Assembly: GCA_963697165.1 (NCBI GenBank) | Contig: CAVOMX010000014.1 | Span: 49,862 to 81,861 of the forward strand | Direction of reading: 5' to 3' | Origin: Candidatus Bathyarchaeota archaeon | GTDB taxonomy: Archaea > Thermoproteota > Bathyarchaeia > Bathyarchaeales > Bathyarchaeaceae | Length of the DNA stretch: 32,000 nucleotides | Shown here: positions 1 through 32,000 of the stretch, piece by piece | How the letters are laid out: the number at the start of each line of letters is the position of its first letter | Numbering within the stretch: the stretch's first letter is position 1 | The notes under the pieces: model-generated | What the model saw: only the letters and a program-made list of their open reading frames with translations | Databases searched by the model: none | What the model was told of the DNA's origin: nothing | Translations under genes and position numbers: made by a program

Positions 1-124
1 ACAAACTGACTATAGAGAGTAAGGTGAGAATCAAGGCGGCGGTTTTCGCAGATTTTTTGCCAACACCATACACTATTGGAATAGCCAGAGCGGGCAACAT
101 CAGAGCAATTAATAATGTTTGCAT
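1..124 (-). CDS. Antiporter-like membrane subunit (NuoM/NuoN / HyfD-F family). Only the first 41 codons are present and the gene continues past the window start.
   Basis: Hand translation of the reverse complement from ATG at 124 gives MQTLLIALMLPALAIPIVYGVGKKSAKTAALILTLLSIVSL. This is a hydrophobic TM1 typical of the subunit that follows NuoL. It starts 7 nt after the stop of the NuoL C-terminal fragment. Confidence 0.45.
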   Translation of the reverse strand, partial: MQTLLIALMLPALAIPIVYGVGKKSAKTAALILTLLSIVSL

Positions 125-131
125 TTTTGTT

Positions 132-338
132 TTACCTCAAAGCAGTTAATAATAGCAAAATAATGATTAGGAAGAAGCCGAGCATGGCTGCCAAAACAAA
201 GTCAGGTAGTGGTCCACGGTGCATCTTCTTGATTTTCTGTCCGTGCTCAACCGTTTTTCCTGCAAACAGATAGACCAGATTATCCAAGAATGAATCAATA
301 TATTCATGGGTTACCCGCGCAGTCTCCACTGGTTCCAC
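132..338 (-). CDS. nuoL: C-terminal fragment of the NuoL-like subunit (last lateral-helix repeat plus terminal TM helix). It is +1 out of frame with 304..2172.
   Basis: The sequence VETARVTHEYIDSFLDNLVYLFAGKT repeats the 26-aa unit seen twice at the end of ORF 304..2172. It is followed by the hydrophobic tail PDFVLAAMLGFFLIIILLLLTAL. The ORF overlaps the upstream ORF by 35 nt. Confidence 0.6.
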   Translation of the reverse strand: MEPVETARVTHEYIDSFLDNLVYLFAGKTVEHGQKIKKMHRGPLPDFVLAAMLGFFLIIILLLLTALR

Positions 339-465
339 CCGCCAAAATATAGCTTAAGCGGTCTAGGAAAGATTCAAGGTGCACATGTGTGTTGTGAGCA
401 GTAATCACGGCTCCACCAGCTATGATATAAACGAACCTGTCAAGAAATGATTCTATGTAATCGTG
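231..465 (-). repeat. Three tandem 78-bp (26-codon) coding repeats forming the NuoL lateral-helix region. More degenerate copies extend to about 606.
   Basis: The protein units are HDYIESFLDRFVYIIAGGAVITAHNT, HVHLESFLDRLSYILAGG.. and HEYIDSFLDNLVYLFAGKTVEHGQKI. The DNA copies have diverged, so the repeat is clear only at the amino-acid level. Confidence 0.7.
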
Positions 466-2172
466 AGTACCATGGGCAATCCTCAAAGCCCCGCCTGCAA
501 CAAGATAAGGAAATTGTTGCAACCCAGACATTTCAATGATACTGTATGTAACCTGCGCCAAACCCATGACTCCATTCAATAGTTTATTGTAAACGGCATC
601 GAAGTAATAGCCGTTGGATATTAAAAGATAAAGCGGTTTGTTTAAAAAACTTCTTGCAGAAACCATGGCAGTATCTCTCTTCTTGTAGTAAAGATAGTAG
701 GCTGTAGATAAGCCAACAGCGAGGATTATAGCTGATGTTAAACTCGCCAAAATGACGCCATTGAATGAAGCTTCAAAGGGTATCGCAAGGTAATGCTCTA
801 AGGGAGTCTTGAAGAAACCTGCGATACAGGAGGCAGCGGCTAACAGGACAAGGGGTACAGTTATTGTTGGTTTAGGATCATGCAATTGATGGTGCTCAAG
901 ATGCTCTGATTTCTTTCCGAGGAAAACCAGAGATATCCATCTAATACTGTAGATGGCTGTTAACACAGATGTTCCGAAAATCAAAATGAAAAGTGGAATG
1001 TTATTAGCTAAGATTATGGCTTCGAATATAGTGTCTTTGCTCCAGAAACCGCTGAAAGGCGGAATACCGGCAAGCGAAAACGCGCCGATAACACTCACTA
1101 TGAAGGTTATAGGCATCTCTTTTCTTATGCCTCCAAGCTGTTTCAGATCAAGAGTGTGAGTAATATGCATTACAACTCCAGCACAAAGGAACAAAAGCGA
1201 CTTGAAGAGGGCGTGGCTGAGTACGTGGAATTGACTAGCGAACCAGCCTAGTTCAGTTCCTATGCCTAGGGCGGCCATTATCATGCCCAACTGGCTTATT
1301 GTAGAAAATGCTAGAACCCGTTTCAGGTCTGAGCTGGTCAATGCCATGGTTGCTGCAAGGAAAGCCGTGATTCCTCCGATGTATGTAATTGTGGTTAACC
1401 ATGGCTGCACCAAAGAGAAGAGAATGTAGATTCTTGCCACAAGATAGATTCCCGCTTTAACCATTGTTGCACCATGGATGAGGGCACTAGTCGGTGTTGG
1501 TCCTTCCATGGCGTTCGGAAGCCAAACATGTAATGGAAATTGGGCAGATTTGCCTATAGCCCCAATCAACATCAAAACGGACACTGCTAACATTGGAACT
1601 GAAACTTGCCCAGCTGCTATAAGATCGCGGATTTCAAGAAAGTCGAATGTTCCAGTGTTCACGTATAGAAGCAGTATTCCGAGTAGTAGAAAAATGTCTC
1701 CGATTCTTGTTACGATGAAGGCTTTCATGCCTGCCTTGGCTGATTCAGGTCTAGTGTACCAGAATCCGATGAGGGCATATGAGCATAATCCAACGGTTTC
1801 CCAGAACATGTACATCTGTAGAAGATTGTTTGCCATAACTAAGCCAATCATTCCACCGACGAAAAGAAGCATGAAGAAAAAGAATCTGGGAGTTCCTTTT
1901 TCTTTTTCCATATAGTTAACGGAGTAAATCATGATTAGCAGTCCAACACAGGCTGCAATGTTTGCCATCATGATGCTTAACGGGTCGATGAGGACGCTAA
2001 GGTTGATTTTCATGGATTGCATCCAAGGCATAGAATACAGTTGCGCTTCGCCATGAGCGTTGATTACGCTGGGAATAAGCGAGACAGTGTTAACAGCAGA
2101 AACAAGAGTGACTAAAACTGCGTACCAGCCAACGCTTCTACGCCGAAACTTGGCTACCAAAGGTATAAACAA
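304..2172 (-). CDS. nuoL: NuoL/HyfB/MrpA-like proton-antiporter subunit (main body). The C-terminus is interrupted by a frameshift and the N-terminus is probably longer than the TTG call.
   Basis: 622 aa and polytopic, with family-typical stretches WETVGLCSYALIGFWY, AGMKAFIVTRIGD, SAQFPLHVWLPNAMEGPTPTSALIHGATMVKAG and SQLG. It sits after the NuoK-like gene. Confidence 0.85.
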   Translation of the reverse strand: MFIPLVAKFRRRSVGWYAVLVTLVSAVNTVSLIPSVINAHGEAQLYSMPWMQSMKINLSVLIDPLSIMMANIAACVGLLIMIYSVNYMEKEKGTPRFFFFMLLFVGGMIGLVMANNLLQMYMFWETVGLCSYALIGFWYTRPESAKAGMKAFIVTRIGDIFLLLGILLLYVNTGTFDFLEIRDLIAAGQVSVPMLAVSVLMLIGAIGKSAQFPLHVWLPNAMEGPTPTSALIHGATMVKAGIYLVARIYILFSLVQPWLTTITYIGGITAFLAATMALTSSDLKRVLAFSTISQLGMIMAALGIGTELGWFASQFHVLSHALFKSLLFLCAGVVMHITHTLDLKQLGGIRKEMPITFIVSVIGAFSLAGIPPFSGFWSKDTIFEAIILANNIPLFILIFGTSVLTAIYSIRWISLVFLGKKSEHLEHHQLHDPKPTITVPLVLLAAASCIAGFFKTPLEHYLAIPFEASFNGVILASLTSAIILAVGLSTAYYLYYKKRDTAMVSARSFLNKPLYLLISNGYYFDAVYNKLLNGVMGLAQVTYSIIEMSGLQQFPYLVAGGALRIAHGTHDYIESFLDRFVYIIAGGAVITAHNTHVHLESFLDRLSYILAGGTSGDCAGNP

Positions 2173-2233
2173 TGATCCGACAAATGGAATTGCCCAACAT
2201 AGCCAGGCTGCGTACTCGGCTGGAATCAGAATG

Positions 2234-2563
2234 CTAGTTTTCCTCCACCATTTGGTTTTCTTGTTCAGATGGCTGTTCTTTTATTTCCGACAGTTCTCTG
2301 ACATCACGGATATTTAGTTTTTTGTAGATAGAAATAGCAAGTGTAAGAGCAACAGCCGTTACACAGGCGTCAACAGATAAGGCAAGAATCGAGAAAGTTT
2401 GACCTAAAGGATCCCCCATTAATGAGCCAAAAACAACAAAATTCATTGTTGCTGCCGCAGTAAGCATTTCTATTGCGATCAGCATTTTTATCAAGTCATG
2501 CTTTGTAACCAAGCCGACTATTCCAATCGCTAGAATTGTAACAGCCAGTATTATGTAATCCAC
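2234..2563 (-). CDS. nuoK: NuoK/HyfE-like small membrane subunit with an acidic C-terminal tail
   Basis: 109 aa with three TM segments and a membrane-embedded Glu (IAIEMLTAA). Size and position between the J-like and L-like genes fit. Confidence 0.8.
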   Translation of the reverse strand: MDYIILAVTILAIGIVGLVTKHDLIKMLIAIEMLTAAATMNFVVFGSLMGDPLGQTFSILALSVDACVTAVALTLAISIYKKLNIRDVRELSEIKEQPSEQENQMVEEN

Positions 2564-2564
2564 T

Positions 2565-3044
2565 TTAGTTTCTCCTCCGTTCCTCCTTCAAAAGGAGCAC
2601 TACGCCAAGCGCAGCCGTCAAAACGACTAAACCTTGAGCAAGAACATCAATCGCCCTCAAGTCCCATAATGCACTTGATAGTGACAAATCCAATGAGCTA
2701 GTAAAAGTTTGGGTTGCCACAGTTCCAACAACTACTGGAACAGAAAGAATTGCAGAAACAATTAAACCCATGAATATCGTTTTGGTGGATGTTTTCGTGT
2801 CGCTTTTCTTGGTTAACGAATCACCAGCAAGAAGAAAAATCGCTGCAGTTCCAGTGCCTAACGCCAACTGGAAGATTGCAGCGAAAGGCGCATTTAAGCT
2901 AAAGTAGAGCAATGAAAGCAATATCATCATTGTGCTTAGAGACAAAACCGAAGACACGGTTTCCTTCAAGTATATCGCAAAAACCGCAGAGGTCACCATA
3001 CCAATAGCCAGAACTGTTTCAAGCCACATACTATTTTCCCTCAT
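2565..3044 (-). CDS. nuoJ: NuoJ-like membrane subunit
   Basis: 159 aa, multi-TM, positioned between the I-like and K-like genes. It overlaps the upstream gene by 14 nt. The assignment rests mostly on synteny and topology. Confidence 0.65.
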   Translation of the reverse strand: MRENSMWLETVLAIGMVTSAVFAIYLKETVSSVLSLSTMMILLSLLYFSLNAPFAAIFQLALGTGTAAIFLLAGDSLTKKSDTKTSTKTIFMGLIVSAILSVPVVVGTVATQTFTSSLDLSLSSALWDLRAIDVLAQGLVVLTAALGVVLLLKEERRRN

Positions 3045-3426
3045 CTGTAGTAGATTTTTGTTTAATAATAAATTCCTCTGGATTTATCAGCATCTCTTCC
3101 TTTTCTGTTGTTGACATCTCAAAATTTGTGGATAGCTTTATTGCCTCTCTTGGGCAGCTTTCCGCGCATTGATAACAAAATACGCAGCGGTCAAGGTAAA
3201 ACTTTGGCATCCGTTTCCCAGAAACTTCCACAAGTTCTATAGCATTAGCGGGACAGTCCCGCTCGCATAAGCCGCAGCTGATGCACTTTTCAGGATAGAA
3301 AACGTGCCTGCCTCGGTAGCCTTCAGGAGCTTCTACCTTTACAGCGGGATACTCACGAGTGAAGGACTTCTTGAAGATACATGAGCCCATGTCTTTTATC
3401 AGTGATGGTAATCGTAGTTTAGTCAC
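3031..3426 (-). CDS. nuoI: NuoI/HycF-like 2x[4Fe-4S] ferredoxin subunit
   Basis: It has two CxxCxxCxxxCP motifs: CISCGLCERDCP and CVFCYQCAESCP. Confidence 0.85.
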   Translation of the reverse strand: MTKLRLPSLIKDMGSCIFKKSFTREYPAVKVEAPEGYRGRHVFYPEKCISCGLCERDCPANAIELVEVSGKRMPKFYLDRCVFCYQCAESCPREAIKLSTNFEMSTTEKEEMLINPEEFIIKQKSTTDEGK

Positions 3427-3437
3427 ACTTTTTCCTC

Positions 3438-4430
3438 CTAACCAATCACCGACCGCAACAACGGTTCAATAATTATTGTAATAGCAAGAGATAAAATAGA
3501 CAAGGGAATCATAAATTTCCAGTTGCCATGAACAACCTGATCTATCCGTAATCTGGCAGACACATTACCGACATACTCTAGAACAAACACTACTCCAAGT
3601 GTTTTAACCATGAACCAGAAAGCATACCAGAGTTCAGGTGGTCCAATCAGCACGGGTCCATGAGCTCCACCTAAGAACAACATAGTTACAAGAGATGCAC
3701 CAACCAGGAACTGAAAATCTTCTGCAAGTTTTATAAAAGCCAATTTTCTTCCACTGAACTCCGTTTCGTAACCTCCCACAATTTCGGTTTCTGCATGAGG
3801 AATATCGAAAGGATCCTTCTCTAACTCAGCCTGTAAGACAATAATAAACAAGAAACAAGACCAAGGAATCAGAAGAGCAAAAGGAATAGATTGGCTCGCC
3901 GTAATATTCACAATGGACAAGCTTTTTGCAAGAAAAGCGGGACCAATCGCGAGAAGAATAAGAGGTATGTCGTATCCGAGAAACTGGGTCAGAACTCTGG
4001 TTGCGCCAATCCCGCTGTACGGATTCAAAGAAGCCCAACCGGCAAGGAATATAGCAAAGTTTGCGAGAGATACAATAAGCAAAACTAGAAGCAAATCTCC
4101 CTCGAAACTCGAATTCAAAATCACATTTGAACCATCGATCGGGATATAGAAAAGACCAAAAACATAGAGTGAAAACGCAAGAATTGGAGCTGCCACAAAT
4201 AGCAGTTTGTTGGTATTCTTTGGAGTAATATCTTCATTCGAGAACAGTTTTATGTAATCGGCAATGGGTTGAAGAATACCAAATGGACCGGCATAAGAGG
4301 GACCCATACGGTTCTGAAACCGAGCTGCAACCTTTCTTTCAAACCAGTCAAAAAATAGAACTAGCACCAAGAGAAAGATGAAACCCGGAAACACCAGTGC
4401 CCTTACAATAAAAAGGAGATCAATAGCCAT
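3438..4430 (-). CDS. nuoH: NuoH/HycD-like membrane subunit
   Basis: 330 aa and polytopic, with family-typical stretches RKVAARFQNRMGPSYAGPFGILQPIADYIKLF and DIPHAETEIVGGYETEFSG. Confidence 0.85.
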   Translation of the reverse strand: MAIDLLFIVRALVFPGFIFLLVLVLFFDWFERKVAARFQNRMGPSYAGPFGILQPIADYIKLFSNEDITPKNTNKLLFVAAPILAFSLYVFGLFYIPIDGSNVILNSSFEGDLLLVLLIVSLANFAIFLAGWASLNPYSGIGATRVLTQFLGYDIPLILLAIGPAFLAKSLSIVNITASQSIPFALLIPWSCFLFIIVLQAELEKDPFDIPHAETEIVGGYETEFSGRKLAFIKLAEDFQFLVGASLVTMLFLGGAHGPVLIGPPELWYAFWFMVKTLGVVFVLEYVGNVSARLRIDQVVHGNWKFMIPLSILSLAITIIIEPLLRSVIG

Positions 4431-6104
4431 CTAGATCAACGCCTTCCGGTTTATAGAATTGTTTACGTCGTCAAGGCTCCAATGCCATTTCTGACCATTT
4501 TTGGTATCAATGAATGCCATACGGTCAGTGCAAGAAAAGCATGGGTCTAAGCTTCCCATCACAGAGGGAATATCAGCGATGTGGGCACCCCTAATTGCAT
4601 CTGGAAATGCCATAAGGTTAGCTAAGGTTGGAGCTCTGACCTTAACTCTGTAAGGATAGGCGGTTCCATCACTTTTAACATAATGGATAAGCTCGCCTCT
4701 CGGAGCCTCAACACGGCTAACAGCCTCACCTTCAGGTATTTTTCGTTGAACCCTAACCCGCAAACGACCCCCTGGAATGTGACGAAGCGCATATTCTAGT
4801 ATATCCAAGCTTTCCAGTACTTCTTCAGCTCGAACCATCAGCCGAGCCCATGTGTCACACTCCTTATAGCTCACTACATTGAAAGGAATTTCCCCATACG
4901 CCGCGTAAGGGTCATCTTTTCTGACATCAACAGCAATTCCTGACCCACGTGCAACAGGACCAACAACACATAATTTCAAAGCATCTGCTCTGTTCAATAC
5001 GCCGACCCCTTCGGTTCTCATCCTCAATGTCGGGTCTTCATCGAATACCTTCTTGTAGAAAGTCGCCCGTTTCCTGACATCTTTGACTGTCTTCAGAGTC
5101 TTCTCAATTGTACTTGGGTCTATATCTCGTCTTACTCCGCCGATTGTGTTGAACCCGCACATCAGTCGGTTTCCCGTGATTCGTTCGATTATATCCATTA
5201 CAGGTTCTCTGTCACGCCACACATGCTGGAATAGTGCTTCAAAACCAAGCAGGTGACCGCCAACTCCAAGCAATAGGAGGTGACTATGAACTCTGTTTAG
5301 CTCATGTATAATAGTACGTAAGTATAATGCACGAGGCGGAGTCTCAATGTTTCCGATGTCCTCAACAGCTTGACAGAAGACAGTTGTGTGAGCAGCATTA
5401 CAGATACCACAAATTCTCTCCACCAAAAACACGTCTTGGAAGTACATCATGCGCTCAGCCGCTTTCTCAATACCCCTATGAACATATCCAAGACGCGGCT
5501 CAACATCCACAACCGTTTCCCCATCAACTTTGAAGTTGAATCTTTCTGGCTCATGCAAAACTGGATGCTGAGGCCCTACAACGACGTTAATTATCGACCC
5601 AGAATCATCTTCCGCTGATTCAGTCTGCGAAGCTTTCTCAGAACTGAAAGCAATTTCTTGGTTAACCGGAGGCTTCCAATCTTTTCTAAGAGGATAATTT
5701 CCTTGAGGCCAATTCTCAGGAAGCAACAACCTTTCCAGATTTGGATGACCCTCAAAAGCGACTCCTAAGAGGTCAAAGACTTCCCGCTCATACAAATTTG
5801 CTCCGGGCAGGATGTCAGTAATCGTTTGGGTAACAGGGTTTTCTCGAGAAACACGGTTCTTGAGGGTTATGGTTCCCGCACAAGCCATGTGATAGTTTAA
5901 CTCGATCTCGTTTCCTAAATCAACGCCACTTATTGTCGAAAGCTCCACGTCCTCAACTTGTGTTAGGAGCAACGAGATTGCATCTCTGTGACGTTCAGGT
6001 TTAAGAAGAATGTAGGCTTTCCTTGGCCTAGGGACTCTACACTCGAGAATCGAATCAGCCAAATTATTCTTGAGAACTTCTACAGCATTTTCGAACGTGT
6101 TCAT
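4431..6104 (-). CDS. Fused NuoC-like domain plus group-4 [NiFe]-hydrogenase large subunit (HycE/NuoCD architecture). The Ni-Fe ligand motifs are intact.
   Basis: The N-terminal half shows the NuoC signature (LYEREVFDLLGVAFEGHPNLERLLLP...YPLRKDW). The L1 motif RICGICNAAH lies at nt 5388-5417 and the L2 motif DPCFSCTDR at nt 4521-4547; I re-translated both from the DNA. A 29-aa extension follows the Arg. Confidence 0.85.
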   Translation of the reverse strand: MNTFENAVEVLKNNLADSILECRVPRPRKAYILLKPERHRDAISLLLTQVEDVELSTISGVDLGNEIELNYHMACAGTITLKNRVSRENPVTQTITDILPGANLYEREVFDLLGVAFEGHPNLERLLLPENWPQGNYPLRKDWKPPVNQEIAFSSEKASQTESAEDDSGSIINVVVGPQHPVLHEPERFNFKVDGETVVDVEPRLGYVHRGIEKAAERMMYFQDVFLVERICGICNAAHTTVFCQAVEDIGNIETPPRALYLRTIIHELNRVHSHLLLLGVGGHLLGFEALFQHVWRDREPVMDIIERITGNRLMCGFNTIGGVRRDIDPSTIEKTLKTVKDVRKRATFYKKVFDEDPTLRMRTEGVGVLNRADALKLCVVGPVARGSGIAVDVRKDDPYAAYGEIPFNVVSYKECDTWARLMVRAEEVLESLDILEYALRHIPGGRLRVRVQRKIPEGEAVSRVEAPRGELIHYVKSDGTAYPYRVKVRAPTLANLMAFPDAIRGAHIADIPSVMGSLDPCFSCTDRMAFIDTKNGQKWHWSLDDVNNSINRKALI

Positions 6105-6110
6105 AGTTTG

Positions 6111-6524
6111 CTATCCCTTCAATTTTCCAAGTAATTTCGCGACACCCTGCACTATTGCTTCGGGTTTTGGAGGACACCCCGGAATATAAACATCAACAGG
6201 AATTATCTCATCGAGACGCTTACTCACACCGTAACATCCTTGAAATATTCCTCCGGAACAGGCGCAGGCTCCTATTGCTAGAACAAATTTTGGTGAGGGC
6301 ATTTGCTGATAAATCATCTCGAGTCGTGGTGCACACTGCTTAGTAACAACTCCGGTTACCACAAGAACGTCTGCATGACGAGGTGAGGGCTCAAGTTTCA
6401 CACCGAAACGTTCAACATCGTATCTGGGCGTCAGCAGCGCAACAACTTCAATATCGCATCCATTGCATGCTCCGGTATTGAAGTGAAGCAGCCATGGCGA
6501 GTTTATTCTAGCCCATTTCACCAA
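6111..6524 (-). CDS. NuoB/HycG-like [4Fe-4S] small subunit (hydrogenase-type cysteine pattern)
   Basis: 137 aa with TGACNGCDIE, AIGACACSGG and IPGCPPKPE, the cysteine pattern of group-4 hydrogenase small subunits. Confidence 0.85.
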   Translation of the reverse strand: MVKWARINSPWLLHFNTGACNGCDIEVVALLTPRYDVERFGVKLEPSPRHADVLVVTGVVTKQCAPRLEMIYQQMPSPKFVLAIGACACSGGIFQGCYGVSKRLDEIIPVDVYIPGCPPKPEAIVQGVAKLLGKLKG

Positions 6525-6541
6525 GCCTAAGTCTGGCGTCT

Positions 6542-6865
6542 TTAGTAGCCTCCCATAAGCAGTAGGTCTGCTGCTAAAATTATACCCAAATAAATTAACA
6601 AAGAGAAGGGGTTGATAATCTCTAGAGCTAAGGCTGCAAAAGCCAATATCAACGCAGGGGAGTCTATTATAACAAAGAATATGAGGTACTTATAGAGAGT
6701 AACATTAACCAACAGCCTTTTTGAGAACACTTTTTCTCCACATGCATACATTGCGCTTTTTTCTTCGTTAGCAGGAGATTTTTTTGTTAACAAGCCGCTG
6801 GACAAGTAAATCAATGAAGCAATGAACAAGATAATTAGAAAAGCAACAAGAGACTCTACAAGCAA
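6542..6865 (-). CDS. nuoA: NuoA-like three-TM subunit (divergent), first gene of the operon
   Basis: 107 aa with three TM helices. The loop motif YACGE matches NuoA YECG, and FFVIIDSP matches the NuoA FLLFDVE region. It has a TTG start and is preceded by 520 bp of AT-rich non-coding DNA. Confidence 0.5.
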   Translation of the reverse strand: MLVESLVAFLIILFIASLIYLSSGLLTKKSPANEEKSAMYACGEKVFSKRLLVNVTLYKYLIFFVIIDSPALILAFAALALEIINPFSLLIYLGIILAADLLLMGGY

Positions 6866-7387
6866 AACTTATTCTCACCCATTCAGAAAGACTGTAATGT
6901 ATATTCAGCATCTATCACTGGAATCATGTTTACTACGTTTATAGCATTTATCGGTCTTCGTGCCTCAAAATGTTGTTTCGATTTCAGTTGGGACAAACAG
7001 CAAGCTAACAAGACAGCTAAAACCGACGAGTTGGTAAATGTGAAAAGCATTAGTTTTGTATGCGTTTCTGAATACCTCCGCCTTTGAGACGGGAAGTAAA
7101 AACTTAGGATTTAAGGATTCCGTATAATAAAATAGAACTAAAATAAAAAATTATATTCAATTAAATATAATTAAGTTCATTTGTTGCATATAAGCTTTTT
7201 TTGCGTACACATGAACATCCACTAGGAAATCCTGAAGAACCAAAATCAGAAAAGCACATAGACTAACACCGAACAAAACCACACAAAATAATAAAAGAAG
7301 GGGGTAACAAAAAAATTCAAAAAATCAAGTTGGTTCAGCGTTTTATCTCTTCTAGAATGTTATTTTCCGAGCACTAGCCCGTAGTGG

Positions 7388-8176
7388 CTAATTTGAAAGA
7401 GATTCAATCACACCTTTCATTGCTTTGGTGTTGTGCATAAACTCTAATTTGATTGGCGTAACAGATACACAATTACCATTCTTGATGGCATGTAAATCCG
7501 TTCCTGGTTCTCCGTCGGGATAGTGTCTTAACGCCCAGCTTTTGATTCTGTATCCATTCTTTACTTTTGTGTGTATGTCGCCGTAACCATCATAACACAA
7601 ACTTGTAAGTTTTACATTCTTGCAGTCAGCGTTTTCTGGCACATTTATCGAGATAATGTCCACGTCCGGCGGCATCCCCTCTTCTATCACATGTTTAGCG
7701 GCTTTATAGCCCAAAGAGGCAGCTAGTTCCAAGTCCGTCACCGATACTTTATTTTTCTCAGGGGATTTATCGGTGATTTCGGATATACAATAAGAAACGG
7801 CGATGGCGGGTATGTTGTGAATAGCGGCTTCAAAGGCGGCTCCGACAGTGCCTGAAGTCAGCACGTCATCTATTCCAAGGTTTGGACCTATGTTTATTCC
7901 GGACACAAGCAAGTCCGGCATCCTTTTCATGATTTTGTTCACTGCTAATAGAAAAGAGTCGGCTGGTGTACCTGTTATTGCGTAAGCTTTTGTTCCGTCT
8001 CCAAAACTAGCCTCTGATATTTTCACTTGACCGATACTGATGGCTTTTCCGACACCGCTCCTTTCGTCTCCTGGAGTAACAACTATCACATCTCCCAGTT
8101 TTTTTAGTTGTTTTACGAGAATGGATAAGCCAATAGAGTTGATTCCGTCGTCGTTGATTACTAGGATTGTCGGCAA
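7388..8176 (-). CDS. surE: 5'/3'-nucleotidase SurE
   Basis: The N-terminus ILVINDDGINSIGL and the later GINIGPNLG match the SurE family. The 262-aa length also fits. Confidence 0.9.
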   Translation of the reverse strand: MPTILVINDDGINSIGLSILVKQLKKLGDVIVVTPGDERSGVGKAISIGQVKISEASFGDGTKAYAITGTPADSFLLAVNKIMKRMPDLLVSGINIGPNLGIDDVLTSGTVGAAFEAAIHNIPAIAVSYCISEITDKSPEKNKVSVTDLELAASLGYKAAKHVIEEGMPPDVDIISINVPENADCKNVKLTSLCYDGYGDIHTKVKNGYRIKSWALRHYPDGEPGTDLHAIKNGNCVSVTPIKLEFMHNTKAMKGVIESLSN

Positions 8177-8392
8177 AGTGATTCCTCAGTTTGCTTTAGA
8201 TACGATGTTCCGTTATTTTAGGGTATTCTTGCGTCCAGGAGAGTTTTCTTTTTATTGTGTAATTGTTTTTGTCGTGATTGGCATTCTAGTGTATATGTTG
8301 TCCAGTGGACATATATCGGTTTTTGTTACATATTATCGAATGAAATAGTGTATATTAAGTAATAAGATATAGATATGTAGTAGGGTAGAACA

Positions 8393-8890
8393 ATGGAACA
8401 ATTGAACAGAAGAACAACAGTAACAAAACCAACACCCATATTCACAACTAACTGGTACCTATACAAAACACACTTACACCCAATCTCCGCAAAACCACAA
8501 GAACAAAAAACTGGAACAAAAACCAACAGTTACAGGACAAAAAGAAAAAATAATGAAGATCAAAAAAACAACATTCATCAAAAAACAACTAATTTTGAAG
8601 AACTTTTGCTAAAAGCAATAGATGAAGGACTCTCTGTAATCGGAGAATCAGCAAAAAAAATAGTCTACATCTATTTAGAAAAAAATTTCAAAATGAACAG
8701 ACTAGACATACCACACAGAATTGACGAATTCACCAGAGCTATCGAAAGTATCTTTGGAAACGGAGCGAAAATACTTGAGATACAAATAATGAAAAGTCTC
8801 TTCAACAAAGTGGGTCACACAGTCAAACAGTATTCGGGACAAAAGAACCTAACATTTATCGAATACATAGCAGCGATCAAATTGGAATAA
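8393..8890 (+). CDS. Hypothetical protein. Only the C-terminal ~95 aa look like a real helical domain, and the N-terminal ~70 aa come from an A/C-rich low-complexity tract.
   Basis: The C-terminal part FEELLLKAIDEGLSVIGESAKKIVYIYLEKNFKMNRLDIPHRIDEFTRAIESIFGNGAKILEIQIM has protein-like composition. The upstream part is T/K/N/Q low complexity. The true start is uncertain. Confidence 0.4.
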   Translation: MEQLNRRTTVTKPTPIFTTNWYLYKTHLHPISAKPQEQKTGTKTNSYRTKRKNNEDQKNNIHQKTTNFEELLLKAIDEGLSVIGESAKKIVYIYLEKNFKMNRLDIPHRIDEFTRAIESIFGNGAKILEIQIMKSLFNKVGHTVKQYSGQKNLTFIEYIAAIKLE

Positions 8891-9045
8891 TAGAACCGCC
8901 CAAACACCAATAAGCAACAGTCAAACTAAAATCGCAAAAAAACGGGCAAAAACAACAACTACACGCAGATACCAGAGAAAAACAAAAACCTCAAAAGCAA
9001 ATACATATTGCATTTGCAATAACTTTATATTATATGATGCTTTTT

Positions 9046-9172
9046 GACGCTCTTGATGGATGGTGAGGGGACAACGAGAAAATACCCCCTGTTCTCCATT
9101 CGCCAAGAGACATACCCTCTCCTTGTGCGATCGACGGTGCATATGCGCGCATGCGCCATGTCCCCCCATCCT
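9046..9172. ncRNA. Candidate structured RNA, or a 3'-UTR element of acyP (GC-rich island). No family recognised.
   Basis: This ~55-60% GC segment lies inside ~35-40% GC intergenic DNA. A hand-folded 60-nt hairpin spans 9050-9109 (CTCTTG/CAAGAG outer stem, TGGATGG/CCATTCG including G-U pairs, GGGG/CCCC inner stem). A second hairpin spans 9136-9157. On the minus strand the island is followed by oligo-T runs. Confidence 0.3.
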
Positions 9173-9229
9173 TAGTTCTGGCATAAAACTACAGATAAAA
9201 AAGAGAATTAATGATAGAATGAACGACCG

Positions 9230-9529
9230 TTAGATTATTACGGTTCTACGGATTTTGAAGCCATCAAACACTCCAGTGTATTCTTCCCATTTTATATCTA
9301 TCTTCAAAACTCGGGCGCCTGAAGGTCCAAGTCCACAAAAATCAATCAGCTGCTCCACATCTCCTTTCTCCCCCTCAAAGATTGCTTCCACTCTACCATC
9401 AGATGCGTTTCGAACCCAACCTGCAACGCTTCTTTTCAGAGCCTCACAGCGAGTTTCCACCCTAAAGAATACTCCTTGAACCATACCGCTTACAAAGATA
9501 TGGGCTCTAACATTCATGTTTCTCATCAA
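9230..9529 (-). CDS. acyP: Acylphosphatase
   Basis: VSGMVQGVFFRVETRCEALKRSVAGWVRNASDGRVEAIFEG matches the V.G.VQGVxFR and GWVRN acylphosphatase signatures. The protein is about 95 aa. Confidence 0.85.
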   Translation of the reverse strand: MMRNMNVRAHIFVSGMVQGVFFRVETRCEALKRSVAGWVRNASDGRVEAIFEGEKGDVEQLIDFCGLGPSGARVLKIDIKWEEYTGVFDGFKIRRTVII

Positions 9530-9591
9530 GCAGTAGCAACTTAAACATATTTAACTAGCAGGCAAGAAGATTAAAAGTAAATAAGATTGTG

Positions 9592-9930
9592 TTAAGATGT
9601 TTTTTTGAAGTTTATAGATTGCCCTGATAGATCTACCTCGTAAATTTGATTCACATCAAAGTCTATACCAAACCTTTCATATTCACTCTCAGTTAGAAAC
9701 AAAATCATTTTCGGGATAGCAAACTGAGTTGCTTGGGTAGCAAGCATTGGGAGTTGCTGCTGTAGACTTTTCATAACCTCCTGAACCATTTGTGCCTCTT
9801 CTGTTGCAGGTCTAACCGCAAACCGGGGAATAACCCGATCTTCAATAAGCTCGATCCGTTTACCAAGGTTACCTTCAGGATCTTTGATAGATTCAATCTT
9901 CTGAACCCTGACACGTGTCACAATAACCAC
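9592..9930 (-). CDS. Hypothetical protein (112 aa, soluble)
   Basis: It is a clean ORF with balanced composition. No family was recognised. Confidence 0.5.
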   Translation of the reverse strand: MVIVTRVRVQKIESIKDPEGNLGKRIELIEDRVIPRFAVRPATEEAQMVQEVMKSLQQQLPMLATQATQFAIPKMILFLTESEYERFGIDFDVNQIYEVDLSGQSINFKKTS

Positions 9931-10360
9931 TTCACATACCCAGTAGAATCCCAGAAGCCTTTATACATTTCTTAACTAGAAGATACTCATTCCATCTCAG
10001 CAGTTTTGCTCAAGACCCTGTAGAAGATTTCCCTGAATTTTTCCCGCTTTTCTTCAGCATCTCAGGATCCCGCAACTCCTTCATTTCACTTAAGAAACGT
10101 TCCTGCGAATTCACCAATTCATAGGTAAATTCAGGGGAGGCTGAGACAATATCTGTGCAACAATTTCAGGTTCTCCGTCTCGCATGAAGACTGTGTCAAG
10201 GATGAGACATAGAAGATTATTACTAGAGCACAGTTTGTGAGTACGGCATATATTGTGTTTTCTACACATCCTGAAACTGCTATGAGGGCTCGTTATTCTA
10301 TGACAATTTTCTTGACGGCTTTTGTCTGCAGTTCCCCAAAGTTTTTCGGATCAAATTGCT

Positions 10361-10816
10361 TCAAGGTTCTGCACAGCCCTCTGAAAGTAGTTGGTGTGCC
10401 ATTTTTTCTGTTAGGTACATGCCCATCTGGGGCATTCTTTCTTTTCTGATAATTTTTGCCATTGCTTTTGTTGTGACAGGTTTTGTGAGTTCCTTTAGGT
10501 TTCTGAACCTAACGAAGGTAGCTTTTTTTCTTCCCTGCAGAAAATCTTGATATTCGTCATATGAGTTTAGTAAAGATTCATGTCCAAGAGATTTCCAGAG
10601 GTCTTTAGCGTTTCCGGTGACTCGTTCAATGAATTCTGCATATCCTTGGATTTCTTTTCGGGGATGTGTCACATAGAAGAAAAGTTGTTTTGCATTTTTA
10701 GGGCCTACTACTCCTCTGCGGACAAAGGCGTGGATGGGCTTTCCTGTTCGACTTTGGTTGCATAATCGGGTCCAAAATTTTTCTAGATTCAAGACGATGA
10801 AAGCATATTTTTTCAA
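10361..10816 (-). CDS. Hypothetical protein, possibly of PUA-like (ASCH/EVE-type) fold
   Basis: LFFYVTHPRKEIQGYAEFIERVTGNAKDLWKSLGHESLL..YDEYQDFLQGRKKATFVRFRNLKELTKPV resembles, by eye, ASCH-type beta-barrel proteins. The function is not established. Confidence 0.4.
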   Translation of the reverse strand: MKKYAFIVLNLEKFWTRLCNQSRTGKPIHAFVRRGVVGPKNAKQLFFYVTHPRKEIQGYAEFIERVTGNAKDLWKSLGHESLLNSYDEYQDFLQGRKKATFVRFRNLKELTKPVTTKAMAKIIRKERMPQMGMYLTEKMAHQLLSEGCAEP

Positions 10817-11125
10817 CTTTTTTCACACACCCTCTGAATTTATTGCTAATTATTTACATTCTTTATCTTTATAAACAAAAGAGGCAAAAAACATGAGATA
10901 ATGGTCAATACTAGACAGAAAAGAACCTTGTTCCCAACTAACACAGAATAAGGGTTTCCTGAGGTCGAAACTGTTAAGTTATTTGTCATGGATGTAAAAC
11001 TAGATGTTTAGGCTTACCTCCAAGAAGATTTGCTATACACAGAAACATAGAAAAGTAACCCAACACGTTTGATAAAATCGGTTTAGAAGAAATTATTTTT
11101 ATAATCAGACGTGAGTTGATAAATT

Positions 11126-11533
11126 TTGGAAGCTGTTGGCGTTGTTGTTGCAATAGTTACAAGGGGAAACAAGTTTTTGGTTGAACGCCGTCGATGGGAT
11201 GAAAGGATTGACCCAGGTATAGTATGCTTGCCCGCGGGTCATGTTAAACCCAACGAAAGCCTAGAGGAAGCATTGAAAAGGGAGATGATGGAGGAGCTGG
11301 GTATCCAAGTTAAGGAGATACAGTTTGTATGCAAGAACTTCTATGTTGCAAGTAACGGCGAGAGACAGAATGCATATTGTTACCGTATTATTGACTTCGA
11401 AGGGGAACCCGTCTGTAAAGAGGCTGAAAATATTTTCTGGGAAGACGAAATCAATAAGATGAGTTTAGATGTTGACAGGAAGACACTTGAAAAAATGAGA
11501 GAAATCCAAAAAGAATTAGGTCAAGACGAATAA
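11126..11533 (+). CDS. NUDIX hydrolase (MutT-like, 135 aa)
   Basis: The Nudix box is GHVKPNESLEEALKREMMEELGI. The start codon is TTG. Confidence 0.8.
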   Translation: MEAVGVVVAIVTRGNKFLVERRRWDERIDPGIVCLPAGHVKPNESLEEALKREMMEELGIQVKEIQFVCKNFYVASNGERQNAYCYRIIDFEGEPVCKEAENIFWEDEINKMSLDVDRKTLEKMREIQKELGQDE

Positions 11534-11567
11534 ACGACTAAACTGGACACCGAGGGAAAATTCAAAA

Positions 11568-12140
11568 GTGGACAATGACAGAAAAATGGAAAAACTGGCC
11601 AAGCCTCTGAAACAAACTTCAGAAAGTCTAAATGCAAACGCCGCCGTTGTTGTGCTTTTGAGAGCAGCAGGTCAGGCCTTTCATGTCTTATTGGTGAAAA
11701 GAGCAGAAAACCCAACAGATAAATGGTCAGGACAGACTGCGTTCCCTGGAGGAAAACGAAATCCTGAAGACATAGACATCAAGGCAACTGTTGTTAGGGA
11801 AACTTCGGAGGAAACCAGCATAAATCTTCTGGAGGACTGCCGTTTTCTGGGAACAATGGAGCCTCTGAGCTCAGTAGAGAAACCTGAGATGAAAATTCTT
11901 CCATTCATTGTCATGCAGGAAAAGGAACAGGCAATAAAACTGAACCATGAGTTAACGGAATACTTCTGGACCCCACTAAAAGAACTTGGCAGTAATAATG
12001 GAACAACCAAGTTGAGTCTCGGAGAATTCCCCGCCTACAAAATAGGTAAACATGTTATCTGGGGATTAACATACAATATTTTACATAACCTTCTTTCATT
12101 ACTATCAGATATCGAGAAAGAAGAGTCAAAAGAAAACTAA
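11568..12140 (+). CDS. NUDIX hydrolase, CoA-pyrophosphatase-like
   Basis: The Nudix box is FPGGKRNPEDIDIKATVVRETSEETSI. The preceding VLLVKRAENPTDKWSGQTAFPGG pattern is typical of the NudL/Nudt7-type subgroup. Confidence 0.7.
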   Translation: MDNDRKMEKLAKPLKQTSESLNANAAVVVLLRAAGQAFHVLLVKRAENPTDKWSGQTAFPGGKRNPEDIDIKATVVRETSEETSINLLEDCRFLGTMEPLSSVEKPEMKILPFIVMQEKEQAIKLNHELTEYFWTPLKELGSNNGTTKLSLGEFPAYKIGKHVIWGLTYNILHNLLSLLSDIEKEESKEN

Positions 12141-12184
12141 TTATTGTCATGGAAGGTATTCCAGTTTTTACTGGACAATACTGG

Positions 12185-13288
12185 TTATTTTTTGAAACTT
12201 TTGGTGGCATTAGAAACGCGTCTCAAGCACTCAAGTGCATTCTCGTATGTTGGGTATCCCTTTAGTCCACATTCAGGCCCAGCATATAGAACCCTGTCTG
12301 CACCAAACCGCTCAACCACTTTAACCAGCCGATTCTTCATTGTCACTACACTTTCCAGAAATATCTCTGGATCAACTGTTCCATTGTTCATGCAGGTCCA
12401 AGCGTCAGCAATCTGTTCGTTTGTATCTGATTCAGCCAGTTTTTTGTCTGGCGAATTTGTAATGATTCTTTTTTTGATCAATGCATCGAAGTCGTTAACG
12501 GTTATACTAGCCTTCAGAAACTTGTCTCTTGATTCTAGCAGTTCTCCAGTTTTCTTCATCTGGTGGAGGGGGTCATCAACATGCGAATCAATAATTTGTA
12601 AGGATTTTACATCCCAGAAAAGAGGGTTTGCTGTACTGTGAAGATGCATCATTGTCTGGGCGTTCTTGGATTTGACTTTATGACAAATGGACTCCCAAGT
12701 GCTTCGAAGGTTTTCTCTTCCTTCGGAACCAAAGTCGATTAATTGGTCATCAAGCAACCCGAAGAGTGGCTCATCAATTGAAACCAAGCTTGTTTTGCCG
12801 TGTTTGTTGTTGAAAAGGGTGTTTTCCAAGATTTGGGAGATGACGCTTCCGAGTCTGCTGAAGATACTTTTGTTTCTGTAAGAAAAGAAGGAGGCGAGTG
12901 TGTATGGTCCTGTGACACAAACCCTGACTTCGAAGGGTTCTCCCGTCTTTTCCTGAATCATTTGTGAGTTCTTTTCGATAGCTAGAACTTCAGGCATCTG
13001 ACGTTTATCGGTCTTCAAAGAAGGAATCTTTGTTTCCAAGTAGCCTCCCGTAGTTTTTTCTAGCCCATTCATCATCGACATAAACATCGCGTTCATGTCT
13101 CTGAATTGAGGATAATTTGGAACATCGATGCTAACTCGGATTTTGTCGAGAAAACTTTCAATCACACATTTCTCGAAATATTCGGCTAACTCGTCTGTTC
13201 GTTGGAGACTGAAACGTTTTGCTCCCTCCAAAAACTTTGCAGAATCACCCACAACTGGTAAGCTACCTGAATCGCACGATTTTATCAT
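12185..13288 (-). CDS. Cobalamin-independent methionine-synthase (MetE catalytic-domain) family protein
   Basis: 367 aa with VSIDEPLFG and a C-terminal YAGPECGLKGYP that matches the MetE PDCGLKTR zinc-Cys region. MMHLHS sits where MetE has an H-x-C ligand pair (by-eye alignment only), so the zinc site may be variant. Confidence 0.65.
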   Translation of the reverse strand: MIKSCDSGSLPVVGDSAKFLEGAKRFSLQRTDELAEYFEKCVIESFLDKIRVSIDVPNYPQFRDMNAMFMSMMNGLEKTTGGYLETKIPSLKTDKRQMPEVLAIEKNSQMIQEKTGEPFEVRVCVTGPYTLASFFSYRNKSIFSRLGSVISQILENTLFNNKHGKTSLVSIDEPLFGLLDDQLIDFGSEGRENLRSTWESICHKVKSKNAQTMMHLHSTANPLFWDVKSLQIIDSHVDDPLHQMKKTGELLESRDKFLKASITVNDFDALIKKRIITNSPDKKLAESDTNEQIADAWTCMNNGTVDPEIFLESVVTMKNRLVKVVERFGADRVLYAGPECGLKGYPTYENALECLRRVSNATKSFKK

Positions 13289-13321
13289 TAAACTATCTCC
13301 CTCACTTTTCTTGTCTTCCTT

Positions 13322-13756
13322 CTATTCTGTTTTAAAGTGTTCCCATCCTCGAGCGTCTACAGAAACAGTTTTTTCACCTGTTTTTAGCAGACATTGTTTC
13401 TCTTTGGTAACTATTCCAATCTGTGTGAGATTTCCTCCCACTGATTCCACAGCTTTTTTTGCTTCCTGCCAAAGACTTGGTTTAATTGTTACAACAAGCT
13501 CATATTCCTCTCCGCCATACAAAGCTAACTCCGCAGAATCAAAACCATGAATATCCGCAAACATTTCCACTTCATGAGCTATAGGAAGATTGTTAATACA
13601 AAAGCCCACGTTACTCGCTTTAGAAAGCTCATGAAGACTCCACGCTAAGCCATCGCTAGAGTCTATGGAGGCAGTTGCGACCTGCGATTGAGCCAAAGCT
13701 ATTCCTTCATTGACCCTTGCATTGGGCATGAGGACAGACTCAACAAGCACTCCCAT
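13322..13756 (-). CDS. thiL: ThiL C-terminal fragment
   Basis: PNARVNEGIAL....ASIDSSDGLAWSLHELSKASNVGF matches the ThiL C-terminal domain (P.pR..g..l...a.iDiSDGL). This frame stays open upstream through ...EDGLSAPDIMGVL. The two fragments together total 328 aa, a normal ThiL length. Confidence 0.8.
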   Translation of the reverse strand: MGVLVESVLMPNARVNEGIALAQSQVATASIDSSDGLAWSLHELSKASNVGFCINNLPIAHEVEMFADIHGFDSAELALYGGEEYELVVTIKPSLWQEAKKAVESVGGNLTQIGIVTKEKQCLLKTGEKTVSVDARGWEHFKTE

Positions 13757-14310
13757 TATATCAGGAGCTGAAAGCCCATCTTCAGAATCTTCAATCCAGA
13801 GGTTGTTTTTCCGAAATAACCAGTTACTGCAATGTAATCTCCGGCTTTTGCGCCACTACGCTTTATCAAGTGATGCCTGTTGCATACTCCTAAGGCGGTG
13901 CAACTTATTATTAACTCAGAGGCTTCGTTTGTGTCGCCTCCCAGTATGTATGTGTCGTATTCGCGGGCGCCAGCATTTAGTCCCTTGCTCATCTGTTGTA
14001 TGTCCGTTTCTGTAAAGTTTGGAGGTACTCCGATAGAGGCCAATAGAGCTAGAGGCTTTGCTCCCTTTGCTGCTAGATCACTTATGTTCATTACTACTGC
14101 TTTGCGGGCGGCTTGCCAGAGGCTCATGGTTCGCGGAACATCTGTTTTTCTGACGAGCATATCAATGTTTATTACTGCAATTTTGTCGTGTCCCATGTCT
14201 ATTGCTGAGGCGTCGTCTCCGAATGGAAGTGGCGTATTGGGCATCTGGTCCAGGCAATCTAGAATGAGTTTTATGATTTTTCTTTCGCCCAGATCCTTGG
14301 CTGAACTCAA
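13756..14310 (-). CDS. thiL: Thiamine-monophosphate kinase ThiL, N-terminal fragment (the gene is split by a -1 frame change)
   Basis: GERKIIKLI..FGDDASAIDMG..VINIDMLV, AVVMNISDLAAKGAKP, ILGGDTN and GAKAGDYIAVTGYFG form the classical ThiL/AIR-synthase-related pattern. The ORF stops where the family normally continues. Confidence 0.8.
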   Translation of the reverse strand: MSSAKDLGERKIIKLILDCLDQMPNTPLPFGDDASAIDMGHDKIAVINIDMLVRKTDVPRTMSLWQAARKAVVMNISDLAAKGAKPLALLASIGVPPNFTETDIQQMSKGLNAGAREYDTYILGGDTNEASELIISCTALGVCNRHHLIKRSGAKAGDYIAVTGYFGKTTSGLKILKMGFQLLI

Positions 14311-14331
14311 CGTGAGACCCTCATCATGTAA

Positions 14332-14357
14332 TGTTTGCTCCCGAATGTCTTAAAAAT
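14332..14357 (+). repeat. 26-bp direct repeat, copy 1 (TGTTTGCTCCCGAATGTCTTAAAAAT). It contains a TATA-like TTAAAAAT.
   Basis: It matches 16495..16520 at 25 of 26 positions in the same orientation. Confidence 0.8.
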
Positions 14358-14652
14358 ACCTGTTAATGTTAACGAGGGCATATTGATGAGCACAGGGAAC
14401 AAGCGTCGCTCCTAAGATAGCCATGGGTTACTATCTGAGATCATCTGGAAAAACTGAATAAATGCAACAGCAATGAGAATAATATAGGAATTAACCTAGA
14501 ATAACTTGGGATAAAAAGAGAATAATTCTGAAAAATCCTTTTATAATATATAGGGCGCTGAAATTATCAGAAAATATGTCAAAAGGTTAAAAGAGATGGG
14601 TGATGTGGCAGGTTCTGTTTTTGAAACAAATATATATTACATCTAAAGGCTC

Positions 14653-16119
14653 TTGTACAACAATAACTGGAGAGGAAACGGCGTGAATGCAAACAAAGTT
14701 GTGTTTTTAATTTCTTTATGTGTAATAGTTTTATGTGCAGTTAATATTCAACCGATTAGAGCACAAGAAACTACAATTGTCTATATTTTAAGCGATGGAA
14801 GCTTTCAATCTTCAACAGGAATTGGAGCACCTATCCAAAAAGAGGGAAATGTATACACTCTCACAGACAACCTTGTCGGTTATTCTTTGGCGGTTCAATG
14901 CGCAAACATTACAATTGATGGTGCGGGCTTTAGCCTCTCAGGAGATGGTGAAGTAGGAATAGATTTGTCAAACATAAATGATGTAACGATCAAGGATTTG
15001 CTTATACAAGGTGCTTATTACTACGGCATCCGCATGATGGTATCCTCTGACATCACAATCCTGGGAAATACCATAACTGGAAACAATTTTGGCATTTATA
15101 TAAGCAACTCTACACGAAATACAATTTTGGGAAATACAATAAAGAACAATGGTGTGGGCATTAACATAATGTCGTCATCAAATCTAGTGTTTAGAAATAA
15201 CGACATAGAAAATAATCAAAATATAGCGGTTTATGGCACATTGCTTTCACACTTCGCTAATGATATTGACGTTTCAAACACAATCAATGGAAAAAAAGTC
15301 TATTATTTGATCAATGAAAAAAATCTAGTTATAACTCCAGATACATTTCCAGACGTAGGAATGCTTGCACTCGTAAGCTGTACGAACATAACGGTTCAAA
15401 ATATACAACTAACTGATAATGGACAAGGATTATTATTGGCATACACGACAAACTCGAAAATAGTAGACAACACAATAACTGAAAATTATAATGGAATATT
15501 GATTTTTAGCGCTTCCAACAACGAAGTTACAGGCAACACAATAATCAACAGTTATAGAGCCCTCCAAATTAGCAAGTCTTCAAAAAACAACAGGATAAAT
15601 AATAATAATATAACTGACAACAAGGAAGGGATTCTTTTATTCGATTCTTCACTGAACACTTTTGTTGGCAACATCTTCCAAAATAACGAGATGGCCATGG
15701 GTTTCAGTTCGTCATCAAGCAACACAATTTATGGCAACTATTTCATCAATAATAATGAACAGTTTTATGACACTAGCATGCAGGATTCTTCAATAAGTAA
15801 CTCGATGAATTATTGGTACTTTGATTATCCTATAGGCGGCAATTATTGGAGTGATTACATAGGTTTTGACCTAAAGAGTGGGGTCAATCAAGATCAAGAG
15901 GGCAGTGATAACATAGGAGATACACCCTACATTATATACGAAAACATAAAAGATGAATACCCACTTTTGCCATATGGAAGTCCTCTCGCGGTGTCCATTG
16001 TTTCGCCTGAAAATAAGACATACAATTCAAACTCTGTTCTCTTAAAATACACGACGAGTAAAACAGAGTTAGTGATAGGTTACAGTTTAGATGGATCAAA
16101 CAAACATCACAGTCAGTGA
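14653..16119 (+). CDS. Secreted right-handed parallel beta-helix (PbH1/NosD-like) repeat protein, main fragment
   Basis: The N-terminal signal/anchor is VVFLISLCVIVLCAVNIQPIRAQE. Many ~22-aa repeats of the type ITGNNFGIYISNSTRNTILGNTIKNNGVGINIMSSSN follow. The frame ends inside a C-terminal Ig-like domain. Confidence 0.8.
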   Translation: MYNNNWRGNGVNANKVVFLISLCVIVLCAVNIQPIRAQETTIVYILSDGSFQSSTGIGAPIQKEGNVYTLTDNLVGYSLAVQCANITIDGAGFSLSGDGEVGIDLSNINDVTIKDLLIQGAYYYGIRMMVSSDITILGNTITGNNFGIYISNSTRNTILGNTIKNNGVGINIMSSSNLVFRNNDIENNQNIAVYGTLLSHFANDIDVSNTINGKKVYYLINEKNLVITPDTFPDVGMLALVSCTNITVQNIQLTDNGQGLLLAYTTNSKIVDNTITENYNGILIFSASNNEVTGNTIINSYRALQISKSSKNNRINNNNITDNKEGILLFDSSLNTFVGNIFQNNEMAMGFSSSSSNTIYGNYFINNNEQFYDTSMQDSSISNSMNYWYFDYPIGGNYWSDYIGFDLKSGVNQDQEGSDNIGDTPYIIYENIKDEYPLLPYGSPLAVSIVSPENKTYNSNSVLLKYTTSKTELVIGYSLDGSNKHHSQ

Positions 16120-16357
16120 AAGCATAACATTATCTAGCTTGTCTGATGGTCCACATAAACTGACGGTTTATGCAAAAGATACAGATGGAAATGGAACTTC
16201 TGACACAGTTTACTTCACTATATCCGAAGAAGCAGAAACACCAACGGATAATGAAGAAACAGAGGAGTTACCAATAACATTGATTGCTGCAGCAATAGGA
16301 GTATTGGTTGCAATTGGAGTGTCTCTTTTATACTTCCTGAAGATAAAGAAAAAATGA
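16091..16357 (+). CDS. C-terminal fragment of the beta-helix protein (Ig-like strand set, acidic linker, C-terminal TM anchor), +1 out of frame
   Basis: NITVSESITLSSLSDGPHKLTVYAKDTDGNGTSDTVYFTI continues ...YSLDGS of the upstream ORF. The fragment ends with PITLIAAAIGVLVAIGVSLLYFLKIKKK, a TM segment with a basic tail. Confidence 0.7.
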   Translation: MDQTNITVSESITLSSLSDGPHKLTVYAKDTDGNGTSDTVYFTISEEAETPTDNEETEELPITLIAAAIGVLVAIGVSLLYFLKIKKK

Positions 16358-16494
16358 GTCTCATAAAAGGGTGATCCCAATTTAAGTTCACATACAGGGT
16401 TGTAGACGCTGTAGCCACCCACCAGCGGATGATGCACAAGCACATTTTTATTTCAATAACAGAATAGAAAATTTTTAGGTGCACCTCTGTTGGC

Positions 16495-16520
16495 TGTTTT
16501 CTCCCGAATGTCTTAAAAAT
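16495..16520 (+). repeat. 26-bp direct repeat, copy 2 (TGTTTTCTCCCGAATGTCTTAAAAAT)
   Basis: It matches 14332..14357 at 25 of 26 positions. Its 3' end lies 28 nt upstream of the tRNA-Thr(CGU) 5' end. Confidence 0.8.
16512..16520 (+). promoter_or_regulatory. TATA-box-like element of the tRNA-Thr(CGU) promoter
   Basis: CTTAAAAAT ends 28 nt before the mature tRNA 5' end. That is the usual archaeal TATA-to-start spacing. Confidence 0.5.
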
Positions 16521-16547
16521 GCGTATTTCGCTCAATTCACTGCAAAC

Positions 16548-16624
16548 GCCTCGGTGGCTCAGCCCGGTAGAGCGGCAGCCTCGTAAGCTGTTGGTCGCGG
16601 GATCAAATCCCGCCCGAGGCTCCA
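16548..16624 (+). tRNA. tRNA-Thr (anticodon CGU), CCA encoded
   Basis: The hand-folded cloverleaf has acceptor GCCUCGG/CCGAGGC, D stem GCUC/GAGC, anticodon stem GCAGC/GCUGU, loop CU-CGU-AA, a 5-nt variable loop and T stem GCGGG/CCCGC. The discriminator is U and is followed by CCA. Confidence 0.95.
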
Positions 16625-16792
16625 TTCTTGAATTATAGACTTGTAGCCAGTTTATGAAATTTCTGAGGTTTCTGAAACATGTAGCGCATGTTCAAAAGAA
16701 GTTTAGGTATAGAAAACTTTTCAGGGCACAAAGAGTATATATTGTATCGTAAGTAACCATATTAGAACAATAGTTTTTGGAGGAAACAATCA

Positions 16793-17673
16793 ATGGTTGA
16801 AAAAAAATTCATAGCAATCGTACTGGTTTGTGTTGCTCTATCGGTTGGATTAATTGGAACTACAATGGCACTTGACCAGAAAGACAAGGAGACAGCAAAT
16901 CAAAACGTGATCAAATCTCGGGACTTGAAAACGAAAAACTTACTTTAGAAGCTCAAGTTTCAACCATTCAATCTGAAAAGGTCATTCTGGAAATCCAAGC
17001 TTCAAACATCCAATCCGAAACCACGTCACTAAACGACGAAAAGAATGCTCTTGAAACTCAAGTTTCGAGCCTCCAATCCGAAACAACTGCATTAGAAAAC
17101 GAAAAAAGCACACTAGAAACACAAGTTTCAGATCTGCAAGGTAACGTTTCACGTCTCCAATCCGAAGTATCCTCATTAGAAAGCGACAAACTTTCTTTAG
17201 AAACACAAGTTTTGAAACTTCAAGCTGATGTCACGTCATTGGAAAATGAGGTTATTCAAAGCTTCAGCTCAGGTTATGCTGACGGCAAATCTGACGGTTA
17301 CCAACTCGGCTACGATGATGGATATGTTCAAGGCACAGAAGAAATGTCTGGAAGCGGCTGGTACTTAAGAGACCCAACATATGATGAGGCGATTGTTTTC
17401 ATAAATTCGGACACAACAGATCAAAATGAGTGGACCCCTACGTATGTTTGTTATGACTTTACAGCCGACTTCAACTACAACGCCCTTCAGGCGGGTTACA
17501 GATGCGGATTTGTGTATATCGAATTTGACGACGGGGCTCATGCAATAACATGTTTCAACACTACAGACAGGGGACTAATCTACATAGAACCCCAAACTGA
17601 CGAAATAGTTCCAGTAGCAATTGGTCAACTCTATGACGTCTACATCATAGAACGTTTGGGCATTATCTGGTGA
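16793..17673 (+). CDS. Membrane-anchored coiled-coil protein with a C-terminal Cys-His-Asp (transglutaminase/papain-like) domain. It is split by a -1 frame change between 16876 and 16948.
   Basis: ATG at 16793 lies 10 nt after GGAGG and gives MVEKKFIAIVLVCVALSVGLIGTTMAL..., stopping at 16946-16948. The -1 frame is open from 16876 and encodes 16 heptads and the globular domain, but has no start codon before the TTG at 17212. Confidence 0.7.
16924..17259 (+). repeat. Coding tandem repeat of 16 uninterrupted heptads (21-bp period, higher-order 63-bp units)
   Basis: The heptads begin LENEKLT/LEAQVST/IQSEKVI/LEIQASN/IQSETTS/LNDEKNA/LETQVSS/LQSETTA/LENEKST/LETQVSD and so on. Leu or Ile occupies the first position of every heptad. 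Confidence 0.85.
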
Positions 17674-17735
17674 TTCGGGAACCAAAAAACAGCTCTAAAC
17701 CCCCCTTTTTATTCCTGACCAGCGAAAAGGCAGGT

Positions 17736-18209
17736 TTATGTTGTTAGAGCGTTCTTGAGGGGATCTTCAGGTTTGTCTTTGATTATGCTGTGAATGATGA
17801 AAGTTTCTGTCTCTTTGACACCGTTCAAGTCATGAATTTTTTTGACCAAGTCAGTTAACTCTTTGTTGTTCTTTACTAACACTTTTGCGATACTGTCATA
17901 TTTGCCAAAGATTCTTTGAAACTCAGACACCTGCGGGAAACTTTTCACAATGTCTTCAGTCTCTTTTCTATAATCATTTCGTGGGTCTTCTCGCATCAAT
18001 ATGTATGCTTGAATAGTCAGACCTAAAATTTCGGGTTCTATTTTTGGAAAAAAGGAGATTAGCAAACCAGAGTCATGCATTTTTTCAATCTTTTTTGCTA
18101 CAGTTTGCCGTGTGACGCCTATATCTTCGGCTATTTTTAGAATTGGACGTTGTCCCTTCTCTAATAAATTGAGTAGAATCTTTTTTTCCAAATCTTTGAC
18201 ACTTAACAT
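17736..18209 (-). CDS. Lrp/AsnC-family transcriptional regulator
   Basis: The N-terminal HTH is LEKKILLNLLEKGQRPILKIAEDIGVTRQTVAKKIEKMHDSGLL and the C-terminal part is a RAM-like domain. The protein is 157 aa and diverges from pckG. Confidence 0.85.
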   Translation of the reverse strand: MLSVKDLEKKILLNLLEKGQRPILKIAEDIGVTRQTVAKKIEKMHDSGLLISFFPKIEPEILGLTIQAYILMREDPRNDYRKETEDIVKSFPQVSEFQRIFGKYDSIAKVLVKNNKELTDLVKKIHDLNGVKETETFIIHSIIKDKPEDPLKNALTT

Positions 18210-18292
18210 TTTGTTAACGTAACCTTTAAAAGTGTTAGCAATTTTTAAACTTTTCTAACGATTAATCAACACGGAGTAAAAGAGGCTAAACC

Positions 18293-20170
18293 ATGAACCC
18301 ATACATTGAAGCATTACGACCTAAACTAAGCAAATCGGACTACGAAAAACTGTGTGCAATAACAATTCCCAAAGTCCATGAATTCATCGCCAAATCTGCT
18401 GACCTTTGCAACGCCGAACATGTATTCATCTGCTGCGATTCTGCTGAAGACAAAAATTACATCCGGCAACAAGCAATCGCCAGCAAAGAAGAAACCGCAT
18501 TGGACATCCATGGACACACCATCCACTTTGATGGCTTTTATGATCAGGGACGAGATCGAAAAGCCACAAAATACCTTGTACCTAAAAGAATTTTTCTCAG
18601 CAAAGCTCTCAACCAAATTGACCGTCAAGAAGGTTTAGCAGAAGTAAAAGGGCTACTCAGAGACTCCATGACAGGTCGAACATTGATTGCACGTTTTCTT
18701 TCTTTAGGACCCGCCAACTCAGTATTCACAATTCTTGGATTACAATGCACTGATTCATGGTATGTAGCCCACTCAGAAGACCTCTTATACAGGCCTGGCT
18801 ACAAAGTTTTCAGCCAATCAGGCTCGGACACAGACTTTTTACGAGTCTTACATTCAGCAGGGAAACTAACCGAGAATATGGTCAGCGCAGAACATACCAA
18901 AAAATGTATCTACATAGACCACATGGACAACACAATCTACAGTCTCAACACCCAATACGCAGGCAATTCGATAGGTTTTAAGAAACTCGCCTTTCGCTTA
19001 GCTATCCGAAAAGCAAACACTGAAGGATGGCTAGCCGAGCACATGATGTTAATGGGTGTGCATGGTCCTAATGGGCGCAAAACATATTTTGCTGGTGCGT
19101 TTCCCAGCGCCTGCGGAAAAACATCTACAGCTATGTTGCCAGGCGAAACCATTCTAGGCGATGACATTGCATACATTCGTGAGATTGATTCAGTTGCAAA
19201 AGCAGTAAATGTTGAAGCAGGCATTTTTGGAATTATGAAAGATGTTAACCCTATAGATGATGCGTCAATCTTTAAGGTGCTTCATAATCCAGGCGAAATC
19301 ATCTTTTCTAACGTGTTGATTAAAGACGGAAAACCATACTGGTTGGGCATGGGCAGTGAACTTCCTAAAGAAGGAATTAACTTCTCAGGAAAATGGTACG
19401 AAGGCAAGAAAGACGAAAAAGGTAACGAAATTCCAGCTGCCCACAAGAACGCGCGATACGCAGTAACTCTAAAAGCACTGGAAAATTGTGACCCCGAATT
19501 AGAAAACCCGTTAGGAGTTGAGTTGAAAGGCATAATGTATGGCGGACGGGACACTAAAGCCTATGTTCCTGTGCAACAAAGCTTTGATTGGGAGCACGGA
19601 ATTATCGCTTACGGAGCATCTTTGGAAACGGAAACAACTTTTGCTACAATAGGTAAAGAAGGAGTGCCTGAAATTAACATGATGAGCATTCAGGACTTCA
19701 TTTCCATTCCATTAGGAAAGAATGTGCGGAATAACGTTGAGTTTGGAAAGAAGCTCGAGAAACCGCCCGTTGTTTTTGGAGTTAACTATTTCTTGCAGGA
19801 CAAAAAAGGCAACTACCTCAATGACCCGCGGGACAAACATGTTTGGGTAAAATGGATGGAACTACGAGTCCACGACGAAGTTGATGCAATAAAAACACCC
19901 ACTGGATACATCCCAAAATATGAAGATTTATGCAAGCTCTTCAAACAGTTACTAGATAAAGACTACAGCAAAGAAGATTATGTCAAACAGTTCAGCATTC
20001 GGGTTCAAGAAAATATGGCTAAAATCAAGCGAGTCAGACAGTTCTATAAGAAGAATGTCACGTATACGCCAGAAGCGGTGTTTTGGGTACTAAACGAGCA
20101 GTACGAGCGCATCCTTAACGCCAAAGAAAAATATGGCAACTACATTTCACCCGAAGAATTCAAAGAATAA
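18293..20170 (+). CDS. pckG: Phosphoenolpyruvate carboxykinase (GTP)
   Basis: 625 aa with the kinase-1a motif FPSACGKTSTAML followed by GDDIAYI and, later, YGGRD. These are characteristic of GTP-dependent PEPCK. Confidence 0.9.
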   Translation: MNPYIEALRPKLSKSDYEKLCAITIPKVHEFIAKSADLCNAEHVFICCDSAEDKNYIRQQAIASKEETALDIHGHTIHFDGFYDQGRDRKATKYLVPKRIFLSKALNQIDRQEGLAEVKGLLRDSMTGRTLIARFLSLGPANSVFTILGLQCTDSWYVAHSEDLLYRPGYKVFSQSGSDTDFLRVLHSAGKLTENMVSAEHTKKCIYIDHMDNTIYSLNTQYAGNSIGFKKLAFRLAIRKANTEGWLAEHMMLMGVHGPNGRKTYFAGAFPSACGKTSTAMLPGETILGDDIAYIREIDSVAKAVNVEAGIFGIMKDVNPIDDASIFKVLHNPGEIIFSNVLIKDGKPYWLGMGSELPKEGINFSGKWYEGKKDEKGNEIPAAHKNARYAVTLKALENCDPELENPLGVELKGIMYGGRDTKAYVPVQQSFDWEHGIIAYGASLETETTFATIGKEGVPEINMMSIQDFISIPLGKNVRNNVEFGKKLEKPPVVFGVNYFLQDKKGNYLNDPRDKHVWVKWMELRVHDEVDAIKTPTGYIPKYEDLCKLFKQLLDKDYSKEDYVKQFSIRVQENMAKIKRVRQFYKKNVTYTPEAVFWVLNEQYERILNAKEKYGNYISPEEFKE

Positions 20171-20182
20171 AATAGAAAAAAG

Positions 20183-20217
20183 GGGGAATTCCCCAATTTT
20201 TCTTATTTTGCTTTTTT
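20183..20217 (+). terminator. Palindrome plus oligo-T terminator downstream of pckG
   Basis: A perfect 12-bp palindrome GGGGAATTCCCC (20183-20194) is followed by the T-runs TTTTTCTTATTTTGCTTTTTTT. Confidence 0.5.
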
Positions 20218-20281
20218 TGAAAACGGAAAATCTATAGGCTAGTCCTAATAAGAACATTAAATAATCCGTTAAGTATGGCGT

Positions 20282-20358
20282 GCCTCGGTGGCTCAGCCCG
20301 GTAGAGCGGCAGCCTTGTAAGCTGTTGGTCGCGGGATCAAATCCCGCCCGAGGCTCCA
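20282..20358 (+). tRNA. tRNA-Thr (anticodon UGU), CCA encoded
   Basis: It is identical to the tRNA at 16548..16624 except for position 34 (T instead of C; loop CU-UGU-AA), so the cloverleaf is the same. Confidence 0.95.
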
Positions 20359-20458
20359 TTTACATATTCTGAACTTTTTGAAACATTTTTTAAGTGTAAT
20401 TTAGATACGTTACTTTTCAAAGACTTTGCCTTGAGTAATCTGGATGTGAAAGAACGTT

Positions 20459-21235
20459 ATGGTGTCGCTTATCGAAATTTTGATTCTAGCGGTTATTCAG
20501 GGTTTAACAGAGTGGTTACCCGTCTCTAGTTCGGGTCATCTCATAATCATCCAAAAAGTTCTCGGATTGAACCTTCCACTAATCTACAGTGTAATGTTGC
20601 ATGTTGGCACTTTGTTCGTTGTTCTCACAGTTTTTCGGAAAGATATCTTAGACATTATCAAAGCTTTGGTTAAACGCGATTTTGGTACTGAAGAGGGAAA
20701 ACTTGGGTTATTCATAACCGTTGGCAGCGTGCCAATTGCCATTATAGGCTTCGTTTTCTACGATGTATTCGAATCTCTATTCTATAACCTCCCTGTCGTA
20801 GGTTTAGCCCTATTAATCACGGGTTGGATAATCTTCGTTTCCGAAAAAAGATTAGGCAACAGAAAAATGGGCATCCTAGATTCACTTATAATGGGACTGG
20901 CTCAAGGAGTCACCATAATCCCAGGCATCTCCAGAAGCGGCATAACAATAGCCACAGGATTACTAAGAAAAATTGACAAAGCAACCGCTTTTAGGTATTC
21001 ATTCTTGTTATCTGTGCCCGCCGTAATAGGAGCAACAGTCATGGAATCAAAAGACTTGGTGACGGGAAACGTGGACGCGGTTCCGTTGTTTCTGGGAGCA
21101 ATAATTTCCATGGTAGTGGGTTACACATCTCTTAAACTTCTTCAGAAGATAATTATGAACGAGAAATTCCACCTATTTGCATATTACTGTTGGACAGTAG
21201 GAATAGCGATAATTCTTTTCACAATCTTTCAATAA
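20459..21235 (+). CDS. uppP: Undecaprenyl-diphosphatase (UppP/BacA family)
   Basis: It has GLTEWLPVSSSGHLII and, later, PGISRSGITI. The protein is 258 aa and polytopic. Confidence 0.9.
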   Translation: MVSLIEILILAVIQGLTEWLPVSSSGHLIIIQKVLGLNLPLIYSVMLHVGTLFVVLTVFRKDILDIIKALVKRDFGTEEGKLGLFITVGSVPIAIIGFVFYDVFESLFYNLPVVGLALLITGWIIFVSEKRLGNRKMGILDSLIMGLAQGVTIIPGISRSGITIATGLLRKIDKATAFRYSFLLSVPAVIGATVMESKDLVTGNVDAVPLFLGAIISMVVGYTSLKLLQKIIMNEKFHLFAYYCWTVGIAIILFTIFQ

Positions 21236-21359
21236 AGTAGGTATATGTTCTCTCTAAAAAAGAGGGAAACTTCTTAAGGTTGATCGAGATTTTTGAAAAG
21301 GAAGACTAACGTATTTAAGCTATGTAACCAATATTGAAAAAGAATGTAGAGGGGATATC

Positions 21360-21659
21360 GTGGGAAGGAAGGTCAAACGCGAAGACTATAATGCAATCAA
21401 AGTGCCAGCAGGAAACGATGTAATAGGCATAGCCAAAACAATGCTTGGGTTCGACAGACTAATGGTGAGCTGCCAAGACGGACATGAACGCCTCTGTAGG
21501 ATACGCGGAAAAATGAAACGCAGAATGTGGATAAGAGTAGGAGATATCGTTTTGGTTTCTCCCTGGGATTTTCAATCTGACGAGCGGGGTGACATAATAT
21601 GGCGTTACAAGAGAAATCAGGGAGACTGGTTGAGAAGAAAAGGCTACATGAAAGTTTGA
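21360..21659 (+). CDS. eif1A: Translation initiation factor aIF-1A
   Basis: The S1-like OB-fold sequence is RLCRIRGKMKRRMWIRVGDIVLVSPWDFQSDERGDIIWRY. The protein is 99 aa with a GTG start. Confidence 0.9.
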   Translation: MGRKVKREDYNAIKVPAGNDVIGIAKTMLGFDRLMVSCQDGHERLCRIRGKMKRRMWIRVGDIVLVSPWDFQSDERGDIIWRYKRNQGDWLRRKGYMKV

Positions 21660-21751
21660 CATAACCTGTAACTATCATCTTTTTGATTAACAGTAGGATT
21701 TAAAAGAGAGTCTATCCAACAATAACAGCACAAATATCGGAGAATCGAAAA

Positions 21752-22048
21752 ATGAGCAAAAAAACTAGTGACTCAAACATTATATACGTAGGAAGAAAAC
21801 CTCCCATGAATTATGTGTTAGGCATCGTAACCGCTTTCAGCGGATCCGAAACAAAAGATGTTACTGTGAAGGCGAGAGGACAAGCTATAACAACAGCAGT
21901 TGATGCAGTCGAAATAGCTAGGCGCAGATTCGTAAAAGAAATGAAAGTAGACAAAATTGCCATCGGAACCGAAGAGATGCCGCCAAGGGAAGGAGAAAGT
22001 AACTCAAGGATGATTTCAACCATTGAGATCACCTTGAAACGAAGCTAG
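21752..22048 (+). CDS. albA: Alba DNA/RNA-binding protein
   Basis: NIIYVGRKPPMNYVLGIVTAF..VTVKARGQAITTAVDAVEIARRRF..ISTIEITL matches the Alba family. The protein is 98 aa. Confidence 0.9.
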   Translation: MSKKTSDSNIIYVGRKPPMNYVLGIVTAFSGSETKDVTVKARGQAITTAVDAVEIARRRFVKEMKVDKIAIGTEEMPPREGESNSRMISTIEITLKRS

Positions 22049-22306
22049 ACAACAACTGCTAGCGTATTCTCTACGTATTTCGGAAAACGGACAAAATCTC
22101 GACTAAAGGTCGCAGTGTCTGGAGCTCCCTAGATGGAGTTCTTTGTGGTTCACTGCAGCAAATGGGTGTTCGCAGATAGTCCGTAATCTAATCGAATTTT
22201 TTTCTTTTTTTTGTTTCCAATTAACGTCTTTGTTAATTATTTAACTTATTATTATACCGTAAGACTTAAGACTTGATATAGTTTAATAGATAAATAGGGA
22301 AAGCGC

Positions 22307-22873
22307 TTGGGAAAAGCCACCTTACTAACACCGGTGTACATCTCCGTAGCATGGACATTGATGACCAGCTACCAGCTTTTTACTCAAACAACAGTAGATA
22401 CAGTTACGACATACATCTACACGTATTTGCCTACAGTAGGCGCTTGGATGGCTTCCAGAATAGACATGCTCGTATTCATCCATTCATTCGCATGGATCTT
22501 CCTTTTGTCATCATTTATTCCTTCATTACTTCTGGGAAAGCAGAGAGGCGTCCTTGTCCAATTCGGTCTATGCTTAACATTGGCAGTTTTGGCAAATATT
22601 GTTCAAGGTGCTGTGGCCGACATCAGCCAAGGACCACTAGATCAAATCCTAGGCGTAGCACCATTGTTCCAAAATCCAGTATTGGCCGCAGGTTATATGT
22701 CGTTACCATATCTTTTGATGGTTTGGTTCGATATTCGGGGTAAACGCAAAAAGATAGAAATGTTAAATTTTAAAATGGAAAGTAACGATTTTCCAGAAGA
22801 CGTTTTCATTGTTGAAAACGATTTTAGAGAAGAGGAAAAAGCACAAGAATACGAACAAACACATCCACAATAA
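22307..22873 (+). CDS. Hypothetical membrane protein (about 4 TM, acidic C-terminal tail)
   Basis: It has hydrophobic segments and an EDVFIVENDFREEEKAQEYEQ tail. Its stop overlaps the next start (TAATG). Confidence 0.55.
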   Translation: MGKATLLTPVYISVAWTLMTSYQLFTQTTVDTVTTYIYTYLPTVGAWMASRIDMLVFIHSFAWIFLLSSFIPSLLLGKQRGVLVQFGLCLTLAVLANIVQGAVADISQGPLDQILGVAPLFQNPVLAAGYMSLPYLLMVWFDIRGKRKKIEMLNFKMESNDFPEDVFIVENDFREEEKAQEYEQTHPQ

Positions 22874-23502
22874 TGCATGCTCGTAACAAAAATCCAAGTA
22901 TTGTCTACTGGCTTGGTAACAGCATATACTTGAACGTAACCAACAGGTGTTCCAACAATTGCTATTTTTGTTTCAGAAAATTCAAGAACGGCATTCAAGA
23001 ATTTAACCTAAAGTTGCAAAAGGAACCGACCACAAAAGAAGCGATGGAAGAACTGGGAAAGGTCATAAACAGAAAAAACTGGAGCGAAGTTGTCTTCTGC
23101 GGCTTCGGTGAACCCTTGGAAAGGCTGAATCTTGTTTTGGAAGTAACCCGACGGGTAAAGAAGCAGTATTGGAAGACAGTCAGGGTTGACACTAATGGTC
23201 AAGGATACTTACTTAACAAAGGAATAGATGTAGCGCGGGAGTTGAAGAATGCTGGCGTAGACAAGGTGAGCGTAAGCTTGAACGCTGACGACAAGGAAAC
23301 ATACAACCAAATCTGCAAACCTGTCTTCGAAGAGGCCTATGAAAACGTTTTGGAGTTCATAAAAAGGGCTAAAGACGTGGGTTTAGAAACAGAGGCAACA
23401 GCCTTAACGATCCCCGAGGTGGATATTACAAAAGTTAGGGAACTGGCTGAAAGTCTGGGAGTTAAATTTGCAGTACGAGAATATATTCCATTCTTCTGGT
23501 AG
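22873..23502 (+). CDS. Small radical SAM protein (size and motif resemble the 'TatD-associated' subtype)
   Basis: YLNVTNRCSNNCYFCF carries the CxxxCxxC cluster motif near the N-terminus, and a GFGEPL glycine-rich SAM motif follows. The protein is 209 aa. Confidence 0.75.
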   Translation: MHARNKNPSIVYWLGNSIYLNVTNRCSNNCYFCFRKFKNGIQEFNLKLQKEPTTKEAMEELGKVINRKNWSEVVFCGFGEPLERLNLVLEVTRRVKKQYWKTVRVDTNGQGYLLNKGIDVARELKNAGVDKVSVSLNADDKETYNQICKPVFEEAYENVLEFIKRAKDVGLETEATALTIPEVDITKVRELAESLGVKFAVREYIPFFW

Positions 23503-23599
23503 AACACCCAACAACGTAGATGATGTGAACGTTATAACAAGTTAGCGAACTGAAAAACTAATCTTCGAGACTGAAGTCTAAATCTGAAGAGTATTCATT

Positions 23600-23869
23600 T
23601 TAGGGAATATTGAATCCTACTAAACGGATTTTGCTGTTACACTTGTTACACTGAATTTCCAATTCTTCTAGATTGTCACCACTAACTATGGTGTCGAGTA
23701 TCATGTAAACGTCCTCGGTTTCATCTTCAGGAGATATGATTGTTCCACAACATGGACACGGGAAGTCTCCTTCTCCTTGAAGTTCGGTCAGGTCCATTTT
23801 ATACACCAGAGGTGGTTGCATAGATTCCATCTTCCTTTGAGTATTGATTCTTTCTGTGTTTCTATTCAA
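23600..23869 (-). CDS. Small zinc-ribbon protein. The true start is possibly an internal Met.
   Basis: The Cys pairs CPCC....CNKC are 40 residues apart, and the linker is acidic. Confidence 0.5.
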   Translation of the reverse strand: MNRNTERINTQRKMESMQPPLVYKMDLTELQGEGDFPCPCCGTIISPEDETEDVYMILDTIVSGDNLEELEIQCNKCNSKIRLVGFNIP

Positions 23870-24042
23870 TAAATAACGTTTATGAACGCCTCATCCATTT
23901 CCATTTTACATATCTAACTTAATGTTGATTCGTCTGGATTCTTATTTCGGAAAATGAATTTAATATATCACTGCAGGATTCGGGATACGAAACATATAAA
24001 ATATGCCTAAGAGCATAAGTGGTATAGTATAGAGGGAAAAAA

Positions 24043-24579
24043 TTGGCCCCAAAAGAACGTTCAGTTAAAAGAACTACAATAATTCTGGATGAAAACGAAC
24101 GTGAATACATCGATTTGCTCATACAAGAAGGTAGAGAACCGGGAATAAAACCCCTCATCTCAAAGATGCTTGACGTTTACCGAAGCATGAGCATCTACGA
24201 CTGGAAATTCCCCGGAGAATACTATATTGGAATCAGTCGCGTAGCCTTTCTAAACGTCGAATTTATCGACATTCTTCTCAATTATATCCCCGAAAATAAA
24301 TGGAAAGAAGTTGGACGAAAGATTGGAGAAATGGCTAAAGTTTCTCTGGAGGCAAGCATCGACATAGAAACCACAAACAGGGAAAGATGGCCTGAAGTGT
24401 TTAAGAGGTTGCGGGTCCAAGGTTTCGGAGACTTTTATCTTAAAAACAAATTTGTGATAATTAGAACACCACTTATAAGTAATTCCGAGTTTTTATGTGG
24501 ATTCATAGAAAGTTTGCTTGGAATTAGCTTGGAAGCGAGAACCCTAACACCTCCCCTCGTCTTAGAGATCATCGGCTAA
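24043..24579 (+). CDS. Putative regulator with an N-terminal ribbon-helix-helix and a C-terminal V4R-like sensor domain
   Basis: KRTTIILDENEREYIDLLIQEG is RHH-like (beta strand then helix). The C-terminal GFGDFYLKNKFVIIRTPL...FLCGFIESLLG resembles V4R domains by eye. The start codon is TTG. Confidence 0.5.
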   Translation: MAPKERSVKRTTIILDENEREYIDLLIQEGREPGIKPLISKMLDVYRSMSIYDWKFPGEYYIGISRVAFLNVEFIDILLNYIPENKWKEVGRKIGEMAKVSLEASIDIETTNRERWPEVFKRLRVQGFGDFYLKNKFVIIRTPLISNSEFLCGFIESLLGISLEARTLTPPLVLEIIG

Positions 24580-24601
24580 ATGTATCTTAAGGATGAGGAG
24601 C

Positions 24602-24625
24602 AGAATCTTTGGAGATTCTATTTTT
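24602..24625 (+). terminator. Hairpin plus T5 terminator after the regulator gene
   Basis: AGAATCT-TTGG-AGATTCT forms a perfect 7-bp stem. It is followed by ATTTTT. Confidence 0.5.
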
Positions 24626-24837
24626 AAAAATAGTTTGGCAAAAATAGTCACAGTTGATGAATTTTTTAATGTGATTCGTATAACAAATAGCCAAATAATA
24701 AGTGGGTAATGGCACAATCAATATTATTTTTATATATTTATATTCTGAATTGAATGGTTATTTGCAGTATATATTCTGGTTTCATATGTGTTAAATATTT
24801 TGTCTTCAGAGTTTCTTGACACAGGAGAAGTCTAATA

Positions 24838-25269
24838 ATGAAGAACATCCTAAAATCGAAGAAGGGAATTTCGCCAATCCTCGCTACACTCCTCTTAATC
24901 GTAATTGCCGTAGCAGCAGTCATAGTAACCTACGCTTGGGTCATGACATTCACAGGATCCACCACAAATCAGGCAGGAGCTGTACTAAAAGTTGATAACG
25001 TAAGATTCTACAATGACGGAGCTAACATTGAAATTATAATAAGAAACTCTGGAACAGGTGATGCACAGGTCGACACGGTATATGTAGGTACTACAGTCTC
25101 AAGCCTTGCTACACAAACGGGGGTAGCATATAGTCCAATTTCGCAAATTGTCGCAGCAGGTTCAACACTTAACGCCACAATCACATACGATTGGACAGAT
25201 GGAACAACATACTACTTCAAAATAACCACTGAAGAAGGATTTGAAATTCCATTCAGCAGAGAAGCATAA
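24838..25269 (+). CDS. Archaeal type IV pilin (class III signal peptide), probably the major pilin
   Basis: MKNILKSKKG|ISPILATLLLIVIAVAAVIVTYAWV has a basic n-region, a Gly at -1 and a hydrophobic helix, matching the archaeal pilin N-terminal domain. The protein is 143 aa and is preceded by AGGAG. Confidence 0.85.
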   Translation: MKNILKSKKGISPILATLLLIVIAVAAVIVTYAWVMTFTGSTTNQAGAVLKVDNVRFYNDGANIEIIIRNSGTGDAQVDTVYVGTTVSSLATQTGVAYSPISQIVAAGSTLNATITYDWTDGTTYYFKITTEEGFEIPFSREA

Positions 25270-25373
25270 CATCAACTTCCTCTCTTTCCCTTTCGTTACG
25301 AATAAAACGTAAGTTTTACATCTGAATTTTTATACCCCATTTTTTACAAACATAAACGGCAGATGATCTTAGC

Positions 25374-26168
25374 GTGAACCAAATACTAGATGGTGCTCGA
25401 ATTATCATATGTCTAAGTTTCTTGTTTTACGCTTCTTGGAGCGACTACAAAACCAGAGAAGTAAGTAACAAAGTTTGGATCATCTTAGGACCATTAGCCC
25501 TAGCACTAACAGGGTTTCAGTTTTTAGTATATTCAGCCCAACCGCTTCAACTTGTAACAACCTACGTCCTATCTTTTGCAATAACTTCAGGTTTAGCCAT
25601 AGCCGTCTTCTACGCTGGAGGCTTCGGAGGAGCAGACGCAAAAGCTTTCATGTGCATCGCTCTTGCTTTACCTGTTTATCCTGACTATCTTCTTCCACAA
25701 CCCCCGGGTTTTGTTTCCCCTCTTTTTCCAATAACAATCTTCACCAACAGTGTTCTATTAGGTGCCCTCAGCGTGTTCTACGCTCTCTTCCGAAATCTTC
25801 TATGGATAGTTAGAAACAGAGGAAACGTCTTTGAAGGCTTGAAAACAGAGTCTTTTGGGCACAAAATTCTGGCACTTATAAGCGGCTACAAGGTCAAAAT
25901 GGCTAAACTAGAAAAGGGACACATGTTTCCTCTTGAAGACGTTGAGCTGAAGGATGATGGTGAGAAAAAGAGAAAGTTGCTAGCGTTTCCGAAATATGAG
26001 GAGCGCGAAGATATTATTGCAAGAATCCGAGAAAACGTAACAGATGAAAAACGTGAAGTATGGGTTACCCCGGGTTTGCCTCTCCTCATCTTTATCACAG
26101 CAGGTTTAATCATTGCTTTGGCTTACGGAGACATTGTGTGGGTCCTGCTCGGATCACTCATCACCTAA
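25374..26168 (+). CDS. Prepilin/preflagellin peptidase (A24 family, FlaK/PibD-like)
   Basis: It is polytopic, with a first catalytic Asp region SWSDYKTREV and a second motif GGFGGADAKAF. A soluble insert lies before the last TM segments, as in FlaK. Confidence 0.85.
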   Translation: MNQILDGARIIICLSFLFYASWSDYKTREVSNKVWIILGPLALALTGFQFLVYSAQPLQLVTTYVLSFAITSGLAIAVFYAGGFGGADAKAFMCIALALPVYPDYLLPQPPGFVSPLFPITIFTNSVLLGALSVFYALFRNLLWIVRNRGNVFEGLKTESFGHKILALISGYKVKMAKLEKGHMFPLEDVELKDDGEKKRKLLAFPKYEEREDIIARIRENVTDEKREVWVTPGLPLLIFITAGLIIALAYGDIVWVLLGSLIT

Positions 26169-26192
26169 AAAATTGAACTGTTACAAGTTTGC

Positions 26193-26215
26193 GAGAAAAC
26201 AGATTTCTTTTTCTC
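26193..26215. terminator. Hairpin between convergent transcription units
   Basis: GAGAAAA-(9 nt)-TTTTCTC forms a 7-bp stem. It is T-rich on both strands. Confidence 0.4.
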
Positions 26216-26267
26216 CAGTGTTACACTTGAAGAATTTGTATTGGAAAATCTAAAGTTTAATTATTCT

Positions 26268-26564
26268 TTAGAAGTAAAGACTGTCTTTGTATAGAAGCCT
26301 AGCTTGTAAGAGAACAGTTAGGCCCTTAGCGGTTACTGTGGATGCTATCCAACCCATCACTCCAAGGTATAGGATGCGGATGGCGGCTTCTATTAGAGGG
26401 GACAAGGCTTCTCCGAAGGATGACAAGAGGTTAGGAACGGGCAGGATATTGATTTCTCCATAAAGATGAATAGATGCCATAGTGAATGTGATTAATAGGA
26501 GAGCGATTCCTGTGAGAAGAATAACTATTCCTGAAGTTTCAGAGGACTTTATCCGCACCCACAA
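26268..26564 (-). CDS. Small membrane protein (2-3 TM), last gene of the pilin-like operon
   Basis: 98 aa with a TTG start 5 nt after the upstream stop. The hydrophobic segments are IVILLTGIALLLITFTMA and ILYLGVMGWIASTV. Confidence 0.55.
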   Translation of the reverse strand: MWVRIKSSETSGIVILLTGIALLLITFTMASIHLYGEINILPVPNLLSSFGEALSPLIEAAIRILYLGVMGWIASTVTAKGLTVLLQARLLYKDSLYF

Positions 26565-26569
26565 TCACA

Positions 26570-28498
26570 TCAGTCTACTGTAACACTTGGGGGATATTCC
26601 ACCATCACCCAAAGACCATTGGATCCAGAGCTTGGGTAGATCGGCTCACCATTAAAGGTTACGACTGCGCCATACCAAGTCACATCCAAAGGATCTTTAA
26701 AGGGAGATACTGAAATTTGTTCCACTGGATTAAACTCGATACGTGAAGCAGTTACGTTTAGAGCTCCTGTTTTGTCGTCCACGATAGAATCGAAAGTGTA
26801 AAGTTTCTGGTTATATAAGTCAGTGAACATTAGCCCTGCTCCCGAGTTTCCTGAACTGACTTGGCTCCAATGATGATCCCAACCTGTTGGTGAACCGTCA
26901 TAGAAGAGAACTGTGGAACTGGAAGTTTCAGGGTAGACTCCATCGGTTCCGTCTTCTGTTAGTGGCGTTCCACTGAGACCTGAAATTTGGATGGCGCTAA
27001 GATCAGAAACGATCCTGCTCTGGGAGGAGTTTACGAAAATTGTTCTTGCTGCATAGGTATAATATGGTGTGTTTGCCGGTAATGTCAAAAAGACCTGTGA
27101 ATAAAAGTTAGGACTACCTGCAACTCCGCCACTGTATTCTGGTTCTTGTTGAATTATGTCTCTGACTACGCCGTTGTAGATTACATACGCAGGTTGTGCC
27201 CCGTACGTAGGCAGTTCATCATTGACACGTAGAAAATCCGCTCTATAGCTAGTTGAGTTGCCTAAAACACGTGAAACTACATAGAAATTATTTATGTCTA
27301 GTCTTAGAAATCCGTTTCGTAAAATTCCAGAAGACGGATTGTCATTGAAGTAAACGTTTTCCCAAGCATAGGACGTCTGGATTGCTCTGTCGTTCCCATC
27401 CCACCATAACGTAACCTCGCTAATAGCATTATTAACTAAAAATACTAACATTCTATTGTTGTTGAGTAGGCTATTGTTTCCAGCAAGTCCAAGAGGTATC
27501 TGGTAGGAAGATGCCCAATTTTCCACTTGGAAAGGCACCTCTTGGTTAACACCATTGATGGTTGCGTTAACATGAAGACCTTTGACTGAAATTGGAGGAA
27601 TCGGTTTCGTCTGAGGGGTTAGTTCCAGATTTTGGCCAAGCCATCTTAAAGTGCCGTTTTGGAGAAGCTCAATAACCATTGTATCCGTGGACAAAGACTC
27701 ATAAATTGTTTGCATGCCATTAACGTTCCAGTTAAAAGTGTAAGTGTAATGGGGAATTCCTGAGCTAACAGAGTTTTGTGAATAAAAAGCGGTTACTATT
27801 ATACCTCTATTGTCTTCAACTTGAACCGAGTATGCATCTTGGTCTACTCCTGAAGGAATTGTTAGGGTATAAACTCCGTTAGAAGAGATTATAAGGTTAG
27901 TTGGATTGACTAGCTCCCAAGTTGAGTCATCATAGTTGTATTTGTAGAACCAGAAGTTTTCTTCGCTTAATCCTAGTTCAGGCTCGGTATTATCACGAAT
28001 GACCTTGATTTGGGCTACACCAGAACCTGAGGATAGCATTGTGACTTTCAGGGCTGAAGATGTTTCATATGTTACTCCCTCGATTCCGAGACTCCCCAAT
28101 GAATAAGTTAGTGAAATGTTTCCCACACTGTAGCTCTCAGGCATATACCAACGGGTGGAGACTTGGTCAAAACTGAGTGAGAAGGATGGGTTCCATTCAG
28201 GATGCGAATGCGCAATATGGACAAGCCCGCTCGAAAGATAACTGTCAGTGAGGCTCTGGGCGTATGTTGAGTTACCGGTAACTTTCAGTATTGAACCGTA
28301 ATATCCAACTGTATGATCCAATATTCGTTTGATATCCGCATTCATTTCTCCCATAGCTGTTAGGACTGTGGGTGAGTTCTGTATCGGAGCGTAGCGGACC
28401 ATACTATAAGTGGATATAACTGCAGTTACTAGAATCACAGATACAAGTAACGCCGCGATTATGGAGAACTGCCCCTTATTCGCTCTACTACCCTTCAT
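26570..28498 (-). CDS. Large pilin-like protein (642 aa) with a canonical class III signal peptide
   Basis: MKGSRANKG|QFSIIAALLVSVILVTAVISTY is the signal region. The remainder is Ser/Thr/Asn/Tyr-rich and beta-like, with many N-x-S/T sequons. Confidence 0.75.
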   Translation of the reverse strand: MKGSRANKGQFSIIAALLVSVILVTAVISTYSMVRYAPIQNSPTVLTAMGEMNADIKRILDHTVGYYGSILKVTGNSTYAQSLTDSYLSSGLVHIAHSHPEWNPSFSLSFDQVSTRWYMPESYSVGNISLTYSLGSLGIEGVTYETSSALKVTMLSSGSGVAQIKVIRDNTEPELGLSEENFWFYKYNYDDSTWELVNPTNLIISSNGVYTLTIPSGVDQDAYSVQVEDNRGIIVTAFYSQNSVSSGIPHYTYTFNWNVNGMQTIYESLSTDTMVIELLQNGTLRWLGQNLELTPQTKPIPPISVKGLHVNATINGVNQEVPFQVENWASSYQIPLGLAGNNSLLNNNRMLVFLVNNAISEVTLWWDGNDRAIQTSYAWENVYFNDNPSSGILRNGFLRLDINNFYVVSRVLGNSTSYRADFLRVNDELPTYGAQPAYVIYNGVVRDIIQQEPEYSGGVAGSPNFYSQVFLTLPANTPYYTYAARTIFVNSSQSRIVSDLSAIQISGLSGTPLTEDGTDGVYPETSSSTVLFYDGSPTGWDHHWSQVSSGNSGAGLMFTDLYNQKLYTFDSIVDDKTGALNVTASRIEFNPVEQISVSPFKDPLDVTWYGAVVTFNGEPIYPSSGSNGLWVMVEYPPSVTVD

Positions 28499-28501
28499 GA
28501 A

Positions 28502-29827
28502 TTATGTTCCTCCTTGCTGACCTAGTTGGAGGGTGACAAGTCTTGAAGTGCCATCCGCTCCGAACTCTGATTGATAGATGGTGGGTCTGAAGTGCATTAA
28601 GAGAGCCAAGCCGGTGATCCTTATGTCAGGAATCCTTGTTAGCCCGATTGCAGTGAAAGCTCCACCTCGTTGGTGAGTGAAAGTTGCGCCTGCAATCCAT
28701 CCTGGGGATACAGTTTCGAAAACATAGTCGTTTGGTTGAACAGTGAGGTTGTATGTATTCAGGATTGAGTCTGGAAGGGCTCGGGTGGCTGTTTGGTATG
28801 GAGAAGGAAATATCCCATAATAATTTGAACTCTCATATGCGTAGGAACTGAATTGTACTACTCCCCCTCCTGGTGGTGTTCCGGCAATTCCGCTATCACT
28901 GAAGCTAGTTGGTGGTGGATTTTGGTATTCGTGATCTAAACCTTCCAGAAACGCATTGAGCCCTGACTGTCCTACCATCATCATACCATAGATTCCCCAT
29001 GTGTTGTCGCTCCCTGAGAATTTTACAGTGTTAGTAACGTAATACAAAGGGTAACCTACGATGCTGACGTATGTCCAATTGTATTGGTTTATTTTTTGTC
29101 CTAGAACATAGCAATATTGTGCATATGAATCAGCAGAATAAAGGTCTGCATAAGCTGAAGGAATTGGAATAGCCTCACCACATGTGTTGATTATAACTCC
29201 ATTTTCCAAAGTCTCACCAACTAAGGGTGTTCCATCTAGTAGGTTTCCAAACTGAGCGGTAGAGTTCACGAGAATAGTTGTGCTAAAATATGGAGAGAGA
29301 AGATGGTAGAGGTCTAATGCAAGGGTTTGCAGGGAGTATCCTGTAATCCACCATCCGTTTGCGTCATTGCAGTTCAGGATATACAGCGTGATGTTTTGTC
29401 CTGTGCTTTCTCCCACTTTTTGTGAATCTTGGGCGAATGTAACATCGGGTGATGCCACCATTAATGATGCAGCCTCAGAATCTGCTCCGAAACTTGCATC
29501 TGATTTCGATGTTGCTAATTGATATGTTACAACTTCATCAGTGTCTGAAAGAATGTCATAAACTGTAAGGTTATACACTACGTTGGGTGGAAGAGAAGCT
29601 GAAAGAGCTTTTTGCAGGTCACTCCATGCAACATCAGATGAGTCTTTGAAAACTGTCTCACTTAAAATACCCTTTTCATCCAAAGTTTCAAGAGTTGATT
29701 GAGAAAGCCCTCGCAGATTAGTTCCGAAAGCTTGGCGTGGCGTAGGCAAAACAGCAAAATATGATGTGATAACGAAGGCTCCAAGTAGGATTACGATTAC
29801 GAATAGCACTTCAACAGTTCTCATCAA
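28502..29827 (-). CDS. Large N-terminally anchored pilin-like protein (441 aa)
   Basis: The N-terminus is MMRTVEVLFVIVILLGAFVITSYFAV, with T-V-E next to the hydrophobic helix. The extracellular-type composition includes sequons. The gene starts 13 nt after the upstream stop. Confidence 0.65.
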   Translation of the reverse strand: MMRTVEVLFVIVILLGAFVITSYFAVLPTPRQAFGTNLRGLSQSTLETLDEKGILSETVFKDSSDVAWSDLQKALSASLPPNVVYNLTVYDILSDTDEVVTYQLATSKSDASFGADSEAASLMVASPDVTFAQDSQKVGESTGQNITLYILNCNDANGWWITGYSLQTLALDLYHLLSPYFSTTILVNSTAQFGNLLDGTPLVGETLENGVIINTCGEAIPIPSAYADLYSADSYAQYCYVLGQKINQYNWTYVSIVGYPLYYVTNTVKFSGSDNTWGIYGMMMVGQSGLNAFLEGLDHEYQNPPPTSFSDSGIAGTPPGGGVVQFSSYAYESSNYYGIFPSPYQTATRALPDSILNTYNLTVQPNDYVFETVSPGWIAGATFTHQRGGAFTAIGLTRIPDIRITGLALLMHFRPTIYQSEFGADGTSRLVTLQLGQQGGT

Positions 29828-29840
29828 CGCTCATCACCAC

Positions 29841-31061
29841 CTAATTGTCCAATTTCCATGTAGAAACCTTCACATTATATGATAAACCGTCGATAGTGAC
29901 CGCCCTAAGTTCAGTAGCAACAAAATTGTGACCACTAGAATCAAGACCTTCACTAAAGGAAGTTGATGCTCCAAGGACTCCAAGACCCCAGGGCATCGAA
30001 ACACTTCCTAGTTTATTATTCCACCTATATGTAATGAATAGAAATCCTACTTCAGAAGCGGGAATTTGTGTAGTTTCAAAATCTTTAGAGCCATAATTTA
30101 GGTGACCTGTAGAATTATCTACCACAACCTGCTCTAACTGAAAGTCGGGAGTCAAAACATAAAAGGTGGCGTTATAATTAACGCTCGGCACTGGATTTTG
30201 TGTATACTCGTGAACACCCCAGCTATGGGCAATCATAATTATTCCTTCATTGTAGTCTTTAATCAGCGGTACAACATATTCAGGATAATCACCAATATCA
30301 TCCTGAGAATAATATCCTACACCAGTAAGCCCACTTAGACGAGCATATACCATGAACTGGTATGCATCATCCTCATCATCAATATCCTCAAATTCTAGTA
30401 GAACTGAACCTAACGAGTCAGTTTGACTAACTCCCGAATAAGGGACAATTGTAGAAGTAGAACCTCCTCCCTTGTCGACTTGAAAAAGATAATAATTCAA
30501 GGTTGCACCACTCAAAGGATATCCTGACCCACTTACATCAACTTCAAGAGCAAGATGACCAAAACCCAGAACCTTTGAAATGCTAACGTTCACAATTGGC
30601 CTAATATCCAAACTGAAGCCATATGTCCCATTTATCCCCAGCAACTTCGAAGCCGTGGAGTAGTTTATACAATCACCCAGGGGAGTTAGTATCGAATTTC
30701 CAAAGTTTGCAGTAATATTGTTATAGAAATTACCAGAGTCAGGAGGGTATTCAACAAGTTGGCTACCAGTAGAATCAACTCTCAATCGCATCATCGAATA
30801 CGGACTAAGAGAATATCCACCAGCCACAGGATCTTGAAGACCAAAACCTAAAACAGAACTGTTTGTTGCCCCCCAATCTACAGGACTTCCAGGAGACAGA
30901 CATATTGTATTCATTATATCTACGGCTTTTGTGGCAACTTGAGTGTTGGTTTCATAAGCAACTGCGCTGCTGAACATCTGATTGAAGCTGGTCATGGCAA
31001 AAAGCAATGCAGCTATAAGAATTATAAGTGATACCATGTGGTCTATTGTAGCTCCAGCCAT
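29841..31061 (-). CDS. Large N-terminally anchored pilin-like protein (406 aa)
   Basis: The N-terminus is MAG|ATIDHMVSLIILIAALLFAM. GGAGG lies 8 nt upstream of the ATG, and the gene overlaps the upstream gene by 19 nt. Confidence 0.65.
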   Translation of the reverse strand: MAGATIDHMVSLIILIAALLFAMTSFNQMFSSAVAYETNTQVATKAVDIMNTICLSPGSPVDWGATNSSVLGFGLQDPVAGGYSLSPYSMMRLRVDSTGSQLVEYPPDSGNFYNNITANFGNSILTPLGDCINYSTASKLLGINGTYGFSLDIRPIVNVSISKVLGFGHLALEVDVSGSGYPLSGATLNYYLFQVDKGGGSTSTIVPYSGVSQTDSLGSVLLEFEDIDDEDDAYQFMVYARLSGLTGVGYYSQDDIGDYPEYVVPLIKDYNEGIIMIAHSWGVHEYTQNPVPSVNYNATFYVLTPDFQLEQVVVDNSTGHLNYGSKDFETTQIPASEVGFLFITYRWNNKLGSVSMPWGLGVLGASTSFSEGLDSSGHNFVATELRAVTIDGLSYNVKVSTWKLDN

Positions 31062-31543
31062 TTAATTAACCTCCAAAAGAAAAAATAAGAGGTACTGTTA
31101 GAAAATTTTTGGACATTAATTGAAGCACCAGCAGAATTGCTCCTAAGAGTCGAATCTATCCATTCAACATTAGGACCAAGCAAAGCCGACGCCGACAAAG
31201 TGTTACCTAATTCATCCAATGTTATTGTGACAATGAGAATCTTAACCGACCCGGGTTCGGAGATGCTACTTAACGACGCCGTGGCTGTGTAAGGATAAGA
31301 AGCAACAGTTACTGGAAGTGTTGAAGCTTGATTAACGTTTCCCGCCAATATTTCATCCCGATTTACTGTCAGATAAAGCTGCTGAATAGTACTCGCTAAA
31401 TGGTTTGCTACATCCTGCAAAGCAACATCCCTTTGAGAATCCTGCCAACTGGAGGTCATTGTACTCGCCACAAAAGGAAACACTATCACCTGACTGAAAA
31501 GCAAAGGAATCAAAATCACATACTCAATCGTAACACTTACCAT
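31043..31543 (-). CDS. TadE/Flp-like pseudopilin-type protein (166 aa)
   Basis: The N-terminus MVSVTIEYVILIPLLFSQVIVFPFV resembles the (A/T)-(I/V)-E-(Y/F)-hydrophobic motif of Flp/TadE-type pilins. The C-terminal residues YFFFWRLIKWLELQ, read across a T-run, may be a read-through artefact. Confidence 0.6.
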   Translation of the reverse strand: MVSVTIEYVILIPLLFSQVIVFPFVASTMTSSWQDSQRDVALQDVANHLASTIQQLYLTVNRDEILAGNVNQASTLPVTVASYPYTATASLSSISEPGSVKILIVTITLDELGNTLSASALLGPNVEWIDSTLRSNSAGASINVQKFSNSTSYFFFWRLIKWLELQ

Positions 31544-31571
31544 CTATGAACTATCTCCTGTTTTGTTGTTT

Positions 31572-32000
31572 CTAGTAATTAATTCCAAATCCAACTGACA
31601 CCTCGCTTAAGTAAAGCTCCAAAACCACATTGTCGAACCCGGAAGTTGGAACTGGAATATCCTCAGAATCAAAGGGAAAATTGAAGAATGTGGAATTGAA
31701 ATTCTCGGGTGAATCTTCTCGAGGAAAATCAACACTAACAGTTATGCCTGTAACGCTGTCTATAGTGTTGGCCGTGAAAGAGTCCCCAGTTAAAGTAAGG
31801 GATTGAGAAAATCTTGGCGATTCTCCTGCACTAAGAACCGGGAGGTACATTCTAACATAGTATGTTGAACCTAAAGAAGTGTTAATGGAAGAATAAAGAA
31901 CTCTAACTGCCGGGGCTACAACCACTCGTATGTAACTTCCGTCAGCCATAGGCAACTTTTCAACAGCAAACACGCGGGCGACCGGAGCAGAAGTACCCTT
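31572..32000 (-). CDS. Hypothetical secreted/pilus-associated protein, 5'-partial (the frame is open to the window edge)
   Basis: My translation of 31974-32000 (KGTSAPVAR) is in frame with the track ORF, so the GTG at 31973 is probably not the real start. The gene lies 28 nt upstream of the next operon gene. Confidence 0.55.
   Translation of the reverse strand, partial: KGTSAPVARVFAVEKLPMADGSYIRVVVAPAVRVLYSSINTSLGSTYYVRMYLPVLSAGESPRFSQSLTLTGDSFTANTIDSVTGITVSVDFPREDSPENFNSTFFNFPFDSEDIPVPTSGFDNVVLELYLSEVSVGFGINY

Follow-up and report, generated by a model that had tools for sequence, protein, structure and literature searches.

The locus analysed here raises the question of what kind of enzyme is encoded by an operon that has the gene order of complex I and the catalytic core of a group-4 [NiFe]-hydrogenase, and whether such an operon had been described before. 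The window, i.e. the entire 32,000-nucleotide stretch of DNA under study, encodes proteins whose nearest relatives carry the names Ca. Bathyarchaeum or Bathyarchaeia, and its source is assigned on these protein matches to a Bathyarchaeia archaeon near Ca. Bathyarchaeum. The operon, hfoA-B-CD-H-I-J-K-L-M, consists of nine minus-strand genes at window positions 1–6865 that are almost gap-free (intergenic spacers of -14 to +17 nt; Table 1), and every subunit matched the expected Nuo family in Pfam, with J alone scoring under the cut-off, in agreement with the co-directional nuoA-B-C/D-H-I-J-K-L-M arrangement given in a preliminary description of this DNA. The first gene, hfoA, is kept in all relatives compared, and hfoJ holds the same operon position in all of them. 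The truncated hfoM is 100% identical to residues 1–41 of the 489-aa M of locus L003, and beyond the window's edge the relatives carry M, then N, then a gene here termed FrhB-CBS; judged by these relatives, the antiporter-like subunits sought past coordinate 1 are M and N, which make three with L. The A-to-N order recurs in Bathyarchaeum-type relatives, Ca. Bathyarchaeum tardum included. The absences reported earlier hold for the window, in which no NuoE/F/G, hyp or endopeptidase genes were found. The window's sole AIRS-domain gene was considered as hypE, a reading that was rejected as the gene is thiL.

Table 1. Coordinates of the hfo genes and of the HfoCD sequence features within the window.
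Feature	Position	Strand	Basis or remark
hfoA, NuoA/FpoA-like membrane subunit, 107 aa	6542..6865	-	Pfam Oxidored_q4, E 4e-7
hfoB, hydrogenase small subunit / NuoB-like, 137 aa	6111..6524	-	Pfam Oxidored_q6, E 6e-35
hfoCD, NuoC-like domain fused to group-4 [NiFe]-hydrogenase large subunit, 557 aa	4431..6104	-	
hfoH, NuoH/Nqo8-like, 330 aa	3438..4430	-	Pfam NADHdh, E 3e-89
hfoI, NuoI-like 2x[4Fe-4S] ferredoxin subunit, 131 aa	3031..3426	-	Pfam Fer4 families
hfoJ, NuoJ-like, 159 aa	2565..3044	-	Pfam Oxidored_q3, 32.2 bits vs 33.2 cut-off
hfoK, NuoK/4L-like, 109 aa	2234..2563	-	Pfam Oxidored_q2, E 1.5e-20
hfoL, NuoL-like antiporter subunit	135..2232	-	Pfam Proton_antipo_N + Proton_antipo_M
hfoM 5' end, NuoM-like, first 41 codons, cut by window edge	1..124	-	
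L1 Ni-Fe ligand motif RICGICNAAH, residues 230-239	5388..5417	-	Alignment; Cys232 + Cys235
L2 Ni-Fe ligand motif DPCFSCTDR, residues 520-528	4521..4547	-	Alignment; Cys522 + Cys525
C-terminal extension of 29 aa after the L2 arginine, MAFIDTKNGQKWHWSLDDVNNSINRKALI	4434..4520	-	M529, F531, W540 invariant in Bathyarchaeum-type relatives

The locus is very probably the Bathyarchaeum-lineage version of Hfo, an Fpo/Nuo-like 11-subunit membrane-bound group-4 (HydDB 4g) [NiFe]-hydrogenase. In 2021, Loh, Hervé & Brune defined Hfo, an "Fpo-like 11-subunit hydrogenase", by its fused hfoCD, the presence of L1 and L2, its classification in HydDB subgroup 4g and its Nuo/Fpo synteny; an evolutionary link to complex I was already argued in that work, which also records Hfo-like clusters from Pyrodictium delaneyi and Ca. 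Methanomethylicus (PMC7886697). In 2023, Khomyakova et al. assigned the A-N cluster of Ca. Bathyarchaeum tardum (WGM88890-WGM88881) to Hfo (PMC10477458); this cluster is locus L011, the CD of which is 80% identical to that of the window. The operon type has thus been known since 2021 and is not new, and the preliminary description, which knew of no group-4 hydrogenase with such a gene order and subunit set, is contradicted on this point, since operons of this type were already classified as a group-4 subtype. The window CD shares 53% identity with the L026-type CD, which carries CGICNACH, the L1 motif published for Bathy-6 Hfo, and the window is therefore placed in a sister sublineage of the published clade and not in that clade itself. 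No report of a purified or assayed enzyme of the Hfo type was found in the literature searched.

Analysis of HfoCD by Pfam identified Complex1_30kDa, NiFeSe_Hases and Complex1_49kDa domains, and recomputation of its length, motif coordinates and tail reproduced those given before. L1 aligned residue for residue, and with high posterior probability, with the ligand motifs of Escherichia coli HycE (RVCGICGFAH, 7z0s_E) and Pyrococcus furiosus MbhL (RMCGICSFSH, 6cfw_L), as did L2 (DPCYSCTDR and DPCLSCTDR, respectively), which places the cysteines at the ligand positions as had been proposed. Aquifex NuoCD lacks the ligand cysteines, with DYIS at the place of L1 and DPVVGETDR at that of L2, consistent with the earlier statement that NuoD subunits of complex I and Fpo are devoid of them. 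The four cysteines and their surroundings (R-x-C-G-x-C-x-x-x-H and D-P-C-x-x-C-x-x-R) were invariant in 27/27 homologues of 79–91% identity, and the cysteines were also retained in homologues of 53–64% identity; furthermore, 103 of approximately 150 aligned sequences (50%-cluster representatives, loci and solved references) display C-C-C-C at the ligand columns. The motifs therefore represent more than a chance occurrence. In a neighbour-joining tree, the window CD fell inside an all-CCCC clade, separate from a Cys-less Nuo/Fpo-like clade, and thus on the side that the preliminary description had anticipated. Against solved structures, the large subunit scored 330 bits with HycE and 274 with MbhL versus 229 with E. 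coli NuoCD, and solved hydrogenases outscored every complex I NuoD chain. HfoCD remained under every NCBIfam NuoD/FpoD cut-off, the top match by score being NuoD (353 bits versus 360), and public annotations label proteins of this type NuoC or NuoD. An AlphaFold model had a pLDDT of 46, which is too poor to judge the ligand geometry in three dimensions. The 29-aa tail is kept in Bathyarchaeum-type relatives and missing in L025/L026-type Hfo, where the protein ends ...CTDR; by analogy with HycE, from which cleavage is inferred, it is a candidate substrate for a maturation protease.

The CNGC, GAC and GCPP elements of HfoB aligned with the cysteine set of MbhJ and HycG and are predicted to supply the ligands of the proximal [4Fe-4S] cluster; of the set proposed earlier, CNGC and GCPP stood, while in 'CxC' only the first cysteine occupies a ligand position. 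The top solved match of HfoB was MbhJ (6cfw_J, 176 bits), followed by HycG (135) and NDUFS7 of complex I (~134). The translation of hfoI contains two CxxCxxCxxxCP motifs and matches NuoI and HycF-like NCBIfam models, and this subunit is presumed to serve as the point of electron entry or exit toward ferredoxin. Conversely, HfoH scored 161 bits with Nqo8 versus 88 with MbhM and 45 with HycD, while HfoL scored 374 with NdhF and 329 with NuoL versus 194 with MbhH and 93 with HycC. HfoL also exceeded the NCBIfam NDH_I_L cut-off (514 bits versus 407), L and M passed the NuoL and NuoM subfamily cut-offs, and HfoL possesses a long C-terminal lateral segment with a terminal TM helix. With the head matching solved hydrogenases best and H and L matching complex I or NDH best, the sequence comparisons support the proposed combination of a hydrogenase head with a full complex-I-type membrane arm, without an NADH input module.

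Hfo is probably a ferredoxin-linked, ion-translocating hydrogenase. In the mechanism that we infer, which extends to metal loading, H2 activity and stoichiometry, electrons would be exchanged between a low-potential carrier, most likely ferredoxin, and HfoI with its two [4Fe-4S] clusters, and would pass from there via HfoB, which would hold one such cluster, to a Ni-Fe centre bound by Cys232, Cys235, Cys522 and Cys525 of HfoCD, where 2H+ + 2e- <-> H2 would be catalysed. This redox site would lie at the position of quinone binding in complex I, and coupling may run from it via HfoH, A, J and K to the antiporter-like subunits L, M and N, which the C-terminal lateral segment of L would connect, such that H+ or Na+ would be moved across the membrane. 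On general bioenergetic grounds, the ferredoxin/H2 couple yields far less energy than NADH/quinone, and a full arm with three antiporter-like subunits is thus energetically puzzling. The direction would be set by physiology: reduced ferredoxin could give rise to H2 and a membrane potential, or, equally possible, ferredoxin could be reduced with H2 at the expense of the membrane potential to supply the Wood-Ljungdahl pathway, a role proposed by Loh et al. (PMC7886697). Given a conserved FrhB-like neighbour, ferredoxin may share its role with another partner, or may not be the partner at all.

In every Bathyarchaeum-type relative whose sequence is long enough, a gene for an FrhB/FpoF-like F420 reductase that bears a CBS pair adjoins the 3' end of hfoN. 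It encodes approximately 500 aa with Fer4, FrhB_FdhB_N/C and CBS domains and lies on the hfoN strand, 52–159 nt downstream, in 12/12 distinct Bathyarchaeum-type loci (B. tardum included), and also in L028/L029. In the more distant Hfo clusters L025 and L026, an orthologue (~60% identity) is instead found upstream of hfoA, and the linkage has thus outlasted rearrangement. This adjacency goes beyond the cited Hfo literature and suggests, from gene position, a possible F420 link. Hfo might interconvert H2 and F420H2, alone or besides ferredoxin, with ion translocation; the N-terminal 2x[4Fe-4S] domain of FrhB-CBS would then attach the reductase to the peripheral arm, the CBS pair would adjust activity to adenine-nucleotide status, and the 'missing FpoF' would be present after all. 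We regard this F420-coupled variant as possible, though unlikely. In its favour, besides the linkage itself, the closest solved homologue of FrhB-CBS (168 bits over residues 11–355) is the CODH zeta subunit 8RIU_B of Ca. Ethanoperedens, where the CODH reduces F420 and this subunit serves as a plug-in F420 reductase with an N-terminal ferredoxin domain as its anchor (PMC11493965), and NCBIfam matches to FrhB and FpoF were obtained, both under the cut-off. Additionally, a frhB-flanked group-4 hydrogenase of Methanonezhaarchaeia has been proposed as an F420H2 oxidiser (PMC12700198), and Loh et al. remark that the source of F420H2 lacks an explanation (PMC7886697). However, the gene lies past coordinate 1, outside the window; two of the four contexts inspected for the ~60%-identity orthologues (L027, L031/L032) do not adjoin an Hfo cluster; a promoter-like element, CCAAAA(A)TTTTAACT, is conserved in the hfoN-frhB spacer and is accompanied by a Shine-Dalgarno-like purine run, a combination suggesting separate transcription; and the gap between the H2 and F420 potentials is small, at ~74 mV under standard conditions (F420 value: PMC10667645).

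The preliminary description regarded the catalytic core as intact, which was upheld, but in the assembly a 1-nt insertion near nt 331 breaks hfoL into ORFs of 622 and 68 aa. Its start codon is ATT (2232-2230), shared with L002 and L003, while other relatives use ATG, GTG or TTG. Strain-specific inactivation of a decaying operon, in which HfoL would lose its C-terminal membrane anchor and the last third of its lateral segment, would account for this split and for the absence of the insertion from L002 and L003, two independent contigs that are 98.3–98.5% identical to the window. Such decay is nevertheless improbable: a second single-base frameshift occurs at nt 13782 in an unrelated housekeeping gene, thiL, within the same 16 kb, and assembly or sequencing error therefore fits better than selective decay. 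Moreover, the remaining Hfo genes are intact, with 97–100% identity to L002/L003, and the codons after the shift are conserved, residues 611–675 being 100% identical.

It is highly improbable that the locus encodes an Fpo-like/Nuo-like respiratory or ferredoxin-oxidising complex that passes electrons to a membrane carrier or unknown acceptor and in which the cysteines are an evolutionary relic that binds no Ni-Fe cofactor, since, although the complex-I-like arm and H subunit, the near-threshold NuoD match, the NuoC/NuoD annotations and the hyp genes not found in the window fit this reading, it is opposed by the conservation of the ligand cysteines, the separate clade of Cys-less relatives, the higher scores of solved hydrogenases, the hydrogenase-type CxxC of the small subunit and the reported absence of methanophenazine biosynthesis genes from Hfo-bearing genomes (PMC7886697).

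Among known systems, the Hfo assigned here resembles Bathy-6 Hfo (HydDB 4g, 4g-6; PMC7886697) in its Bathyarchaeia origin, A-B-CD-H-I-J-K-L-M-N order, fused CD, L1 and L2 and lack of NuoEFG, and the latter was likewise proposed as an energy-converting hydrogenase with an evolutionary link to complex I. L025/L026-type Hfo differs in lacking the conserved tail and in having FrhB-CBS before A rather than after N, and the L026 type also in its CD and L1 motif. The cluster of Ca. Bathyarchaeum tardum M17C is orthologous, with the same order, tail and downstream FrhB-CBS gene, but belongs to a different species; the motif figure published for B. tardum used WGM88738, the large subunit of a second cluster (L1 CGICSHSH), and not the fused CD of the A-N cluster, WGM88888, annotated NuoC (PMC10477458). 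The FrhB-flanked 'Ehi' of Methanonezhaarchaeia, from another Thermoproteota class, is likened by description only, and a CBS-pair fusion is not mentioned for it (PMC12700198). Fpo-like/Nuo-like complexes (Methanomassiliicoccales, Methanothrix) and complex I share the identical 11-subunit set and synteny without an NADH module, and a ferredoxin-oxidising role was proposed for Fpo-like forms (PMC7886697); their D subunits, however, lack the four Ni-Fe cysteines, and the acceptor is quinone, phenazine or unknown. Hyc (group 4a, 7Z0S) provides the top solved match in HycE, in which a NuoC-like domain is fused at the N-terminus and the chain extends past DPCxxCxxR at the C-terminus, but its gene order is different, its formate dehydrogenase and HycB are not in the window, and HycC and HycD are distant matches to HfoL and HfoH. 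Finally, P. furiosus Mbh (group 4d, 6CFW) is likewise a ferredoxin-linked, ion-translocating group-4 hydrogenase, and MbhL and MbhJ are among the top solved matches to HfoCD and HfoB. Mbh employs an Mrp-type Na+ module (MbhA-G) and one antiporter-like subunit, MbhH, whereas Hfo combines NuoA, J and K with an L-type lateral segment and three antiporter-like subunits, and in the window H and L are far more distant from MbhM and MbhH than from complex I.

The nine minus-strand genes at the start of the window, which the preliminary description had read as lying back-to-back in Nuo order, were recovered as such by gene calls and by Pfam, with intergenic distances from hfoA to hfoM ranging from a 14-nt overlap up to 17 nt. 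They correspond to nine of the ten genes (eleven subunits) that relatives show complete: A to M fall within the window, and N follows M in the 98-99% identical locus L003 and in 12 other loci. Inspection of these relatives beyond coordinate 1 thus adds M and N to L, giving three antiporter-like subunits, and, taken together, the window and its relatives show the order A-B-C-D-H-I-J-K-L-M-N of Nuo/Fpo, C and D being one fused gene. NuoE/F/G, previously stated to be missing, were indeed not found within the 32-kb window, and neither was FpoO; NuoEFG and FpoO are likewise missing from the flanks of the relatives, where a FrhB/FpoF-like gene with a C-terminal CBS pair (FrhB-CBS) adjoins the operon.

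Features of the Hfo operon, the remainder of the window and related loci (positions without a locus prefix are those of the window)
Feature	Position	Strand	Assignment or remark
hfoA	6542-6865	minus	expected complex I family (Pfam)
hfoB	6111-6524	minus	expected complex I family (Pfam)
hfoCD, fused C/D	4431-6104	minus	Complex1_30kDa + NiFeSe_Hases + Complex1_49kDa (Pfam)
hfoH	3438-4430	minus	expected complex I family (Pfam)
hfoI	3031-3426	minus	expected complex I family (Pfam)
hfoJ	2565-3044	minus	expected complex I family (Pfam)
hfoK	2234-2563	minus	expected complex I family (Pfam)
hfoL	135-2232	minus	expected complex I family (Pfam)
hfoM, first 41 codons	1-124	minus	runs off window at coordinate 1
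[quoted passage not shown]
C-terminal extension of HfoCD	4434-4520	minus	29-aa tail
HfoL repeats, residues about 555-632	264-498	minus	three tandem 26-aa repeats
Acylphosphatase gene	9230-9529		free-standing (NCBIfam)
thiL	13322-14310	minus	thiamine-phosphate kinase; AIRS/AIRS_C
Prepilin peptidase gene	25374-26168		archaeal type IV
Five co-directional ORFs	26570-31973	minus	642, 441, 406, 166 and 133 aa
FrhB-CBS gene	L001:18984-20507
FrhB-CBS gene	L003:10276-11781
FrhB-CBS gene	L011:19050-20549
FrhB-CBS gene	L025:10001-11509
FrhB-CBS gene	L026:10001-11515
nuoJ	L011:13067-13543
Large subunit	L025:13377-14837		no C-terminal extension
Large subunit	L026:13316-14893		no C-terminal extension

The ligand motifs L1 and L2 and the tail of the large subunit had been placed exactly, as the recomputed coordinates confirmed. 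When the 557-aa fused HfoCD was compared with all PDB sequences (phmmer), the hydrogenase subunits HycE (7z0s_E, 330 bits) and MbhL (6cfw_L, 274 bits) scored above all NuoD chains of complex I, among which Aquifex NuoCD (258 bits), E. coli NuoCD (229 bits) and T. thermophilus Nqo4 (220 bits) came highest. At L1, 'ericgicnaah' of HfoCD aligned with 'drvcgicgfah' of HycE and 'ermcgicsfsh' of MbhL, and at L2 'sldpcfsctdr' aligned with 'sldpcysctdr' and 'sidpclsctdr', respectively; the same columns of Aquifex NuoCD read 'drmdyisaicn' and 'sldpvvgetdr' (DPVVGETDR). Aligned in this way to HycE and MbhL, the four cysteines would occupy the Ni-Fe ligand positions, as had been proposed, with no misalignment seen. 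Additionally, these cysteines and their flanks were invariant among 27 homologues of 79-91% identity. An AlphaFold2 model of HfoCD, built from 27 sequences that were all at least 79% identical, reached a mean pLDDT of 45.9 and was unusable, so that the ligand positions are judged from the sequence alignments with solved structures. The best solved match of HfoB was MbhJ (176 bits), and its CNGC, GAC and GCPP motifs aligned with those of MbhJ and HycG, providing four cysteines for one proximal [4Fe-4S] cluster (CxxC...C...CP). The small-subunit cysteine set proposed earlier thus stands for CNGC and GCPP, while in the supposed CxC motif the first cysteine only is at a ligand position.

Conversely, the membrane subunits ranked the solved structures in the opposite order to the head. 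HfoH scored highest against Nqo8 (161 bits) and E. coli NuoH (147 bits), with MbhM at 88 and HycD at 45 bits, and HfoL scored 374 bits against NdhF and 329 against NuoL, with MbhH at 194 and HycC at 93. Similarly, L and M exceeded the NCBIfam NuoL and NuoM subfamily cut-offs, while HfoCD exceeded none for NuoD or FpoD (353 bits versus a NuoD cut-off of 360, and 326 versus an FpoD cut-off of 600). On the strength of these opposite rankings and cut-offs, the phrase 'hydrogenase head on a complex-I arm', as it had first been put, describes the complex fairly in quantitative terms. The charged motifs of NuoL are kept in HfoL ('FWETVG', 'GKSAQFPLHVWLP', 'ALIHGATMV', 'HALFKSLLF' and 'FWSKD'), all five of which we take to be key residues of NuoL; with the near-identical L002 copy as query, four of the five were matched in the NdhF alignment, HALFKSLLF being present in the query opposite a gap.

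An exact-protein look-up of HfoCD matched no contig, and the analysis drew on relatives in its place. When 1.84 billion 50%-cluster representatives were scanned exhaustively with HMMER, one stood at 65% identity and all others at or below about 51%. Full-length representatives, related loci and three solved references (about 150 sequences in total) were aligned, and 103 of them carried cysteine at each of the four ligand positions. By neighbour joining, the window grouped with Ca. Bathyarchaeum tardum, the locus L022, the sequence P0241 and the type represented by loci L025 and L026, all with four cysteines, while sequences devoid of them (DSVE, DAVE and similar, together with Aquifex NuoCD2) formed a separate clade, as did the HycE and MbhL groups. 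Nesting inside Nuo/Fpo is thereby excluded, albeit by a crude distance method. The window clade is sister to that of L025/L026 (CD 53% identical to L026), and L1 of L026 is CGICNACH, equal to the motif reported for Bathy-6 Hfo; on this motif match the L026 type was taken to be the termite Bathy-6 Hfo. Read in this way, the operon in the window would represent a sublineage sister to the Bathy-6 type, which PMC7886697 assigns to its subgroup 4g-6. Close homologues number in the thousands, the named ones being from Ca. Bathyarchaeum or Bathyarchaeia, and the window itself contains archaeal markers, e.g. Alba and eIF-1A. In L022 (CAYTTK010000009.1), binned as 'Pirellulales bacterium', a complete operon of the Hfo type (CD 64% identical) is accompanied by the first part of the FrhB-CBS gene; misbinning of an archaeal contig is the probable explanation, and horizontal transfer the less likely one.

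The preliminary description had further held that no described group-4 enzyme possesses such an operon, which does not stand. The name Hfo and the fused hfoCD were introduced by Loh, Hervé & Brune in 2021 (PMC7886697), who also reported that Pyrodictium delaneyi and Ca. Methanomethylicus possess Hfo-like clusters, and who argued that Hfo 'closes the evolutionary gap' to complex I. The idea was extended to B. tardum in 2023 by Khomyakova et al. (PMC10477458), and 4g clusters with Nuo-like L and M subunits in Korarchaeia are likewise in print. The A-to-N cluster of B. tardum (WGM88890-88881; our locus L011) shares gene order and tail with the window, and its CD is 80% identical. The operon type is therefore a known group-4 subtype, the published Hfo, that was correctly read and already known. 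The window operon is a further instance of a published, uncharacterised enzyme family, the earlier reading being right in substance and wrong on novelty; since the significance of Hfo was stated in 2021, what the window contributes is one more example and not a discovery. The L011 genome (CP122380) also has a second cluster, WGM88731-88739, and the Ni-Fe motifs shown in PMC10477458 belong to its WGM88738 (CGICSHSH), while the fused CD of the A-to-N cluster is WGM88888, annotated NuoC and carrying CGICNAAH and DPCFSCTDR. With both proteins motif-bearing, B. tardum seems to possess two group-4-type large subunits. NuoJ, called missing in PMC10477458, was found in L011.

The window copy of hfoL carries, relative to the near-identical loci L002 and L003, a single additional base at about nt 331 (GGAAC-C-AGTGG), which splits it into ORFs of 622 and 68 aa, with loss of repeat 3 of the lateral segment and of the terminal TM helix. 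L002 and L003, independent contigs of 98.3-98.5% identity, encode an unbroken HfoL of 675 aa. Similarly, a 1-nt deletion at about 13782 breaks thiL, an uninterrupted 307-aa gene in L002, into two ORFs. That two unrelated genes are frameshifted within 16 kb favours assembly error, although a real strain-specific lesion in hfoL is conceivable. The HfoL repeats (AGGxxxxAHxTHxYIESFLDRxVYIx), which make up its presumed lateral helix, are followed by a single terminal TM helix; repeats 1 and 2 are identical at 15 of 26 positions by hand count. They occur in Bathyarchaeum-type relatives and not in the L025/L026 type, and are visible at the protein level only, a DNA tandem-repeat search of the hfoL 3' end having returned none. 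The conserved N-terminus of HfoL starts at ATT (2230-2232, minus strand) in the window, L002 and L003, and at ATG, GTG or TTG in nine other relatives; either the near-cognate ATT is used or translation starts at a TTG 20 codons downstream with loss of the conserved segment.

With respect to maturation, the window contains neither hyp genes nor an endopeptidase gene, in agreement with the first reading. The sole AIRS/AIRS_C gene, considered as a HypE candidate, is thiL (NCBIfam 266 bits versus a cut-off of 184; hypE 61 versus 252), and the free-standing acylphosphatase is of the ordinary kind rather than HypF. PMC7886697 tabulates hyp genes per MAG; the supplement of PMC10477458 lists neither hyp genes nor a HycI/A31 protease, a listing that is silent on genome content. 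The C-terminal extension of the large subunit is kept across the Bathyarchaeum-type lineage, including the 64%-identical L022, while the large subunits of L025 and L026 stop at ...CTDR. Its presence in the one and absence from the other implies that differing maturation requirements may exist inside one enzyme family. Elsewhere in the window, five co-directional ORFs without a Pfam match at E <= 0.001 form an uncharacterised cluster, near which lies an archaeal type IV prepilin peptidase gene.

The present analysis provides a parts list and ligand conservation, and the electron and ion path outlined here is modelled on Mbh, FHL and complex I. Ferredoxin would exchange electrons with two [4Fe-4S] clusters of HfoI, and the HfoB cluster would relay them to the Ni-Fe site of HfoCD. 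At the site that formerly bound quinone, reduction of protons or oxidation of H2 would then drive, or be driven by, the movement of ions along a path comprising H, A, J, K and the antiporter-like L, M and N. The ferredoxin/H2 energy span is far below that of NADH/quinone, and a full three-antiporter pumping arm is hard to reconcile with it. Bathyarchaeia are among the most abundant archaea of anoxic sediments, and Hfo may balance H2, ferredoxin and membrane potential in them during acetogenesis or fermentation. The direction favoured in PMC7886697 is one in which membrane potential drives H2-to-ferredoxin flow for acetogenesis, the reverse being possible. Our literature search found no report of purification, of nickel content or of H2 evolution or uptake for this enzyme type.

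A link to F420, apparently overlooked in published models, is suggested by the gene that follows hfoN in the relatives. In each of the 12 distinct Bathyarchaeum-type loci extending this far, hfoN is followed after 52-159 nt by a FrhB-CBS gene of approximately 500 aa in the same orientation, which is placed likewise in L028 and L029; in L025 and L026 an orthologue (about 60% identical) lies upstream of hfoA, with a DUF1622 membrane protein between. Its product combines an N-terminal 2x[4Fe-4S] domain, an FrhB-type F420-reductase domain and the CBS pair, and the solved protein closest to it is 8RIU_B, the zeta subunit of an F420-reducing CO dehydrogenase from Ca. Ethanoperedens; this subunit is a plug-in module that turns a normally ferredoxin-linked enzyme to F420 (PMC11493965). 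Furthermore, an frhB-flanked group-4 hydrogenase of Methanonezhaarchaeia has been proposed to handle F420H2 (PMC12700198). In PMC7886697, FpoF/O are stated to be absent, the FrhB homologue is discussed only with Hdr, and the F420H2 source is noted as unexplained; no paper linking the FrhB-CBS gene to Hfo in Bathyarchaeia was found in the literature search. It is possible, if doubtful, that Hfo with a dedicated, linked FpoF/FrhB-type reductase and CBS nucleotide sensor acts as an ion-translocating H2:F420 (or F420H2:H+) oxidoreductase, regulated by energy charge and supplying Wood-Ljungdahl F420H2. Its linkage to Hfo clusters in both arrangements and its relationship to the F420 plug-in module favour this proposal. 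However, the gene lies outside the window and the linkage is not universal, orthologues occurring away from Hfo in two other contexts (L027 and L031/L032). Additionally, the spacer after hfoN (loci L001, L003, L009, L011-L015 and L017-L019) contains, at a distance of about 35-40 nt before the FrhB-CBS start, a conserved CCAAAA(A)TTTTAACT element with a Shine-Dalgarno-like purine run (GGAG/GGGG) after it. This looks like an archaeal BRE/TATA promoter with a ribosome-binding site, which would argue against FrhB-CBS as a stable subunit; the promoter-like motif does not recur within the window. A sigma-70/terminator scan upstream of hfoA was uninformative, sigma-70 being the wrong promoter type for an archaeon. 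Should the F420 proposal be true, Hfo would not be 'input-module-less' and would provide the F420H2 that these organisms require for their archaeal Wood-Ljungdahl pathway. The value left in Hfo accordingly lies in its biochemistry and in the FrhB-CBS lead.

Compared with known systems, complex I and Fpo have a D subunit without the Ni-Fe cysteines and with a quinone or phenazine pocket, in contrast to HfoCD, in which all four cysteines are present. Mbh (group 4d) has a Mrp-type Na+ module, MbhA-G, and a single antiporter-like subunit, whereas Hfo has L, M and N; save for a weak MbhD-like match inside J, Pfam detected no MbhA-G/Mrp small-subunit families in the window. Ech (4e), Hyc/Hyf (4a) and Coo (4c) are characterised by a six-subunit Ech set or by formate or CO dehydrogenase genes, and the Hfo operon fits neither pattern, fdhF, hycB and cooS being absent from the window and from the flanks of its relatives. 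With its Ni-Fe head and all 11 subunits of Nuo/Fpo in the same gene order, Hfo is, of the genetic bridges known, the one that most closely connects energy-converting hydrogenases to respiratory complex I.

Follow-up and report, generated by a model that had tools for sequence, protein, structure and literature searches.

Tandem 26-residue modules extend the predicted lateral helix of a bathyarchaeal HfoL without additional antiporter-like genes

In complex I, the lateral helix is usually viewed as a strut that matches the length of the pump row, and the only published lengthening that we know of, by 26 residues, has been interpreted as making space for a fourth pump. In canonical enzymes, this helix (HL) is located on the cytoplasmic side and connects the pumps through their TM7 helices (PMC7419157). 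In the "2M" complex I found in Nitrospira and elsewhere, a single 26-residue HL insertion goes together with a second nuoM (Chadwick et al. 2018, as cited in PMC9040806 and PMC7419157). "Ca. Manganitrophaceae" have HL insertions of ca. 26 residues with standard pumps only in their Complex_I_1 and Complex_I_2 (Yu et al. 2022, PMC9040806), whose NuoL is the nearest published precedent for an HL insertion without added pumps. Literature searches on the FpoL/NuoL helix and on 26-residue insertions returned no description of multi-module helices.

The window analyzed here, i.e., the whole stretch of 32,000 nucleotides from a Candidatus Bathyarchaeota archaeon, contains on its minus strand, as far as the 5' end of M, an operon with the order A-B-CD-H-I-J-K-L-M-N and no NuoEFG genes in the cluster. 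Judged from its sequence, this operon is that of Hfo, the Fpo-like 11-subunit [NiFe] hydrogenase of Bathyarchaeia (group 4g), because gene order, domains, and [NiFe] motifs match the Hfo described by Loh, Herve & Brune (2021, PMC7886697), no member of which has been biochemically characterized (PMC7886697). The upstream genes hfoK, J, I, H, fused CD, B, and A, assigned by Pfam, occupy 2234-6865 with hfoA (6542-6865) as the last of them. Like the published Hfo, the locus has the C-D fusion, and the large subunit of the fused protein (P0118) shows L1 as CGICNAAH and L2 as DPCFSCTDR, the motifs being defined in PMC7886697 as C[GS][ILV]C[AGNS]xxH and [DE][PL]Cx[AGST]Cx[DE][RL], respectively. The helix of the L subunit goes unmentioned in that paper, in which neither "helix" nor "HfoL" nor "NuoL" occurs.

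The hfoL (nuoL-type) gene itself spans 132-2232 on the minus strand between nuoK (2234-2563) and nuoM (start at 124), as in complex I gene order. Of nuoM/hfoM, the 5' end is visible at 2-124 (minus strand); the gene continues past the window and has a one-base insertion 16 nt outside the window edge. Pfam finds PF00662 (Proton_antipo_N, E = 3.4e-16) followed by PF00361 (Proton_antipo_M, E = 5.7e-85) in HfoL, and in the PDB its top matches are chains of NdhF and NuoL. The assembly splits the gene into two minus-strand open reading frames at 304-2172 (2232 from the upstream start) and 132-338, which become one product of 699 residues if base 330 is omitted and the frame is read from the ATT at 2232; 699 is also the modal length of intact relatives. 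Runs X1 and X3 contain identical Logan contigs that span this start codon (2230-2232, minus strand), which is ATG in the relative L001. The first-pass annotation had estimated ca. 680 residues for the repaired protein, which holds when counting from the TTG at 2172, but according to the relatives the true N-terminus lies 20 codons further upstream.

The frameshift stems from one extra base at 330 (minus-strand A, plus-strand T) between the codons ACC (333-331) and GTG (329-327), and indeed falls within "repeat 2" of the first-pass annotation (unit 3 below). None of the indexed runs clearly represents the source sample (share of words 0.39 at best), and the base was compared with metagenome contigs of close relatives. 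The relative L001 lacks it, every covering Logan contig of runs X1, X3, and X4 has one base fewer at 330/331, and a near-identical contig of X2 also lacks it; 98%-identical pieces are among these contigs. The genes nuoM, nuoN, and the adjoining FrhB-like one are likewise broken by net one-base insertions, and in a comparison with a closed congener frame breaks affect 29 of 122 orthologues (ca. 24%), spread over 12 contigs. Since the base is absent from 98%-identical contigs and since ca. 24% of genes genome-wide are broken in this way, the sequence data identify the insertion as an assembly or sequencing error, with a real mutation in the source population being improbable, and the real HfoL as intact at 699 residues. 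That hfoL could be a true pseudogene, in an organism whose Hfo is losing its distal pump module to decay, might be suspected from four successive frame-broken genes (L, M, N, and FrhB-like) and from the ATT start codon of nuoL. However, we regard such decay as very improbable indeed, given that the genome-wide rate and spread of breaks are typical of indel-rich assemblies, that near-identical contigs from other samples lack the extra base, and that, single bases aside, the sequence is conserved as in intact relatives. Programmed frameshifting was rejected as well, as the four nearby insertion sites share no common motif and breaks occur genome-wide. For annotation, the split hfoL should therefore be joined, and the many frameshifts of this metagenome-assembled genome should not be taken as pseudogenes.

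Towards its C-terminus, HfoL has a run of 26-residue units encoded at 225-615 of the window, five in tandem, of which four are clear and one is degenerate. Following the minus strand, the degenerate unit 0 (538-615, NGYYFD...) contains the lateral helix's conserved start anchor, unit 1 (460-537, IEMSGLQQFPY...) is of a divergent type that is duplicated in 726-residue relatives, and units 2 (382-459, YIESFLDRFVY...) and 3 (303-381, HLESFLDRLSY..., including the spurious base 330) lead up to unit 4 (225-302, YIDSFLDNLVY...), the last module and the counterpart of the canonical D..(I/L)D segment in the NuoL HL. The end anchor (HRGPLPDF), the terminal TM helix 16 (assigned by hydrophobicity), and the stop codon follow at 132-224. 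The BLOSUM62 self-score of HfoL at lag 26 is 156 (z = 18), while 5000 shuffles gave a maximum of 22 over all lags (mean -34, SD 10.5). Units 1-4 are pairwise identical at 6-16 of 26 residues and an HMM built from the units of relatives yields four contiguous 26-residue matches at residues 566-669; unit 0 is weakly similar to the others and aligns only with a one-residue shift. The three copies and the degenerate upstream ones reported in the first-pass annotation are thus all present, and its limits of 231-606 were correct within a few codons. No DNA repeat with a period of 78 nt was found in hfoL, neither by TRF nor in a repeat search that gave only short chance pairs, so the repeat is an old one, confined to the protein level. 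An assembly duplication, considered earlier as a possible source of the repeats, is ruled out because the units have diverged in their DNA and are found in more than 70 relatives.

The properties of these units support, at the level of sequence, that this region represents the extension formed by TM15, lateral helix, and TM16 in a NuoL-type subunit and is amphipathic instead of transmembrane, as had been proposed. A hydropathy and moment scan shows residues 540-670 as amphipathic, followed by a TM-like segment at 676-698. The mean hydrophobicity of the units (0.1-0.5, with a hydrophobic moment of 0.3-0.5) is well below that of TM16 (0.77-0.94), which speaks against ordinary TM hairpins. D3, D7, Y11, A14, and V18 form a conserved stripe that is repeated in each module, and the spectrum peaks at the 7th harmonic of 26 (97 degrees per residue), a value matched by 0 of 1000 shuffles; this peak is no proof of one continuous helix because it largely follows from periodicity and amphipathicity. 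For P0002, the closest intact relative, AF2 (with a 77-sequence alignment) gave a confident core and modules of helical secondary structure with breaks at or near G-G, though with a pLDDT of 30-46 over residues 540-699, which makes the predicted geometry of the helix region unusable. A complex prediction of HfoN, K, and J with the helix region, run without controls, had an ipSAE of 0.01 and thus speaks neither for nor against contacts of the helix. Searching the PDB by sequence with the helix region alone returned chance matches only (best E ca. 0.9, Rpn2), and an ESM Atlas search gave no interpretable match.

HfoL shares PF00662, PF00361, and the arrangement of TM15, amphipathic helix, and TM16 with canonical NuoL/Nqo12/ND5 (E. 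coli, T. thermophilus, and mitochondria) and MrpA, and it has in common with canonical NuoL a start anchor of the form aromatic-aromatic-F/I-D and an end anchor QTG/HxG. Between these anchors lie 130 residues in HfoL compared to 52-54 in canonical NuoL, i.e., ca. 2.5 times the usual span, so that the elongation suspected at first sight is real; relative to the two modules of canonical NuoL, the 78 added residues equal three more copies of the 26-residue module. Similarly, the stretch after the YFD anchor region measures 138 residues in P0002, whereas E. coli NuoL has 54 residues there and T. elongatus NdhF 56. The extra helix length would amount to ca. 120 Å. Among 77 relatives, the span is 129-131 residues in 72, 157 in three, and 104-105 in two, so that the relatives vary between 4, 5, or 6 units. 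Across ca. 50 L-type genes of Thermoproteota, it takes discrete values of 26, 51-58, 76-81, 104-105, 130, and 157 residues, or one to six modules. Close relatives differ by plus or minus one module, P0076 and P0045 contain near-identical modules (22-23 of 26 residues), and in other lineages different units were duplicated independently. These sequence comparisons show that one module was repeatedly duplicated in tandem to give the chain, the unit-wise growth proposed earlier, and that module number is still changing. When the helix region was searched with phmmer over the whole sequence collection, 30 clusters were matched, two of which are unrelated repetitive proteins.

The first-pass annotation had predicted additional antiporter-like subunits downstream, based on a link between lengthened helices and an extra NuoM that does exist for the 26-residue HL insertion of the "2M" complex I as cited in PMC9040806. 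However, what follows 3' of hfoL is nuoM, nuoN, and then the FrhB-like gene. A search for PF00361 across the assembly, which is 81% complete, found three genes and no fourth, and an unlinked pump gene hidden in the missing part is argued against by complete congeners, with exactly three PF00361 genes in 13 of the 16 same-genus genomes with matches. Operons whose L has 4, 5, or 6 units contain L-M-N alone, and no subunit changes in length with module number among the compared operons. As far as genes are concerned, the lengthening is thus shown to come without extra antiporter-like genes, while gene counts do not give the stoichiometry of the assembled enzyme.

We consider it likely that the HfoL lateral helix is a five-module tether which arose by tandem duplication in an intact gene without added pump genes. 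Twenty-six residues would form about seven helical turns, so that each added module would nearly keep the helix face. As in ordinary complex I, the conserved anchors would sit at either end, in the first module and in the last one together with TM16, whereas the middle modules may be amphipathic surface segments with conserved A-G-G punctuation that lengthen the tether instead of measuring out pumps. Because otherwise identical operons tolerate 3, 4, 5, or 6 modules, the helix would not be a rigid ruler for a fixed surface, and the added modules would have to bend in some way on the membrane surface, by kinking, looping, or zig-zagging, or else extend past HfoN. The same variation bears on the model that follows from the first-pass annotation, in which each module stands for one added antiporter-like subunit and five modules would clamp ca. 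six pumps, encoded elsewhere or supplied by multiple copies of HfoM/HfoN. This model agrees with one module accompanying two pumps in four of four cases, with two modules accompanying three pumps in 20 clusters, and with the association of one 26-residue insertion with a fourth pump as cited in PMC9040806. Yet an extra PF00361 gene is absent from the operon, the genome, and most congeners, variants with 3, 4, 5, and 6 modules all have L-M-N, three modules occur with three pumps in seven clusters, non-hydrogenase complex I among them, and the small driving force between H2 and ferredoxin would disfavor more pumps (see the discussion in PMC7886697), all of which makes this model highly improbable.

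A straight helix docked past HfoN over K/J/A and H, or onto a neighboring complex, would instead act as a clamp of the whole arm or between complexes and place TM16 far from its canonical site. Around 150 helical residues could span ca. 200 Å or more, near the whole membrane arm of complex I, and both the stripe present in every module and the nearly preserved helical phase would suit such docking. It is nonetheless unlikely, since a range of ca. 120 Å among otherwise identical operons could not be absorbed by a fixed surface, no subunit length tracks module number, and neither AF2 nor the complex prediction offers a model in its favor. More broadly, it is possible, if rather doubtful, that the surplus three to four modules mark a new quaternary architecture of Hfo, be it a helix of ca. 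200 Å that passes HfoN and, with its terminal TM anchor, clamps the proximal K/J/A/H module, one that extends into a neighboring complex (in dimers or rows, with a register in pump-width steps), or more than one copy of HfoM/N despite single genes. We see it as very unlikely that the modules fold into transmembrane hairpins or make up a distinct helical-repeat domain docking a soluble partner such as the FrhB/CBS protein: a hydrophobic core of 13 residues per module, G-G as a potential turn near which the AF2 helices break, and the conserved presence of an FrhB-like gene beside hfoN would fit, but the hydrophobic stretches, with D/R and H/N on their flanks, lack the necessary length, the mean hydrophobicity is well below that of TM16, AF2 shows no confident compact fold, and the PDB sequence search found no likeness to solved repeat domains (best E ca. 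0.9).

HfoL shares with the "2M" complex I, as far as the latter is cited, the 26-residue quantum and its place in the helix, but it has three extra modules (relatives one to four) and no second nuoM. The NuoL of "Ca. Manganitrophaceae" has a single insertion in a bacterial NADH-type enzyme, whereas the archaeal hydrogenase-type HfoL has multiple tandem modules with ongoing change in copy number. The occurrence of 3-6 modules with three pump genes weakens the "one module, one pump" inference of pumping stoichiometry from genomes, and three modules with three pumps are common elsewhere in Thermoproteota, too. The natural length series of HfoL modules could be used to test the role of the lateral helix, which is feasible because an Hfo cluster is present in a Bathyarchaeum that has been cultivated (PMC10477458). 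Finally, the FrhB-like gene adjoining hfoN is conserved among the operons of relatives, and this downstream FrhB/CBS gene lies outside the description of Hfo in PMC7886697.

The complex-I-ordered operon at the left end of the window lies on the minus strand and comprises nuoA (6542-6865), nuoB (6111-6524), a fused nuoCD (4431-6104), nuoH (3438-4430), nuoI (3031-3426), nuoJ (2565-3044), nuoK (2234-2563), a NuoL-type gene that carries the PF00662 and PF00361 domains and is split into two open reading frames (304-2172 and 132-338), and nuoM, which starts at 124 and runs out of the window. This DNA (positions 49862-81861 of contig C14) belongs to an assembly of 25 contigs and 1.99 Mb with 81% completeness, and those homologues that bear names are from "Candidatus Bathyarchaeota" or "Ca. 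Bathyarchaeum". Because the fused CD protein retains both [NiFe] motifs (CGICNAAH and DPCFSCTDR), the operon encodes Hfo, the Fpo-like hydrogenase of Bathyarchaeia, and a quinone- or F420-linked complex was rejected. Motifs and gene order agree with Hfo as defined by Loh, Herve and Brune 2021 through its L1 and L2 motifs and 11-gene order (PMC7886697), a description that does not mention the L-subunit helix; cultivated Bathyarchaeum tardum has the same cluster (PMC10477458). Elsewhere in the window, four successive minus-strand open reading frames of 642, 441, 406 and 166 aa (26570-31543) gave no hit to Pfam at E ≤ 0.001.

When base 330 is omitted and ATT at 2232 is taken as the start, hfoL encodes a protein of 699 aa, the modal length among intact L relatives. 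Compared with the intact relative locus L001 (84% DNA identity), the window has an extra A between ACC (333-331) and GTG (329-327). Among contigs of close relatives from four metagenome runs, X1-X4, none of which is clearly the source sample of the MAG, the base is absent over 330/331 in X1, X3 and X4, while in X2 its absence is seen only in a near-identical contig; among the contigs without it, X2 record 8 and X4 record 24 match the window at 98% identity. Net one-base insertions relative to L001 also disrupt nuoM (C14 about 49845, 16 nt past window position 1), nuoN (about 48431, about 1430 nt past) and the FrhB-like gene (about 45640, about 4220 nt past), so that four consecutive genes are broken in the assembly. 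When proteins of at least 200 aa from a closed genome of the same genus were aligned to the assembly, 29 of 122 orthologues (24%), spread over 12 of the 25 contigs, matched in several frames, and many of these showed two or three breaks. The frameshift is therefore an artefact of an indel-rich assembly rather than biology, and apparent pseudogenes of this MAG are to be distrusted. The otherwise intact L001 contig may have frame errors of its own, with its nuoA/nuoB region (5472-6112) called as fragments of 69, 71 and 68 aa.

The start codon of hfoL (2230-2232, minus strand) is ATT where L001 has ATG. A GGAGG precedes it by about 10 nt, the first ATG, GTG or TTG to follow it is the TTG at 2172, and initiation there would remove half of TM1. 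Since identical Logan contigs from two runs cover the site, the substitution may be real and ATT a genuine non-canonical start.

Near the C-terminus, the protein contains five 26-residue units encoded on the minus strand at 538-615 (unit 0, GYYFD..., only weakly alike to the others), 460-537 (unit 1), 382-459 (unit 2), 303-381 (unit 3, containing base 330) and 225-302 (unit 4), followed by the motif HRGPLPDF and the terminal TM helix. The tandem repeats reported by the first-pass annotation are real: the BLOSUM62 self-score at period 26 is 156, against a maximum of 22 at any lag in 5000 shuffles (z = 18), and an HMM built from the relatives' units gives four adjoining matches of exactly 26 residues each over residues 566-669. 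Any two of units 1-4 agree at 6-16 of 26 positions. An assembly duplication is excluded as their origin because repeat searches detected no 78-nt period in the DNA and more than 70 independent relatives share the architecture.

These units lie in the lateral helix (HL) region between TM15 and TM16, and their composition argues for an amphipathic surface helix, as had been proposed, rather than TM hairpins. In an 18-residue sliding scan, mean Eisenberg hydrophobicity is mostly 0.1-0.5 with helical moments of 0.3-0.5 over much of residues 540-670, compared with 0.77-0.94 for TM16. Charges at D/E3, D7 and R8 are conserved in each unit, which ends in His or Thr. Spectral analysis of hydrophobicity in the four clear units gives its strongest peak at 97 degrees per residue, which corresponds to the seventh harmonic of 26, with an amplitude attained by 0 of 1000 shuffles; 26 residues thus approximate seven helical turns and an extra unit nearly keeps the helix face, though any periodic amphipathic sequence concentrates power there and we do not take the peak as proof of one continuous helix. 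An AF2 model of the closest intact relative (77-sequence alignment) shows helices interrupted at or near a conserved A-G-G, with a geometry that is unusable for residues 540-699 because pLDDT is only 30-46.

The helix is also elongated as claimed, with 138 residues past the YFD anchor region in the closest intact relative (P0002), compared with 54 in E. coli NuoL and 56 in T. elongatus NdhF. Its length is quantised. Measured from a start anchor (aromatic-aromatic-F/I-D) to an end anchor (QTG or HxG), the span is 129-131 aa in 72 of 77 measurable relatives, 157 aa in three and 104-105 aa in two, with ten of the 87 sampled lacking anchors. Among 50 L-type genes from about 45 genomes across Thermoproteota, spans correspond to one (26 aa; 4 genes), two (51-58 aa; 29), three (76-81 aa; 10), four (104-105 aa; 2), five (130 aa; 4) or six modules (157 aa; 1), and canonical bacterial-type proteins (P0084, P0085, P0087) span 53-54 residues, i.e., two modules. 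Lineages differ in the duplicated module, which is the first in P0113 and an exactly copied unit-1-type module in P0115, while three modules of P0098 are nearly identical to each other. In proteins of the same genus, 9-23 of 26 residues (median 15) are common to units 2 and 3; P0076, P0045 and P0051, at 22-23, suggest that these units were duplicated or homogenised recently. The sequence family is narrow, since phmmer with the helix region matched only 30 clusters, two of them spurious, among 1.84 billion representatives.

The prediction of additional antiporter-like subunits from the elongation is refuted by gene content. Downstream of hfoL lie only nuoM, nuoN and a 442-aa FrhB/FdhB-type gene, and PF00361 occurs in three genes of the entire assembly. 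Exactly three were also found in 13 of 16 same-genus genomes with hits; two of the others are explained by genes split across contigs or frames, and the third, a closed genome, carries an additional cluster that is unrelated. Operons with four (L005), five (L001, L021, L038, L039) or six modules (L002) all read L-M-N-FrhB-like, and three-module Hfo operons of sister families (L027, L028, L109) likewise have just L-M-N plus the FrhB-like gene (upstream in L109); the lengths of other subunits are unchanged between three- and five-module operons. In the wider Thermoproteota sample, one module goes with two pumps (4/4), two modules with three (20 clusters) and three modules also with three (seven clusters, including the non-hydrogenase complex I of L106 and L107), without any contiguous, same-strand chain of more than three. 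A rule of one module per pump is hence valid only up to two modules. Single-module L subunits of about 560-613 aa (L035, L085, L088 and the second cluster of L106, with L096 a similar short-helix case) occur in clusters with two antiporter-like genes only, several adjoining [NiFe]-motif large subunits. Separately, clusters of sister families at L033 (G025:C22:176001-196000) and L032 (G024:C91) have two L-type subunits, one with a two-module helix and the other with three or four, and up to six antiporter-like genes inside 14 kb on both strands.

The HL region is thus shown to be modular, quantised and still evolving, with the first and last modules and TM16 conserved, the middle variable and pump genes constant. 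In ordinary complex I, HL runs along the cytoplasmic side and connects the TM7 helices of the pumps (PMC7419157). The ends of the Hfo helix would dock in the same way, and the middle modules would form G-G-punctuated amphipathic segments on the membrane or protein surface that extend the tether. Identical partner sets tolerate helices that differ by up to three modules, or about 120 Å of straight helix, so the helix could not act as an inflexible ruler matched to one fixed surface. Surplus modules may kink or loop out, reach over K/J/A/H, contact a neighbouring complex or reflect extra copies of M/N; one complex prediction (HfoN, K and J with the helix region, without controls) gave no signal. 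PMC9040806 describes "2M" complex I as having a single 26-residue HL insertion together with a fourth pump, whereas Hfo clearly lacks extra pump genes; Manganitrophaceae NuoL has similar insertions without extra pumps (PMC9040806). Unlike both, Hfo is a hydrogenase-type complex with several modules in tandem, as many as four of them additional, and module copy-number polymorphism, and we found no description of such a multi-module HL in the searchable literature.

An F420-binding module is absent from Hfo as published (PMC7886697). In most Hfo-type operons examined with downstream sequence, hfoN is followed by an FrhB/FdhB-type flavoprotein gene of about 500 codons with a C-terminal CBS pair (C14 45640-46968; L001 15205-16728; L002 6066-7610; L005 6528-8066), which is also present in L027, L028, L108 and, upstream, L109, distant families included.

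Follow-up and report, generated by a model that had tools for sequence, protein, structure and literature searches.

The stretch between positions 26268 and 32000 of the window (by which we mean the whole 32,000-nucleotide piece of DNA analyzed) makes up the distal section of a type IV pilus operon from a sediment archaeon of the Bathyarchaeia. On balance, we favor a reading of this archaeal type IV pilus operon in which five consecutive genes, g1 to g5, encode pilin-like subunits of a priming or tip complex, and in which g2 to g4 are "born mature." The general kind of system is known; the variant with leaderless pilin-like proteins is new.

Six tightly linked minus-strand genes appear in the ORF list: g1 (31572..>32000), a 5′-partial frame holding the C-terminal 142 codons, with its N-terminus beyond the window; g2 (31043..31543; 166 aa, MVSVTIEYVILIPLLF); g3 (29841..31061; 406 aa, MAGATIDHMVSLIILIAALL); g4 (28502..29827; 441 aa, TTG start, MMRTVEVLFVIVILLGAF); g5 (26570..28498; 642 aa, MKGSRANKG/QFSIIAALLV, the slash marking the cut site); and g6 (26268..26564; 98 aa), a small membrane protein encoded by the operon's last gene. 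The ORF coordinates give gaps of 28, −19, 13, 3, and 5 nt from g1 to g6 and confirm the gene linkage, spacing, and N-termini reported in an earlier, sequence-only reading of this DNA. Shine–Dalgarno-like motifs lie 5′ of the starts of g2 to g5 (GGAG, GGAGGT, GGTGGTGA, and GGAGG), with GGTGGTGA preceding the TTG start of g4. Between the operon and a convergent peptidase gene lies an intergenic spacer (26169..26267) whose sequence includes cctaaaaaattg and tttctttttctcc, and whose oligo-T tracts, present on both strands, are putative terminators.

The secretion ATPase and platform genes, which the sequence-only reading had placed, if they existed, past position 32000, are present upstream of g1 in orthologous loci. 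All 80 species-level Bathyarchaeia loci agree with the order secretion ATPase, platform, g1, g2, g3, g4, g5 (59 complete and 21 truncated, none discordant), and the contig of locus L088, with 96.7% DNA identity to the window, runs directly past 32000 into the remainder of g1 and the platform gene. The g1–g5 module also occurs in unchanged order in the distant lineages L085, L086, and L087 (HMM E down to 1e-113); homologues number more than 1020 for g5 and 458 for g3, whose profile is matched by 259 representative clusters. The most conserved accessory protein of the module is g4 (median identity 53%, versus approximately 40% for g1 to g3). Orthologues of g6 are restricted to close (Bathyarchaeum-like) relatives, being found directly 3′ of g5 in about ten loci in total, seven of them among the 80, and g6 has no family match.

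The PilB-like ATPase carries T2SSE and PilB3_C domains in 32 of 33 loci, and the PilC/TadC-like platform protein (T2SSF) resembles UpsF/BasF/FlaJ. With 360 bits on the FlaI model (equivalog cut-off 550) and 181 bits on the TadA-family model (cut-off 373), the ATPase is, judged from its sequence, FlaI/PilB3-like and not TadA-like. The small pilin and peptidase noted opposite the operon are likewise borne out by profile matches. The peptidase (25374..26168, plus strand, 264 aa) is a class III signal (prepilin) peptidase matching Pfam Peptidase_A24 (E 6.8e-13) and Arc_PepC_II (E 3.4e-20), and its gene accompanies the operon in 63 of 80 loci. The class III pilin (24838..25269, plus strand, 143 aa; signal KKG/ISPILATLLLIVIAVAA) scores 31.2 bits on TIGR02537, the archaellin/pilin N-terminal model (cut-off 20), and is UpsA-like at E 1.3e-7, under that model's cut-off; its N-terminus is nearly invariant across 43 loci, and we presume it to be the major subunit. 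Both genes adjoin the operon convergently in the window, and in most other species are co-directional with it, downstream of g5. From the conserved ATPase/platform order, together with the adjoining class III pilin and A24 peptidase, we conclude that the g1–g6 locus is an archaeal type IV pilus locus; the proposal of a type IV filament module thus holds. Searches with the operon proteins gave no match to an S-layer, ABC, or other non-filament family, a kind of match that the sequence-only reading had named as speaking against its proposal.

Canonical class III signals are found in both g1 and g5. Full-length g1 (approximately 286–289 aa in orthologues) is pilin-like, with orthologue N-termini such as ...GKRG/MSPVVSTVIMTG (L002) and ...GKKG/VSPVISSVIMTG (L088); hhalign pairs its first 41 residues with the major-pilin profile at 78% probability (E 1.9e-5), and the g5 N-terminus matches the pilin profile at 62% probability. 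The g5 signal (KG/QFSIIAALL), described earlier as textbook class III, is indeed canonical, and its core G-Q-F-S-x-I-A-A-L-L is 100% conserved among orthologues. The AlphaFold2 model of g5 is only partly confident (pLDDT 56), with a β-rich portion at residues 104–330 reaching 70–92, and galactose-binding-like domains of the F5/8 type C or Reelin-B kind occur in many g5 orthologues, at 790–1090 aa. Because g5 lacks the near-N-terminal acid of g2 to g4, is the largest member, and often has a sugar-binding domain in its orthologues, we place it as a candidate adhesin in the distal position.

The operon proteins are, as had been noted, rich in Ser, Thr, Asn, and Tyr (30–33% versus 15–22%), with 3.6–4.7% Lys plus Arg. 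N-x-S/T sequons are also present, at 1.1–1.7 per 100 aa versus 0–1.0 in other window proteins, but not above what the Ser/Thr/Asn-rich composition itself predicts (observed versus expected, 8 versus 9.0 in g5 and 7 versus 4.1 in g3); the earlier description of these proteins as full of sequons is too strong.

The N-termini of g2 (M-V-S-V-T-I-E-Y, then a hydrophobic helix), g3 (M-A-G-A-T-I-D-H...), and g4 (M-M-R-T-V-E...) start only 5–6 codons ahead of a conserved acidic residue, and the description of these proteins as having almost no basic leader is accurate. The T-(I/V)-(E/D) motif common to the three is conserved across the approximately 60–75 Bathyarchaeia species over which we computed residue conservation: in g2, the Glu is kept at 93%, the Tyr at 92%, and Pro13 at 100%, while D7 and H8 of g3 and R3 and E6 of g4 are invariant (100%). 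Of 60 g2 orthologues, 56 begin exactly 6 codons ahead of the conserved Glu and 57 have a small residue 2; of 76 g4 orthologues, 68 begin 5 codons ahead of the Glu and 69 have M, I, or L at residue 2. Start-codon position and residue 2 co-vary accordingly: where residue 2 is small, the frame opens 6 codons ahead of the acid, and where it is large, 5 codons ahead (4 in some distant g3 relatives). By the Met-aminopeptidase rule, the invariant Glu or Asp is predicted to stand six residues from the free N-terminus after removal of the initiator Met.

Distant homologues of g3 and g4 suggest how this arrangement arose. Their leaders end in [KR]-G or G-G, and the residues after the cut read Q/W-x-R-x-x-E or Q-x-S-A-V-E: g4 homologues in L087 begin MWSGRCKGG/WLRILE (E 5e-85) and MKRGCKG/QIRVLE, and Vulcanisaeta g3 homologues keep a true leader (...RARG/QTSAVEV). 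This register corresponds to M-M-R-T-V-E of g4 and (M)A-G-A-T-I-D of g3 in the window; the initiator Met of each aligns with the +1 residue of the leader-bearing homologues, which after cleavage have the acid at +6. The near-absence of a leader in g2 to g4 would thus mean that a class III leader, still present in homologues from other lineages, has been lost here, and g2 to g4 appear to be minor pilins made without a cleavable leader; since their frames begin at the processed +1 position, they should not need the peptidase. The pattern has exceptions: in a distant subgroup of g3 relatives (MHIYEY...), the acid stands at +5, the g2 acid is not kept in 3 of 5 distant g2 homologues seen in L085–L087, and the leader of a g4-like protein in L086 hinges on the choice of start codon.

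A missing leader is also a hallmark of membrane-anchored pilin-like proteins outside the filament, such as ArlF/ArlG. We therefore weighed the possibility that g2 to g4, and perhaps g1, are uncleaved bitopic membrane proteins forming a collar, stator, or alignment complex at the pilus base, modeled on ArlF/ArlG of the archaellum and bacterial PilN/PilO/GspL-M, with only g5 and the 143-aa pilin exported. Consistent with such a base complex, g2 to g4 lack a class III cleavage motif throughout the approximately 60–75 species and show no significant similarity to the class III pilin N-terminus in hhalign; they are strictly one-to-one with the ATPase and platform, and the high conservation of g4 is as expected for a machine part. 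Nevertheless, we judge it unlikely, given that the cut site of leader-bearing g3/g4 homologues aligns exactly with the initiator Met, that an invariant acid fixed 5–6 residues from the N-terminus is a pilin feature, and that g2 to g4 have essentially no cytoplasmic segment with which to contact the ATPase or platform. The AlphaFold2 model of g3 (mean pLDDT 73, pTM 0.69) points the same way: the check suggested earlier yielded a pilin-like N-terminal helix of 50 residues (6–55) and two Ig-like β-sandwich domains (147–403, pLDDT about 90), for which Foldseek returns generic FN3/Ig tandems only.

Argued by analogy, g1 to g5 would most likely act as a complex of minor pilins that primes the filament or sits at its tip and bears an adhesin. 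The five pilin-like subunits, each expected to join a hydrophobic N-terminal helix to a β-rich body, would be made in low amounts alongside the motor; the adjoining A24 peptidase would cut the precursors of g1, g5, and the 143-aa pilin at their class III signals, and g2 to g4, already mature, would skip that step. The five would assemble on the platform as a membrane complex in which the acids of g2 to g4 pair with the N-terminal amines of neighboring helices; this complex would prime filament growth, the 143-aa pilin polymerizing beneath it, and finish at the tip with g5 at its far end as the adhesin. The scheme is drawn from bacterial minor-pilin/PilY1 and GspHIJK complexes, and the structure predictions are of single chains. 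To our knowledge, archaeal major pilins generally lack a Glu5-type residue, so for charge pairing the model leans on bacterial precedent.

Still less probable is that the machine builds, in place of a long adhesive pilus, a short pseudopilus or bindosome-like scaffold that displays sugar-binding g5 and g3 at the cell surface, where they would trap polymeric substrates to be taken up or degraded. Binding-protein-functionalized TFF machines have been proposed (bioRxiv 10.64898/2026.04.22.720090), and the galactose-binding-like modules of g5 orthologues would suit one; BasE and BasF are the next-best models for the ATPase and platform, but at 238 and 110 bits these scores fall far under the cut-offs of 1000 and 1300. 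Furthermore, the module has no linked ABC transporter across the 80 loci, the sole instance nearby being 1.3 kb upstream in L003; none of g1 to g5 yielded a solute-binding-protein fold or family; and the operon comes with a small pilin of its own that is highly conserved. The kinship with the Tad/Flp (Epd) branch proposed in the sequence-only reading, with g2 to g4 as TadE/TadF-type pseudopilins processed at a G/XXXXEY-like site, is very improbable despite the motif resemblance (...TIEYVILIPLL in g2; G/QTSAVEVALIMPV in leader-bearing relatives): the Pfam TadE model is touched by only 3 of 40 g2 members, at E ≥ 0.13 (noise), and by neither g3 nor g4, the linked pilin is PilA/UpsA-like and not Flp, the ATPase scores far better on FlaI than on TadA, the peptidase has the archaeal Arc_PepC_II domain, and g2 to g4 of the window lack any Gly-containing leader that could be processed.

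Earlier work describes archaeal pilus loci that encode multiple minor pilins and adhesins, some of them without class III motifs (PMC4858521; bioRxiv 10.64898/2026.04.22.720090), and "uncharacterized" holds for the g1–g5 families rather than for the general kind of locus. Among the closest known systems are the euryarchaeal "clade 2"/"System 2" loci (Haloferax volcanii PilB3/PilB4-type; Makarova et al. 2016, PMC4858521; Sivabalasarma & Albers 2026, bioRxiv 10.64898/2026.04.22.720090). Shared features are a single platform gene, the PilB3-like C-terminal domain of the ATPase, a downstream set of several pilin-like proteins in which class III pilins are mixed with proteins lacking the motif, and one large adhesin-like protein. 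In addition, g2, g3, and g4 recurrently give sub-threshold matches to Pfam DUF7266, DUF7287, and DUF7288, which we take to be haloarchaeal families (DUF7266 in 6 of 40 g2 members, best E 1.6e-4; the DUF7287 similarity is confined to the N-terminal ~45 residues). Unlike those loci, the present one belongs to Bathyarchaeia (Thermoproteota), not Euryarchaeota, and none of g1 to g5 scores above any Pfam or NCBIfam cut-off; the 2026 preprint lists Bathyarchaeota solely for Aap-like systems and for subsystem 4A (bioRxiv 10.64898/2026.04.22.720090).

Thermoproteales pilin loci (Vulcanisaeta/Caldivirga), of uncertain ATPase affiliation and related to subclades 4E/4A (PMC4858521), contain true g3 homologues (HMM E 1e-26) that retain the class III leader, followed by large class III proteins with KRG/Q... 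and HG/QARILE... in matching register, their g4- and g5-like assignments being by motif only. They differ in gene order and content, with MoxR and vWA genes upstream and no ATPase or platform within 10 kb. The Epd pili of Methanococcus maripaludis are encoded by a multi-gene locus in which several minor pilins are reportedly required for piliation (PMC3875500). Like Epd and bacterial TadE/TadF/TadG proteins, ours have an acidic and then an aromatic residue after the N-terminus, but Pfam TadE is unmatched and the pilin, peptidase, and ATPase are of other types. ArlF/ArlG (FlaF/FlaG) are pilin- or archaellin-like proteins whose N-terminal hydrophobic helix is uncut by the class III peptidase; they differ from the present proteins in being small and in serving as stators of a rotary motor. 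Leader-bearing homologues exist for g3 and g4, and the locus has no archaellum genes and an ATPase under the FlaI equivalog cut-off.

Minor pilins and PilY1 prime and cap bacterial T4aP (PMC7541494). Bacterial FimU-PilVWX-PilY1 and, in type II secretion, GspH-I-J-K are sets of four to five co-encoded, low-abundance pilin-like proteins of unequal size, and they share with g1 to g5 one large adhesin-type member, a separately encoded major pilin, and a conserved near-N-terminal acid in most members that is absent from the presumed top subunit. Sequence or fold homology is not detectable between the two groups, and archaea lack an outer-membrane secretin. In the bacterial proteins the leader is always cleavable and the acid stands at +5, whereas here three are leaderless, with the acid at +6.

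The locus encodes an archaeal type IV pilus. All markers of a type IV filament are present in it or in its orthologous loci, namely a T2SSE ATPase, a T2SSF platform, an A24 peptidase and a class III pilin, and at its core stand six tightly linked minus-strand genes, g1 to g6, which we recovered as reading frames exactly where the sequence-only reading had placed them and with the same intergenic gaps of 28, -19, 13, 3 and 5 nt. g1 (31572 to beyond 32000) is 5'-partial, with its N-terminus beyond the window; it is followed by g2 (31043-31543; 166 aa, starting MVSVTIEY), g3 (29841-31061; 406 aa, MAGATIDH), g4 (28502-29827; 441 aa, MMRTVEV from a TTG start), g5 (26570-28498; 642 aa, MKGSRANKG/QFSIIAALL, the slash marking the end of a class III leader here and below) and g6 (26268-26564; 98 aa). 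The unusually short N-termini are supported by the Shine-Dalgarno-like motif that precedes each of the g2 to g5 starts at a plausible distance. The same reading had described the protein bodies as rich in Ser, Thr, Asn and Tyr, and this holds (S+T+N+Y of 30-33% vs 15-22% in the window's other proteins, with K+R of 3.6-4.7%); the accompanying claim of richness in N-x-S/T sequons does not, as their frequency is no higher than expected from composition, which explains the cue.

The remainder of the window is housekeeping, including SurE, PEPCK, BacA, Alba, a radical-SAM gene and a nuoA-B-CD-H-I-J-K-L operon (304-6865) in which a single gene (4431-6104, minus strand) encodes a 557-aa fusion of the complex I subunits NuoC (30 kDa) and NuoD (49 kDa). 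An AIR-synthase-related protein (13322-14310, minus strand) is spread over two adjoining ORFs with a 1-nt overlap, one holding the AIRS N-terminal domain (184 aa) and the other AIRS_C (144 aa); the alternatives are a frameshift or pseudogene on the one hand and a gene that is truly split on the other. A NosD/β-helix protein of 488 aa (14653-16119, plus strand), rich in Ser/Thr/Asn (S+T+N+Y 37.5%), is a further candidate surface protein, and the homologous contig L003 has a similar gene (19334-20938) some 7 kb away from its pilus operon. Two tRNA-Thr genes with anticodons CGT and TGT lie on the plus strand at 16548-16624 and 20282-20358, and because the first overlaps it, a mechanically called 135-aa ORF of the minus strand (16218-16625) is unlikely to be a gene.

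No secretion ATPase is encoded within the 32,000-nt window. No genome or metagenome contig matched the window's end in an exact search over 52 nt, and exact-protein look-ups of g2 and g3 likewise gave no match; the context beyond the window was taken from orthologous contigs. The closest of these, L088, shares 96.7% DNA identity with window positions 24160-32000 and extends 1959 bp past the window end, where it supplies the remainder of g1 (289 aa, with the N-terminal motif GKKG/VSPVISS) and then 496 aa of a T2SSF platform protein that is 90% identical to the platform of a second homologous contig, L002; the T2SSF match of the platform scores 5e-19. In L002 and L003 the operon reads T2SSE ATPase (~540 aa), T2SSF platform (~565 aa), g1 (286 aa), g2, g3, g4 and g5, with g6 following g5 in L002 and absent from L003. 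With one genome taken per species, a locus scan returned 80 loci, of which 59 show the complete colinear order from ATPase to g5, with the secretion ATPase directly upstream in every case; the other 21 end at contig edges and are colinear as far as they are covered, and no deviating locus was found among the 80. The prediction that ATPase and platform genes would lie past position 32000 is thus borne out, by L088 for the platform and by the 59 complete orthologous loci for the ATPase. All 80 species-level loci are from Bathyarchaeia, save two metagenomic bins with bacterial labels (L025 and L028; Krumholzibacteriaceae and Limnocylindrales), most likely through binning contamination. We are apparently dealing with one conserved pilus system of Bathyarchaeia, present in 80 species-level genomes, whose parts list includes five protein families that lack annotation and count from hundreds to more than 1000 homologues apiece (g5 has >1020 and g3 has 458, nearly all unnamed or "hypothetical", those that are named being from Bathyarchaeia).

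The strand opposite g1 to g6 carries two genes that run towards the operon, those of a 143-aa pilin (24838-25269), which passes the archaellin/pilin N-terminal model TIGR02537 at 31.2 bits (cut-off 20), and an A24 prepilin peptidase (25374-26168; Peptidase_A24 6.8e-13, archaeal Arc_PepC_II domain 3.4e-20). Peptidase and pilin likewise converge on the operon end in L002. In most species both genes lie downstream of g5 on the same strand, the peptidase being co-directional with the operon in 54 loci and opposite in 9, so that all these genes behave together as a single unit. A 178-aa protein without a family match is encoded immediately upstream of the pilin (24043-24579, plus strand), and its N-terminus, KRTTIILDENEREYIDLL, resembles a ribbon-helix-helix. 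No other neighbour is as well conserved in close relatives (median identity 83% vs 50% for g5), and this protein may regulate pilin expression.

The five proteins g1 to g5 fall into two kinds by their N-termini. g1 and g5 carry canonical and highly conserved class III signals ([KR][GA]/[IVM]SPA[IV]ST and [KR]G/QFSIIAALL, respectively), and their N-termini match a profile of the neighbouring pilin by hhalign, at 78% and 62%. For g2, g3 and g4, a class III leader (short and basic, ending in [KR][GAS] just ahead of the hydrophobic helix) is absent in all of about 60-75 species; these proteins begin instead with the conserved cores M-x-x-[IV]-T-I-E-Y, M-x-[GS]-x-T-I-D-H and M-[MI]-R-T-[IV]-E, in which the acid is 93-100% conserved. 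Comparison among g1 to g5 by hhalign showed no paralogy beyond the class III N-termini (g2 vs g3, E 0.008, not significant). Pfam and NCBIfam scans of g1 to g6 gave no match at threshold, and PDB profile searches of g2, g3, g4 and g5 returned no relevant relative. Below threshold, g2 resembles DUF7266 (14.1 bits for the window protein vs a cut-off of 27.6; 6/40 members match, best E 1.6e-4), g3 resembles DUF7287 (15.6 vs 27; 40/62 members, best E 0.006, over the N-terminal 45 residues only) and one of 43 members of g4 matches DUF7288. We regard this recurrence as a lead and not as a result; a link between g3 and haloarchaeal DUF7287 proteins would be tentative, since a profile built from distant g3 relatives, when used to look for the latter, retrieved proteins of the Vulcanisaeta/Caldivirga type only.

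Distant homologues bear on why the leader is missing. A profile search with g3 across 1.8 billion representative proteins yielded 259 clusters, among which relatives from Vulcanisaeta start with MLNSKSRARG/QTSAVEVALIMPV, a true class III-type leader. Two further loci, L085 and L087 (the latter from GCA_027491455.1), hold g1-g2-g3-g4-g5 in the same order beside the ATPase (HMM E 3e-14 to 8e-113), and a third, L086, holds a variant of the module. In L087 the g4 homologue (E 5e-85) starts MWSGRCKGG/WLRILE and a small g4 paralogue starts MKRGCKG/QIRVLE, with no alternative start codon downstream of the leader in either gene; the g4-like protein of L086 starts MNSRG/QMRTVE, its start codon being less certain. 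In every case cleavage of the g4-type leader after Gly would leave x-x-R-x-x-E, which is in register with the window's M-M-R-T-V-E, and Q-T-S-A-V-E of the leader-bearing g3 relatives aligns with A-G-A-T-I-D of g3. The window's g3 and g4 thus begin where the mature forms of their relatives would begin. We take this as a demonstration, at the level of sequence comparison, that the leaderless members of the module are either descendants or sisters of pilins that have a leader. These distant loci have further features of their own. Directly behind the module in L087 (13433-17270) lies a miniature second copy of g1 to g5 with unchanged gene order (285, 191, 333, 170 and 293 aa), so that the module has apparently been duplicated in tandem; its g1-, g2- and g4-like members match weakly (HMM E 2.7e-7, 1.5e-3 and 1.5e-8), and its g3- and g5-like members were assigned by N-terminal motif and position only. 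The pilus ATPase of L086 (2712-5780) is 1022 aa long and contains an intein (Intein_splicing, with a faint LAGLIDADG match). In L084, a Vulcanisaeta locus, a MoxR-type AAA ATPase and a vWA protein (4515-7042) lie upstream of the cluster with the g3 homologue, in agreement with PMC4858521, where MoxR/vWA genes are noted as associated with pilus loci of archaea.

The start sites of the leaderless proteins are held in a narrow register relative to the conserved acid. Translation starts six codons before it in 56/60 species for g2 and in 60 of the 64 for g3, and residue 2 is small in 57/60 (P, A, V or T) and 63/64, respectively; for g4 the start lies five codons before the acid in 68/76 species, counted with a one-codon correction for the acid's position in the search motif, and residue 2 is M, I or L in 69 of those 76. 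The initiator Met is removed only if the next residue is small, and combining this rule with the observed pattern would place the acid at position 6 of all three mature chains. The g3 representative clusters behave alike: where residue 2 is small the acid is at position 7 or 8 in all (n = 48), and where it is large at position 5 or 6 in all (n = 22), the conserved acid being taken as the one before Y, H or F and one subgroup ending with the acid at +5; these sequences are kin, so that the pattern does not amount to a statistical test on independent data. A constraint on how far the acid lies from the free amine would produce such a pattern. The acid of g2 to g4 may pair with an N-terminal amine. 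With a little less than even confidence, we propose that Bathyarchaeia make these three minor pilins "born mature": having lost the class III leader, they would be translated from exactly residue +1 of the processed form, residue 2 would set Met removal such that the acid always lies six residues from the free N-terminus, and the proteins would enter the filament without a prepilin-peptidase step. If so, this would be a peptidase-free route into a type IV filament, none such having been found described for any type IV filament system, and a natural experiment on the need for the class III leader and prepilin peptidase in assembly; it would also provide a simple sequence rule for finding subunits that FlaFind-type searches miss by design. 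A limited literature search found no use of the term "leaderless pilin", no paper on Bathyarchaeia pili, and no description of the conserved five-protein module in Bathyarchaeia, of leaderless members as descendants or sisters of leader-bearing pilins, or of the N-terminal register rule.

The main rival to "born mature" pilins is that g2 to g4, being uncleaved, stay membrane-bound and form a collar or stator in the manner of ArlF/ArlG, a reading that the leader-bearing homologues and the fixed N-terminal register make less likely. Structure prediction covered g3 and g5. In the AlphaFold2 model of g3 (pLDDT 73, pTM 0.69), an N-terminal helix of 50 residues is followed, after a linker that is poorly defined, by two β-sandwich domains predicted with confidence, for which Foldseek returned generic FN3/Ig tandems only; the predicted architecture is an enlarged version of the archaeal pilin plan. 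With the g5 model (pLDDT 56, usable in part), Foldseek found weak Ig-like, SGBP-B-like and some β-propeller chains (TM-score <= 0.13), and its predicted fold can be called β-rich and nothing further. Many g5 orthologues are longer (790-1090 aa) and have, inserted close to the C-terminus, an F5/8 type C or a Reelin-B domain, each of which is a galactose-binding-like fold, and g3-like N-terminal parts are fused to bodies of 800-2400 aa in other proteins. Four representative clusters (P0292, P0295, P0299 and P0303) with g3-type starts such as MASDIIDF and MAQNTIDY on proteins of 814-2446 aa suggest giant adhesins that share this leaderless stem. A constant pilin-like stem combined with variable, sugar-binding domains at the distal end is what would be expected of filament-borne adhesins. 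Bathyarchaeia are among the most abundant archaea of anoxic sediments and barely cultured.

What we observed are the parts, how conserved they are, that they are linked to the motor, and how leaderless and leader-bearing forms relate; that g1 to g5 assemble into the filament, and in what order, we infer by analogy. In bacterial tip complexes, the top subunit is the one without the conserved acid. We would place g5 at the top because it lacks the acid, is the largest and carries the binding module; beneath it would come g4, g3 and g2 with their acids, and then g1 and the 143-aa pilin. In bacteria, four or five minor pilins and a large adhesin prime assembly and remain at the tip (PMC7541494). 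No homology to such complexes (GspHIJK, PilVWX-PilY1) came out of PDB profile searches with g2 to g5 or of Foldseek searches with g3 and g5. A bindosome-like display scaffold is a less likely alternative, as the linked transporter and the binding-protein families are lacking; the Sulfolobales bindosome (Bas) itself was rejected, with model scores far under the cut-offs (BasE 238 bits vs 1000, BasF 110 vs 1300) and no solute-binding family in g1 to g5.

As for the class of machine, the ATPase is FlaI-like; T2SSE was found in all 33 ATPases scanned and a PilB3-like C-terminal domain (PilB3_C) in 32 of them (best E 7.4e-10), while the platform resembles UpsF, BasF and FlaJ, each below cut-off. 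A 2026 preprint (bioRxiv 10.64898/2026.04.22.720090) lists Bathyarchaeota loci under Aap-like systems and subsystem 4A, and the locus may belong to 4A instead of to System 2. Membership of the Tad/Flp branch, suggested by the sequence-only reading, fails every test run: Pfam TadE (PF07811) has no match at E <= 1 in the window's g2 to g4 and matches 3/40 g2 members at E of at least 0.13; the linked pilin, at 143 aa and UpsA/PilA-like, is not of the Flp type (about 50-80 aa); and a TadA-type ATPase is rejected at 181 bits with the TadA-family model TIGR03819 (cut-off 373) and 360 bits with the FlaI equivalog model. An archaellum is rejected as well, since those 360 bits fall below the FlaI cut-off of 550 and g1 to g6 match no archaellum family, and no archaellum accessory genes (ArlF/G/H/X/CDE) were found. 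An S-layer operon was considered and rejected. The layout fits the published description of System 2/clade 2 (PilB3/PilB4-type), the probable class by layout and domains, in its PilB3-type ATPase domain, its single T2SSF gene and a pilin set of its own that includes the leaderless g2 to g4.
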